From NCBI GenBank assembly GCA_002269645.1, contig NIVC01000221.1, positions 124,001 to 188,000 on the forward strand: a stretch of 64,000 bases of DNA, given 5' to 3'. The notes beneath the pieces are model-generated. The model saw nothing but the letters and a program-made list of their open reading frames with translations, was not told the DNA's origin and did not search any database. Shown here piece after piece: positions 1 through 64,000 of this stretch. Both the position numbers and the translations under genes were made by a program. The stretch comes from Macrostomum lignano. Lineage: Eukaryota. Position 1 is the first letter of the stretch. Each line of letters opens with the position of its first letter.

Positions 1-55
1 TATAATCTATCACAACACATTTATTTATCTCATTATCTCAACCATTCCCGCCAAC

Positions 56-460
56 CTGAATAGCCGCCGGCGTGAGCTGCGGACGGCCTTCAGCAGCGTC
101 GCCGATGGCGTAGATGGACTCGCAGGTGGTCCTGTCGGCATCGTTGACAACAATACGACCAGCTTTGCTCAGCGACACCCCGGCGGACTCCAAGCCCAGC
201 TGCGAGAACACCGGAGCGCGCCCGATAGCGAAGAGCACCGTGTCGCACTGGACAACCTGCTGGCTGGGTTTGCCGCCATCGGCTGGCGTCACCGACACCT
301 TGAAGTTGATCCGGCCGCTGCTGGAGTCGCGCTCGAGGGACACCGGCACAGCGGGACGGATGAACTTCACGCCGGAGTGCTCGCTCATGTAGGCGCCAAT
401 CAGATCCGCCATCTCCTGGTCGAATCCGCGCAGAAGGATGCTGCGGACTACGACATGCAC
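56..460 (-). CDS. TGR: Thioredoxin-glutathione reductase, coding exon 3 (gene continues beyond window start)
   Basis: Acceptor CCGCAG|460 and donor CAG|GT at 55-54; 405 nt, phase 0. Encodes VHVVVRSILLRGFDQ...VLFAIGR...IYAIGD...PQLTPAAIQ, the NADPH/FAD region of high-Mr TrxR. The C-terminal GCUG motif lies outside the window. Confidence 0.95.
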
Positions 461-483
461 CTGCGGTGGGGTGGAATGAGGCG

Positions 484-2400
484 GATTGCTCAGGCCTAGT
501 ACCAGATAAAATGGAAGATTTCTCAGGTCTAGTACTAGATGAAATGGTAGATTGTTCAGGTCTAGTGCCAGATAAAATGGAAGATTTCTCAGGTCTAGTA
601 CTAGATGAAATGGTAGATTGTTCAGGTCTAGTGCCAGATAAAATGGCAGATTGCTCAGGTCTAGTACTAGATGAAATGGTAGATTGTTCAGGTCTAGTGC
701 CAGATAAAATGGCAGATTGCTCAGGTCTAGTACTAGATGAAATGGTAGATTGCTCAGGTCTAGTGCCAGATAAAATGGCAGATTGCTCAGGTCTAGTACT
801 AGATGAAATGGTAGATTGCTCAGGTCTAGTGCCAGATAAAATGGCAGATTGCTCAGGTCTAGTACTAGATGAAATGGTAGATTGCTCAGGTCTAGTGCCA
901 GATAAAATGGCAGATTGCTCAGGTCTAGTACTAGATGAAATGGTAGATTGTTCAGGTCTAGTGCCAGATAAAATGGCAGATTGCTCAGGTCTAGTACTAG
1001 ATGAAATGGTAGATTGCTCAGGTCTAGTGCCAGATAAAATGGCAGATTGCTCAGGTCTAGTACTAGATGAAATGGTAGATTGCTCAGGTCTAGTGCCAGA
1101 TAAAATGGCAGATTGCTCAGGTCTAGTACTAGATGAAATGGTAGATTGCTCAGGTCTAGTGCCAGATAAAATGGCAGATTGCTCAGGTCTAGTACTAGAT
1201 GAAATGGTAGATTGTTCAGGTCTAGTGCCAGATAAAATGGTAGATTGCTCAGGTCTAGTGCTAGATGAAATTTCAGATTGTTGAGGCTTAGTGGTAGATG
1301 AATTGGTAGATTGCTTCGGCTTGGCGGTAGATGAAATGGCAGATTGTTCAGGCTTGGTGCCAGATGAAATGGTAGATTGTTCAGGCTTAGTGGTAGATAA
1401 AATGGCAGAATGCTCACGCTTGGTGTTAGATAAAATGGTAGATTGTTCAGGCTTGTTGCTAGATGAAATGGCAGATTGTTCATAGATAAAATGACAGATA
1501 ATATGGCAGAGTGTTCAGGCTTGGTGCTAGATGAAATGGCCAGATTGTTCAGGCTTGGTGCTAGATGAAATGGCAGATTGTTCAGGCTTGGTGCCAGATG
1601 AAATGGCAGATTGTTCAGGCTTGGTGCTAGATGAAATGGCAGATTGTTCAGGCTTGGTGCCAGATGAAATGGCAGATTGTTCATAGATAAAATGACAGAT
1701 AATATGGCAGAGTGTTCAGGCTTGGTGCTAGATGAAATGGCCAGATTGTTCAGGCTTGGTGCTAGATGAAATGGCAGATTGTTCAGGCTTGGTGCCAGAT
1801 GAAATGGCAGATTGTTCATAGATAAAATGACAGATAATATGGCAGAGTGTTCAGGCTTGGTGCTAGATGAAATGGCCAGATTGTTCAGGCTTGGTGGTAG
1901 ATAAAATGGCAGAATGCTCACGCTTGGTGTTAGATAAAATGGTAGATTGTTCAGGCTTGTTGCTAGATGAAATGGCAGATTGTTCATAGATAAAATGACA
2001 GATAATATGGCAGAGTGTTCAGGCTTGGTGCTAGATGAAATGGCCAGATTGTTCAGGCTTGGTGCTAGATGAAATGGCAGATTGTTCAGGCTTGGTGCCA
2101 GATGAAATGGCAGATTGTTCAGGCTTGGTGCTAGATGAAATGGCAGATTGTTCAGGCTTGGTGCTAGATGAAATGGCAGATTGTTCAGGCTTGGTGCTAG
2201 ATGAAATGGCAGATTGTTCAGGCTTGGTGCTAGATGAAATGGCAGATTGTTCAGGCTTGGTGCTAGATGAAATGGCAGATTGTTCAGGCTTGGTGCTAGA
2301 TGAAATGGCAGATTGTTCAGGCTTGGTGCCAGATGAAATGGCAGATTGTTCATAGATAAAATGACAGATAATATGGCAGGGTGTTCAGGCTTGGCGGTAG
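484..2400. repeat. 33-nt minisatellite in TGR intron 2 (TAGATGAAATGGCAGATTGTTCAGGCTTGGTGC), with a 66-nt higher-order sub-array
   Basis: Tandem periodicity is directly visible; it gives the 11-aa repeats in the ORF track. Confidence 0.95.
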
Positions 2401-2770
2401 ACAATGTGACAGACTACGGCTTGAGGCAATATTTTCTCTTACGAATGTTATATTTGAGGTCCAATTCTCCCAAAGGTTAGAATTAAACCCGCATGTTAAC
2501 CCTTTAGAAGTGCAAGGCAGGATGAATGATTGTTTCACTGCTCGCTCCAACTTAAACTGCAGCTCAAGTTAAAAATTAACAAAAGAATTGATTCATTTAA
2601 ACGGAAATAAAACTCGAACATTGTAATTTAATACATGATTTGCTTTCACAATTTTATAAACAGGAAGCATGCCTCAGGGACTCATAAATTTGTTTTAATA
2701 TTCTTCGTTTAACATGCCTAATTGCTTTGCTCTTCTTTTGCAGACGCCTGCCTTGCTATTAATGGTTCAG

Positions 2771-4450
<1,680 letters not shown>

Positions 4451-4477
4451 TCAGTGTCAAGTATATGATAATCAGAG

Positions 4478-5452
4478 TGGGCGATTCTTAATTACTGGGG
4501 CGAATCTCAATGACTAGGGCGATTCTTAATGACTGAGGGCGATTCTTATTGACTGGGGGCGATTCTTAATGACTGAGGGCGATTTCTAATGACTGGGGGC
4601 GATTCTATATGACTGAGGGCGATTTCTAATGACTGGGGCGATTCTAAATGACGGGAGCGATTCTTAATGACTGGCATGGGGCGATTCTTAATGACTGGGG
4701 GCGATTCTTAATGACTGGTGGCGATTCTCAATGAGTGGGGGCGATTCTTAATGACTGGGGGCGATTCTTAATGACTGGGGGCGATTTCTAATGACTGGGG
4801 GCGAATCTCAATGACTGGGGGCGAATCTCAATGACTGGGGGCGAATCTCAATGACTGGGGCGATTCCTAATGACTGGGGGCGATTCTTAATGACTGGGGG
4901 CGAATCTCAATGACTGGGGGCGATTCTTAATGACTGGGGGCGATTCTTAATGACTGGTGGCGATTCTTATTGACTGGTGGCGATTCCCAATGACTGGGGG
5001 CGATTTCTAATGAGTGGGGGCGATTCTTAATGACTGAGAGCGATTTCTAATGACTGGGGGCGATTCTTAATGACTGAGAGCGATTTCTAATGACTGGGGG
5101 CGATTCTTAATGACTGGGGGCGATTCTTAATGATTGGGGCGATTCTAAATGACTGAGGGCGATTTCTAATGACTGAGGGCGATTTCTAATGACTGGGGCG
5201 ATTCTAAATGACTGGGGCGATTCTTAATGACTGGGGCGATTCTTAATGACTGGGGGCGATTCTAAATGACTGAGGGCGATTTCTAATGACTGGGGCGATT
5301 CTAAATGACTGGGGCGATTCTTAATGACTGGGGCGATTCTTAATGACTGGGGGCGATTCTTAATGACTGAGGGCGATTTCTAATGACTGGGGCGATTCTA
5401 AATGACGGGGGCGATTCTAAATGACTGGGGCGATTCTTAATGATTGGGGCTT
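4478..5452. repeat. 19-20-nt minisatellite filling TGR intron 1 (GCGATTCTTAATGACTGGGG)
   Basis: Tandem periodicity is directly visible. Confidence 0.95.
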
Positions 5453-5493
5453 CTGATTGTCTCCTCGCTGGCAGCTCTCAAAGCTCCCTGCTA

Positions 5494-6063
<570 letters not shown>

Positions 6064-6068
6064 CTATG

Positions 6069-6722
6069 CGCTTCCGGACATTTGCCCTCCGGCACTTCTC
6101 CTCCGGCACTTGCCCTCCGGCACTTCCCCTCGGCGGCGTTTGCCCTCCGGACATTTGCCCTCCGGGACATTTCCCCTCCGGACATTCCCCTCGGGGACAT
6201 TTGCCCTCGGGGACATTTGCCCTCCGGACATTTGCCCTCCGGACATTTCCCCTCCGCACATTTGCCCTCTGCAAATTTACCCCCTCGCACATTACTCACC
6301 TCACCTCCTCCTGTACCCACCCGTCGTTCCTCCAGCACCAACCTCATCCTCCCGCCTCTTGCTCCATCAGGTTCTTCTCCAGCCAACAACTCATCCTTTT
6401 CTAGTAAGCAATATATACCCGCGCCCTACCCTATCCCCAGCCTTACCTGTACTGTCAACAGTCTATGGCCGAAAGTCTGACCATTTTACTATATAAGTGA
6501 TTGATCTTGGCTCTTAAAGAATACAAGATTCCTCCGAAAGGCAAACGTCCGGAGGGCAAATGTCCAGAGGGCAAATGTCCCCGAGGGCAAATGTCCTCGA
6601 GGGCAAATGTCCGGAGGGGAAATGCCGGAGGGCAAATGTCCCCGAGGGCAAATGTCCGGAGGGGAAATGCCGGAGGGCAAATGTCCGGAGGGCAAATGCC
6701 GGAGGGCAAATGTCCGGTAGCC
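6069..6722. mobile_element. Non-autonomous Mutator-like (MULE) MITE, 654 bp
   Basis: Long inverted arms built of GGACATTTGCCCTCC subrepeats (6069-6290 and 6530-6722); exact 9-bp TSD GTTGCTATG at 6060-6068 and 6723-6731. Confidence 0.9.
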
Positions 6723-9700
6723 GTTGCTATGAAATGTAAGAAATATTTTCTCTTACTGTATGCTAAATAAGTTATACAAATTATCATGTTTAATAAAATC
6801 TTTAACATGACATTAACAATACTATTGTATCATATAGCATAGGAATTTTTATACCTTGCCTGGGCTATAACTCTAATTGCAACAATTAACATTTATTAAG
6901 CCTAACCACATGGCTTAAACAGAGACTTCAGTAAGGCTCCTATGACTTGCCAATATGCCATCACATAGCATAGGGCAAATTTTCTAGAAAGAAAAACATT
7001 GCGTCAAAAAAACTTTTTTCATTATTTAGGTAATTCTTAGCATTTTGGAAGTCAAAAATGCTTACTAAAAATTAATGCATTTGAACAACTTTGTTGCTCT
7101 AGGCAATATGTAATTATATGTTTAAAAGAAATTGCTATTGTTTTTGGCTATTGTTTAATTCTGCAACATACTAAACAATCTAAAATTGTATAATGTACTA
7201 CATATATATTCAATTGCTGCTTTTAAATTTAACATATATGTCATTAACACATTGAGGCACAATAACTTAGTACTTATAAGTTATATATGGCATGCAATTG
7301 TCTATGGTAACCTATGAATTATGATCATAAAAGTCATCTAATGCAGATAGCTTGCTTATACTTATTTAAATTCCATGCTATTTCAATGATCAAGACTGTC
7401 ATTTATACCCAGTGGCAAAATTTAGCTTTTAAAGTAACAAAATATAAGCTTTTTAGTAAGGTGCATATAAACCAATGGGTTAGGCCAACAAATAGACATG
7501 ACTAATATTATTAGACTAGATAGTTGCTATAGAACAATATCATTGCTATGTTCTAATGCCTTAACGTTTGTTAGAAGCTTTTTGGATTCTTTGGATTCTA
7601 ATGCTCAAATGCTAGAAGCCAAAAAATCATTTAAACAATGAAAAAATAATTTACCAAAATATTCTATAGAATAGTTCCCTATTGTTGTATTGATAGGTCT
7701 TACTATACAATTTATATATAATTGACTAAATAATTATTCCTTGCCTTGGTCCCAACTGACCTATCACATAGCCAGTTTGCCTGCTACTATAGCTTTGTTG
7801 ATCAATTGGTTCTAGTCTCACCTTAGTCCCTGGTCTATTTGTAATTTGGTGCATATAGTGTGGATTATAGAATACAATCTTAGGATCCTAGAATTATAAG
7901 ACAAGGCCTAAATCCTAGGATTATAAATCTTATTATCACAATTGTCGTGGATTTGAAAAATCCCAGAATGGACCATTGGGATCCCAATCCTAATTTGTAA
8001 TAATTTAATCATTTTTCTCAGTAGGCCTAGTAGTATCTATAGCTGAGATACTCATCAAATGAAAATAATGATAGGGTTGTCCTATTTTGATTTTGTAATA
8101 TTTTAAGTATGTAGAAGGCTATAGGGTTGCAATGATATAAAACAGAAGCTGTTAGCAGATAATAAAAGATTTATACAGAACTACTTTAAGCAGTCCCTAC
8201 CTACAAAACTCATTGGCTGTATTTGGGATTAGAACATTTGGACCTTGCTATTAGACTGTAACCAAAGCTACCAATTCTCTATCTAAGGGTAGGTGCCCTT
8301 TGAGAGGTTGATGTCTAATCCTTTTCTACCTTAGTATCATCAGTACCTCAGGCCATAAGCTCTGTAAGCTATCATTCCCTAGGTTATATCATAATCAAGT
8401 ATAATTTTCATGAGCTGATACAAATATATAAAAAACATATCTATTATGCTACTAGCCTATATATCACACTTCCATTCAAAGCCAATTGTCAGTTTTTTAT
8501 TAGGCCTAGCAAAATATTTTATTCTATTCTAATTGTATTATTAAAAACCCATTTAAAATTAGGTTAGATAGCTTTTTAAACCAAAGTTAAACTAACAAAA
8601 ACTAGATAATCTTTTCAATTTCAAGCTTGAAATTGAAATTGAAATTGAAGTCTAACTAAGATCTCAATTTCAAGCTTGAAATTTTTAGACTTTAGGCTTA
8701 GAATTCAAGAATCAGTTGAGCAAGATTGAATTCAATTCAAAAAGTATAAAAATATTATGAAGATGCAACACTGTATTGATAATATCCTTAGCCTAATCAA
8801 CTAACAGAGCCAACAAGCCAATTTACACAAACAGTAGCATAGCCTACAGGTCCTTGGCAATATAGCTTTGAGCTCTAGGCAAGAGGCTTTGGCTTTGAAC
8901 ATGCCTAAATTAAATGTAACTATAAAATTGTTGCTGCTAGCCACTAGCATATTTTAGGCCTATGCATAAGAAACTAGACCTTTACCCTGCTAGCACTAAG
9001 AATCAGGTTCCAATAGTCTAAGTATAGGCCTAGCCTAAGCAGGTTGAGCTAGGATAATAGCTTGGCTAGATAGGCCTAGCCAACAGCTAGCTTAATACTA
9101 TTGGACTTTTTTGGCTAGATTTTTAAAGTATTTTTCTGACAATATGGCTATTAGATATAGTTAACAATATTGAGACTCTGCCAGCACTTGGCCTTAGTGC
9201 CCTGCTAGGCCTAGTTTAAGGCCAATGCTTCTTATAGGACTTGAGCTACTAAGAACCAGAGGCTACTACTACTAGGGCTAGAGCAACAGAGATTGTGACT
9301 GCTGAATATAATTAAAATATAATATAACTTATAAGATGACAAAGGATTTATAAATAATATAAAGTTTATTATAGGCTAAATTTATATAACTTATCATAAG
9401 TACTACTACTAAAATACTAACTAGGCCTTGCCTATTTATTAGTCTTACAATGCTATTCAAATTCACAATTTGCAGGCTTTGCAGCTAGATCTCTAATTTT
9501 TAATTGACTTATTCTCAATATTTATTTTTTCATACAGTTCTTACTCAATCTTAATTGAAAAAAAATCTGATCTTGGTTGGACTCTATTTTCAATCTTGGA
9601 ATCCTAGCCCGATTTAGTGGGATCTTAGGATTGGCAATTGGCAGTCTAGGCTAGGGCCTAGGATATCTTGATACTAAGAATCTTGTAATTTTCAAAGTCT

Positions 9701-10845
9701 AGGAATTAGGTTAGGCAAAACTCAGGATTTTATATTCCTTGGTGTAGATATGATTTGAGCTTCTTTATGCACTTTGGCATTTGGTATGTAGAACTACATG
9801 CACATGCTACATGCACATTGGTGTCTACTCCAAAGTCTAGGCCTATTCAGGTCTTAGGAATATGAAGCAATAAGCTAACTGGCAAAGGTTAGGCGACTTT
9901 AGGCTTAGTAGCGGCGTAGCCTAGGTTGCAAATTAGTAACATTGTATAAATAATATAATATGGTAGCTAAAACGGTCACCGATCCCTTCGGCGACAGGTC
10001 ACTTCGGCGACAGTCACTTCGGCGACAAGTCATTTCGGCGACAGTCATTTCGGCGACACATTTGGATTACTTCGGCGACAGACATATATTGAATAAGCAG
10101 TGATAGGGCCCTACCCTGGTAGCGCTTAAAATAAAAAAGCAATTGCAGTTAAAAACGAATGCAAGAATAACAAATTTATAGCACCAAGTTTTTTTACGCA
10201 TTATAATAGAAAGCATTGCAATTATCCCCTTCTCCCTCTATATATATATCTCTCTCACTCGCTCTCTCTCTCTCTTTCTCTCCCCCGCTCCCCTTAAAAC
10301 ATTGTGTATGAATACTTACCGGTTTTTTTAAAATAAAATTTTGTTATTTGTTTTGTTTTACTGAGGACGTTAAAATGACGCTTAAACTCATTTTAAGTCA
10401 TTTTAACTTATTTTAAGCCACTCAAACGCACCCCATAGCACAGTGCTAATCCTAGTAATAATATATCGCTTACGTGTATATATAATATCGCTGTACTGTA
10501 CTCGTATATTCAATAATGCGCCTCCATGTGTGCATAGTCGTTTTTAATAGCACATCTCTCATCGGATTCATACATTCATTTTAAAATGCAATGCATAGTT
10601 CAGCCTACCCACACGTTATCACCTCGCTCTATCTCTTTCACACCTCGAGCACGCTGTGCTCACACACACATACTGGGTATGTACTGGCCTGTGTTTATTA
10701 GGGCCTAGTGGTCATATTCGCGCGATCTCCCACTGCTTGGGATTACACCCAGAATTTATAAATACGACAATACATTAGTTATATATTGTAATGCAGGTTA
10801 ACTTGCAAATGCATTTAATAATTATTTGCCTCCCTTTCCTTCCAG

Positions 10846-11200
10846 TCCGTCACGCTTCGTCCTGGACTACGAGGCGGCCATGTGGCGCGCCTTGCGCCAG
10901 GTCTTCCCTAATGGCCGAATCCAGGGATGCGTGTTCCACTACACGCAGGCGGTGTGGCGTCACGTACAGACTGTCGGACTGCAAGTTGCGTACGCCACTG
11001 ACGATGGCACCCAACGCCTTTGCAGAAAGTTGATGGCACTGCCATTTTTGCCGAGTGCCGAGATTTCCAGGGCATTCTTCGAGCTTCGAGGAACGCTGGC
11101 GGCAAACGCTCCTCCACAGCTCATCACTCTGTTTGACTATGTCCAGGTAAATTACACGTATTTTCATATGGTAGTTTGAAGAGTGCTTGCACTTTCTCGA

Positions 11201-11258
<58 letters not shown>

Positions 11259-11273
11259 GTCTGTCTGCACTGT

Positions 11274-11350
<77 letters not shown>

Positions 11351-11734
11351 CCTCACATACGCGCTTATGGAAACATTTTCTAATTTTTTCAGAGCACGTG
11401 GATACAGAGCACAATGTATTCGCCACGAGAGATCTCTGTCTACAAAAAAGCCACTCGAACTAACAACGACGTTGAGGGCTTTCACAACCGCTTGAACAGT
11501 CGGGCTCAACGCGGTCAGCTCCAGTTCTACCTCCTGGTCAAGCTGCTGCACGACGAGGGCCGCATGGTCTCTATCGACTCGCGGTTGGTGTCTCAAGGTG
11601 CTCTGAGGCGGTTGCAGCGACGGAAGTACCGCCAGCGACAATCCAAATACTTTAAACTTTGGTCGGAATATCAAGCTGGAGACCGATCGATTCAGTCACT
11701 TCTGGAGGCTTGCAGCAAGCTGAATGGACCGTAA
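10846..11734 (+). pseudogene. C-terminal half of a MULE transposase (exons 10846-11146 and 11393-11734)
   Basis: VLDYEAAM (catalytic D2), [12 protein letters not shown] (CxxH), then after a phase-0 GT-AG intron RTNNDVEGFHNRLN (catalytic E). No upstream exon with the first Asp or an ATG was found. Confidence 0.85.
11202..11348. repeat. (TCTG)n and (TC)n microsatellites in the transposase intron
   Basis: Directly visible. Confidence 0.95.
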
Positions 11735-13231
11735 GCTGTCTATGGTGCATCTGAATATAATGCTTAACTTCTGTAACGCTAAGACTTCTTTGCGTGCTAC
11801 ATGTAATATCTTTGCTTTTAATGCATGTTTATTTCTCTTCCTCTTTCTTTATATCTGCAATGGAGTGACACAGTGTATGTGCCTGTACATTTACTTGCTT
11901 GTGTATGCCAAATAAAAATTTATCACAATACTTCCAGTACTATATAAAGCAAGTCAATTCATTTGGTATTTTATCTTAATAGGCGAATATCAATCAAGAA
12001 AAACGTGATATCAATGGGCCTTTTCATTCATATTGCTTGTTCTGGTTCCAGAACCAGAACCAATTTGTGAAGTATAACTTTTTGTCTCCATAACTATAGA
12101 GGGAGATACGTGCTATAAATTAAGTATTTATTATTGAATGACAATCGCCAAAAAGAAAGTGAAAAATTGTGCTACATGTAAGTGAGGTTGTTAAGGCAGT
12201 CAAACATTCAACAGAGTTAAATAGTTATACTACCATTTTTCTTGGAAGATCCGAACCGATTTGTGATTCTGGAATTGGTAATATGAAAAGCCTTAATCTA
12301 ATTCAATTATCATAACGAAATGCTGAAGATTTGTGTTGCTTTTTTAATAAATCCGGATAAATCACACTTTAATCGTGAAGTTTCATTGGCAAAAATACAT
12401 GTATTATAAATACGTTCTAAACAGAAAACTTACAGCTGTTATTAATTGTCGCCGAAGTGATCCAAATGTGTCGCCGAAATGACTGTCGCCGAAGTGACTT
12501 GTCGCCGAAGTGACTGTCGCCGAAGTGACTTGTCGCCGAAGTGATTGTAATTCGCTAAAACAATCAACACATGCACATCTATCACAGTATCAGTTTGTTT
12601 ATCTAGTAAAATAAACAAACTGTAGAAGTAATGTATTTAAAATCTGGCATTGTGTGAACTTAGGTTGGTAGGTAGATTGATATTATCTCTATTATGTATT
12701 TAGTATATTAAGGCCCTACCTTATATTTGCAGTATTGTCAATGTCAAGATTAGGCCTAGCTGGTCTGTTTTTATATTCACGGTACATCGACTTTCACAAA
12801 CGCAGCCAGAATTTATGGGCCTTTTAATGCAGGTAGATTAAAAAGCCAGCACGGCGACGCAATTATTAATTTTAGTGCTCCTTGCCTGTTAAAACTGCGA
12901 TGGGGATGGAGGCGAGGCTGCTGGCGCTTTCAAAGAATTTTCGCACAGGCTCCAGTTATATATACGTAACTTTAGAGCTTTTGGGGCATGATTTTAAATT
13001 TGATGCTTTATTTATATTAACATTTATATTATAATTCGTGTTATATGAAAATATTTTTTGCATAATAAACTTAATATCTATAAAAGTACTTGGAAACATT
13101 TTTTATCGTTATTGTGTTGATTTTTTTAAGTTTTACTGTTTGTTATAAAAATGAATACAAGGCAACACCGGTTTAATTATAATTTTTAAAATGATTCTCC
13201 TATACTAGACAATTGTGACGAATAAGGCGAA

Positions 13232-14218
13232 TGTAGTGAGCCGCTAGTTTATGGTTAGGCGTCGCACTTGTCAGCTGTTCCCTCGCCTCCGCCCTGGGTT
13301 GCTGTCTGCCGCTGGTCAGCTTCCCGCCCCTCCCTTTCGTTTGTCTGCTGCTGCCCGTGGCCTGTTCTGGCCTTCTGCGTCTCCGTTCTCAGCACACAGC
13401 CTCTCGGCTGTGGGCTGTCTCTGTTTCGCTCCCGTCCCGTTTTCCCTGTCTTGTGAGCAAGTCACATGACAGTTCTTGCGTTCTTTGAGTCTTAAAGTGC
13501 AGTAAACATTAATTGGCCCTGTTTACCGGGTGAGTCACGTGCTTTCGGACCCCTCCCTTCTCTAAGGAGAGGAGTGACTCATGTTGCTAAAAATAGCAAC
13601 TGAGTCACAGCCGCGTGTACTCTGGCCGGGGACCTCAAGTGACGTCAGTTCTAAAAATAGAACAAGTCACGAGGTCTTCCGCACGCTTGTACCCTGCCCA
13701 AGACTCTCGAGTGACGTCAGTTCTAAAAATAGAACAAGTCACGAGGTCTTCTGCGTGGGTGTTTCCCGGCTATAAATAGGAGCTCTCTCCCCCTTGTTTC
13801 CGTCAAGGAGTCTTCTTTCTGTTCAACCTCGAGTTCTACGTCTGCGTGTGACCAAATCCCCGAGTGTCCGAGCCTTTGCGAGTATTGACTCTATTCCTAC
13901 TGCTCCGACTGAAACCCGACCAAGTCAACCCAAGTCTACGAGAGGCTAACTCAGCCCTCCCTCTACCATCCTAGCCCGGCAGGTACTGCTGACGAGACGC
14001 CTTATACGTTGAGCTGCAAATCTGCACGTCGTGCTGTGTTCGTTGACTTCATTATTTCGTTCCGACGGGAAGCTCACCTCACCGAAGGCCGAGACCTGAA
14101 GGAAATGGTGGCAGCACTATCTACGCTACTGAGATTTGAGAGAACTTCCCTCTGAAGAGGCTCGAGACTTAAGGTAATCTTAAGTGCCTAAACCGGGAAG
14201 AAACCCCATTGTACTTCA
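13232..14218 (+). repeat. 5' LTR (987 bp)
   Basis: TGTAGTGAG...GTACTTCA; near-identical to 22409-23406. Confidence 0.97.
13531..13778 (+). promoter_or_regulatory. LTR U3 enhancer/promoter: AP-1 x3, MEF2 x3, CRE x2, E-box, TATA
   Basis: TGAGTCA/TGACTCA at 13531, 13575 and 13601; CACGTG at 13536; CTAAAAATAG at 13587, 13651 and 13723; TGACGTCA at 13640 and 13712; TATAAATA at 13771. These are motif matches only; activity is untested. Confidence 0.65.
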
Positions 14219-14219
14219 C

Positions 14220-14237
14220 TGGTGGCAGCGGTGGGAT
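14220..14237 (+). other. Primer-binding site complementary to the tRNA-Leu 3' end
   Basis: TGGTGGCAGCGGTGGGAT is the reverse complement of ATCCCACCGCTGCCACCA, the 3' end of metazoan tRNA-Leu(AAG/TAG); it starts after a 1-nt spacer following the LTR. Confidence 0.9.
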
Positions 14238-14308
14238 CCGACTACGACACACCCAAGACAACCGCTTTTTCGAGAACGACTTCGGCCAGCGACTACGGCG
14301 AGTTCAAT

Positions 14309-15481
14309 ATGTTCAACGAACGAGACGAGAGCCGGTGCAGCAGCCGGCTGGATCAGCACATCAGCAGTTCGAGGCCTGCGGCAGCGGACGCCGCAGCAGC
14401 AGCAGCGATCAACGACTTTGGCCAGCAGCCGACGCCGAGGCGAGGTGCCAGAAGCGACGTGTCCGACGACCCGCCAGACGAGCTTCTGCAAGGCCTGGAC
14501 AACATCGGCCGGAACATCACGCACCAGGACGTGAGGACCATGATGGCAGCTCTGCAGCAGCAGATGGAGCGGCCTGTGAGTAAACAAGTTAAAATTGTGA
14601 AATTTACTCCAAGTCAGGACATTCATGTCTGGCTTGCCGCGTTCGAGCAGCGTTGCGAGATGGAGCGCATCGTCGACCCGTTCGAGATGAAACAACACCT
14701 CATCGCGAGTCTTGACTTAGCTACTGCGTATCCTGCCCTGCTTGGTATGAATCTTCCGCGTTTCGCCAGCTACGAGGAGGTCAAGCAGCGTCTGATTGAG
14801 CGATTTGCCCGTCATGGTGGTGCTGATGAGTATCGAGAACTGTTGAGGCGTCGTCAACAAGGCAAGAATGAGTCAGCAGAAGAGTTTGCTGACGCCCTGA
14901 GAACTCTTGGTGAACGTGCGTATCCTCGAATGCATCCTGAAGACCGCGAGAAGGAGATTGCTGATCAATTTCTTGCTGGTATCCGGACGACTCCAGACTT
15001 GCGCGAACAGCTGTACTGGGTTCGCCCGAACAATCTTCTTGCTGCGATTCGAGAACTACGACGACTAGAAGGCGCCAAAGAGTTGGCGCAGCGAACCGCT
15101 CAACCCCCGGTTAGGATGTTGGACGGGGAGGAGGACGGCGACCCGAAGCCCGACGTCACCGCCCAAGCCTTGCTGACTCTAACCGACTTGATCGAGAAGC
15201 AGCAGCGAATGCTGGATCACCTGGTGCAGCGTGACCAACAGCAGGTAGCCAGCCCGCCAAAGAGAGCTATAATCTGCTATAGCTGCGGACAGCCCGGTCA
15301 TCGCAACACCCAGTGCCCGATGCGCCAGAACCAGGGAAACGGCCAGGCGGAGAGCGACAACGGCACCGCCCTCCGCGAGGTCCAAGCCCAGGCTACTTGG
15401 CAGACTCAGAACGGTCGCGAGAAGAAGAGGATGTCGGCTGCGCAGGCGCCAATGCCCAGTCCGACAGTCGCTCGTCAGTAA
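14309..15481 (+). CDS. gag: Gypsy Gag (capsid-like domain plus CCHC zinc knuckle)
   Basis: First ATG at 14309. Q-G-x-x-E-S-x-E-E-F major-homology-like segment and CYSCGQPGHRNTQC knuckle; stop at 15479-15481. Confidence 0.9.
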   Translation: MFNERDESRCSSRLDQHISSSRPAAADAAAAAAINDFGQQPTPRRGARSDVSDDPPDELLQGLDNIGRNITHQDVRTMMAALQQQMERPVSKQVKIVKFTPSQDIHVWLAAFEQRCEMERIVDPFEMKQHLIASLDLATAYPALLGMNLPRFASYEEVKQRLIERFARHGGADEYRELLRRRQQGKNESAEEFADALRTLGERAYPRMHPEDREKEIADQFLAGIRTTPDLREQLYWVRPNNLLAAIRELRRLEGAKELAQRTAQPPVRMLDGEEDGDPKPDVTAQALLTLTDLIEKQQRMLDHLVQRDQQQVASPPKRAIICYSCGQPGHRNTQCPMRQNQGNGQAESDNGTALREVQAQATWQTQNGREKKRMSAAQAPMPSPTVARQ

Positions 15482-16291
15482 GCGACGCTGAGTGCGGAGG
15501 TTTCGTGGACACCTCCCCGAATCAAAAAATCCATGCGCGTGAGGCCGATCCGTACGTCACAGGTCGAGTTGCGAGTCGAGAGGTCCCTTTCTTGCTAGAC
15601 AGCGGCAGCCGGAAAAACTTCCTCGGTTCGTCAACCTGGGCCGCTATTAGACGCCGGATGCCTCGTTGTATTATATCGCATGCTAATCCCGATTGCGTAA
15701 CTATGTATGATGGGACGCAGCTCCCACTTGCTTGTAAGGTGACCATTCCGGTGGAGTTCGGTGATGTCGTCGCGGACACCGAATTCCTCGTCACGGTCTC
15801 CGATTGTGAAAATTTACTTGGCGTATCGTTTATGCGAGAGCACTGCCAGAACTTGGACTTCGCTCAAGGAATGCTAACGTTCAACAATGGCACGTGCATC
15901 CCTGTTCGTTATTCGCGTCGTGAGCTTCAAACCTGCCGAGTGTACACCTCCGAGAAGTGCACCCTGCCGCCTAGAAGTTCAGCGCTGCTTCCCGTCAGAT
16001 TGGATGACGGCCATTCCGAGAATCGAGGATCGCCATCAATTGTCGAGCTGGTTAAGTCGAGGCTGCATCCCAGCTGCAACGCTCTGGAGCAGCGCCTGCT
16101 CTGATGACGATGCCTGAAGGTCGCGGCTACATTGAGGTCGTCAACACCGCCGACAGCGAGGTGTTCCTGCAAGCCGGTATCCGTGTTGGTGTTGCGACGC
16201 CACTCCGAACTGCCGACCTGATGTACTTGAGCGAGACGCCCGAACCTGAAGTGCGACACCTCCCGAAGAACTCTGAAGAGTCCAGCACAGC

Positions 16292-18832
16292 ATGGCTAGA
16301 GAAGTCGAGATCAACAGCGAATTGTCCAAAGAACAACATCAAAGAGTGCGAGATCTACTAGTCGAATGTCAAGCGGCCTTCTCCAAACACCTGCTAGACG
16401 CCGGCCTGACTCACCTGGTGACCCACGAGATCATCTTGAAGGACCGGACACCAGTCGCGCTACCACCGCGCCGAATCCCGCCTCATCTGAAGGACAAACT
16501 CGACGCCCTGCTAGACGAGATGCTGGCGAAGCACATCATTCGCCCTGCCTACTCGAGCTACAATTCGCCAATGCTCATCGTGCCCAAGAAGGACGGCAAC
16601 ATCCGACTAGTCCACGACTTCAGAGCTCTCAACGACAGGTGTGTCTATCACCCGTATCCGCTGCCGCACATCCAGGAAACCTTCGCGAAGCTTCGTGGTG
16701 CTCAGTGGTATTCCAGCTTGGACCTTGCTCAAGGATTCTGGCAGATCCCGCTGCGTGACTGCGACCAGCACTTGACGGCATTCTCAGTGATCGACCGCGG
16801 CCAATTCTGTTTTAACGTTCTACCGATGGGTCTCCACGATAGTCCCGGCAGCTTTCAGCGTTGCATCAATAAGCTCCTGGACGGCCTGACGCCAAAGACT
16901 GCGCTTGGCTATATGGACGACATCGTGGTGCACTCAGTGACTTTCGAGGAACAGCTGGATAACTTGCGAACTGTACTCCAGCGCATCATCGCAGCCAACC
17001 TCAAAGTGAAACCGAAGAAGTGTCATTTGTTCCTCAAGGAGCTGCATTATTTAGGTCACGTCGTGACTCCCGACGGCCTGAAGACCTGTGAGGACAAGAT
17101 TGCGCAGATCCGTGATTGGCCCGTGCCACAGTCCGTTACTCAACTGAGACAATTCCTAGGCCTCGCCAATTACTACCACAAGTTTGTCGACGGCTACGCT
17201 GGAGTGGCTGCGCCGCTGCATGCCCTGACGCGAAAGGACATTGGCAGCCTGCGGCAGCATTGGACTCCCGAGCATCAGGTAGCGTTCGACACTTTGAAGA
17301 AGAAATTGTGTTCTACTGAAGTTCTCGCTCTGCCTGAATTTAATTCTGATCCTGCTGTGAAGTTTGTCCTCGACACGGATGCCTCTGATATTCGAATAGG
17401 CGCTTGCCTTGGACAACTGCAATCCGACGGCGTCGAACGTCCAATTGCATTCTTTAGCCGTAAACTTCGCGATCCTGAGAAGCGCTACACGGTCACGAAG
17501 AAAGAGCTGCTTGCAATTGTGGACGCTATGCGACATTTCCGTCATTACTTAATCGGCAAGAAGTTTGAAGTTCGATCCGATCATCGGGCCTTACTGTGGT
17601 TACTGAACCAGACTCAGGCCACAGGTATTTTAGGCCGCTGGATCGAGCGCCTAAGCGAGTTCCGCTTCCAGCTCAACCACCGCAAAGGCAAGGACCACGC
17701 CAACGCTGATGCCCTGTCAAGAAGACCGGAGGGCCCGCCGATCTTCTTCGAGCATGGCCGACTGCTAGAGCAACCTGGTTCCACCGCCCGACCCGGTGAC
17801 GACCACGACCTGGAACCGGATTTGGACCCGACACCCGAGGCCACTGCCAGAGCAGCCCTCCAGAAGACAGTCCACTCTCGCTGCTTGGAGGCCAAGACTG
17901 ACCTGGACGAAGACCTGGAAGCCACCGCGCCAGCAGCCTTCCAGCACGACGCCCACCGCTGCAGTCAACGCCTGGAGACCGGCCTGGACGACAACTCAGA
18001 GGCCACTGCGACAACAGCCCTCTGGCGCGATGCCCATGCCGCCTACCGCAACTTGGAGACCAACCTGGACGAAGACCTTGAGGCCACTGTGGACACAGAC
18101 CTCCTTGACGACGCCCAAGACTACAGGTCTCGGACTCTGGAGACGCCCACGGACCAAGATTCAAAGGCCACCGCACCAGCAGCCCTTCTGATGACGGCCC
18201 GCAACGCAACTCCAGGCAAGCAATTTAACTACAGCCCTTCCGAGCCTTTCGCTGAGATTTCTCGCCGTGTTGACAGAGGCCAGAATCTCGCGCCAGCTGC
18301 AAGGTCGAAGCTCTGTCCCCCGGGCCGACAGACAGCTGCTCATCGCCTGTGCGGAAAGTCGAGTCCCCCTTTGCGACACCGCCCAGTGCAGGAGAAGACT
18401 CACCCAATTTTGATGACTACTGAGCCGACGACTACGGCTGCCTGCGACGAGGCGTGCTTCACGTGTTGCGTCCCGCCCTACAGCCAAGAGTCGCCTGTGC
18501 TATGCAGTGGAGGCATGCGCGCTGCTCCATCTGCGGAATCTTCTGTCATGAGAGCGATGAAGAGAACTTCGATTCGAGATCAACGGACGTACGCCGACGT
18601 TGTGAGACAAAGTCCCTCGGAGCGACCTAATCCTGACGCCGACAAGACGGTGCCGTGTGATCGACCTGGAGCCATTAAAGCGGAGACTGCGGGAGTCATG
18701 ACCCCTCAGCCATGCCGCGCTGTGCTCACTGATTTTCTGAAACTGCCGATGACTCGCCAACAGTTCGTTGAAGCCCAGCGCGCTGACCGAGCCATTAGCT
18801 ACGTGCTCAACCTGGTCAAGGACGAAGCCTAG
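16292..18832 (+). CDS. pol: Pol fragment: reverse transcriptase, RNase H and long acidic-repeat linker
   Basis: LVHDFRALN, LDLAQGFWQIP, LPMGL, YMDDIVV, RQFLGLANYY, DASDIRIGACL. Confidence 0.9.
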   Translation: MAREVEINSELSKEQHQRVRDLLVECQAAFSKHLLDAGLTHLVTHEIILKDRTPVALPPRRIPPHLKDKLDALLDEMLAKHIIRPAYSSYNSPMLIVPKKDGNIRLVHDFRALNDRCVYHPYPLPHIQETFAKLRGAQWYSSLDLAQGFWQIPLRDCDQHLTAFSVIDRGQFCFNVLPMGLHDSPGSFQRCINKLLDGLTPKTALGYMDDIVVHSVTFEEQLDNLRTVLQRIIAANLKVKPKKCHLFLKELHYLGHVVTPDGLKTCEDKIAQIRDWPVPQSVTQLRQFLGLANYYHKFVDGYAGVAAPLHALTRKDIGSLRQHWTPEHQVAFDTLKKKLCSTEVLALPEFNSDPAVKFVLDTDASDIRIGACLGQLQSDGVERPIAFFSRKLRDPEKRYTVTKKELLAIVDAMRHFRHYLIGKKFEVRSDHRALLWLLNQTQATGILGRWIERLSEFRFQLNHRKGKDHANADALSRRPEGPPIFFEHGRLLEQPGSTARPGDDHDLEPDLDPTPEATARAALQKTVHSRCLEAKTDLDEDLEATAPAAFQHDAHRCSQRLETGLDDNSEATATTALWRDAHAAYRNLETNLDEDLEATVDTDLLDDAQDYRSRTLETPTDQDSKATAPAALLMTARNATPGKQFNYSPSEPFAEISRRVDRGQNLAPAARSKLCPPGRQTAAHRLCGKSSPPLRHRPVQEKTHPILMTTEPTTTAACDEACFTCCVPPYSQESPVLCSGGMRAAPSAESSVMRAMKRTSIRDQRTYADVVRQSPSERPNPDADKTVPCDRPGAIKAETAGVMTPQPCRAVLTDFLKLPMTRQQFVEAQRADRAISYVLNLVKDEA

Positions 18833-19266
18833 AAGCCTGAGTTCGACGCCCGGTTGCGCCTGACGAAGGAGCAGCGGAACCTGCTCGGATACTACGAGAA
18901 CCTGCAGGAGGACAACGGCCTGCTGCTGATTGACCTGTCCGATGGCCAGCAGCCGCCAAAGGTTGTTCTGCCTGAGGCCCTTGACGCCCAGGTGCTCCAG
19001 GAGCTCCACAGTTCGCCACTGTGTGGACACCTCGGCGAGACGAAGACGTTACTGCGGCTACGAGAACGGTTCTGGAGACCCGGATTAGCCCGTGCTACCA
19101 AGACCTTCATCAGTAAGTGCCGCACCTGCCTTGAAAGTAAATCGCGACGGCGAGAAAGAGTTCCGGTCCAGAGCTTCCCAGTCTGCGAAGTTCTGGGTAG
19201 AATCCACTGTGATGTAGTGGACCAATCGCGCAGAAAAGCAAGAGCGGCAACCGCTACATCCTGACC

Positions 19267-21888
19267 TTGTGCGATGCGACGTCGAAGTATCCATTCGCCT
19301 ACCCGATGAGAAACCAGAAAGCCAAAACAGTCATCAAGCTTCTGCAGGAGCGCTTCATCCCCGAGTTCGGTGTACCATGCTGGATCCACACCGACCAAGG
19401 CACCAACTTCACCGGTTCGGCCTTCAAGAAGTTCTGCGACCTGTTTGGCATTCGGCATACGACAACAACACCATACAACCCAGCTTCCAATGGACAAGTC
19501 GAGAATCTGAACAAACAACTAAAGAAGGTCCTCACCTGCCTGCTTGAGCGCAACCACAACGACTGGGATACCTACCTCCCAGCCTGCCTGATGGCTCTCC
19601 GCTCCAGCGTCCACCCGGTGACAGGTTTCACGCCTCACTACCTGGTGTTCGGCCGTGACTTCCGACTCCCGATCGACAACGCGCTGAAGAAGCTGCCTGA
19701 GTACGCCGATCTGCCCGACTACGTCAAAGACTTCCAGTGTCGCCTGGACGAGGCGACTGAGCTGGCCAAGGAGCGCCTGCACCTGCACCAACAACTGCGA
19801 GACGAGCACTACTTGAACCTGCCCGCCGCCAAGAAGCTCCAACCCGGCGATCTGGTCTTCCTCAACAACCCGGTGCTCGAACCGGACGAAGCGGCGAAAT
19901 TTCATCGACCTCGCAAAGCCTTATACGAAGTCGTCGAGCCCAAGGGCGAGGTCGTCTACAAGATTCGACGGAGACTGCCCAACCCGAGAGCCAGACGAGA
20001 CGAACTAATCGTCCATCGCCGGAACCTTCTGCTCGTGCCTGACGCCGATTACACGAGGACTTCCGATCCTGAAGTCGACAAACCGAAGAAGCGTCGGCGA
20101 CCGCCCGACGTCCCCGACGGCGCAGGACCCGCGACCCTGACGCCGATTCCCGAGGACGACCAGGACGACCCCGATGATGATGATGATGACGGCTACGACG
20201 CAAGGCCGGCCTTCCGATGGCACTTCCGGCCTTTGGCGATCCCGGAGGTGCAGCCAGGAGGTGGACCGGTCACGACACCAGCGAACCAGGCAAGTGCACT
20301 TCGGCGTGAGCCAGTGCCGTATGGTGAATGTCATTTGCATGAGCCTGTTCTTGATGCGTCTACGCCTGTTGTTTCTTTTCCGCCCGTTTCTGCTCCCGCC
20401 CCCAGTGCTGCTTTTTCTGTGGTCCAGACCCCTGGGCCGTCGCTATGCACCACTCCGGTGGAAGCGTCATTAGGAACGGTAGATGCCGGTAGGCCGGCTA
20501 GGAATCGTAGGCAGCCTGAGAGGCTGATTATTAATCCTAGGGCCAAGACTTATGTTAGCCGCATCGCCCGCATCCGCTCGCAAATTGAACCGCATTTCAG
20601 CATAGAAATGCACCGGCGATCACACAAGCGCATTGAGCGCTCGCCGACCGAAGAAGGCCAGGCCGCTTCGCGTCAGAATCGGCCTAGAACGTATTCGCCG
20701 GCCCGTTACGCTCGACCAATTGGGGCCATGGCCGGCCAGTATGAGCCATTCGGCGGTCCGCCTGACGCTCCACGCCGGCCAGTCCTGAGCCGGATCGGCA
20801 GGCCCTCAGCCAGGCCAGAGTCACCTGCCCGCCCGTCCCACCGACGTTCGCCACCGCCGGAGCGCCGCTCCCTGCCTGAGGCGTGCCGGAGGGGTACGGG
20901 GCACAACCGGACCGCCGGTGCTTCGCGTGAAGTCTTCATCGACCTCACTAACGAAGAGTCCCCGGCCCCAGTGCGCCGCGTCCAGTCGCCTGCGGTGAAC
21001 AACGCCAGGCAGCTCAATGCGGCCCTCGGCGCTCAAGTCGAACGCGAGCTCGAGCGGCAGCGCCGGAGCCTGAAGGCCCAGTCGATCACGGAAGGCCGAC
21101 TTTCTCGCCGCCCAAAGACCGAACCTACGATCCCGGCCCCGGAAGCCGCCTGCGGCGACCACCTCGAAGCCGGGGCTTCGGCCTCGATTCTGGAAGCCAA
21201 GCTGGAAGCCGGCCAGGCTCCAGCTCAACTTTGCCCGCAGGTACCGCAGGTCCTCCGGCTAGTCGGCCCTGAGCTGCGGGTTGAGCCCGCCTCCCCGCCG
21301 AGCGAAGGCTCGCCGTTATTGCCGACAGTCCCCGAGGACGACCCGGACGCCGCCGGCCGTTGTGAAGCGGCAACGCAGACGAACGACTCTGTCCAGCCCA
21401 GGTCGGAAACGTCGCGCAGTGTTCAGACTGCTATTTCGGCGACAGGCTCACCGGACCTTAGCTCGCCTCCGGCCCCGCCGAATTCGCCCGAGAGCCCAGC
21501 CGTCGCCGCTGCCATCGCCGCCGTTCCGTCGCATGATATTGAGCCGGCTCCTGACCACCTGGAAGCTGAGGCCATGCCCACCGGACTCCGAACGGCTGTT
21601 GACCACTATGTTGCTGCGGTCTACCATATCGCCCGGCTGTTGACGACGGCTGCTCTCGTCGGGACGCTTCCGACGGTGACCGAGTGGCCACGATGGTCCA
21701 CGCTTCGCGCCCTCGCCGACGAAGACCGGCAGCGGCTGCTAGACGACGCCGCTGATGTCGCCGCCCCAAACCTCCATCGGCCCAGGTTTCCGGAGGCAGT
21801 GCGCTATGTCGGCCGGTTCGCGGCTGCGCAGATCGCTGGGCGTACGCCGGTGGTCCCGGCTATCATTGAAAACTGTGACGTGAACTAG
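19267..21888 (+). CDS. pol: Pol fragment: integrase core, GPY/F-like module and about 600-aa C-terminal extension
   Basis: CDATSKYPFAYP, IHTDQGTNF, PYNPASNGQVENLN, LQPGDLVFL...YEVV...VHRRNL; the frame stays open to TAG at 21886-21888. Confidence 0.88.
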   Translation: MCDATSKYPFAYPMRNQKAKTVIKLLQERFIPEFGVPCWIHTDQGTNFTGSAFKKFCDLFGIRHTTTTPYNPASNGQVENLNKQLKKVLTCLLERNHNDWDTYLPACLMALRSSVHPVTGFTPHYLVFGRDFRLPIDNALKKLPEYADLPDYVKDFQCRLDEATELAKERLHLHQQLRDEHYLNLPAAKKLQPGDLVFLNNPVLEPDEAAKFHRPRKALYEVVEPKGEVVYKIRRRLPNPRARRDELIVHRRNLLLVPDADYTRTSDPEVDKPKKRRRPPDVPDGAGPATLTPIPEDDQDDPDDDDDDGYDARPAFRWHFRPLAIPEVQPGGGPVTTPANQASALRREPVPYGECHLHEPVLDASTPVVSFPPVSAPAPSAAFSVVQTPGPSLCTTPVEASLGTVDAGRPARNRRQPERLIINPRAKTYVSRIARIRSQIEPHFSIEMHRRSHKRIERSPTEEGQAASRQNRPRTYSPARYARPIGAMAGQYEPFGGPPDAPRRPVLSRIGRPSARPESPARPSHRRSPPPERRSLPEACRRGTGHNRTAGASREVFIDLTNEESPAPVRRVQSPAVNNARQLNAALGAQVERELERQRRSLKAQSITEGRLSRRPKTEPTIPAPEAACGDHLEAGASASILEAKLEAGQAPAQLCPQVPQVLRLVGPELRVEPASPPSEGSPLLPTVPEDDPDAAGRCEAATQTNDSVQPRSETSRSVQTAISATGSPDLSSPPAPPNSPESPAVAAAIAAVPSHDIEPAPDHLEAEAMPTGLRTAVDHYVAAVYHIARLLTTAALVGTLPTVTEWPRWSTLRALADEDRQRLLDDAADVAAPNLHRPRFPEAVRYVGRFAAAQIAGRTPVVPAIIENCDVN

Positions 21889-22396
21889 GAGTAAACCTAA
21901 AGCTCTCCGCCCCATTAAGCTGCATGCCAAAACATTAATGCCTTGTCCTGGTGCTTTATATTTAGGCGCCCTTCTTTTGTTCGGGCAGGCGCCCCCGAGC
22001 TGCTTAAGGACGATCGTCCTCATTCTTCACACCCGAGGGCCCTCTGGCCTCTCCGCGTTTAGTCTTTTCTCGGGCTCTGCCTTGGTGTGGGCAACCCACT
22101 TGCCAATAACTGCACATTGCTCTTTTGCGCCCATGAAGGCGCCCTCACCTTTTACGGGCTCTGCTTCTGTCGCCTGCATCCCGGCATTTAGGCGCCTTTT
22201 CTTTGCTGGGGCTGGCGCCCCCCCTTTTTAATTGTGTGCATTGAATCAGGGTCGCACCATGGGCCCTGACCCAGCCCTCGCCTCCGCGCCGTGTGACATA
22301 CCATCCTTTTGCCACTGCCGATTATGTTTTAACTATAGCCAACGTTTTTATCTTTTAAATAAAGGCGCGCTCCGCCTTCACTCCGCCTCTTTATTT

Positions 22397-22408
22397 GAAC
22401 GGGGAGAG
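22397..22408 (+). other. Polypurine tract
   Basis: GAACGGGGAGAG directly abuts the TG of the 3' LTR. Confidence 0.85.
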
Positions 22409-23406
22409 TGTAGTGAGCCGCTAGTTTATGGTTAGGCGTCGCACTTGTCAGCTGTTCCCTCGCCTCCGCCCTGGGTTGCTGTCTGCCGCTGGTCAGCTTC
22501 CCGCCCCTCCCTTTCGTTTGTCTGCTGCTGCCCGTGGCCTGTTCTGGCCTTCTGCGTCTCCGTTCTCAGCACACAGCCTCTCGGCTGTGGGCTGTCTCTG
22601 TTTCGCTCCCGTCCCGTTTTCCCTGTCTTGTGAGCAAGTCACATGACAGTTCTTGCGTTCTTTGAGTCTTAAAGTGCAGTAAACATGTTTACTGCACTCG
22701 TTGGCCCTGTTTACCGGGTGAGTCACGTGCTTTCGGACCCCTCCCTTCTCTAAGGAGAGGAGTGACTCATGTTGCTAAAAATAGCAACTGAGTCACAGCC
22801 GCGTGTACTCTGGCCGGGGACCTCAAGTGACGTCAGTTCTAAAAATAGAACAAGTCACGAGGTCTTCCGCACGCTTGTACCCTGCCCAAGACTCTCGAGT
22901 GACGTCAGTTCTAAAAATAGAACAAGTCACGAGGTCTTCTGCGTGGGTGTTTCCCGGCTATAAATAGGAGCTCTCTCCCCCTTGTTTCCGTCAAGGAGTC
23001 TTCTTTCTGTTCAACCTCGAGTTCTACGTCTGCGTGTGACCAAATCCCCGAGTGTCCGAGCCTTTGCGAGTATTGACTCTATTCCTACTGCTCCGACTGA
23101 AACCCGACCAAGTCAACCCAAGTCTACGAGAGGCTAACTCAGCCCTCCCTCTACCATCCTAGCCCGGCAGGTACTGCTGACGAGACGCCTTATACGTTGA
23201 GCTGCAAATCTGCACGTCGTGCTGTGTTCGTTGACTTCATTATTTCGTTCCGACGGGAAGCTCACCTCACCGAAGGCCGAGACCTGAAGGAACTGGTGGC
23301 AGCACTATCTACGCTACTGAGATTTGAGAGAACTTCCCTCTGAAGAGGCTCGAGACTTAAGGTAATCTTAAGTGCCTAAACCGGGAAGAAACCCCATTGT
23401 ACTTCA
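22409..23406 (+). repeat. 3' LTR (998 bp)
   Basis: Matches the 5' LTR apart from an 11-bp length difference at 22687-22700 and an A/C difference at 23293 (manual comparison). Confidence 0.97.
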
Positions 23407-26400
23407 CGAATAAGACGGATTTGTGTAGCGGTTAATTTAGATAGTTCACAATTTGTTAGCAGATCGGCAAGCCGCTTCAACCCTTTAGACTTTTGCTAGT
23501 GCTACTTAAAATTGCTGGATCAGTTAATTAACTTATTGGTGTGCCTAGAAACACCAGGTAGACGGCGGAAGAGTTGGTGTAAGGAGGCCAGACAGCGTCA
23601 CAGCTAAGGGTTAGCGAGCCTAGGTCGAGAAGCGAAGCAAGGGGAAGGGCGAGAGCGGCTGCTGACTGTAGTGTAAGCATATATTTGAAGGTAAACAGAT
23701 AATAACAACACCCTTAATCCAAAACCCAGACAAACAACCCCCCACGCGGCGCGCAATGTACATGTACAAATTAATCGATAAATATATCATGCAAGAATAA
23801 CATATGTCAGTACATGTACATTAAGTAGAACTACTTTACGACAAATAATAACGATATGAATGAAATACAAATAATAGAATAAATATATACGAGGCTACAA
23901 AAACAAAGCAATTAACAGTAAAAATAGCGCGATAATAATACGTACGAATTATTGTTAAAATAAATGAAAGAATAGTTGTAGTACGATATGCATATGAAAA
24001 TAAAGAAATACGATACACGCTTCGACGAATCACACTGTCACACAATATTCAATTTGTTCAGTTTAGATAACCTAATATTATTAGGTTTAATTTCCTCCTC
24101 ACTGGGCAAAATGATATGCCACTTGACTATAACAGCCTGCATGTTAAAGTTCGTTTATTATAACTTTCATCACTTTAAACGGCGACCAACGTCAAAAATT
24201 AGTTACTTGACTATGTCAACAAATTCAAGGATAAAAAAGTAATTTACGAGTGTGTTATTGACAAGCTCCGCTATTTGCTTATGCTTTGTAAAAGTGCAAG
24301 TTACATGTGATTCTGTAGCTACGCTTTCATTTGCAGCTGGGAAGCTGTCTATGGTGTTGAGGAGGCCTTTATTCGGTACAGGCCCTCGGAACTTCGGAAG
24401 TCGGCCGACAAAGTCGACTGCCAAAACAATTAGAGCTAAGCCAAATATGTCGTTGTTGGGATTCGGTTCGACATTTTAAATTCGTGGATATCAGCTATTT
24501 AAAGGCTTGTCCAACTGCCGCTCAATGACCATGGCTGGAATTAAAAAGCTTAAGGACGGCAAGATGTTCAAGCGTTGGCTAGACGTAGTTTCATAAAAAA
24601 TCCAGACTCCAGGTTTCAGGCTTTTTAATTTAACCAGCGCTAGCTAGTTTAAAATTTGTCACGTCTAGCCTACAGTGTAGGAGGATGCCACAAAAAGCTA
24701 GTTAGTGCAGTTTGAACATCAGTAATAAAACAAAAAAAGTTATCCAGTAGACAGAAGACAATAACAGACCGTAAATGTTTGATATAGTTGCACAAACAGC
24801 CAATTAAAAGTTATACAAACATTGCGAGAACAATTTCATGACTGATATCGCCTGGCTCTTGTCCTAATTTGTGTATTTTTTAATTAACAACAAAGAATTC
24901 ATCTTCTCGAGCTTGATTGATGAGACCCAAATAAATAGGATAAAATACCAGACAAGATAATTGGAACTGGCATTCAATTCAAACGGCAGCTAGCCATTAA
25001 TAGGGTGGGAACGCAACCAAAAAATCATTATCAATTCATAATCAACTTTACGGTTCATTGAAACAAAATACGAAAACAACAAAACTCGGGCAAAAAAACA
25101 GCTGTTAAAGAAAGCGTGAACACGGTCAGAAAAAGGTCAGATTTATATTGCCTTTATTAGTTTCTTTCAGGCGTCAACAGACTTGCAATGATAGAGTCAA
25201 AAGTCATTCATACAAACCTAATTAAGAAAATTTAAATTAGTCGACTGCACTGGTAGCTGAGGAGACGCGGCGACAGGGCAAACAATAAGCTTAGACAACT
25301 CTTGATAAAATCTGTGTTGAGATTTTCTGCAAAATAAATTAGCCAAAACAAAGACAGAGACGGCGGTCTGCAAGCAGCTAGAGATAGCCGAAAAGATCTC
25401 AAGCTAGCATTATATTAAAACTAAACAAAACCAGCAGGAAAAGCCAAGAACGTAGAAGACAACGGATAGCTACAACAGCAAAGGAAAACGACATTTATAA
25501 TAATAAAGAAACTGAGAAACAAAGAGCCAGTAGAGCCCAGAACGTCACATTGCATTAGATAAAGCCATGGCTATAGAAGCTTTCAAACTTTCAAAAGGCA
25601 ACGCCTTCGATGACTTCTCTCCACGCGCTCATACAGTGTGTACATCGGCCGTCTTTCTAATCGTCAGGCGTGTACACTCTCTAGTCGACTTTTCGTCCAA
25701 AAATACACTACGGAGATCGGAAGGTTTCATTTTTTCAACAAAAAAATGTTTTTTTGCTTTCAATAGGAGGCAGACCCAATGTTCATATTATGATTTGTTG
25801 TGCCCTTCTTATATAGCTCTATTGATATTTAAAAAGCTTTTCGTTCAGAAAATTAAGATTCTATATTACTTTTGGTTTTTCAAAGTTTTGGATTCATAAA
25901 ACCATTGAGCTGAGCTGTGCCATTTTAATATGCTTTTTAGGCACAGGAAATATGCGAAAACTTCCTATCTCCGTAGTGTATTTTTCGGCAAAAAGCGGCC
26001 TTCAAATTTTTTTCCATGAAACTGGAGTGTCCTTTAGTTGTCCTTGTTATGTTAATTAATCTCTGACAATCCACCTGCAAGGAAACCGCCGTCTGATGGT
26101 GAACTGTGTGAAAAAAAATTATTTGAGAGGAAATAGCCTTAGTACACAAGTATGAAGCAGACAGCGGTGACAAACATTCCAAATACCAGATTGTGATGCG
26201 GACAGACAATAGAGAAATAAAGATGGAGGAAAAACACTGCTCTAAAGAGAATTCAATTGCACATGGTTTGTAGTAGGCCATTCACGGTAATTTATGAAGT
26301 CCAGCGGTGGATTATAATTTCCGAAAAAAAGCAGCAAAGATGAGGGATTCCGGAGGCTGGAAGGGAATACCGGCTCTAGAAGCTAACACAATTAGCGATA

Positions 26401-26862
26401 GATAGTAATTTACAATCTTAATTAGTCCCAATACATTTTTAAAGCTACCGCAAAATTTATCAGCAAATTGCTTATATTTCTACTTTAAGTAGCAAAATTA
26501 GGAAACTTAATTAATTGACAGTAGATTATATTAAAATTTTGTGCATTATTATCTTAATTAGAAAACGAAAAAATGCTCCAAATTCGACTAGACGAACACT
26601 AAAACTGGGCTACTGCCGCTGTATATATAAATAATTTGCTCAATGATCCAACAATAAAATTATACAGTAGGTGGCTAACAGGGCTGCGGTTGCCATGTGA
26701 ACAGAAATAACAAGAAATAGTGCAGGGGAACAACTACACAAAATAATAATTAAGCTGCTAATTGCCAGAAAAAGTGAAATAGCTTAATAAAATTCAGTAG
26801 AGCCAGGCCTTCAGCCAGAGGTTCATCATCAAAGTTAGCTGCTAAGCACTCAGACTATCCGC

Positions 26863-26955
26863 TCACAGCTTCACTGACAGAGGCGACATCACTGGCAACA
26901 GGCCCTCCAGCTTGTCCAGTATGTAGCCCAGCGGAGCCGAGACCCAACTGATGGC
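26863..26955 (-). CDS. ST7: ST7 homologue, exon 7 (terminal)
   Basis: CCCGCAG|GCC ATC...AISWVSAPLGYILDKLEALLP...TGA at 26863-26865; aligns with the ST7 C-terminus (APLNFVMEKVESILP). Confidence 0.85.
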   Translation of the reverse strand, partial: AISWVSAPLGYILDKLEGLLPVMSPLSVKL

Positions 26956-27096
26956 CTGCGGGTATTTTTGGAGATAAAAATGTGCTTCGCTAATTTTTAA
27001 GTAACTGCTGTTTCGACTTTTAGCTTTTTGGATAACTTTTTTGGGTTTTTAAAGGTTATATATCTCGTAAATGCACTTCATTAAAGCACTGCTACA

Positions 27097-27640
27097 TGGG
27101 GGATTCTTTTCATTGAGATTCTTTCATAATAAGAAATCCTGTATTAAGTGGGATTTCCTAATTATGAGGATTCCCTTATTATGTGGGATTACCTAATTAT
27201 GGGTATGGGGATTCCATCATTTTGGGCATATTCCCTCATTATGGGATTCCCCTATTATGGGGATTTCTCATTCTGGGGGATTTCCTTATTATGGGGGATT
27301 CCCTTTCTTATGGGGGATTTCCTTATTATGGGGGATTCCCTTTCTTATGGGGGATTCCCTTATTATGGGGATTCCCTTTCTTATGAGGGATTCCCTTATT
27401 ATGGGGGATTCCATTATTATGGGGATTAACTTATTTTGGGGGATTTCTTTATTATGGGGGATTCCCTTATTATGGGGGATTCCCTTATTATGGGGGATTC
27501 CCTTATTATGGGAGATTCCCTTATTATGGGGAATTCGCTAATTATGGGGAATTCGCTAATTATGGGTATGGGGATTCCATCATTGTGGGCATAATCCCTT
27601 ATTATGGGATTCTTTCATTATGGGGATTCCCTCAGAATGG
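27097..27640. repeat. 18-20-nt minisatellite (ATTCCCTTATTATGGGGG) in ST7 intron 6
   Basis: Directly visible; the monomer contains self-complementary GGGGATTCCC. Confidence 0.9.
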
Positions 27641-27734
27641 AGATTTCTGCGATACGATACTTTAAAGCTTGAAATTTCAAAAAAGCATCGAGAGCGCAAA
27701 ATCAAAGATGCAATAAAACCTCAAGAACTCTTAC

Positions 27735-28221
27735 CTGCCGAGACACCCAGCCCATGTGCTCAGGGTACTGATGAGTGAGCAGGGCCAGCAGGGCGGTCAC
27801 GGTGCACAGCACGGCTATAAACAGGATGAAGAATGGCAGCTCCTTCTTGGGAAACACTGACAGATCGTGCTGGCTGGGCAGGAGCTCTCTATCCGCCGCC
27901 TCGGTGCACAGCGGGTAGGGATAGAACAGGTTGCCCTTCTCTAACGGGTAGGGGATCAGGCGGAATGTGCCCTCCCAGGTGCTGTGCAGCAGCTGCAGTG
28001 CGCCGTCAACCCGTTTCCAGTGCCGCAGGTGGTTGAATGCGTACGAGATGGCCTCCGAGTCGCCGCGCTTCAGAATGTGCTCGGGCGGCAAGATCAAAGG
28101 CTTCATCTCTAGCAGGTATTTGGGGACGTGTGGGTTGAACTCGACAGCTCGGTGGACAGCCTCAACTGCGGCCATCTCTGCCGAACTCAGGCCCTTCTTG
28201 GACGCCGCGTCCGGGGAGAAC
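27735..28221 (-). CDS. ST7: ST7 homologue, exon 6
   Basis: [57 protein letters not shown]...[10 protein letters not shown]; GT-AG boundaries and phases are consistent. Confidence 0.97.
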
Positions 28222-28267
28222 CTGCGATTGCAAATTGAGGAGCTGGTGACTGACCGCGGCTTTGTGC

Positions 28268-28519
<252 letters not shown>

Positions 28520-28768
28520 CAACAGCCACACAAGTCATATAATATGATTAACTGATCAACAGACTGCTGGAACCCGCCTCAAAACAGATTACACGATAAT
28601 ATTTAATTTTCAAACTTATCCATCCACACAAAAACAATCATTTTAATTATTTCAAAGCGACTGATGGACGGCCAAGCCTCAATACCGTGCACAATATAAC
28701 AAAGGGAATCGTGCATAGAGCAGACACAGAGCAGAGTTACTACAGAGAGAAAAACTCAGGCCACTCAC

Positions 28769-28841
28769 TTGTCTGCCACAAATCTAGCCTTGAGTAGAGC
28801 CGCCGTGTAGCAAATGGTTGCCGATTTGGGATATGTGATGT
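28769..28841 (-). CDS. ST7: ST7 homologue, exon 5
   Basis: [25 protein letters not shown]; 73 nt, phase 1 in and phase 2 out. Confidence 0.93.
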
Positions 28842-29019
28842 CTGCAATGGGGCCGGGTTGCCATGCGCTTAGCTAGGCGTGTAAACTGCATGCATTCAGA
28901 GGGCAAGCCAAATACCTTGCATTCATTGAGTTAGTATTGAGAAATCAGGATAATCCCTTTTGAACAGTTTTAGAATAGAGATAATAATACTAAAGAAGGG
29001 ATTTTAGACTGAAAGAATA

Positions 29020-30020
29020 ATACCTCAGGGATTTAGAATGGGAAAATTATTCCTAGAGGATTTATGATGGGGAATTATACCCGACAGAATTAGAACGGGG
29101 AAATTTTACCCGACAGAATTAGAACGGGGAAATTTTACCCGACAGAATTAGAATGGGGGAATTATGATTTAGAACGATGGGGAATTATACCCGAATGATT
29201 TAGAACGATGGGGAATTATACCTCAATGATTTAGAATGATGGGCAATTAAAACAGACAAAATTAGAATGGGGGAATTATACTTGGAGGATTTAGAATGGG
29301 GGGATTATACCTAAGGGATTTAGAATGGGGTAGCTATACCTGAGGATTTAGAATGGGGGAATTATACCTGAGGGATTTAGAATAGGATAATTATACCTGG
29401 AAGATTTAGAATGGGGGAATTATGATTCAGAACGATGGGGAATTATACCCGAAAGATTTAGAATGATGGACAACTATAACAGACAGAATTAGAATGGGGG
29501 AATTATACTTGGAGGATTTAGAATGGGGGGATTATACCTAAGGGATTTAGAATGGGGGGATTATACCTAAGGGATTTAGAATGGGGGAACTATATCTGAG
29601 GGATTTAGAATGGGGTAGCTATACCTGAGGGATTTAGAATAGGATAATTATACCTGGAAGATTTAGAATGGGGGAATTATGATTCAGAACGATGGGGAAT
29701 TATACCCGAAAGATTTAAAACGATGGGGAATTATACCCGAAAGATTTAGAACGATGGGGAATTATACCCGAATGATTTAAAACGATGGGGAATTATACCC
29801 GAATGATTTAGAACGATGGGGAATTATACCCGAAAGATTTAGAACGATGGGGAATTATACCCGAAAGATTTAGAATGATGGGGAATTATACCCGAAAGAT
29901 TTAGAATGAAGGGGAATTATACCCGAAAGATTTAGAATGATGGGGAATTATACCCGAATGATTTAGAATAATGGGGAATTATACCAGAATGATTTATAAT
30001 GATGGGGAATTATACCCGAT
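29020..30020. repeat. 28-31-nt minisatellite (ATTTAGAACGATGGGGAATTATACCCGAAAG) in ST7 intron 4
   Basis: Directly visible. Confidence 0.93.
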
Positions 30021-30094
30021 AAATTCAGAAAGAGAATAATTCCAAAAGAATAAAATAGACACAGTTTAACATTAAGAACATGAGCAGGACTCAC

Positions 30095-30541
30095 CATCAT
30101 ACTTCGCCAGAAATGCCTGAGCATCAGCGTACTGCTCAGTTTCAAAATAGCACTCAATAAGATTCTCGTGTATATTAAACAAATTGAGGCTGGGATACTC
30201 TTTGATAAGATCCTTCATCATTTTGATTGCCTCCTTGAGTCGGCCCAGCTTCCTAGCGCACATGGCTAAGCGCCTGCGCACGTAGATAAACACGTTGGTG
30301 TCGCGTCTGTGCAGGGACTCGTGGTTGCCGCTGTGGTGCTGCTGCTGCTGCGACCTCCGGAACGAGGCCTCAGCTGATTTGTAGGCCTGCCGCAACAGCT
30401 TTTCAACCTCGAGCACGGTGGAGCACTCCTCCTCAGCTAGGAGTATCATGGCCGGTGCGCAGTCGGGGTTCTTCTCCAGGGCCTCCTTGGCCTTTTTGAT
30501 TCGCTCAGATGGACTGCGCTCCCGCCAGGCCAGCTGCATGA
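30095..30541 (-). CDS. ST7: ST7 homologue, exon 4
   Basis: IMQLAWRER...ILLAEEE...HRRDTNVFIYVRRRLAMCARKLGR...FNIHENL...FLAKYD. Confidence 0.97.
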
Positions 30542-30554
30542 CTGCGGGGGCGAG

Positions 30555-31100
30555 TTCGGGAGCTTGGGGTCAAGGGAGCTTCGGAAGTGGGTCAAGAGAG
30601 TCGGGTGTGGGTCAAGGAAGAGCCGGAAGTGGGTCAAGGAAGAGTCGGAAGTGGGTCAAGGGAGCTTCGGAAGTGGGTCAAGAGAGTCGGGTGTGGGTCA
30701 AGGAAGAGCCGGAAGTGGGTCAAGTGAGTCGAAAGTGGGTCAAGTGAAAGTCGGAAGTGGGTCAAGGGAGAGTTGGAAGTGGGTCAAGGAAGAGTCGGAA
30801 GTGGGTCAAGGGAGAGTCGGAAGTGGGTCAAGTGAGTCGAAAGTGGGTCAAGTGAGAGTCGGAAGTGGGTCAAGGGAGAGTTGGAAGTGGGTCAAGGGAG
30901 AGTCGGAAGTGGGTCAAGTGAGTCGAAAGTGGGTCAAGTGAGAGTCGGAATTGGGTCAAGGGAGCTTCGGAAGTGGGTTAAGGGAGAGCCGGAAGTGGGT
31001 CAAGGGAGAGTCGGAAGTGGGTCAAGGGAGAGTCAGAAGTGGGTTAAGGGAGAGCCGGAAGTGGGTCAAGGGAGACCCGGAAGTGGGTCAAGGGAGTCAG
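30555..31100. repeat. 22-nt minisatellite (GGAGAGTCGGAAGTGGGTCAAG) in ST7 intron 3
   Basis: Directly visible. Confidence 0.93.
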
Positions 31101-31185
31101 TCGTGTGGAGTGCAGTTGCAAGGTGTTGAGATGGACGCTCAAGGATATATATTGGCCATAAATATTAATCAAAAGTGTAACTCAC

Positions 31186-31356
31186 TTTCATACTCCGGCT
31201 TGCCATTGTCTGCCTCGCAGATGAAGAATGTTTGATGATCCTGTGCCGACAGATTCATATCGTAATAGGTGAGAGGCTCCAGGTTGGTCACCTCTTTGTA
31301 GCGCTGGTATTCGGCACCGCGGAATAAACTGTAGGGATTGCGCCATACCTTGCACT
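31186..31356 (-). CDS. ST7: ST7 homologue, exon 3 (alternative in-frame acceptor at 31374)
   Basis: [17 protein letters not shown]...[19 protein letters not shown]. Confidence 0.95.
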
Positions 31357-31381
31357 CTGCGGATTGGGGTGGGGCTGCGGG

Positions 31382-31426
31382 TAGATAGATAGATAGATAG
31401 ACAGATAGACAGATAGATTGATAGAC

Positions 31427-31487
<61 letters not shown>

Positions 31488-31520
31488 GACAGATAGACAG
31501 ATAGATTGATAGACAGATAG

Positions 31521-31551
<31 letters not shown>

Positions 31552-31590
31552 GACAGATAGACAGATAGATTGATAGACAGATAGATAGAC

Positions 31591-31632
<42 letters not shown>

Positions 31633-31650
31633 ACAGATAGATTGATAGAC

Positions 31651-31719
<69 letters not shown>

Positions 31720-31730
31720 GACAGATAGAC

Positions 31731-31781
<51 letters not shown>

Positions 31782-31914
31782 CAGATAGATAGATTGATAG
31801 ACAGATAGATAGATAGATAAATAGACAGACAGATAGATAGATAGATTGATAGACAGATAGATAGATAGATTGATAGACAGATAGATAGATAGATAAATAG
31901 ACAGATAGATAGAT
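31382..31914. repeat. (GATA/GACA)n microsatellite filling ST7 intron 2
   Basis: Directly visible. Confidence 0.95.
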
Positions 31915-31933
31915 GGGCGGATTCCACACTCAC

Positions 31934-32084
31934 CCTGAATGCTATTCTGGTTGTTGTTGCCAGACTCTCCATACTCAATGGACTCATCATCGTCTGCTCC
32001 ACCCAGCAGCGGGCTGATATGAGTCAGCGAGATCTGCTCAATGAAGGATGTGCCGTACTTTTTGAAGTACCACCATTCGAAGAT
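31934..32084 (-). CDS. ST7: ST7 homologue, exon 2
   Basis: [29 protein letters not shown]; 151 nt. Confidence 0.95.
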
Positions 32085-32303
32085 CTGTCAATTGTGTTGG
32101 CGGTTTTTCTAATGTTTAACTTGCATGGTGCAAAGTTAATGGTGCAAAAACTTAGTCTTGGGATATCTGATTCTTAATCCAGATAGATTCCCATCTGGGT
32201 CGAGTCCTGGGATATCTGATACCCAATTATGAGCCATGGGAAATTAATATCAAATCTATCTGAATGTTTAATCCTAATTGTATTGAAACTAATGACAGCT
32301 TAC

Positions 32304-32387
32304 CAAAATTAGGCCAGAGATAAGAGAAGAGGTGCCCGTCAACGCCACATAAAATTTGGGCGTCAGGGTATTCAAAAACATATCCAT
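32304..32387 (-). CDS. ST7: ST7 homologue, exon 1
   Basis: [28 protein letters not shown]|GTAAG (not in the supplied ORF track). The seven exons total 1506 nt, giving 501 aa plus stop. Confidence 0.92.
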
Positions 32388-33446
32388 GAATAAGGAATTA
32401 AATATCTTAGTTATAATGTTTGTAACTTAAGAGATATATTATTCAAGTGATAATTATGGCTTACATGTACAGAATGCTAAAGTGTTCAAGGCAAAATATC
32501 TATGTAAAAAATAAATGTAAATTGTTAAAATTAATGTAAAAAATATATATCTATATATAGCTTGTACTTCCAATCTTTGCCATAAAGTATAGTCCTTATA
32601 GCCTATAGTCCTTAGGGATATAAAGCCATTGAGAATTAATAGCTTCTATCACAATACAATAAATCTCTAATCATAGACTATGTCTACAAAAAGTTTCTTT
32701 ATAATTCTTGAATATGATATACATTGACTTGATGGACTTAGAATATTTCACAAGCTTGTTTTCTAAAGAAATATATAGAATTTAAATATACCTTTGAACA
32801 AATTTATTGTACAAAAATGAGGTTGATTTAGTTACATGCAGCACAAGCAATGGTTTTTATAATTTTGTTTTAGTCACAGTGAATTCAATTAAGTCAAATC
32901 ACAAATCAAAAAGTTCAGGCAACAATTTAGGCAATAATGACTTCAATTGCAATACAATGTAGAACATAACAAAGACTTTCTCTGTGCCATACAAGCTTTA
33001 CTGTCCTGTCCTGCCCTGTCCCCAAACTGCTGTTATAAATTTACTTGGCTAAGTGCAGCCTCCATATTAGTGATGTTACCCTTGCCACTTGGTTGCCTTG
33101 GTGATAAGGGCATTTAAACTGCAAGGTAAGGTGGCTTGCTTGGCTGGGTAGGTACATGCGAGGTTGCATATGTTGCAGGGGGGCAGGGTGCATATGTGTG
33201 GATTCTAGCTTATATTTAGTCTGGTCTCCACTTGTACACCTATATATTCTTGTTTGCTCAGATTTTTTTCACTTTTTCATGACTATTAAATATTTTGAAA
33301 GAAATAAATTAATTGCAGGCTTTGTTTCACCTAGAGATTCCATTTTGTGCCACCCCTTGTCTTGCCTTGATCCTTTCCTTCAAGTTCAACTAAATTTAAT
33401 TCATTTGGACTAAAATCAAGACACAGAAAGGCTAAAATATATGGCA

Positions 33447-33825
33447 CTGGGTTTTTTTAAGGTTGGAAATCCAGTTGCCAGCTGGCCCTTGGGGCTCAAA
33501 ATCCAGTTGCCAATGGCTATTTTTGGTTGCCCATTGGCAACTAGGCCTATCCAAATTCTCGAGGATGAATATTTCCAAGATACTAAATTTTGAGTAACAT
33601 GTACATGTTATACTGACAATAACAGTAACAAACTAGGGCTTAACAATTCCATCATATAATATCAATTCATATGGCACTTTTATTAGACTTACAAAAACAA
33701 TTTTTGAAATTGGCAACTGGCACGGATAAAATGAAGTTGCCAGATTGGCCTCTGGTACCTAAAATCCAGTTGCCAATGGCTTTTTTGGGTAGCCGGTGGC
33801 TACTGTATGGCCTAAAAAACCTAGG
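33447..33825. mobile_element. hAT-like MITE, 379 bp
   Basis: Imperfect TIR CTGGGTTTTTTTAAGG / CCTAAAAAACCTAGG; 8-bp TSD ATATGGCA (33439-33446 and 33826-33833); internal AAATCCAGTTGCCA subrepeats. Confidence 0.75.
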
Positions 33826-34797
33826 ATATGGCATTTGACTAAATCAACTTTTCCTACCTAACCATAGTCTATAGTCAAATGTGAGTTAAGAATAAATCAA
33901 ACTCACATATTTAATCAAATATTGGATAAACTTCACTTTTGTCCAAAAAAATTGTTAAAATGTTAATTGCTTTAAAATTTTATATTATCATTTTTATTGT
34001 ACTAGCTACCTTAAATGACCATGCAAAATTGTAAAACTTTAATTTTAGGAGAATTGGATTAGATAAATTAGTTATTATAACAATATTATATTTTTAATTT
34101 ATATTATACAAACAGCTTTTCAAATCTATTATATATAGAACTATATTACTTTTAAAGATATGGTAATATAGTACTTTAATTCTTTGAAGCTGTTTTCATA
34201 GATTTTCATAAGGATAATTTAGTTTTTTTTGTTTTTACAAAAATTGAATAAAAATATTACTTAAAAAATTAAAAAACAATAGCATAAATCAATTAGTATT
34301 AAGCATATTGAATCATTAAAAATAATTTTTATTTTTAATCTTGGATATATAAAAGTTGCATCAAATTAATAAGAGAACTTTTAACATATTAGGTAGCTAT
34401 TCTAAGTTAGCAAACATTGGAAAAAGGGCCTTTGGGATTTGAACTTGCTCTTTTTATGTCTTCAGCATACAAGCAGTTCTTAATGCAAAAGTATATAGCC
34501 TAAGTATAAGTCAAGTCAGTCTGGCCAGTATAAAGAGAGTATATTATTAGAGCACTTTGAGCTCATATTCTATCTTTCTTATCCTACTTAGCAATTGGAT
34601 ATTAAGCATCAGCTTAAACACTTTGATATACAATGCTTCAATCAATATAAGTTTATAATAGACTCATTTTATAGGCATCCAATATTCTAAAACTTTCTAT
34701 CATTTTAGTGACAGCATATTTGACAATTAGAAATGGTCTTAGTCAAACAGTATAACTTTTTTTAGTTTGTGTTCTATATAATTTTGTAGCTCTAGTA

Positions 34798-37488
34798 TCC
34801 TATATACTAAAAATGTGATGTCTATATATATATATATATATATATATGTGTGATAGATTAGAGAAAAAATGGCTGGACCGATTTTGTTCGAACTAGCACT
34901 GTTCGATCAGAAATTTTCCCGTGACTGTACATGCATCGTGGCTAAGAAATTGCTCGATGCTAAAGGCATTAAATATTCGAAAAACATGCTTTTTTGCAAA
35001 GGTCAAGCAAACTTTTTGACTTGAAATGCATTGTAAGAATGCTAGAGAAAAAACTGACTGGTTGAATTCTGACTCTGAAATAGATTGCATCATAACTGAA
35101 TTGTAACTCCGACTTGAATTGAAAATGCAGTGTGGAAGCGTAGCACCAGACTTGATTTAAATTGCGTAACCATAATTGTTAACTGATACTGACTGACTGA
35201 GAAACTGATTATGTCATAACTGCTTCGTGTGATTTACTCTATGCTTGGATTTTAAAGTGTTGAATTATTTAAGTGCAAAATTTGATGTTATCAAAACGAT
35301 GAGAGCTAGCCTAGAGGTGAACAAACTGAACTGCCAAATGCAGCGACGATGGTTCGAATTTTCATAGAGTATAATTTTTTTAATTAAAACTTTTCAACGT
35401 CAGGAAAACTAAAAGACTTTTTAAAAAGAATTGCGTCATGTAAAATCATAGAAGCGTCATTAAAAAATCATAGAAGCGTCATGTAAAAAATCGTAGAAGC
35501 GTCATGTAAAAAATCTTAGAAGCGTCATGTAAAAAATCTTAGAAGCGTCATGTAAACAATCATAGAAGCGTCATGTAAACAATCATAGAAGCGTCATGTA
35601 AACAATCATAGAAGCGTCATGTAAACAATCATAGAAGCGTCATGTAAACAATCATAGAAGCGTCATGTAAACAATCATAGAAGCGTCATTTAAAAAATTA
35701 TAGAAGCGTCATTAAAAAATCATAGAAGCGTCATGTAAAAAATCGTAGAAGCGTCATGTAAAAAATCTTAAAAGCGTCATGTAAACAATCATAGAAGCGT
35801 CATGTAAACAATCATAGAAGTGTCATGTAAACAATCATAGAAGCGTCATGTAAACAATCATAGAAGCGTCATGTAAACAATCATAGAAGCGTCATGTAAA
35901 CAATCATAGAAGCGTCATGTAAAAAATCATAGAAGCGTCATGTAAACAATCATAGAAGCGTCAGGTAAACAATCATAGAAGCGTCATGTATTGAATCATA
36001 GAAGCGTCATGTAAACAATCATAGAAGCGTCATGTAAACAATCATAGAAGCGCCATGTAAAAAATCATAGAAGCGTCATATAAAAACATAGAAGCGTCAT
36101 TTAAAAAATCATAGAAGTGTCATGTAAAAAATCATAGAAGCATCATGTAAACAATCATAGAAGCGACATGTAAACAATCATAGAAGCGTCGTGTAAAAAT
36201 CATAGAAGCGTCATGTAAAAAATCATAGAAGCGTCATGTAAACAATCATAGAAGCGTCATGTAAATAATCATAGAAGCGTCATGTAAAAATCATAGAAGC
36301 GTCAAGAAAAAATCATAGAAGCCTCATTTAAAAACTAATGAAAGTGTCATTTAAAAAATTAAGAAGCGTCACGGTAGAATAAAAGAAACGTCATGTCAGA
36401 CATGAAGGGTTCATGTAAAAATTAAATGCAACTATAGTGCTGTGCTGGGGAGAAAAACTGAGACGTAAAGGCTCTCAGAGAATAACTGAGATTACGGGGG
36501 GGGTTTCTGAGATGTCAAAGCAAAAGTCAGAAGCTACTTCAAAGTTCATGTCACGGGGGGGGCGCTGATAGAAGAAAAGTCATGTAAAAAATAAAAGTAG
36601 CACTATGTATACATAAAAGAAAAGTCATGTCGAAGTTAAAAGATTCATTTGGGAATTGCTACGATGTCAAAGCTTGGTGGAAATCGTTATAGTGCTGTGA
36701 TTCTTAAAGAAGGAATCACTAAAATGTCAAGGCTTAGGGGAGAAGAATTGCTGAGATTTCAAGGCTTTAGGTTGGGTTAAAGTTAGGTTTAGGTCAGGTG
36801 TGGGTTGAGGGTTATATTTTATCGGGTTTCAAGGTTAACAGGGGATTTTTTAGATTTCAATGTTTATGGGGGCCATTGCTGACATGTCAAGGCTTACGGG
36901 GGGAATAGCTGACATGTCAAGGCTCACGGGGTATAAATAAGATTTCAAGGCTAAAGTCAGAAGCTACATGTAGTTTATTGAAAACTTTTTATTACATTAT
37001 TTGATGCCTCCTCAGGGGAGGGATCGCTGATAAAAAAAGCGTAATGTAAAAAATAAAAGAAGCTTCATGTCGAATTTAAGAGATTCATTTGGGAATCCCT
37101 ACGATGTCGAGGCTTGCAGGGAATCGCTATAATGCTGTAGTAGTGCTATAATGACTCTTAGAGAGAATTACTGAAATTTCAATGCTTTAGGGTTAGGTTA
37201 GGGTTAGGGTTAGATTAGGGTTAGGGCTAGGGTTAGGGTTAGGGTTAGGCTAGGGTTAGGGTTAGAAGGTTGACAGATATTTTTAGATTTCCAAGGCTTA
37301 TTGGGGGCATTGCTGAGATGTCAAGGGGGGAAGTTGATATGTTAAAGCTTGTGGGGGGGGATAACTGACATGTCAAGGCTTACAAGGTTTGACAGGAGAT
37401 TTTTTAAGATGTCAAGGATACATGTAGCTTATTAAAAAAACGTGTATTGCATTTCTTTGGCTCCCCAACGGGGGGCGTAGATTGCTAG
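34798..37488 (+). mobile_element. Helitron unit 0 (divergent subfamily)
   Basis: Same head as units 1-4 but a different 23-nt array (AAACAATCATAGAAGCGTCATGT, about 35425-36370); ends CCCCAACGGGGGGCGTAGATTGCTAG. Confidence 0.8.
37187..37265 (+). repeat. Interstitial (TTAGGG)n, about 13 imperfect units
   Basis: Directly visible inside Helitron unit 0. Confidence 0.9.
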
Positions 37489-37512
37489 TAGATGCTATTT
37501 TCCTTCCTTCCT

Positions 37513-40500
37513 TCCTATATACTAAAAATGAGTTGTCTGTATGTGGGTAGGTATGCGATAGATTTCAGAAAAAATGGCTCAACCGATTTTCTTCAAACTT
37601 GCACCATTCGATCAGAAATTTTCCTGGGACGGTACATGCATCTTGGCTAAGAAATTGCTCAATTTTAAAGGGATTAAATATTCGAAAAACATGCTTTTTT
37701 GCAAAGGTCAAGCAAAAATTTCGACTTGAAATGCATTGTAAGAATGCTAGAGAAAAAACTGACTGGCTGAATTTCAATTGTGATAAAGATTGCATCACAA
37801 CAAGGTGAAAACAGTGCCACAGAAACGCACACAAGACTTGATTAAAATTGCGTAACAATATTGCTAACTTAAATTAAGACTGATACTGGCTGACTGAGAA
37901 ATTGATTATGTCATAAATTTTTACTCTAACCGACTTGCTGTAAGAATTGAATTATAAGAGCCACAATTCATGTGCTCCAATTGAAGAAAGATAGCCTAGA
38001 TGCGAACAGACTGGACTGCTAATGTAGCGACCTGGGTTCGAATCTTGGTAGCGCAAAATGATTTTTTTATTAAAACACCTTAAAAACAAAAAACTGCTAA
38101 ACATAAAAGAAGCGCAATGTCAAACATACAAAAGCCACCATGTCAAACATAAAAGAGCCACCATTTCGAACAAAAAAAGAGTTACCATTAAGAACATTAA
38201 AGAGCCACCATGTCGAACATTAAAGAGCCACCTTATCAAACATTAAAGAGCCACCATGTCGAACATTAAAGAGCCACCATGTCGAAACATTAAAGAGCCA
38301 CCATGTCAAACATAAAACAGACACCATTAAGAACATTAAAGAGCCACCATGGCGAACATTAAAAAGCCACCATGTCAAACATTAAAGAGCCACCATTTCA
38401 AACCTAAAAGAGCCACCATGTCGAACATTAAAGAGCCACCTTATCAAACATTAAAGAGCCACCATGTCGAACATAAAAGATCTACCATGTAGAACATAAA
38501 AGAGTCACCATGTCAAACATTAAAGAGCCACCATGTAAAACATTAAAGAGCCACCATTTCGAACATTATTGAGCCACCATGTCCGACATTAAAGAGCCAC
38601 CATATCAAACATAAAAGAACTACCATGTCAAACATTAAAGAGCCACCATGTCGAACATAAAAGGGCCACCATGTCAAATATTAAAAAGCCACCATGTCAA
38701 ACATTAAAGAGCCACCATGCCAAACATTAAAGAGCCAGCATGTCAAACATTTAAGAGCCACCATGTCGAACATTATTGAGCCACCATGTCAGACATTAAA
38801 GAGCCACCATGCCAAACATAAAAGAGCCACCATATCAAACATAAAAGAACTAACATGTCAAACATTAAAGAGCCACCATGTCGAACATTATTGAGCCACC
38901 ATGTCGAACATAAAAGAGCCACCATGCCAAACATAAAAGAGCCGCCATGTCAAACATAAAAAAGCCACCATGTCAACCATAAAAGAACCACCACGTCAAG
39001 CATATACATTACTCCATGTCAAACATTAAAGAGCCACAATGTCAAACACAAAAGAGCCACCATGTCAAACATAGAAGAGACACCATGTCGAACAACTAAG
39101 CCACCATGTCAAACATAACAGAGACACCATGTCAAACATTAAAGAGCCACCATGTCAAATATTAAAGAACCACGATGTCAATCATTAAAGAGCCACTATG
39201 TCAAACATATACGTGACTCCATGTCAAACATTAAAGAGCTACCATGTCAAACATAGAAGAGCCACCATGTCAAACATAAAAAGAAGTGTCATGCCAAACA
39301 AAATGGAGCCACTATAAAGCTAAGGAAATTATTGCACTAGCTACTTGATGTCTGGTGGATGCTTGCTATTTAAGGATGGATACTTGCTATCAGGGGGATG
39401 CTTGCTATCTGAGTGATGCTTGCTATTGGGGGAGGGATGCTTGCTATCGGAAGAATGCTTGCTATCTGGGGTAACTTGCTATTGGGGGATGCTTGCTCTT
39501 GGGGAGTGGAGGGTACTTGCTATCTGAGAGGGGGTTGCTAGCTATCTATAAGGATTCTTTGTATCCAGGGATGCTTGCTATCTGGGGGATGGTTGCATGC
39601 TGTCTGGGGATGGTTGCATGCTGTCTAGGGATGCTTGCATGCTGTCTGGGGATGCTTGCATGCTGTCTGGGGATGCTTGCTATCTGGGCGATTCTTGCTA
39701 TCTGGGAGATGCTTGCTATCTGGGGGATGCTTGCATGCTGTCTGGGGATGCTTGCTATCTGGGGGATGCTTGCGTGCTGTCTGGGGATGCTTGCTATATC
39801 TGGGGGATTCGTGCTATCTGGGAGATGCTTGCATGCTGTCTGGGGATGCTTGCTATCTGGGGGATTCTTGCTATTTGGGGGATGCTTGCTATCTGGGCGA
39901 TTCTTGCTATCTGGGAGATGCTTGCTATCTGGGGGATGCTTGCATGCTGTCTGGGGATGCTTGCTATCTGGGGGATTCTTGCTATCTGGGGGATGCTTGC
40001 GTGCTGTCTGGGGATGCTTGCGTGCTGTCTGGGGGATTCGTGCTATCTGGGAGATGCTTGCATGCTATCTGGGGATGCTTGCTATATCTGGGGGATTCGT
40101 GCTATCTGGGAGATGCTTGCATGCTGTCTGGGGATGCTTGCTATCTGGGGGATGCTTGCGTGCTGTCTGGGGATGCTTGCTATCTGGGAGATTCGTGCTA
40201 TCTGGGAGATGCTTGCATGCTGTCTGGGGATGCTTGCTATCTGGGGGATGCTTGCTATCTGGGGATGCTTGCGTGCTGTCTGGGGATGCTTGCTATATCT
40301 GGGGGATTCGTGCTATCTGGGAGATGCTTGCATGCTGTCTAGGGATGCTTGCTATCTGGGGGATTCGTGCTATCTGGAAGATGCTTGCATGCTGTCTGGG
40401 GATGCTTGCTATCTGGGGGATTCGTGCTATTTGGGAGATGCTTGCATGCTATCTGGGAGATGCTTGCATGCTATCTGGGAGATGCTTGCATGCTGTCTGG

Positions 40501-40632
40501 GGATGTTTTCTTTACAGATGGAATGTCTGTTGTCTTTGTGAAAGCTTTATTTCGCTGTCTTTTTGTTACTTTTAGAGAACAGATATTCTATTTAGAATTT
40601 AGATGTCCCCCATCGGGGGCGAAGATTGCTAG
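37513..40632 (+). mobile_element. Helitron unit 1
   Basis: About 600-bp head, 23-nt array (about 38100-39310), 18-nt GGGGGATGCTTGCTATCT array (about 39355-40500), hairpin and CTAG. Confidence 0.85.
37992..38068 (+). ncRNA. tRNA-derived Pol III-type cassette in the Helitron head (copies near 35307, 41104, 45020, 48439)
   Basis: A-box TAGCCTAGATG, GGACTGCTAAT (tRNA-Ser GCT anticodon-loop-like), B-box GGTTCGAATC, then a T-run of 7 or more. It does not fold as a full cloverleaf. Confidence 0.55.
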
Positions 40633-43600
40633 TCCTATATACTAAAAATGAGTTGTCTGTCAGTATGCGATAGATTTCAGAAAAAATGGCTCAACCGATT
40701 TTCTTCAAACTTGCACCATTCGATCAGAAATTTTCCTGGCACGGTACATGCATCCTGGCTAAGAAATTGCTCAATGTTAAAGGGATTAAATATTCGAAAA
40801 ACATGCTTTTTTGCAAAGGTCAGGCCAAATTTTCGACTTGAAATGCATTGTAAGAATGCTAGAGAAAAAACTGACTGGCTGAATTCCGATTGTGATAAAG
40901 ATTGCATCACAACAAGTTGAAAACAGTGTCAAAGCAATGCACACACGACTTGAATGAAATTGCGTAACCATATTGCCAACTTAAATTAAGACTGATTCTG
41001 GCTGACTGAGAAATTGATTATGTCATAACTTTTTACTCCAATTGACTTGCTGTAAGAATTGAATTATAAGGGCCACAATTCATGTTCTCCAATTGAAAAA
41101 AGATAGCCCTGATGCAAACAGACTGGAATGCTAATGTAGCGACCTGGGTTCGAATCTTAGTAGTGCAAAAAAGATTTTTTTTATTAAAACACCTTAAAAA
41201 CACAAAACTGCTAAACATGTCGAACATTAAAGAGCCAACATATTGAACATAAAAGAGTTACCATGTCAAACATAAAAGAGCCAGCATGTCAAACCTAAAC
41301 GAGCCACCATGTCTAATATTTAAGAGGCACCATTTCGAACATTAAAGAGCCACCATTTCGAACATTAAAGAGCCACCATGTCGACCATAAAAGAGCCACT
41401 ATTTCGAACATCAAAGAGCCACTATGTCAAACATTTAGGAGCCACTTTTTTCGAACATTAAAGAGCCACCATGTCAAACATAAAAGAGATAACATGTCAG
41501 ACATCAAAAAAGCCACCGTATCAAATATAAAAAAGTTACCATGTAGAACAAAAAAGAGCCACCATTTCGAACAAAAAAGAGCCAACATGTCAGACATAAA
41601 AGAGCCACCATGTCAAACATAAAAGAGCCAACATGTCAAACATAAAGAGCCACCATGTCAAACATAAAGAGCCACCATGTCAAACATATATGTGACTTTA
41701 TGTCAAACATTAAAGAGCCACCATTACGAACATAACAGAGCTACCATGTCAAACATTAAAGAGCCACCATGTCGAACATAAAAGAGCCACCATGTAAAAC
41801 ATTAAAGAGCCACCATGTCTAACATTAAAGAGCCACCATGTCGAACATTAAAGAGCCACCATTTCGAACAAAAAAGAGCCACCATGTCGAACATAAAAGA
41901 GCCGCCATGTAAAACATTAAAGAGCCACCATGTCAAACATTAAAGAGCCACCATGTCGAACATTAAAGAGCCACCATGTCGAATATTAAAGAGCCACCAT
42001 GTCGAACATTAAAGAGCCACCATGTCAAACATTAAAAGTCACCATGTTAAACATTAAAGAGCCACCATATCAAGCATAAAAGAGCCACCATGTCAAACCT
42101 AAAAGAGCCACCATGTCGAAAATTTAAGAGCCAAAATGTAGAATATAAAAGAGCCACCATGTCAACCATATATGTGACTTTATGTCAAACATTTAAGAGC
42201 CACCATGTTAAACCTAAAAGAGCCACCATGTAAAACCTAAAAGAGCCATCATGTCAAACCTAAAAGAGCCACCATGACGAACACTTAAGAGTCACAATGT
42301 AAAATATTAAAGGGCCACCATTTCGAACATATAAGTGAATTTATGTCAAACATTAAAGAGCCACCATGTCAAACATTAAAGAGCCACCATGTAAAACATT
42401 AAAGAGCCACCATTTCGATCATTAAGGAGCCACCATGTCAAACATTTAAAAGCCACCTTGTCAAACATTAAATAGCCACTTTGTCGAACATTAAAGAGCC
42501 ACTGTGTCAAACATAAAAGAGCCACCAGGTTAAACATTAAAGAGCCACCATGTCAAACATAGAAGAGCCACCATGTCAGATATTAAAAAGAGCCACCATG
42601 TCGAACATTAAAGAGCCACCATTTCGAAAATTAAGAGCCACCATGTAGAATATTAAAGAGCCACCATGTCGAACATTAAAGAGCCACCATGTCAAACATA
42701 TATGTGACTTTATGTCAAACATATATGTGACTTTATGTCAAACATATATGTGACTTTATGTCAAACATATATGTGACTTTATGTCAAACATATATGTGAC
42801 TTTATGTCAAACATATATGTGACTTTATGTCAAACATATATGTGACTTTATGTCAAACATTAAAGTGAAGTGAAACGAAGGCGCCGTTAGCAAGAGCATG
42901 GGAGAAATCAGCCGACACGCGCGTGGTGCGTGAACAAGCATCCAGCCTTGGCAGCAACTCCCCAGATGCACAAGATCTGCATGCCTAAAAATAGTCCTGA
43001 TGATCGGCGAGCAAGAAGCCCAGCCATGAGACCCTCGCGTGATGCATGCACAACCTCTGACCGACACTGCCTATTGGGCCTCGAAATCCCACTCTCTCTC
43101 TCCCTACTGCTCCTATTCCTCGTTGCTCGCGTACAGTGTGCTAGCTTATAAAATATACTGATTGAAGAGGAAAGATCCTCGCCTGAAGTTTGAGAATGTG
43201 ACTCTAGAGATCACACAGAGAAAGTTACCATCAGGTCCCTTGTTCGTTGTCTTCCTGAACTGTTGGCAGAAGGAAACGATAATATGGGAAAAACCCATAT
43301 AAATTGTTTCAAAAGAGCCACCATTTCGAACATTAAAGAGCCACCATGTCGAACATTAAAGAGCCACCATGTCGAACATTAAAGAGCCACCATGTAAAAC
43401 ATTAAAGAGCCACATTGTCAAACATAAAAGAGCCATTATGTCGTACATTAAAGAGCCGCCATGTCAAAACATAAAAGTGCCATCATGTCAAACCTAAAAG
43501 AGCCACCATGTCTAACATAAAAGAGCCACCATATCGAAAATTAAAGAGCCACCATGTCAAACATAAATCTGGCATGATGTCAAGCATTAAAGTGCCACCA

Positions 43601-44541
43601 TATCGAACATTAAAGAGCCACCATGTCTAACAGTAAAAAGCCACCATGTCGAACAATAAAGGGCCACCATGTAAAACATTAAAAAGCCACCATGTCGAAC
43701 ATTAAAGAGCCACCATGTCAAACATTAAAGATCCACCATGTCAAACATAGAAGAGCCACCATGTCAAGCATAGAAGAGCCACCATGTCTAACATTAAATA
43801 GCCACTATGTCGAACATTAAAGAGCCACTATGTCTAACATTAAAGAGCCACCATGTCTAACAGTAAAAAGCCGCCATGTCGAACATAGGAGACGCAATTT
43901 TAAACGTAAAAAGAAGCGTCATGCCAATCACAAAGGAGCCATTATAAAGCTAAGGAAATTGTTGCACTTGCTACTTATTGTCCGGTGGATGCTTGCTATT
44001 TAAAGATCAATACTTGCTATCAATTGGTTGCTTGCTATCTGGGGTGCTTGCTATCTTGGGGTGCTTGCTATCACTTGGTTGCTTGCTATCAATTGGTTGC
44101 TTGCTATCTGGGGTGCTTGCTATCTGGGGGTGCTTGCTATCTGGGGGTGCTTGCTATCTGGGGGTGCTTGCCATCTGGGAGAGCCTGCTATCTGGGGGTG
44201 CTTGCTATCTGGGGTGCTTGCTATCTGGGGGTGCCTGCTATCTGGGGGTGCTTGCTATCTTGGGGTGCTTGCTATCTGGGGGTACTTGCTATCTGGGGGT
44301 GCCTGCTATCTGGGGGTGCTTGCTATCTGGGGGTGCTTGCTATCTGGGGTGCTTGCTATCTGGGGGTGCTTGCTAACTGGGGGGATGCTTGCTGTCTTAG
44401 GATGTTTTCTTTTTGCATTGCACTTCATCTGAGCAGTTTTTCTATTGACTATGTGAAGGCTTTGTTTGGCCATCTTATTGATACTTGTAGAGAACAGAGA
44501 TTGTATCTAGATGTCCCCCATCGGGGGGCGAAGATTGCTAG
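40633..44541 (+). mobile_element. Helitron unit 2 (contains a solo LTR)
   Basis: Direct CTAG|TC junctions on both sides; same modular layout as unit 1. Confidence 0.85.
42866..43311 (+). mobile_element. Solo LTR (446 bp) inserted in the 23-nt minisatellite
   Basis: TGAA...TTCA termini; 4-bp TSD AAAG (42862-42865 and 43312-43315). The empty site restores CATTAAAG-AGCCACC. TATA-like TATAAAAT at 43147. Confidence 0.8.
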
Positions 44542-47500
44542 TCCTATATACTAAAAATGAAATGTCTGTAACTAACTAGCTATGCGATAGATTTCAGAAA
44601 AAATGGCTCAACCGATTTTCTTCAAACTTGCACCATTCGATCAGAAATGTTCCTGGGACGGTACATGTATCTTGGCTAAGAAATTGCTCAATGTTAAAGG
44701 GATTAAATATTCGAAAAACATGCTTTTTTGCAAAGGTCAAGCCAAATTTTTGACTTGAAATGCATTGTAAGAATGCTAGAGAAAAAACTGACTGGCTGAA
44801 TTACGATTGTGATAAAGATTGCATCACAACAAGGTGAAAACAGTGCCACAGAAACGCACACAAGACTTCATTGAAATTGCGTAACCATATTGCTAACTTG
44901 AATTGAGACTGATACTGGCTGACTGAGAAATTGATTATGTCATAACTTTTTACTCTTACCGACTTGCTATAAGTATTGAATTATAGGGCCACAAGTCATG
45001 TTCTCCAATTGAAAAGAGATAGCCGGATGCAAACAGACTGGAATGCTAATGTAGCGACCTTGGTTCGAATCTTAGTGGTGAAAAATGTTTTTTTTATTAA
45101 AACACGTTAAAAAACACAAAATTCTCAACATTAAAGAGCCACCATGTCGAAACATTAAAGAGCCACCATTTCAAACATTAAAGAGCCACAATGTCAAACA
45201 TTAAAGAGCCACCATGTCGAACATAAAAGAGCCACCATATCAAACATACAAGAGTTACCATTTCAAACCTAAAAGAGCCACCATGTCGAACATTAAAAAG
45301 CCACCACGTCAAACATTAAAGAGCCGCCAGGTCAAACATAAAACAGACACCATTAAGAACATTAAAGAGCCACCATGTCGAACATTAAAGAGCCACCATG
45401 TCAAACATAAAACAGCCACCATTTCGAAAATTAAAGAGCCACCATTTTAAACATTAAAGAGCCACCTTGTCAAATATTAAAGAGCCACAATGTCAAACAT
45501 TAAAGAGCCACCTTATCAAACATTAAAGAGCCACCATGTCAAACATTAAAGAGCCACCATGTAAAACATTAAAGAGCCACCATGTCGAACATAAAAGAGG
45601 TACCATGTCAAACATTAAAGAGCCACCAGGTCAAACATGAAAGTGCCACCATGTCAAATATTAAAAAGCCACCATGTCAAACATTAAAGAGCCACCAGGT
45701 CAAACATGAAAGTGCCACCAGGTCAAACATATACATGACTCCATGTCAAACATTAAAGAGCCACCATGTCGAACATAAAAGGGCCACCATGTCAAATATT
45801 AAAGAGCCACCATGTCAAACATTAAAGAGCCACCAGGTCAAACATGAAAGTGCCACCATGTAAAACATTAAAGAGCCACCATGTCAAACATTAAAGAGCC
45901 ACCAGGTCAAACATATACATGACTCCATGTCAAACATTAAAGAGCCACCATGTCGAACATAAAAGGGCCACCATGTCAAATATTAAAGAGCCACCATGTC
46001 AAACATTAAAGAGCCACCAGGTCAAACATGAAAGTGCCACCATGTAAAACATTAAAGAGCCACCATGTCGAACATTTAAGAAGCACCATGTCAAACATAA
46101 AATAGCCACCATGTGAAACATATAGGTGACTCCATGTAAAACATTAAAGAGCTACCATACCAGACATATACATGACTCCATGTCAAACATATACGTGACT
46201 CCATGTTAGACATTTAAGAGCCACCATGTCGAACATTAAAGAGCCAACGTGTTAAAAATACAAGAGCCACCAGGTCAAACATATATATGACTCCATGTCA
46301 AACATTAAAGAGCCACCATGTCGAACATAAAAGGGCCACCATGTCAAATATTAAAGAGCCACCATGTCAAACATTTAAGAGCCACCATGTCAAACATATA
46401 CATGACTCTATGTCAAACGTTAAAGAGACACCATGTCAAACATTACAGAGCCACCATGTCAAACATTTAAGAGCCACCAGGTCAAACATGAAAGTGCCAC
46501 CATGTAAAACATTAAAGAGCCACCATGTCAAACATATACGTAACTCCATGTCAAACATTGAAGAGACCCCATGTCAAACATTAAAGAGCCACCACGTCGA
46601 ACATAAAAGAGCCACCATGTAAAACATATACGTAACTCCATGTCAAACATTGAAGCGACACCATGTCGAACATAAAAGAGCCACCATGTCGAACATTAAA
46701 GAGCCACCATGTCGAACATAAAAGAGCTACCATGTCAAACATTAAAGAGCCACCATGTTAAACATAAAAGAGCCATCATGTCAAACATATAAGTGACTTT
46801 ATGTCGAACATTAAAGAGCCACCATGTCTAACATTAAAGAGCCACCATGTCCAACATTAAAGAGCCACCATGTCAAAAATTAAAGAGCCACCATGTCTAT
46901 CATTAAAGAGCCATCATGTCAAACATTAAAGAGCTACTTTGTCTAACATTAAAGAGCCACCATGTCAAACATTAAAGAGCTACTTTGTCTAACATTAAAG
47001 AGCCACCATGTCAAACATTAAAGAGCCATCATGCCAAACATTAAAGAGCCACCATGTCAAACATAAAAGAGCCACCTTTTTGAACATTAAAAAGCCACTT
47101 TGTAAAACATAGAAGAGCCCCCATGTCAAACATAGAAGAGCCCCCATGTCAAACATAGAAGAGCCCCCATGTCAAACATAGAAGAGCCCCCATGTCAAAC
47201 ATAGAAGAGCCACTATGTCAGACATTGAAAAGCCACCGTATCAAACATAAAAGAGTTACCATGTACGAGCGTAGAACATAAAAGAGCCACCCTGTTAAAC
47301 AAAAAGATACACAATTTCAAACGTAAAAGTAAGCGAATTTTAAAGGAGCCGCTATAATGCTAAGGAAATTGTCGCACTAGCTACTTATTGTCTGGTGGAT
47401 GCTTGCTATTTGGGGATGCTATCTATCTTGGGGATGCTTGCTATCTGGGGGATGCTTGCTATCTGGGGGATGCTTGCTATCTGGGGGATGCTTGCTATCT

Positions 47501-47962
47501 GGGGGATGCTTGCTATCTGGGGGATGCTTGCTATCTGGGGGATGCTTGCTATCTGGGGGATGCTTGCTATCTGGGGATGCTTGCTATCTGAGGGATGCTT
47601 GCTTTCTGGGGGATGCTTGCTATCTGGGGATGCTTGCTATCTGGGGGATGCTTGCTATCTGGGGGATGCTTGCTATCTGAGGGATGCTTGCTATCTTGGG
47701 GATGCTTGCTATCTGGGGGATGCTTGCAATCTGGGGGATGCTTGCTATCTGGGGGATGCTTGCCATCTTGGGGATGCTTGCTATCTAGGGGATGCTTGCT
47801 ATCTGGGGGATGCTTGCAGTCTTGGGATGATTTCTTTTTGCAATGCACTTCATTTGAGCAGTTTGTCTGTTGTCTTTTTGAAGGATTTTTGGCTGTCTTT
47901 TTGTTACTTTAGAAAACAGAGATTCTATCCAGATGTCCCCCATCGGGGGCGAAGATTGCTAG
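44542..47962 (+). mobile_element. Helitron unit 3
   Basis: Same layout; 23-nt array about 45125-47300 and 18-nt array about 47395-47825. Confidence 0.85.
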
Positions 47963-50900
47963 TATATACTAAAAATGAGTTGTCTGTGGGTAGGTAGGTA
48001 GGTATGCGATAGATTTCAGAAAAAATGGCTCAACCAATTTTCTTCAAACTTGCACCATTCGATCAGAAATTTTCCTGGGACGGTACATGCATCTTGGCTA
48101 AGAAATTGCTCAATATTAAAGGGATTAAATATTCGAAAAAACATGCTTTTTTGCAAAGGTCAAGCAGCTCTTTCGACCTGAAATGCATTGTAAGAATGCT
48201 AGAGAAAAAACTGACTGACTAAATTCCAATTGTGATAAGGATTACATCACAACCAGTTGAAAACAGTGCCGAAGAAATGCACAAAAAACTTGATTTAAAT
48301 TGCGTAACCAATAACTTAAATTGACACTGATACTGGCTGACTGAGAAATTGATTATGTCATAACTTTTTAATCTAATCAACTTGCTGTAAAAATTGAATT
48401 ATAAGGGCCACAATTCACGTTCTCCAATTAAAAAGAGATAGCCCAGATGCGAACAGACTGGAATGCTAATGTAGCGACCTGGGTTCGAATCTTAGTAGTG
48501 CAAAATAATTTTTTATTAAAAAACCTTGAAAAGACGAAACAGCTAAACATAAAAGAAACACAATGTCAAACATACCAGTGGCACCATGTCGAACATCAAA
48601 GAGCCACCATGTCAAATATTAAAGAGCCACCATATCAAACAGAAAAGAGCCACCATGTCAAACATTAAAGAGCCACAATGTCGAACATTAAAGAGCCACC
48701 ATGTCAAACATTAAAGAGCCACCATGTCAAACATAAAAGGGCCACCATGTCAAACATTAAAGAGCCATCATGTCAAACATTAAAGAGCCACCATGTAAAA
48801 AATTTAAGAGCCACCATGTCAAACATATATGTGACTTTATGTCAAACATTAAAGAGCCACCATGAAGAACATTAAAGAGCCACCACGTCAAACATTAAAG
48901 AGCCACCATGTCAAACATAAAAGAGCCACCATGTCAAACATAAAAGAGCCATCATGTCAAATATTAAAGAGCCACTATGTCAAACATAAGAGAGCCACCA
49001 TGTCAAACATAAAAGGGCCACCATGTCAAACATTAAAGAGCCATCATGTCAAACATTAAAGAGCCACTATGTCAAACATAAAAGAGCCACCATGTCAAAC
49101 ATAAAAGAGCCACCATGTCAAACATTAAAGAGCCACCATGTCGAACATTAAAGAGCCACCATGTCTGACATATATATGACTCATTGTTAAACATTAAAGA
49201 GCCATCATGTCATACATAAAAGAGCCACCATGTCAAACATTAAAGAGCCACCATGTCAAAAATTAAACAGCCACCATGTCTAACATTAAACAGCCACCAT
49301 GTCTTACATTAAAGAGCCCCCATGTCGAACATTAATAGCCACCATTTCTCACATTTTAGAGCCACCATGTCGAAGATTAAAGAGCCACCATGTCAAACAT
49401 TAAAGAGCCTCCATGTCAAATATTAAAGAGCCACCATTTCAAACATTAAGAGCCATCATTACAGACATTAAGGTGCCACAAGGTCAAACATCAAAGAGCC
49501 ACCATGTCTAAAATTTATGAGTCACCATGTTAAGTATATTCGTGACTCCATGTCAAACATAAAAGGACCAACATGTCAAACATTAAAGAGCCACCATGTC
49601 AAGCATAAAAGGACCACCATGTCGAACATTAAAGTGGCACCATGTCAAACATTAAAGAGCCACCATGTCAAATATTAAAGAGCCACAATGTCAAACATTA
49701 AAGAGCCACCATGTCGAACAATAAAGAGCCACCATGTCTAACATATATGTGACTCCATGTCAAACATTAAAGAGCCATCATGTCATACATAAAAGAGCCA
49801 CCATGTCAAGCATAAAAGGACCACCATGTCAAACATTAAAGAGCCACCATGTCAAAAATTAAACAGCCACCATGTCTAACATTAAAAAGCCACAATGTCA
49901 AACATTAAAGAGCCACCATGTCTCACATTAATAGCCACCATGTCTCACATTATAGAGCCACCATGTCAAACATTATAGAGCCACCATGTAAAACATTAAA
50001 GAGCCACCATGTCTAAAATTAACGAGTCACCATGTCAAGTATATTCGTGACTCCATGTCAAACATAGAGAGCCATCATGCCAAACATTAAAGAGCCACCA
50101 TGTCGAAAATAAAAAAGCCACCATGTCAAACATTAAAGAGCCACCATGTCAAACATAAAAGGACCAACATGTCAAACATTAAAGAGCCACCATGTCAAGC
50201 ATAAAATGACCACTATGTCGAACATAAAAGAACCACCATGTCGAACATAAAAGAGCCACCATGTCTTACATTAAAGAGCCCCCATGTCGAACATTAAAGA
50301 GCCACCATGTCTCACATTAATAGCCACCATGTCTCACATTATAGAGCCACCATGTCAAACATTATAGAGCCACCATGTAAAACATTAAAGAGCCACCATG
50401 TCTAAAATTAACGAGTCACCATGTCAAGTATATTCGTGACTCCATGTCAAACATAGAGAGCCATCATGCCAAACATTAAAGAGCCACCATGTCGAAAATA
50501 AAAAAGCCACCATGTCAAACATTAAAGAGCCACCATGTCAAACATAAAAGGACCAACATGTCAAACATTAAAGAGCCACCATGTCAAGCATAAAATGACC
50601 ACTATGTCGAACATAAAAGAACCACCATGTCGAACATAAAAGAGCCACCATGTCTTACATTAAAGAGCCCCCATGTCGAACATTAATAGCCACCATTTCT
50701 CACATTTTAGAGCCACCATGTTGAACTTAAAGAGCCACCATGTCAAACATTAAAGAGCCACCATGTCTAACATATATGTGACTCCATGTCAAACATATAA
50801 AGAGCCATCATGTCATACATAAAAGAGCCACCATGTCAAACATTAAAGAGCCACCATGTCAAAAATTAAACAGCCACCATGTCTAACATTAAAGAGCCAC

Positions 50901-51378
50901 CATGTCAAACAGAAAAGATACACAATTTCAAATGTAAAAGTAAGCGTCATGCCAATTTTAAAGGAGCCACTATAGAGCTAAGGAAATTGTTGCACTAGCT
51001 ACTTATTGTCTGGTGGATGCTTACTATTTAGGGATGCTTGCTATCTGGGGTTGCTTGCTATCCGGGAGGGGGGATGCTTCCTATCTGGGGGATGCTTGCT
51101 ATCTGGGGGATGCTTGCTATTTGGGGGATGCTTGCTATCTGGGAGATGCTTGCTATCTGGGGGATGCTTGCTATCTGGGGGATGCTTGCAATCTGGGGGA
51201 TGCTTGCTATCTGGGGGATGCTTGCTGTCTTGGGATGATTTCTTTTTGCATTACATTTTATTTGAGCAGTTTGTCTGTTGTCTTTGTGAAGGCTTTATTT
51301 CGCTATCTTTTTGTTACTTGTAGAGAACAGAGATTCTATCCAGATGTCCCCCAACGGGGGGGGGGTGAAGATTGCTAG
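47963..51378 (+). mobile_element. Helitron unit 4
   Basis: Head lacks the initial TCC; 23-nt array about 48545-50910 and 18-nt array about 51010-51235; ends CTAG|T. Confidence 0.85.
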
Positions 51379-51735
51379 TAGTCTTTCTAATATAGGAAAT
51401 GTTCAAATCAATAGAATAGCAAAATTGGTTGATGACAACTGCTTAAAAAGCTAGAGGAACAAGCAACTTAAGTCTAATAATAAACCAACTGATTTTTTTA
51501 AAATAATGCAAATTCTAGGCCTCTATAATCAAGCTAATTATAAAAAGTTTTTTTATCTTTTCTTAAAGTCAAAAGACATGTGGCCAAAATAAAGAAGCAC
51601 AGGCCTAATTAATATATTATAAGTTTTTTAAACAATACAATTATCATTTATCACAGTTATATAGGCCTACTTTTTAGTAGCCACTAATGATGCAATTGAT
51701 TAAGTTACTAAGATAGGGTAGGCCTAGCCATTTAA

Positions 51736-52137
51736 TAGAGGTTAGACAAGATCCCAATCCTAATCCCAAAATCATGGGATCCCAAGGAGAATTGTATTCC
51801 TATGAGACCAGGATCCCAACCCTAAAAAACACAAGAATTGGGAATAGGTATTTTGATGACAAGTTTATAGAATTAGTGATTACTTAAATGTATTTTGTTT
51901 TAACTTGTATTCATTATATTATTGCTTTGTTTGTTGCAAAATTTTGCATCAATTTTGTTGTGTTTTACTTTTGATCTTGAAATTTTTTGCTTAATTTTGT
52001 TTAACTTTATATAGACCTACAAACTACAATACACTAAAAGACCTGATCCTGATTTCCGAATCCCAATCTTAATCCCAAGAAAAAAATTATTCTTGATCCC
52101 GATCCCACCCAAAGATTTCAATTCCATCCAACCTCTA
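51736..52137. mobile_element. hAT-like MITE, 402 bp
   Basis: TIR TAGAGGTTAGA / TCCAACCTCTA; exact 8-bp TSD CCATTTAA (51728-51735 and 52138-52145); internal GATCCC subrepeats. Confidence 0.85.
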
Positions 52138-52350
52138 CCATTTAACTTAAGAAATTTTGTCAAGGATATCACTATTTAGTAAAAAAAGAACCACAAAATA
52201 TAGACTTCATAGGCTTTATGAAAGAGTGCAAGGCATCAAACAAGACCTACTTGCAATTTTAAAATAAAAAAAGATAGGGAGCTATACAATTATTGAGTAT
52301 CAACTAGTAAATATACTGTGTATTGATTATAGGTTTATGATACAGATATA

Positions 52351-52712
52351 GGGGGGGCGTAGCCCAGCGGTCTAGCGCAGGCTCTGGTGTGCCAGCGACC
52401 CAGGCTCGATTTCAAGTGCAGTCACATTAATTTGGGGCTGAATTGGAATCTCGGCTTGGCTCTGCTCGTGCAATTAACGGCCTTGAGAGCCAAACCCCCC
52501 AAGGCGCAGTGAAGTGTACATGCCTAACGATAAAATAAAGTTAGGGCCGCTGTACACTCCTGTGTGAGTGTGTGCCTGCGTACGTATCCGCGCGCTTGTA
52601 TGCCTGCTCAGGGGAGTCGGCGGAATGGGCAGTAATGCCTCTCGCCGGTTGTGTGCCTATTTCGCTTAAAGTGCGCCAGGGTGCATATAACCCCCCTGCC
52701 TCTAATAAAAAA
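52351..52712 (+). mobile_element. tRNA-derived SINE, 362 bp
   Basis: A-box TAGCCCAGCGG (52360-52370), degenerate B-box GGCTCGATTTC (52403-52413), A-rich tail TAATAAAAAA, 14-bp TSD ATGATACAGATATA (52337-52350 and 52713-52726). Confidence 0.88.
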
Positions 52713-53107
52713 ATGATACAGATATACTTTATATAATTACTAGGTCCTATAAATTGTAATACATTTGATAGGCCTATAATAAAGTAAATATGAATAGAAT
52801 TAGATATTACAAACAGTTTTTAATGCTAAAAGGCAGGCCTAAGGGCTATTTTCTAGGGCCTCTAAATTTAAGGAACTTTATAATTTAGTTTAGTTTCTAT
52901 TTATGTAAGCCTAGGTCCTGCCTGCGGCCTGCCTTATGCTTAATTTGTTAAGGTAACTTATATCTAGCTAAGTATATAACTATAGAAACTAGGCCTATAG
53001 TATATTGTTTAAATTTTGCATTTGACTTTTTGCTGGCAGTTTTTTTTTTATGTTGACTGTATTAATAGTTAGATAGTTATTTTTATAGTTAACACTTAAA
53101 ACAAATA

Positions 53108-54452
53108 GGCAGTGCTTATCCCCACAGTACCGTAATAATAATTTATGTCTTATGACTTATTCCAACAGTACCGTGTAGTGAGTGAAATGAGGCTAGACTG
53201 CTTGTTGTAGTCGATAGTTGCCAAAAGCTTGCAGGCGAGAATAATAGCAATCAGTATATTTATTGAATTATTGAGCTGAGTCAGAATGGTGGCTAAAGTT
53301 GCACCATGCACATTTGATATTGTACACATAAGGGTTGAGCTAGCAAAGTCACGCGGCGCAGCCGCTAACAACCCCCCAACACACACACAATAGTAGGCGC
53401 TGCCTACATACCGTAAGAATAATTTTCTGCTTATCCGCATGGCACACTGACGAGATAGCTGTCCCATCTTCTAAATATGCCATGGGAAAAATTTTCTGCT
53501 TATCCGCACAGCACACTGACGAGATAGCTACCCTATCTTCTAAATATGCCATGGGAAAAATTTTCTGCTTATCCGCATGGCACACTGACAAGATAGCTGC
53601 CATATCTTCTACATATATATGCTATATGTGAATAATTTATAGCTTTTTGAAAGGGAATTTGAATTGAAGATACTAAGAAGATGTTGATCTGGATCAACAT
53701 TAGGACTAGCATTTTATTGCATAAAAAGGCCATTAAATCTTTATTTCTATTAAACAAATTGTCAAGCAAAGTTAGGCCTATATTGTTATATTGCACTTAA
53801 ACCATAAGTACTAAACTAAATTATTCCCACAGCATATATAGATGGCCCCACTCCCAAATCTTACATATATGCCAGAAAATTCCGGCGTACAACAGACCTG
53901 AAAATGTGCTTGGCGTATAATGTCCGGCGTAACACAACAGCTACGCCGGCCAATTGTGTGCCACTGCGCCGGCATATTGGTATCTGGCGTAGATGTTTGG
54001 CGTGACAATAGTTGTCTGTTGACGAGTAAGAAACTATTTAAAATATTCTATGCCTAAAAGTTTTTTGAAAGAAATGTTAAAACAAAATAAAAAACAAGAA
54101 ACACTATAAACCACTTAGTATTTATTTATTTAAAGATTTCCATGCCTAAAAAAGTAAAAGTTATTTTATTTTGTCTTTTTCATTTTATTTATGGTTTCCA
54201 ATTTGATTGGACTACAATTTACAAATTTGAGTTAGAATTTTGCTTAGCGTTGCATTTTTTTCTGGTGTAAACTTAATTCTATGGCATAGGGGGTCATTTT
54301 TTCCGGCATACTAGGTAGCAGATTCGAGAGTGTGGGAAGATGGGGCAGCTATCTTGTCAGTGTGCCATGCAGATAAGCAGAAAATTATTCCCATAGTACT
54401 GTTGGAATAAGACAGAAATTATTCCTACGGTACTGTGGGGATAAGCACTGCC
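53108..54452. mobile_element. MULE-type non-autonomous element, 1345 bp
   Basis: Perfect 27-bp TIR GGCAGTGCTTATCCCCACAGTACCGTA; 9-bp TSD AAACAAATA (53099-53107 and 54453-54461); about 60-bp subterminal repeats three times on the left and once inverted on the right. Confidence 0.9.
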
Positions 54453-54520
54453 AAACAAATATTATCTAAATGATAAACTAATGAACTTATACTTGCAATG
54501 CAAATACTAAGGTGGTTAAA

Positions 54521-54823
54521 CATACATGCGCAACAGTCGGCCGAGTCGGCTGATCCGGCCGACCGATTTGGCGGCCAACCAAGGAAGTCGCAAAAATGCC
54601 AACCCGAAAAAACACCGAGTAGTAGTACTAAGTAGCTGATGAGTGATGAGGCATTTTGGCTTTATAAGACAGTCATAGTTACTCTTGCCGTTTACCCAAA
54701 GTTGCGTTAATTTTGCTTTCGGGTTTTTTACATGTAAGTTGCATTTTTGGCCAAAAACTACGTCGCATTTTTGTTAAAACTAAGTCGCATGGCCGACCAA
54801 AATTTGGAGGTTGCGCATGTATG
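54521..54823. mobile_element. Probable MITE, 303 bp
   Basis: Perfect 14-bp TIR CATACATGCGCAAC; no clean TSD found. Confidence 0.55.
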
Positions 54824-55845
54824 TGCCACATAATGTGGTTTAATTTAAAGTAAAGAAAATTGTTATTAATTAATATATTGATATGATGGGAACTCCTAGT
54901 AGTTCTTGTCATGGTAGCTTACTTTAGGTAATTGTTAGGCCTATTGACATTGTTAGGCCTAGGCCTAATTATTACATTGTAATTTAACCAAAATTGCTTC
55001 CACATGACCATAAAAATAGCCTTTTTGCTTCCTACCTATGGTGACCATAAAAATATCAGTTTTGCTATTTATATGGTTACCTTAAATAAACACCCTAGGC
55101 CTAGATAGTGTCTTATGCGTTAACCATTAAAAAACTGTTTTGATGTTTAACTTATACAGTCATATTGATAGACGTAAACAGTTGAAACTTGCAATAATCA
55201 CTTGATTGTTAAATCTGAAACACAGGCACAGCACAGCTCAGTTGGTCTATGCTACTATAGTATTTTGGTCTATAAACAATTTCAGTAAAGCCTAAAGGGC
55301 AGCGAGAGTTTGATTGAATAACAGATCTACAAAAAGCTTCGAAAAATGGTAAGCCTATCAAAGTGCGTGCATGTGACTTGATTTATTTAATTTCTAATAC
55401 GCTGGCTAGAGCTAACCATCGTGTCCCTACTGTAAAGTATGAGTGTGAGTTTATGACATAGGTAGGTAAGCACCGTAAGTGGCAAATATCAAGTGCTGAT
55501 CGCAGCGCATTTTTAGCCCTAATTAACCGAATTTAAAATTAAATAGTTCGCTACTTTTCATGGAAACGTTATGTTAAGCAAGAAATTTTTACTTATTTAA
55601 TACATTGTTATTAAGATACCCTCTGCGCTATTTTTAAATATAAGTAAAATTTTAATCTTTTATTTATTAAGCACTTTTTCTATTGTTGATCTTTTGTATT
55701 GTTTTGTGGTGCTATTTAACATTCCACGAGAAATATCATTTTTAAACAGCATAACGCCTGCAACGCCTTCTATTGCAGACTCGTCCGGTACGGGTGTCGG
55801 GGTGCATTTTTTTGTGTTTCAATATTCTCACACTATAATAGCACA

Positions 55846-56109
55846 ATGGGATCAGCACCATCGACTGAAGTGCAAGGTTCTCAGCCTCAAACACGCAGAG
55901 TTGCTTCTGTGCCGGATTTTAGAGGATCAGGATCAAATCAAGCTCAAAGTGCCTCGAGACCAACAGGAAGGCAAACAACCGAAACAGCAAGTAAACAAAC
56001 TGCTTCTACTTCGCAGAAACAGCCAGCAGCGAGCCAACAATCAAGCTCTTCAAAGCCGTCAGCTGCACCTCGCATTATTCGGGGCGGCCGAGCAGATGCA
56101 ATTCCTGAG
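55846..56109 (+). CDS. Unidentified multi-exon gene, exon 1 (MG-x-x-x-S myristoylation-type N-terminus, low complexity)
   Basis: ATG GGA...CCT GAG|GTAGG; 264 nt, phase 0. Confidence 0.65.
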
Positions 56110-56661
56110 GTAGGCTTTCTGGTCTCAATTGTGGAATGTAGATGTGAAAAAGCCTAAAAAGAAGATGAGAAAATCCTGAAATTTCCGTAAATTCGAAATG
56201 AAAAAAATTAAATTTAACAGTTTGGTTGGGTCTCTTTACAAAAGATCAAGACCATGTACTTTTGTAGTAAATTCAATTATACTTTAAATTCGAAAATAGT
56301 TCAAATATATTTTATATATTTAGGTAATTATTGAGGTGTGGTGACATGCAGGATCTTGCAATAAAAAATTCAAAAAAATTACTCAGGTTTGACTGTCAAA
56401 GTACAACGAAAGAGTGCAGTAGCAGCAGTATTCTGACAAAAATGCCCATCAATCAGGTACATATATATATGCATTTTAAAAATATTTATTGCAATATAAT
56501 AAATACTACTGTTTTTTTACTTTTGCACACAATTTGGAGATTATTTAAAGTCATTATACAAGAAGTTAATGAAAGCATAAACTAAAGTCTAATTTCTTGC
56601 AAAAAGGATTTTTTAATTCTTGCAAAATAGTTATTATACTACTACCACTGTATTCTTGCAG

Positions 56662-56775
56662 GTGCGCGACCCGAATGACATCATATTTGAAACGTTTTAC
56701 CACTCGTCTGGTAAAAACTTCACCTGCATGTTCGTTAACGATGTCCGCTACTATTTGGACAGCTACAAGACTGGA
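56662..56775 (+). CDS. Unidentified gene, exon 2
   Basis: TTGCAG|VRDPNDIIFETFY...RYYLDSYKTG|GTGAGT; 114 nt, phase 0. Confidence 0.8.
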
Positions 56776-57103
56776 GTGAGTCTGTTTTATTTCATGAATT
56801 TTAGCCAGCAGGCTTTGCATCTTGCTTTCGAAAATTTGTCTATATCCCGGTAGGGCAATATTGTGCTCTCACACTCATTTCACTCATTTCTGTGCACCCG
56901 AAAACTGGCCCAAGAGTTGTTATGCGATTCACACCCATGATGGCTATAGCCCTAAAGACACATAAGAGTGTAAATGTCTGAAAATTAGAAAGTCAGGGAC
57001 TCTTACACCTGTGTGAGCGCGTGTACTCAGTACGACGTGTCTTACGTAGAGTCATCGAAGCCTTTTAAGCCACACGCCGCATTTTTTTATTCATCTCGCA
57101 CAG

Positions 57104-57178
57104 GAGTGGCTGGAGTTTCCTTTGGAGTGGTATTCCGAAGGCGCGCTCGAAGTCGACGACGTACTTGGAGGCAGTGAG
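57104..57178 (+). CDS. Unidentified gene, exon 3
   Basis: CACAG|EWLEFPLEWYSEG...GGSE|GTGAGT; 75 nt. Confidence 0.8.
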
Positions 57179-57266
57179 GTGAGTCGCGGGCATCTCAGTG
57201 CATCTGCCTGTGTACAATGAATTGAGTAGTCGGCTTTATCTTGGACTTTTCTGCACTCACTCGCAG

Positions 57267-57410
57267 GCAAGCGCTGGCCAGGGCGGGGAGGCACCCAGCG
57301 GATCCAACGCGCAGGCCGTCAATGTGGAGATCAGCGAAGGCAAGAAGGACGAGCGCGAGGGTGTGATCAAGATTCCCGGGAAGGGAGTCTTCCAGACCTA
57401 CATCTTTGAG
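57267..57410 (+). CDS. Unidentified gene, exon 4
   Basis: TCGCAG|ASAGQ...REGVIKIPGKGVFQTYIFE|GTGAGA; 144 nt. Confidence 0.8.
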
Positions 57411-58256
57411 GTGAGAAATGTTTTTTGAGGTTCAACCAAAGATCATATATACGAAAAACAGCGGTCGCGCCTTCCCTATAGCCGAAATACAAAGTGGCCT
57501 ATCTAGGGAATATAGGATCTATTGGTGCAACCAAAATCCGTATCCATCGGTAATTATAATGTCCCGTAACTTCTCATAACTTTTGATGATTTTGAATCCC
57601 ATGGCAACAGTTATTCCATCATTCACTATTATATAAGGATAAAGTAAAGAATGACAACATTAGTTTAACCTATCAGTAATTTACAGGTCTCATTGACTTT
57701 AAATTCGAAAGTAATTTACAATACACTCACGTATTGTACAAGAAGAATGGCGTAGAAAATCCCTGTTGTTTGAGTCATCAACCTTAGGTAGGGACTTAAG
57801 AGTTCCCCCTTCCCTCACAAAAGCTTTGAAACCGCCAACATACATTCATTTCCACTGATCTACCGCTCAGTATCCGTAACTTCTTGTAGCCATATTCTTG
57901 CTTCCTGAACCTTACAATCAGCTGATCGAGTTTATGTCCAATAACAAACCCAAATCTAAATCCTGGATCAACCAAGTTGGACTGAATGTACAATGTTTTG
58001 GGAATTGTTTATTATTATGTTTCCAACACCGTTAAGTGCCAAGAACGAGCGTACATACGAGTACTCGTACGTAAAAAGTGCGGAACAAATTCAAAACAGA
58101 ATTCATGAAAAAATGACAAAATTAAAACTTAAATACAATGAATAAATATTGCTGCATGCAGTTCTCATCAGTTTTGTGCTCTAGCTTCTAGTTTTAGTGC
58201 TCAAGCACTTCTTTTGAGCTCAGCAAACTCACACCGATAGGAATATAACCGGTTTT

Positions 58257-58583
58257 CTATTTTTCATCAGCTGCCGATTTGGCTTCACTCAAGCCTGACT
58301 CAGCTGCCGACTTGGCTTCACCCAGGCCTGACTCAGCTGCCGACTTGGCTTCACCCAGGCCTGACTCAGCTGCCGACTTGGCTTCACCCAGGCCTGACTC
58401 AGCTGCCGACTTGGCTTCGCTCAGGCCTGACTCAGCTGCCGACTTGGCCTCACCCAGGCCTAACTCAGCTGCCGACTTGGCTTCACCCAGGCCTGACTCA
58501 GCTGCCGACTTGGCCTCACTCAGGCCTGACTCAGCTGCCGACTTGGCCTCACTCAGACTCGACTCAGCCGTAGATTTTGCTTG
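58257..58583 (-). repeat. Coding 33-nt repeat, (EAKSAAESGL[G/S]) x9 plus a partial unit
   Basis: In frame up to the stop codon; many unit-to-unit changes are synonymous (GAA/GAG, AGT/AGC). Confidence 0.85.
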
Positions 58584-59779
58584 CTTTAGTTTGCTCAAGA
58601 ACGGATTGAAAGATTTCTTAACCTGCCCTCCGGCCTCTTGGAGACCCTGATCGACGCTGTCAGTTGCTTCGTCGGCTTTATTGTCCAGCTTCATGGCGAT
58701 GGAGGCGATGTTGCCCATGCTGCTGAACTCGTCTGGCGCATTGGCGCTGCCCATATCCGGCAGTACCTTGTCGAGCAGGTGCGAATTCTCGTAGCAAAGC
58801 CGCGATATGTAGTACCGATCCACCAGCCTGGGCGAGTAGTAGTCCGTACCTCCGTTCAGCTGCTCGTAGGTGGTGCCACCGTCGCCACCGATGCAGATAG
58901 TGCAGCAGACCGAGCCCACCGGCTCCCACTTCGGTTGGACAACGAGGCCAAGAATTCGCTGAAAGTAGTGCGACCGGCACTCTTTCCTGCATGATGGCAG
59001 GCAGCGTTTAGTCTTGCAGCAGGTGCACCTGCAGCTGAAGACAAATGGGAACACGTAGAAGATTTGGTGCGAAACGAGCAGCAGACAGAAGACCAAGATG
59101 CAGAGGTTCCCCGTCCAGCCAAGCTCGAAGATGCTGGCCTGCAGCAGCACGCACATGAACCGGTAATCGTCCCGATTCCGTATGACGCACATGAACTCGT
59201 AGCGAATGTCCCGGTGCCGGAAGCCCGGACAGAAGAAGTAGAAACTGATCCAGAACAGCAACAGAGTCACCCTGGCTATCTCGAACAGGTAATAGTTTCT
59301 GGTGTGCTTGCCCTTGCAGTACCACCGTTTAAGCCGCTGTTTGAGTGCGCTGTCTGTGAGCACGTCTGACTTGGACGGCCGGCCCTGCTGCATCCGGCGG
59401 CTCTTGCAGGACTCTGAGTGCACGTGGCTTTCGGCTTGCTCCTCTTTATCTTCCAACAGCTTAAGCGACAAGTCCACCACGAATTGGAGCTGCTCTCTAA
59501 GCTGCTCACCGACAGTTTTGCTCCAGGTGTAGTAGGGCATGTACAGGGACACAGCTTGCAACAGGAACAGCAGCGGAAAGTAGAACTGCAGCAGGTAGTG
59601 GTTTAGGACGCCTTGCAGGTCAGCTGGTATGGTGTGGTTGGGCGTTAGCCTCTGGTCTACGCCCTGCGAGTAGCAGTAGCTCTCTGCGTAAGCCTTGTGC
59701 CTGATGTCTGGGCCCGAGCCGCTAGAGGAGTTGCTCGACCCGCCGCCTCCGCCCTCCGGTGTGCAGCTGATCTTGGCTT
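58257..59779 (-). CDS. Pannexin/innexin-family channel, exon 2 (TM2-TM4, Cys-rich segment, 11-mer repeat tail); acceptor at 59779 or 59806
   Basis: ISC...AYAESYC; FYFPLLFLLQAVSLYMPYYTW; EFMC..FMCVL; TM4; DRYYISRLCYENS. Two Cys in each predicted extracellular loop. Confidence 0.8.
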
Positions 59780-60266
59780 CTGTCAACGGGAAATTTTGGT
59801 GCCTTGCTTAGTAAAGCCATATTTTTCTATTCGAAACACACTGATACTGCGTGCAGCAACCTAGAGTCCAGTACAGGTTAAAGAGCAGCCCATACAGCAA
59901 TCCGACGTCAGCTGACGTTTCCGAGAGTCTATAGACGGGATAATTGGGAATATTATATCAACTTAAGCTGTTGGAGTCCCTAATTATCCTCTTGAATTCT
60001 CTTTTCATTCTCATTCTATCTTTTGTCGCTTTTTTGCCAAATCCAGCTTCCTGGTGTCACTGAGCAGAATGATCCATCATTTATGTACATTGGTTACTTG
60101 GGCTCCACTTTATGAGCTTAAGTTGACAGGCCCTTTAACAAGCTTAACTGTTCACATCGCAAAACTTGGCTTTTGAACCAATGCGAAACTTTGAGCAGAT
60201 GAAGTGTCGAGTGTGATAAGTTCACTCTATTTGTCTGTTCACTAAACATTCTTGATGAAAACTTAC

Positions 60267-60426
60267 TGGCAGCGAAGTTGGCAACAATGATGGCAACAGC
60301 CTGCAAAATTGTCGTCATAAAAGCCATCTTGTTAAAGAACCGGTCCACAGGGAAGCTCGCGTGAACCATATGAGGTCGCACAAACTGCTCAAGAGCAGCC
60401 TGCAGTGTCTGGGCTGCGCCAGCCAT
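60267..60426 (-). CDS. Pannexin/innexin-family channel, exon 1 (N-terminus plus TM1)
   Basis: GAGTC-ATG-G context; MAGAAQTLQAALEQFVRP...FPVDRFFNKMAFMTTILQAVAIIVANFAA; donor A|GTAAG (phase 1) is compatible with both exon-2 acceptors. Confidence 0.75.
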
Positions 60427-61537
60427 GACTCAAATTATTGCTGTTGCTCTACTGGGTAGCAGCTACATGTAAGTCAGCTTGGATATCTCGCTGTTTTATG
60501 GCACTCGAGACTGTCTTCGGTGGCCTCTGCCGATCAAAATGTTCTCGATCTCATTCCGACTACTTGTGGGCGTCTCAACGCTAAAAGCGGGCGCTGCTGC
60601 ATGCACATGATTCGTCTGCAGGGGTGCAAGTTTGCTCCGCTCCCCCTATAGGAGGAAGAGTTGGTCAAGGAAGCCAGGGAGTCCTTCAGAGAACATCTGG
60701 AATGGGAGGCTTTTGTTTACAACTTTGGGACGTACATTTATAGAGATATCAGCTAAAAACTCAGGTCAAAGCTGAATAAACTAACCATTTGTCAGATGGT
60801 CTAAAATATCAGAAAGAAAGATTTTGTTATACTTCGTACTCGTAATTAGCTGAAGCATGCAAGCGATGAAAAATTTCTATCAAAAGTCAAATACCAGTCT
60901 AACTAATTTTACAGTCCTAGGAAATTTACTTTTCAGCACAATTAAACTAAAGATTGAGCTCATATTTAAAATATTATTTGATCCTTACTCAGATCTCTGT
61001 TTCCCCAGAGTTCCACAGTGAGTTGTCCATGTCCGAGAAAGCTAGAAAAGGGAAGCGCGTATCGATTGATTAAATTCTGCCGATCCCAAATTAAGAGTCT
61101 GTCAACATATCGCTAGGGTGAACCTCCAGCCAGGCCATAAAACAGCATAAAACTCCCTCTCCACTGCCCAGCTGTTCTTTAGAGAATAAGAAGAAGTCAC
61201 TTCAACTTGCTCAGCTTGGAGTATAGAGAGAGAGCTAAGGGGGGAGTTGGACGACTTTCACTGTGAATCGTTTTGAGCATAGTCTTATCGCGTGATCTCA
61301 ATAGTGAGTCAATATTTTACTTAAAATCCACTGAGAATGAATTCTCTGCACCATCGTACTCGTACAGTACAATTTGTGGCATTCGGAATTGTACATATCT
61401 TACCGTAACTCTTGGTCCTCTGAGATGTGATCTGAAACCGATGAAATACCTTACCAATGATAGTCTACTCCACCGGTACCATCATCGTTTATTGGCGATT
61501 GATCTCAAATTCGAATAACAATTTGCATCTACGGTAT

Positions 61538-61712
61538 GACATCCCTAACATCCCTGAAATAACTGACTTCCTTGACTTCCCTGAGATCTCTAACATCTCT
61601 GAAACTCTTGAAATCACTGGCATCCCTGACTTCCCTGACATCCCTGACATCCCTGACATCCCTGACATCCCAGAAATCTCAGACATCCCAGAAATTCCTA
61701 AACTTCCCTGAC
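61538..61712. repeat. 9-nt repeat (CATCCCTGA)n
   Basis: Directly visible just upstream of the exon 5 acceptor. Confidence 0.85.
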
Positions 61713-61725
61713 TTCATTTTTACAG

Positions 61726-61839
61726 CACAGGCGCAACGTCCACTGCTACTATGACCCGGATGAATCGGCCTGGATCAAACTGCCGCTCAAATGGGAGCTA
61801 AAAACTGATGTCGCTAAGAAGCTGGTCAGACAGACTCAG
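61726..61839 (+). CDS. Unidentified gene, exon 5
   Basis: TTTACAG|HRRNVHCYYDPDESAWIKLPLKWE...RQTQ|GTAAAA; 114 nt. Confidence 0.8.
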
Positions 61840-61959
61840 GTAAAAAATATTTTTAATAAGCCATACATGTACTTACTCCTTACATTCTTCCATCTCAATC
61901 ACATCCTTCAGTCAGTCTAAAAAATTATGATCCTCACTGAATTTTGAAATCAAACTCTA

Positions 61960-62592
61960 ATCGAACCCGAATCGAACCCTAATCGAACCCTAATCGAACC
62001 TAATCGAGCCCTAATCGAACCCGAATCGAAAACTAACCGAAACCTAATCGTACCCTAATCGGACCCTAATTGAACCATAATCGTACCCTAATCGAACCCT
62101 AATCGAATCATAATCGTACCGTAATCGAAACCTAATCGTACCTTAACCGAACCCCAATCGTACCCTAATTGAACCCTAATTGCACCCTAATTGAACACTA
62201 ATTGAACCCTAATTGAACCCTAATCGTACTCTGATCGAACCTAATCAAAACATTATCGAACCCTATTCGAAACCTAATCTAACCCTAATCAAAGGCTAAT
62301 CAAAACATAATCGAACCCTATTCTAAACCTAATCTAACTCTAATCGGACCCTAATCGAACCCTAATCGTACCTTAATCGAACCTAAATCGAATCCTAATC
62401 GAACCCTAATCGAACCCTAATCGAAACCTAATCGAAACCTAATTGAACCCTAATCGAGATCTAATCGAACCCGAATCGTACCCTAATCGAACCCTAATCA
62501 AAACCTAATCGAAGCCTTTTCGAACCCTAATCGAACCCTCATCAAAACCTAATCGAAACCTATTCGAACCCTAATCAAACCCTAATCGAACT
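61960..62592. repeat. 11-nt repeat (AATCGAACCCT)n
   Basis: Directly visible; fills intron 5. Confidence 0.9.
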
Positions 62593-62602
62593 CCTACCGC
62601 AG

Positions 62603-62818
62603 GAGCTGTGCCCGCAATGGCGCGATGAATGCGACCTGCTCGCCAGCTTACGGGCCAGCAACTACAATGTGGAAGACTGCATCAACACTTTCCATGCCAC
62701 GCAGGGTACCTACGGGCCAGAGGTCGCGGCCGGATTTGAGGGCGCTCTGAGCCGGGAGAAGTCAATCATAATGCAGAATGAGAACTACGATGAGATGGCC
62801 GCTAAACTCACCACGGCG
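62603..62818 (+). CDS. Unidentified gene, exon 6 (UBA/CUE-like helix motif)
   Basis: CCGCAG|ELCPQWRDECDLLASLRASNYNVEDCINTF...AKLTTA|GTTAGG; 216 nt. Confidence 0.75.
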
Positions 62819-63167
62819 GTTAGGGTCGCTTTTTCTATCAATAGTTGCGAAGGGCAAATGACCTGATCCGATAAAGACACTCAACTACTTCCAGCGAATC
62901 AATTTACCCAAGTGACGCCTTCCCACATGAAATCTACCGACATGATATTTACCCACATAACATCTGCCCGCATTAACATATACCCACATGACACCTACCT
63001 AAATGACATCTATCCAGAGGATCTATACAGTTCACTTTTATAGAGTGGACCGTTATAGTTTAGTTTTAACGCCTGTACTTAATCATGAGCGGTGTGAGGC
63101 CGTACATCTTAGACTAGCCTAACATTGAAACTTTGACACATGTGATACATGTTGCCTTACTTTTCAG

Positions 63168-63239
63168 GAACGTAAGCTGGAACGGCGTGAAGTCCGAGTC
63201 AAGAAACTTGAGGAGGAGAACAACTATTTGAAGTCAAAG
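63168..63239 (+). CDS. Unidentified gene, exon 7 (coiled coil; gene continues)
   Basis: TTTTCAG|ERKLERREVRVKKLEEENNYLKSK|GTGAG; 72 nt. Confidence 0.78.
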
Positions 63240-63384
63240 GTGAGCCCTACAAAAAGCTGCTTATTTTAGTAAAATTTTCTTCGAAGTTATTGCAAAATAA
63301 TTATGTAAGAATATCTTGCAACTCTCAAAAGCAGAAATACTGTTTATAAGCATACGCAACCGTTGCTTAGTAATGTCGAGGCTG

Positions 63385-63978
63385 AAGGATGAGTTGCTGA
63401 GATGTCATGGCTCAGTGGGGAGTTGTTGAGATGCCATGGCTCATTGGGGGGAGTTGCTGAGATGTCATAAATCAATGGGAAGTTGCTGAGATGCCATGAC
63501 TCAATAGGGGAGTTGCTGGGATGCCATGGCTCAATAGGGAAGTTGCTGGTACGCCATGGCTCAATGGGAAGTTGCTGGTACGCCATGGCTCAATGGGAAG
63601 TTGCTGAGATGTCATGGCTCAATGGAGAGTTGCTGAGATGCCATGACTCAGTGAGCCATGTGACTCAATGGGTCATGTAACTCAATGAGTCATGTAACTC
63701 AATGAGTCATGTAACTCAATGGGTCATGTAACTCAATGGGTCATGTAACTCAATGGGTCATGTAACTCAATGGGTCATGTAACTCAATGGGTCATGTAAC
63801 TCAATGGGTCATGTAACTCAATGGGTCATGTAACTCAATGGGTCATGTAACTCAATGGGTCATGTAACTCAATGGGTCATGTAACTCAATGGGTCATGTA
63901 ACTCAATGGGTCATGTAACTCAATGGGTCATGTAACTCAATGGGTCATGTAACTCAATGGGTCATGTAACTCAATGGG
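63385..63978. repeat. 29-nt minisatellite followed by a homogeneous 17-nt array (GGGTCATGTAACTCAAT)
   Basis: Directly visible; transition near 63660. Confidence 0.92.
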
Positions 63979-64000
63979 TAGTTCAGTAACTGTAAAGTCT

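Follow-up and report, generated by a model that had tools for sequence, protein, structure and literature searches.

In the textbook view, innexins are found in non-chordates, whereas chordates invented connexins and retained a small number of innexin homologues, the pannexins, which evolve fast and are glycosylated. The flatworm Macrostomum lignano, a regenerative animal that can be made transgenic, has classical innexins of its own. Glycosylation sequons occur widely in the extracellular loops of non-chordate innexins, and some innexins with such loops form gap junctions all the same (PMC8769644). The number of innexin homologues in lancelets underpins a "bottleneck" argument (PMC8769644), and a bioRxiv preprint (10.64898/2026.06.13.731801) reports connexin-like domains from anthozoans, Owenia, and Lingula. 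Here, we describe an M. lignano gene that is neither a classical innexin nor an ortholog of PANX1 to PANX3; it is a member of a small, very divergent clade that includes LOC118406090 of the lancelet Branchiostoma. It lies in a window of 64,000 nucleotides (contig NIVC01000221.1, positions 124,001 to 188,000).

The gene is read from the minus strand and is real and intact. Exon 1 (60267..60426) starts with an ATG at 60426, encodes an N-terminal helix (amino acids 2 to 16) and the first transmembrane segment (TM1, about amino acids 21 to 52), and ends one base into codon 54, where GCTGCCA is followed by the intronic GTAAGT. The phase 1 intron (59780..60266, 487 nt, GTAAGT...ACAG) has an acceptor ending in TTGACAG, a short way 5' of the codon for the first loop-1 cysteine. 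Exon 2 (58257..59779) runs from loop 1 through TM2, TM3, TM4, a cytoplasmic C-terminal domain, and a repeat tail to a TAG stop codon, and its open frame of 509 codons is far beyond chance. Together, the two exons and their GT-AG intron give a coding sequence of 1,683 nt and a protein of 560 amino acids; a candidate poly(A) signal, AATAAA, stands on the same strand at 58008..58013, about 245 nt past the stop. UniProt entry A0A1I8G5P7 from M. lignano is 99% identical to the window protein and matches it exactly across the exon join (..NFAAKAKISC..), so that the splice is independently supported. The earlier note had claimed a two-exon minus-strand gene of about 560 amino acids wholly inside intron 4 (57411-61725) of a plus-strand gene, and the frame, the splice sites, and the UniProt join bear this out.

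The plus-strand host model consists of seven GT-AG exons, all open and each with a length divisible by 3 nt. Its exon 4 (57267..57410) ends in GAG before GTGAGA, its exon 5 (61726..61839) begins with CAC after TTTACAG, and intron 4 between them is a 4.3-kb GT...AG intron. Since exon 4 ends at 57410 and exon 5 starts at 61726, the minus-strand gene is entirely intronic. The host model gave no significant Pfam or PDB match and is thus without outside support; identifications as Chibby (E 0.12) or RPC8 (E 0.21) were rejected as nonsignificant. A paralog with 55% identity to the window protein is found elsewhere in the genome (GenBank assembly GCA_002269645.1), outside any copy of the host gene. 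As the host gene is absent from the paralog loci, the nesting is not conserved. The position of intron 1 is common to both genes, as is its acceptor context, CAG followed by AAGCCAAG, and the paralog has two further downstream introns that the window copy lacks. GenBank entry PAA56329.1 shows conservation of the C-terminal domain. Over 423 codons, the dN/dS between the two genes is 0.22, and the minus-strand gene is under purifying selection.

All of the motifs quoted in the earlier note are present in the protein and are aligned to PANX1 in the HMMER output. Loop 1 (about amino acids 53 to 116, with its exon 2 part at 59592..59779) contains the motif KISC...AYAESYC with C59 and C89, and it also contains the NSS and NHT sequons and the Gly/Ser insert that had been claimed. 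The sequons N70-S-S (59732-59724) and N101-H-T (59639-59631) and the insert, GGGGGSSNSSSGSG, all fall between TM1 and TM2. TM2 (59514..59591) reads LQFYFPLLFLLQAVSLYMPYYTW, in which the FP is pannexin-like and the QA is innexin-like, and its residues P122, Q128, A129, P135, and W139 are invariant within the clade. TM3 (amino acids 209 to 236) and extracellular loop 2 (amino acids 237 to 267) are encoded by 59139..59315, the loop being a beta-hairpin that bears C251 and C263 in the motif YEFMC...RFMCVLLQASIFELGWTGN. TM4 (amino acids 268 to 301; 59037..59138) includes IFELGWTGN, with W275 and N278 invariant in the clade. The loop cysteines C59/C89 and C251/C263 align with those of PANX1 and are invariant in the clade.

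Beyond TM4, the protein has a membrane-adjacent stretch with eight cysteines, SCRCTCCKTKRCLPSCRKECRS (58971..59036), which is kept in the paralog and missing from the other clade members and which might serve as a palmitoylation or metal-binding site. The motif DRYYISRLCYEN follows at residues 374 to 385 (58785..58820), comparable to D..LI...C.EN in the clade-mates and to FCDINILALFCNEN in PANX2. About nine copies of an 11-residue unit (AKSAAESGLGE) make up the C-terminal tail (58260..58580); in the DNA they correspond to a tandem array with a 33-bp period (58267-58568, 94% matches), and this array is unexpanded in the paralog. This tail also drew weak Pfam Apolipoprotein and Mucin-like matches.

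The predicted structure agrees in outline with known large-pore channels. The AlphaFold2 (AF2) model, of modest confidence (pLDDT 62), has helices at residues 21 to 52, 117 to 170, 197 to 236, and 268 to 301 and strands at 57 to 61, 248 to 254, and 258 to 265. Its best Foldseek matches are PANX1 (E 1.6e-6, TM ~0.5), PANX2, and LRRC8A/C, with a probability of 1.00 for PANX1/2 and LRRC8. The AF2 model and the Foldseek matches show the superfamily arrangement of four transmembrane segments, cytoplasmic ends, a strand and a helix in loop 1, and a beta-hairpin in loop 2, and each extracellular loop has two conserved cysteines. By its significant sequence similarity to known members, the protein is assigned to the innexin/pannexin superfamily.

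Pannexins are chordate proteins, and the host of this pannexin-like gene is a flatworm. Like PANX1, PANX2, PANX3, and the lancelet pannexin, the flatworm protein has a four-TM fold and two cysteines per extracellular loop, and it carries the pannexin-like patterns ISC...A(Y/F)x(D/E)SYC, FP where TM2 begins, IF.L....N within TM4, and D..L..L..EN beyond it. Unlike pannexins, it has QA in TM2, a Gly/Ser insert in loop 1, a Cys-rich segment after TM4, and the 11-mer repeat tail, and it does not keep the pore-lining W74, which in the alignment to PANX1 is replaced by I79, with R75 retained as R80. With classical innexins (PF00876), such as C. elegans INX-6, it shares the topology, the two cysteines per loop, and the P and QA of TM2, but its loop 2 is much shorter and is without the pattern FPR.T.C...Q.C.LP.N..NEK. 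The pore domain of LRRC8 has a similar fold (Foldseek E ~5e-6, TM ~0.5); unlike LRRC8, the flatworm protein has no PF12534 or leucine-rich repeat match, and its C terminus consists of the Cys-rich segment and then the 11-mer repeats. For connexins, there was no PF00029 match in the window protein, and Cx43 appeared at E 0.4 with the clade profile and was absent with the P0004-clade profile. The Pfam scan and the search of the PDB with the clade profile led us to reject connexin-like, LRRC8, and CALHM identities. The clade does resemble the connexin-like domains of the recent preprint (10.64898/2026.06.13.731801) in being a large-pore family with a patchy distribution beyond the "expected" phyla, but the flatworm gene has no NACHT or LRR fusion.

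The suggestion that the protein is pannexin-like rather than an innexin held in part. In its favor, the window protein gave no match to Pfam PF00876 at E <=10, the YYQW(V/I)P of the TM2 start is absent and reads LQFYFP, and the PDB sequence matches are pannexin chains only (for PANX1, E is 4e-6 when the window protein alone is the query and 3e-7 for a two-sequence profile that includes the paralog). Against it, the window protein alone scored 31 bits on a small pannexin hidden Markov model (HMM) and 33 bits on an innexin HMM, the latter concentrated in the loop 1-TM2 region, and columns that discriminate pannexins from innexins gave 0/0 by identity and 6 versus 8 by similarity class. In hhalign, the flatworm pair scored 73.5 with pannexins versus 61 with innexins, at probabilities of 96% versus 94%. 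The paralog has a weak Pfam Innexin match of 16 to 18 bits (16.4 to 18.3), below the 25-bit gathering cutoff. Given the nearly equal HMM scores and the lack of bias at the discriminating columns, the leaning toward pannexins comes mainly via the clade-mates.

Those clade-mates came to light when 1.84 billion representatives were scanned exhaustively with HMMER, which returned five matches beyond the gene's own UniProt entry: P0003, a chimeric classical-innexin fragment, and P0004 to P0007, where P0005 is the Branchiostoma LOC118406090. No homolog in other flatworms was detected in that scan. The nearest relatives outside Macrostomum are LOC118406090 of Branchiostoma floridae (XP_035661843.1, annotated as "uncharacterized protein") and a set of animal proteins from metagenome and SRA data, the ENA/Logan sequences P0004, P0015, P0017, P0023, and P0024. 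Contigs for this set trace to ERZ26695794, SRR3401484, SAMN12856791-97, and SRR10189780. A word-indexed protein search with the window protein found two Macrostomum entries and nothing else; with a six-sequence alignment it found the same two entries and missed the alignment's own members, and with P0004 it found relatives, none of them named. No upstream exon of P0004 was found within 3 kb, and P0004 has a sub-threshold Pfam Connexin match. The suggestion of a possibly lineage-specific gene is not supported, as there are relatives in Branchiostoma and among further animal sequences. Tunicate "innexins" were considered as the identity of the other clade members and rejected, as they reach only 10 to 22 bits and form a separate clade of their own.

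The clade-mates are only 21 to 25% identical to the flatworm protein and lack its Cys-rich segment and repeat tail, and several of them terminate in S-D-V or S-T-V, an ending not seen in the flatworm proteins. In pairwise phmmer comparisons, the window protein scored 34 to 49 bits with clade-mates, compared with 12 to 30 for fish PANX1/3 and 10 or less for mollusc, Hydra, and ctenophore innexins. An HMM built from the non-flatworm clade-mates gave 102 bits for the window protein and 78 bits for the paralog, against 15 to 33 on innexin or pannexin HMMs, and hhalign of the flatworm pair with the clade-mates gave 137; these values indicate positive similarity to the clade-mates and not mere shared divergence. 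Residues C89, P122, Q128, A129, P135, W139, Y216, C251, C263, W275, N278, D374, and N385 are invariant in the flatworm gene and the clade-mates, which also have in common a short loop 2, F.C.V...C, W..N in TM4, and D..LI..C.EN. The loop-1 sequon at the N70 position, which is PANX2/PANX3-like in location, is kept in six of the seven clade members that cover the region. Against the PDB, the clade profile scored 71 bits with PANX2, 62 to 65 with PANX1, 42 with PANX3, 22.5 with INX-6 (which had no match with the flatworm profile), 16 with LRRC8A, and 12.8 with Cx43, and the result was the same when the flatworm sequences were left out. In hhalign, the clade scored 184 with pannexins over 323 columns and 65 with innexins. 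By these profile comparisons, the clade as a whole lies much nearer to pannexins than to innexins.

Neighbor-joining (NJ) trees of 23 to 27 sequences included innexins from scallop, Hydra, and ctenophores and none from flatworms; some sequence labels in the eLife 2022 FASTA supplements look shifted. The clade was recovered with 80 to 88% bootstrap support, the innexin clade with 100%, and the pannexin clade with 98 to 100%. In these trees without flatworm innexins, the Macrostomum protein is excluded from the innexin clade (mollusc, Hydra, and ctenophore) at 100% and groups with molluscs in 0% of replicates at three trimming levels, but it is also excluded, at 98 to 100%, from the pannexin clade of lancelet, lamprey, shark, and fish sequences.

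We consider it likely that the gene encodes a large-pore channel subunit of the innexin/pannexin superfamily, within a divergent clade, and we infer that it works in a non-junctional manner. The predicted subunit runs from a cytoplasmic N-terminal helix through TM1, loop 1, TM2, a long cytoplasmic loop, TM3, loop 2, and TM4 to a cytoplasmic C-terminal domain. By analogy with solved pannexin and innexin structures, subunits would form a ring, probably of seven, the number known from pannexins, and the paired loop cysteines would form disulfides. The conserved loop-1 sequon would be glycosylated, and a glycan there would disfavor head-to-head docking, which would leave a single-membrane channel for ATP, small molecules, or ions instead of a gap junction. 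More speculatively, both the Cys-rich segment and the tail of 11-mer repeats may be cytoplasmic parts that serve regulation or anchoring. The earlier note had treated it as established that glycosylated loops favor non-junctional channels. This is a tendency only, as several innexins whose loops bear predicted or proven glycosylation sites still form functional gap junctions (PMC8769644), and the window protein shares fold and loop cysteines with classical innexins. That the subunit forms gap junctions like a classical innexin despite its sequons nevertheless seems quite improbable to us, in view of the indirect evidence that the clade conserves a loop-1 sequon where PANX2 and PANX3 have theirs, that the nearest characterized relatives are pannexins, and that loop 2 is short.

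As to its origin, the gene could instead be a rapidly evolving side branch of ordinary flatworm innexins, specific to Macrostomum, and long-branch attraction between independently divergent proteins would then account for its grouping with the lancelet sequence, the other clade-mates, and the pannexins. The divergent groups do all stand on one side of the NJ tree, as would also be expected from that artifact, and the tree was built without flatworm innexins. The 33 bits on the innexin HMM versus 31 on the pannexin HMM, the innexin-type QA retained in TM2, the weak Pfam Innexin match of the paralog, the UniProt entry name "Innexin," and the failure to detect a homolog in other flatworms point the same way. 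We regard this origin as unlikely, since long-branched true innexins (ctenophore and Mo_Mye_14) stay in the innexin clade, bootstrap support with mollusc innexins is nil at all three trimming levels, and both the score of 78 to 102 bits on an HMM without flatworm sequences (with the hhalign value of 137) and the short loop 2, F.C.V...C, W..N, D..LI..C.EN, and aligned loop-1 sequon tie the protein to the clade. It is harder still to credit that the locus is a decaying duplicate or a chance intronic open frame. The window copy is without two introns of its paralog, and the 33-bp repeat in its 3' coding sequence expanded recently, as might be seen in a decaying copy; yet the frame of 560 codons is unbroken, its splice sites are canonical, an AATAAA signal is present, the dN/dS against the paralog is low, the family-invariant residues are all kept, and a 99%-identical UniProt protein exists.

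The gene may be a protostome member of an ancient, unrecognized third innexin/pannexin clade, pannexin-like with a glycosylated loop 1, that predates the protostome-deuterostome split and survives sporadically. We offer this tentatively, at somewhat less than even odds. Should the grouping be artifactual, the gene would be simply an unusually divergent flatworm innexin. If the third clade is real, its survivors would be Macrostomum, lancelets, and some other animals, and pannexin-type channels would be no chordate invention but part of a pannexin-like lineage older than chordates and lost many times, the same pattern of age and loss that a 2026 preprint reports for connexin-like domains (10.64898/2026.06.13.731801). 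Lancelets would then hold more than the single innexin homolog with which they are now credited, and that count would need revision. Macrostomum lignano would in turn become a tractable model for a pannexin-like channel that exists beside classical innexins.

The minus-strand channel gene reads as an intact unit. Exon 1 comprises 160 nt, from an ATG at 60426 to a 3' end of GCTGCCA/GTAAGT, intron 1 spans 487 nt and ends in TTGACAG, and exon 2 runs for 1523 nt up to a TAG at 58259-58257, giving a spliced coding sequence of 1683 nt and 560 amino acids, with an AATAAA some 245 nt past the stop codon. A word-indexed search across 5.8 billion proteins gave two entries, each of them from Macrostomum lignano. 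One, A0A1I8G5P7 (319 amino acids, automatically named "Innexin" in UniProt), is 99% identical to the window protein and has the identical exon join; the other, A0A1I8J165, is a paralogue with 55% identity, of which the GenBank protein PAA56329.1 (497 amino acids) is a longer form extending past the point where the UniProt models stop. The C-terminal domain is conserved between the window protein and PAA56329.1 (ECRSHYFQRILGLVVQPK ... DRYYIS(R/Q)LCYENSHLLD ... DEFSSMGN(I/L)ASIAM), and its presence in the GenBank forms of the paralogue therefore justifies the full 560-amino-acid reading. The open frame, the splice sites, and the shared exon join bear out the two-exon gene described in the earlier note, and all of the motifs listed there are present and align as described.

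The antisense nesting likewise held. The plus-strand host model comprises seven exons, all of them open and bordered by GT-AG, and the 4315-nt intron between the end of exon 4 at 57410 and the start of exon 5 at 61726 encloses the entire minus-strand gene. The basis of the host model is splice signals and open frames alone; the frame argument is weakened because all the exon lengths are divisible by three, and the model protein had no significant match in Pfam or the PDB. Tandem repeats are dense in the host introns at 61537-61712, 61948-62596, and 63391-63979 (units of 9 bp x19, 11 bp x59, 29/60 bp, and 17 bp x19.6 at 98% identity), with the 9-bp array bordering the acceptor of exon 5.

The window carries several other elements. 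Exons of a thioredoxin-glutathione-reductase-type gene, encoding a Glutaredoxin domain and then Pyr_redox_2, lie on the minus strand at 38-6054, and the introns of this gene are full of long minisatellites. A largely intact-looking LTR-retrotransposon-type element occupies 14222-21888 on the plus strand; it is GC-rich (56 to 64%), and its long open frames encode a gag-like protein, which contains a CCHC knuckle, as well as reverse transcriptase plus RNase H (PF00078, PF17917) and also an integrase (PF00665). A homologue of ST7 (suppression of tumorigenicity 7) is found on the minus strand at 27702-32002, two exons matching PF04184 at 219 and 275 bits. Four related minisatellite arrays lie on the plus strand (39493-40575, 43978-44554, 47395-47997, and 51006-51378), and behind each comes a unique tail of similar sequence (..ISFC..LSS.S..FVKALF....CREQRFYPDVP.RG..), which suggests a dispersed repeat-carrying element.

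The paralogue, which GenBank labels "hypothetical protein," was examined at two loci in GCA_002269645.1, on contigs NIVC01001368.1 and NIVC01002633.1. It has four exons; intron 1 falls at the same codon as in the window gene, with a shared acceptor context (CAG/AAGCCAAG), and the two downstream introns are absent from the window gene, a case of 3'-biased intron loss. The dN/dS between the two genes is 0.22 over 423 aligned codons, with dS near saturation, and purifying selection has acted on both. No copy of the host gene surrounds the paralogue, which instead adjoins an AAA-ATPase gene. The two paralogue copies are near-identical, each with the AAA-ATPase gene beside it, consistent with a duplicated M. 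lignano genome. The translation of the last exon from the assembly DNA is not an exact match to the GenBank proteins.

A Pfam scan of the window protein gave no Innexin, Pannexin_like, or Connexin match at an E value of 10 or less; the paralogue reached 16 to 18 bits on the Innexin model, below the 25-bit cut-off, and bona fide pannexins themselves score only 31 to 45 bits on this model. The window protein, compared with all PDB sequences, matched pannexins only (PANX1, E 4e-6, aligned from loop 1 to TM4), and a two-sequence Macrostomum profile found pannexin at E 3e-7 and did not find INX-6, LRRC8, or CALHM at an E value of 10 or less. An AlphaFold2 model from a seven-sequence alignment (pLDDT 62, pTM 0.58; TM helices 75 to 90) has a helix at the N terminus and four long helices besides, with loop 1 forming a strand and a helix and loop 2 a beta-hairpin. 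In a Foldseek search of the PDB, PANX1 ranked first (E 1.6e-6, TM about 0.5), ahead of PANX2 and LRRC8A/C, and the top 50 contained no innexin. The analysis as a whole confirms a real, constrained protein of the innexin/pannexin superfamily that has diverged very far and is neither a classical innexin nor a PANX1-3 orthologue.

When 1.84 billion representative proteins were scanned exhaustively with the Macrostomum profile (HMMER), six reached an E value of 0.001 or less, among them the gene's own UniProt entry; no ordinary flatworm innexin did. One match, P0003, is a chimeric assembly product with repeated fragments of a true innexin. Three others (P0004, P0006, and P0007) come from ENA metagenome and Logan SRA assemblies, where such relatives are encoded on animal-like contigs as long as 1.16 Mb. 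P0005 is Branchiostoma LOC118406090, an "uncharacterized protein" at NCBI. A published survey (PMC8769644), which did not include Macrostomum, credits lancelets with exactly one innexin homologue; LOC118406090 (Branchiostoma floridae XP_035661843.1) is a second, overlooked one. Our literature search found no paper describing a clade of the window protein and LOC118406090. P0004 has sub-threshold Pfam matches on two models, Innexin at 26.7 bits and Connexin at 26.2 bits. The C termini of P0004, the clade member P0023, and the lancelet protein read S-D-V or S-T-V and resemble a class I PDZ ligand.

For comparison we used lancelet, lamprey, shark, and zebrafish pannexins, tunicate homologues, and scallop, Hydra, and ctenophore innexins from the PMC8769644 supplements. 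In fig2-data3 of that survey the labels are apparently shifted, Tu_Cin_01, Tu_Cin_02, Tu_Cro_01, and Tu_Cro_02 carrying lancelet pannexin sequences, and are therefore not to be trusted. The earlier note's view that the protein is more like pannexins than innexins is solid for the clade: hhalign scored clade against pannexins at 184 (E 2e-24, 323 columns) versus 65 against innexins, with pannexins against innexins at 73. The clade profile gave the same order in the PDB (PANX2 71 bits, PANX1 62 to 65, PANX3 42, INX-6 22.5, LRRC8A 16, Cx43 13), as did a profile lacking the flatworm and lancelet sequences, in which connexins were unmatched; the present gene fails the connexin tests in both Pfam and the PDB. 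With phmmer, the window protein scored 34 to 49 bits against most clade-mates (29 against the truncated P0024), 12 to 30 against fish PANX1 and PANX3, and 10 or less against every innexin. The hhalign scores of the Macrostomum pair were 137 against other clade members, 73.5 against pannexins, and 61 against innexins. For the window protein alone the likeness is weak, because the pannexin and innexin HMMs score it at 31 and 33 bits (clade-mate HMM, 102), it agrees with neither consensus at the few columns separating the two families, and its TM2 combines a pannexin-like FP with an innexin-like QA.

Neighbor-joining trees (Scoredist distances, 200 to 300 bootstraps, three trimming levels, a small set without flatworm innexins) recovered classical innexins at 100%, pannexins at 98 to 100%, tunicates at 100%, and the new clade at 80 to 88%. 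Macrostomum grouped with mollusc innexins in 0% of replicates, and the window protein fell outside both the mollusc, Hydra, and ctenophore innexins and the PANX clade. How pannexins, tunicates, and the new clade branch relative to one another received just 40 to 50% support. All of the divergent groups sit on one side of this small, distance-based tree, as would be expected under long-branch attraction. What speaks against a pure artefact is that the flatworm proteins show positive similarity to the lancelet and ENA/Logan proteins, sharing with them invariant residues, a short loop 2, and a C-terminal D..LI..C.EN that also resembles FCDINILALFCNEN in PANX2. From these sequence comparisons, the window protein belongs to a small clade with the lancelet gene that leans towards pannexins, and that clade may represent an old lineage or may have arisen through fast evolution. 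A 2026 preprint (10.64898/2026.06.13.731801) reports that connexin-like domains occur sporadically in anthozoans, an annelid, and a brachiopod, and argues for ancient origin and widespread loss; the pattern is parallel, in another family.

Two features are specific to the Macrostomum proteins: loop 1 has a Gly/Ser-rich insert, and TM4 is followed by a Cys-rich segment in which 8 of 22 residues are Cys. Only the window copy carries about nine 11-residue repeats (AKSAAESGLGE), encoded by a 33-bp tandem array with 94% matches; the paralogue has one degenerate unit. In tunicate innexin homologues (fig2-data3), the cytoplasmic loop that joins TM2 to TM3 contains DR..FS.LCYEN; the Macrostomum proteins have DRYYISRLCYEN after TM4 (58785-58820), with 8 identical residues out of 12 at a different location.

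Both reported sequons, N70-S-S and N101-H-T, do lie within loop 1. The second is confined to the window copy, and the first sits in the stretch that separates the first cysteine from the loop-1 helix, in the same segment as the PANX3 N71 and PANX2 N86 sites listed in PMC8769644. Six of the seven clade members covering the N70-aligned position have a sequon there (NSS, NGS, NCS, NTS, NLS, and NNT), which supports predicted glycosylation of loop 1. The earlier note's step from a glycosylated loop to a non-junctional channel gains from this conservation, but the sequons, by analogy, hint only faintly at a single-membrane channel, because loop sequons are common in non-chordate innexins, and several innexins with such sequons still form gap junctions (PMC8769644). 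Our best inference is that the window protein would act as a non-junctional large-pore channel.
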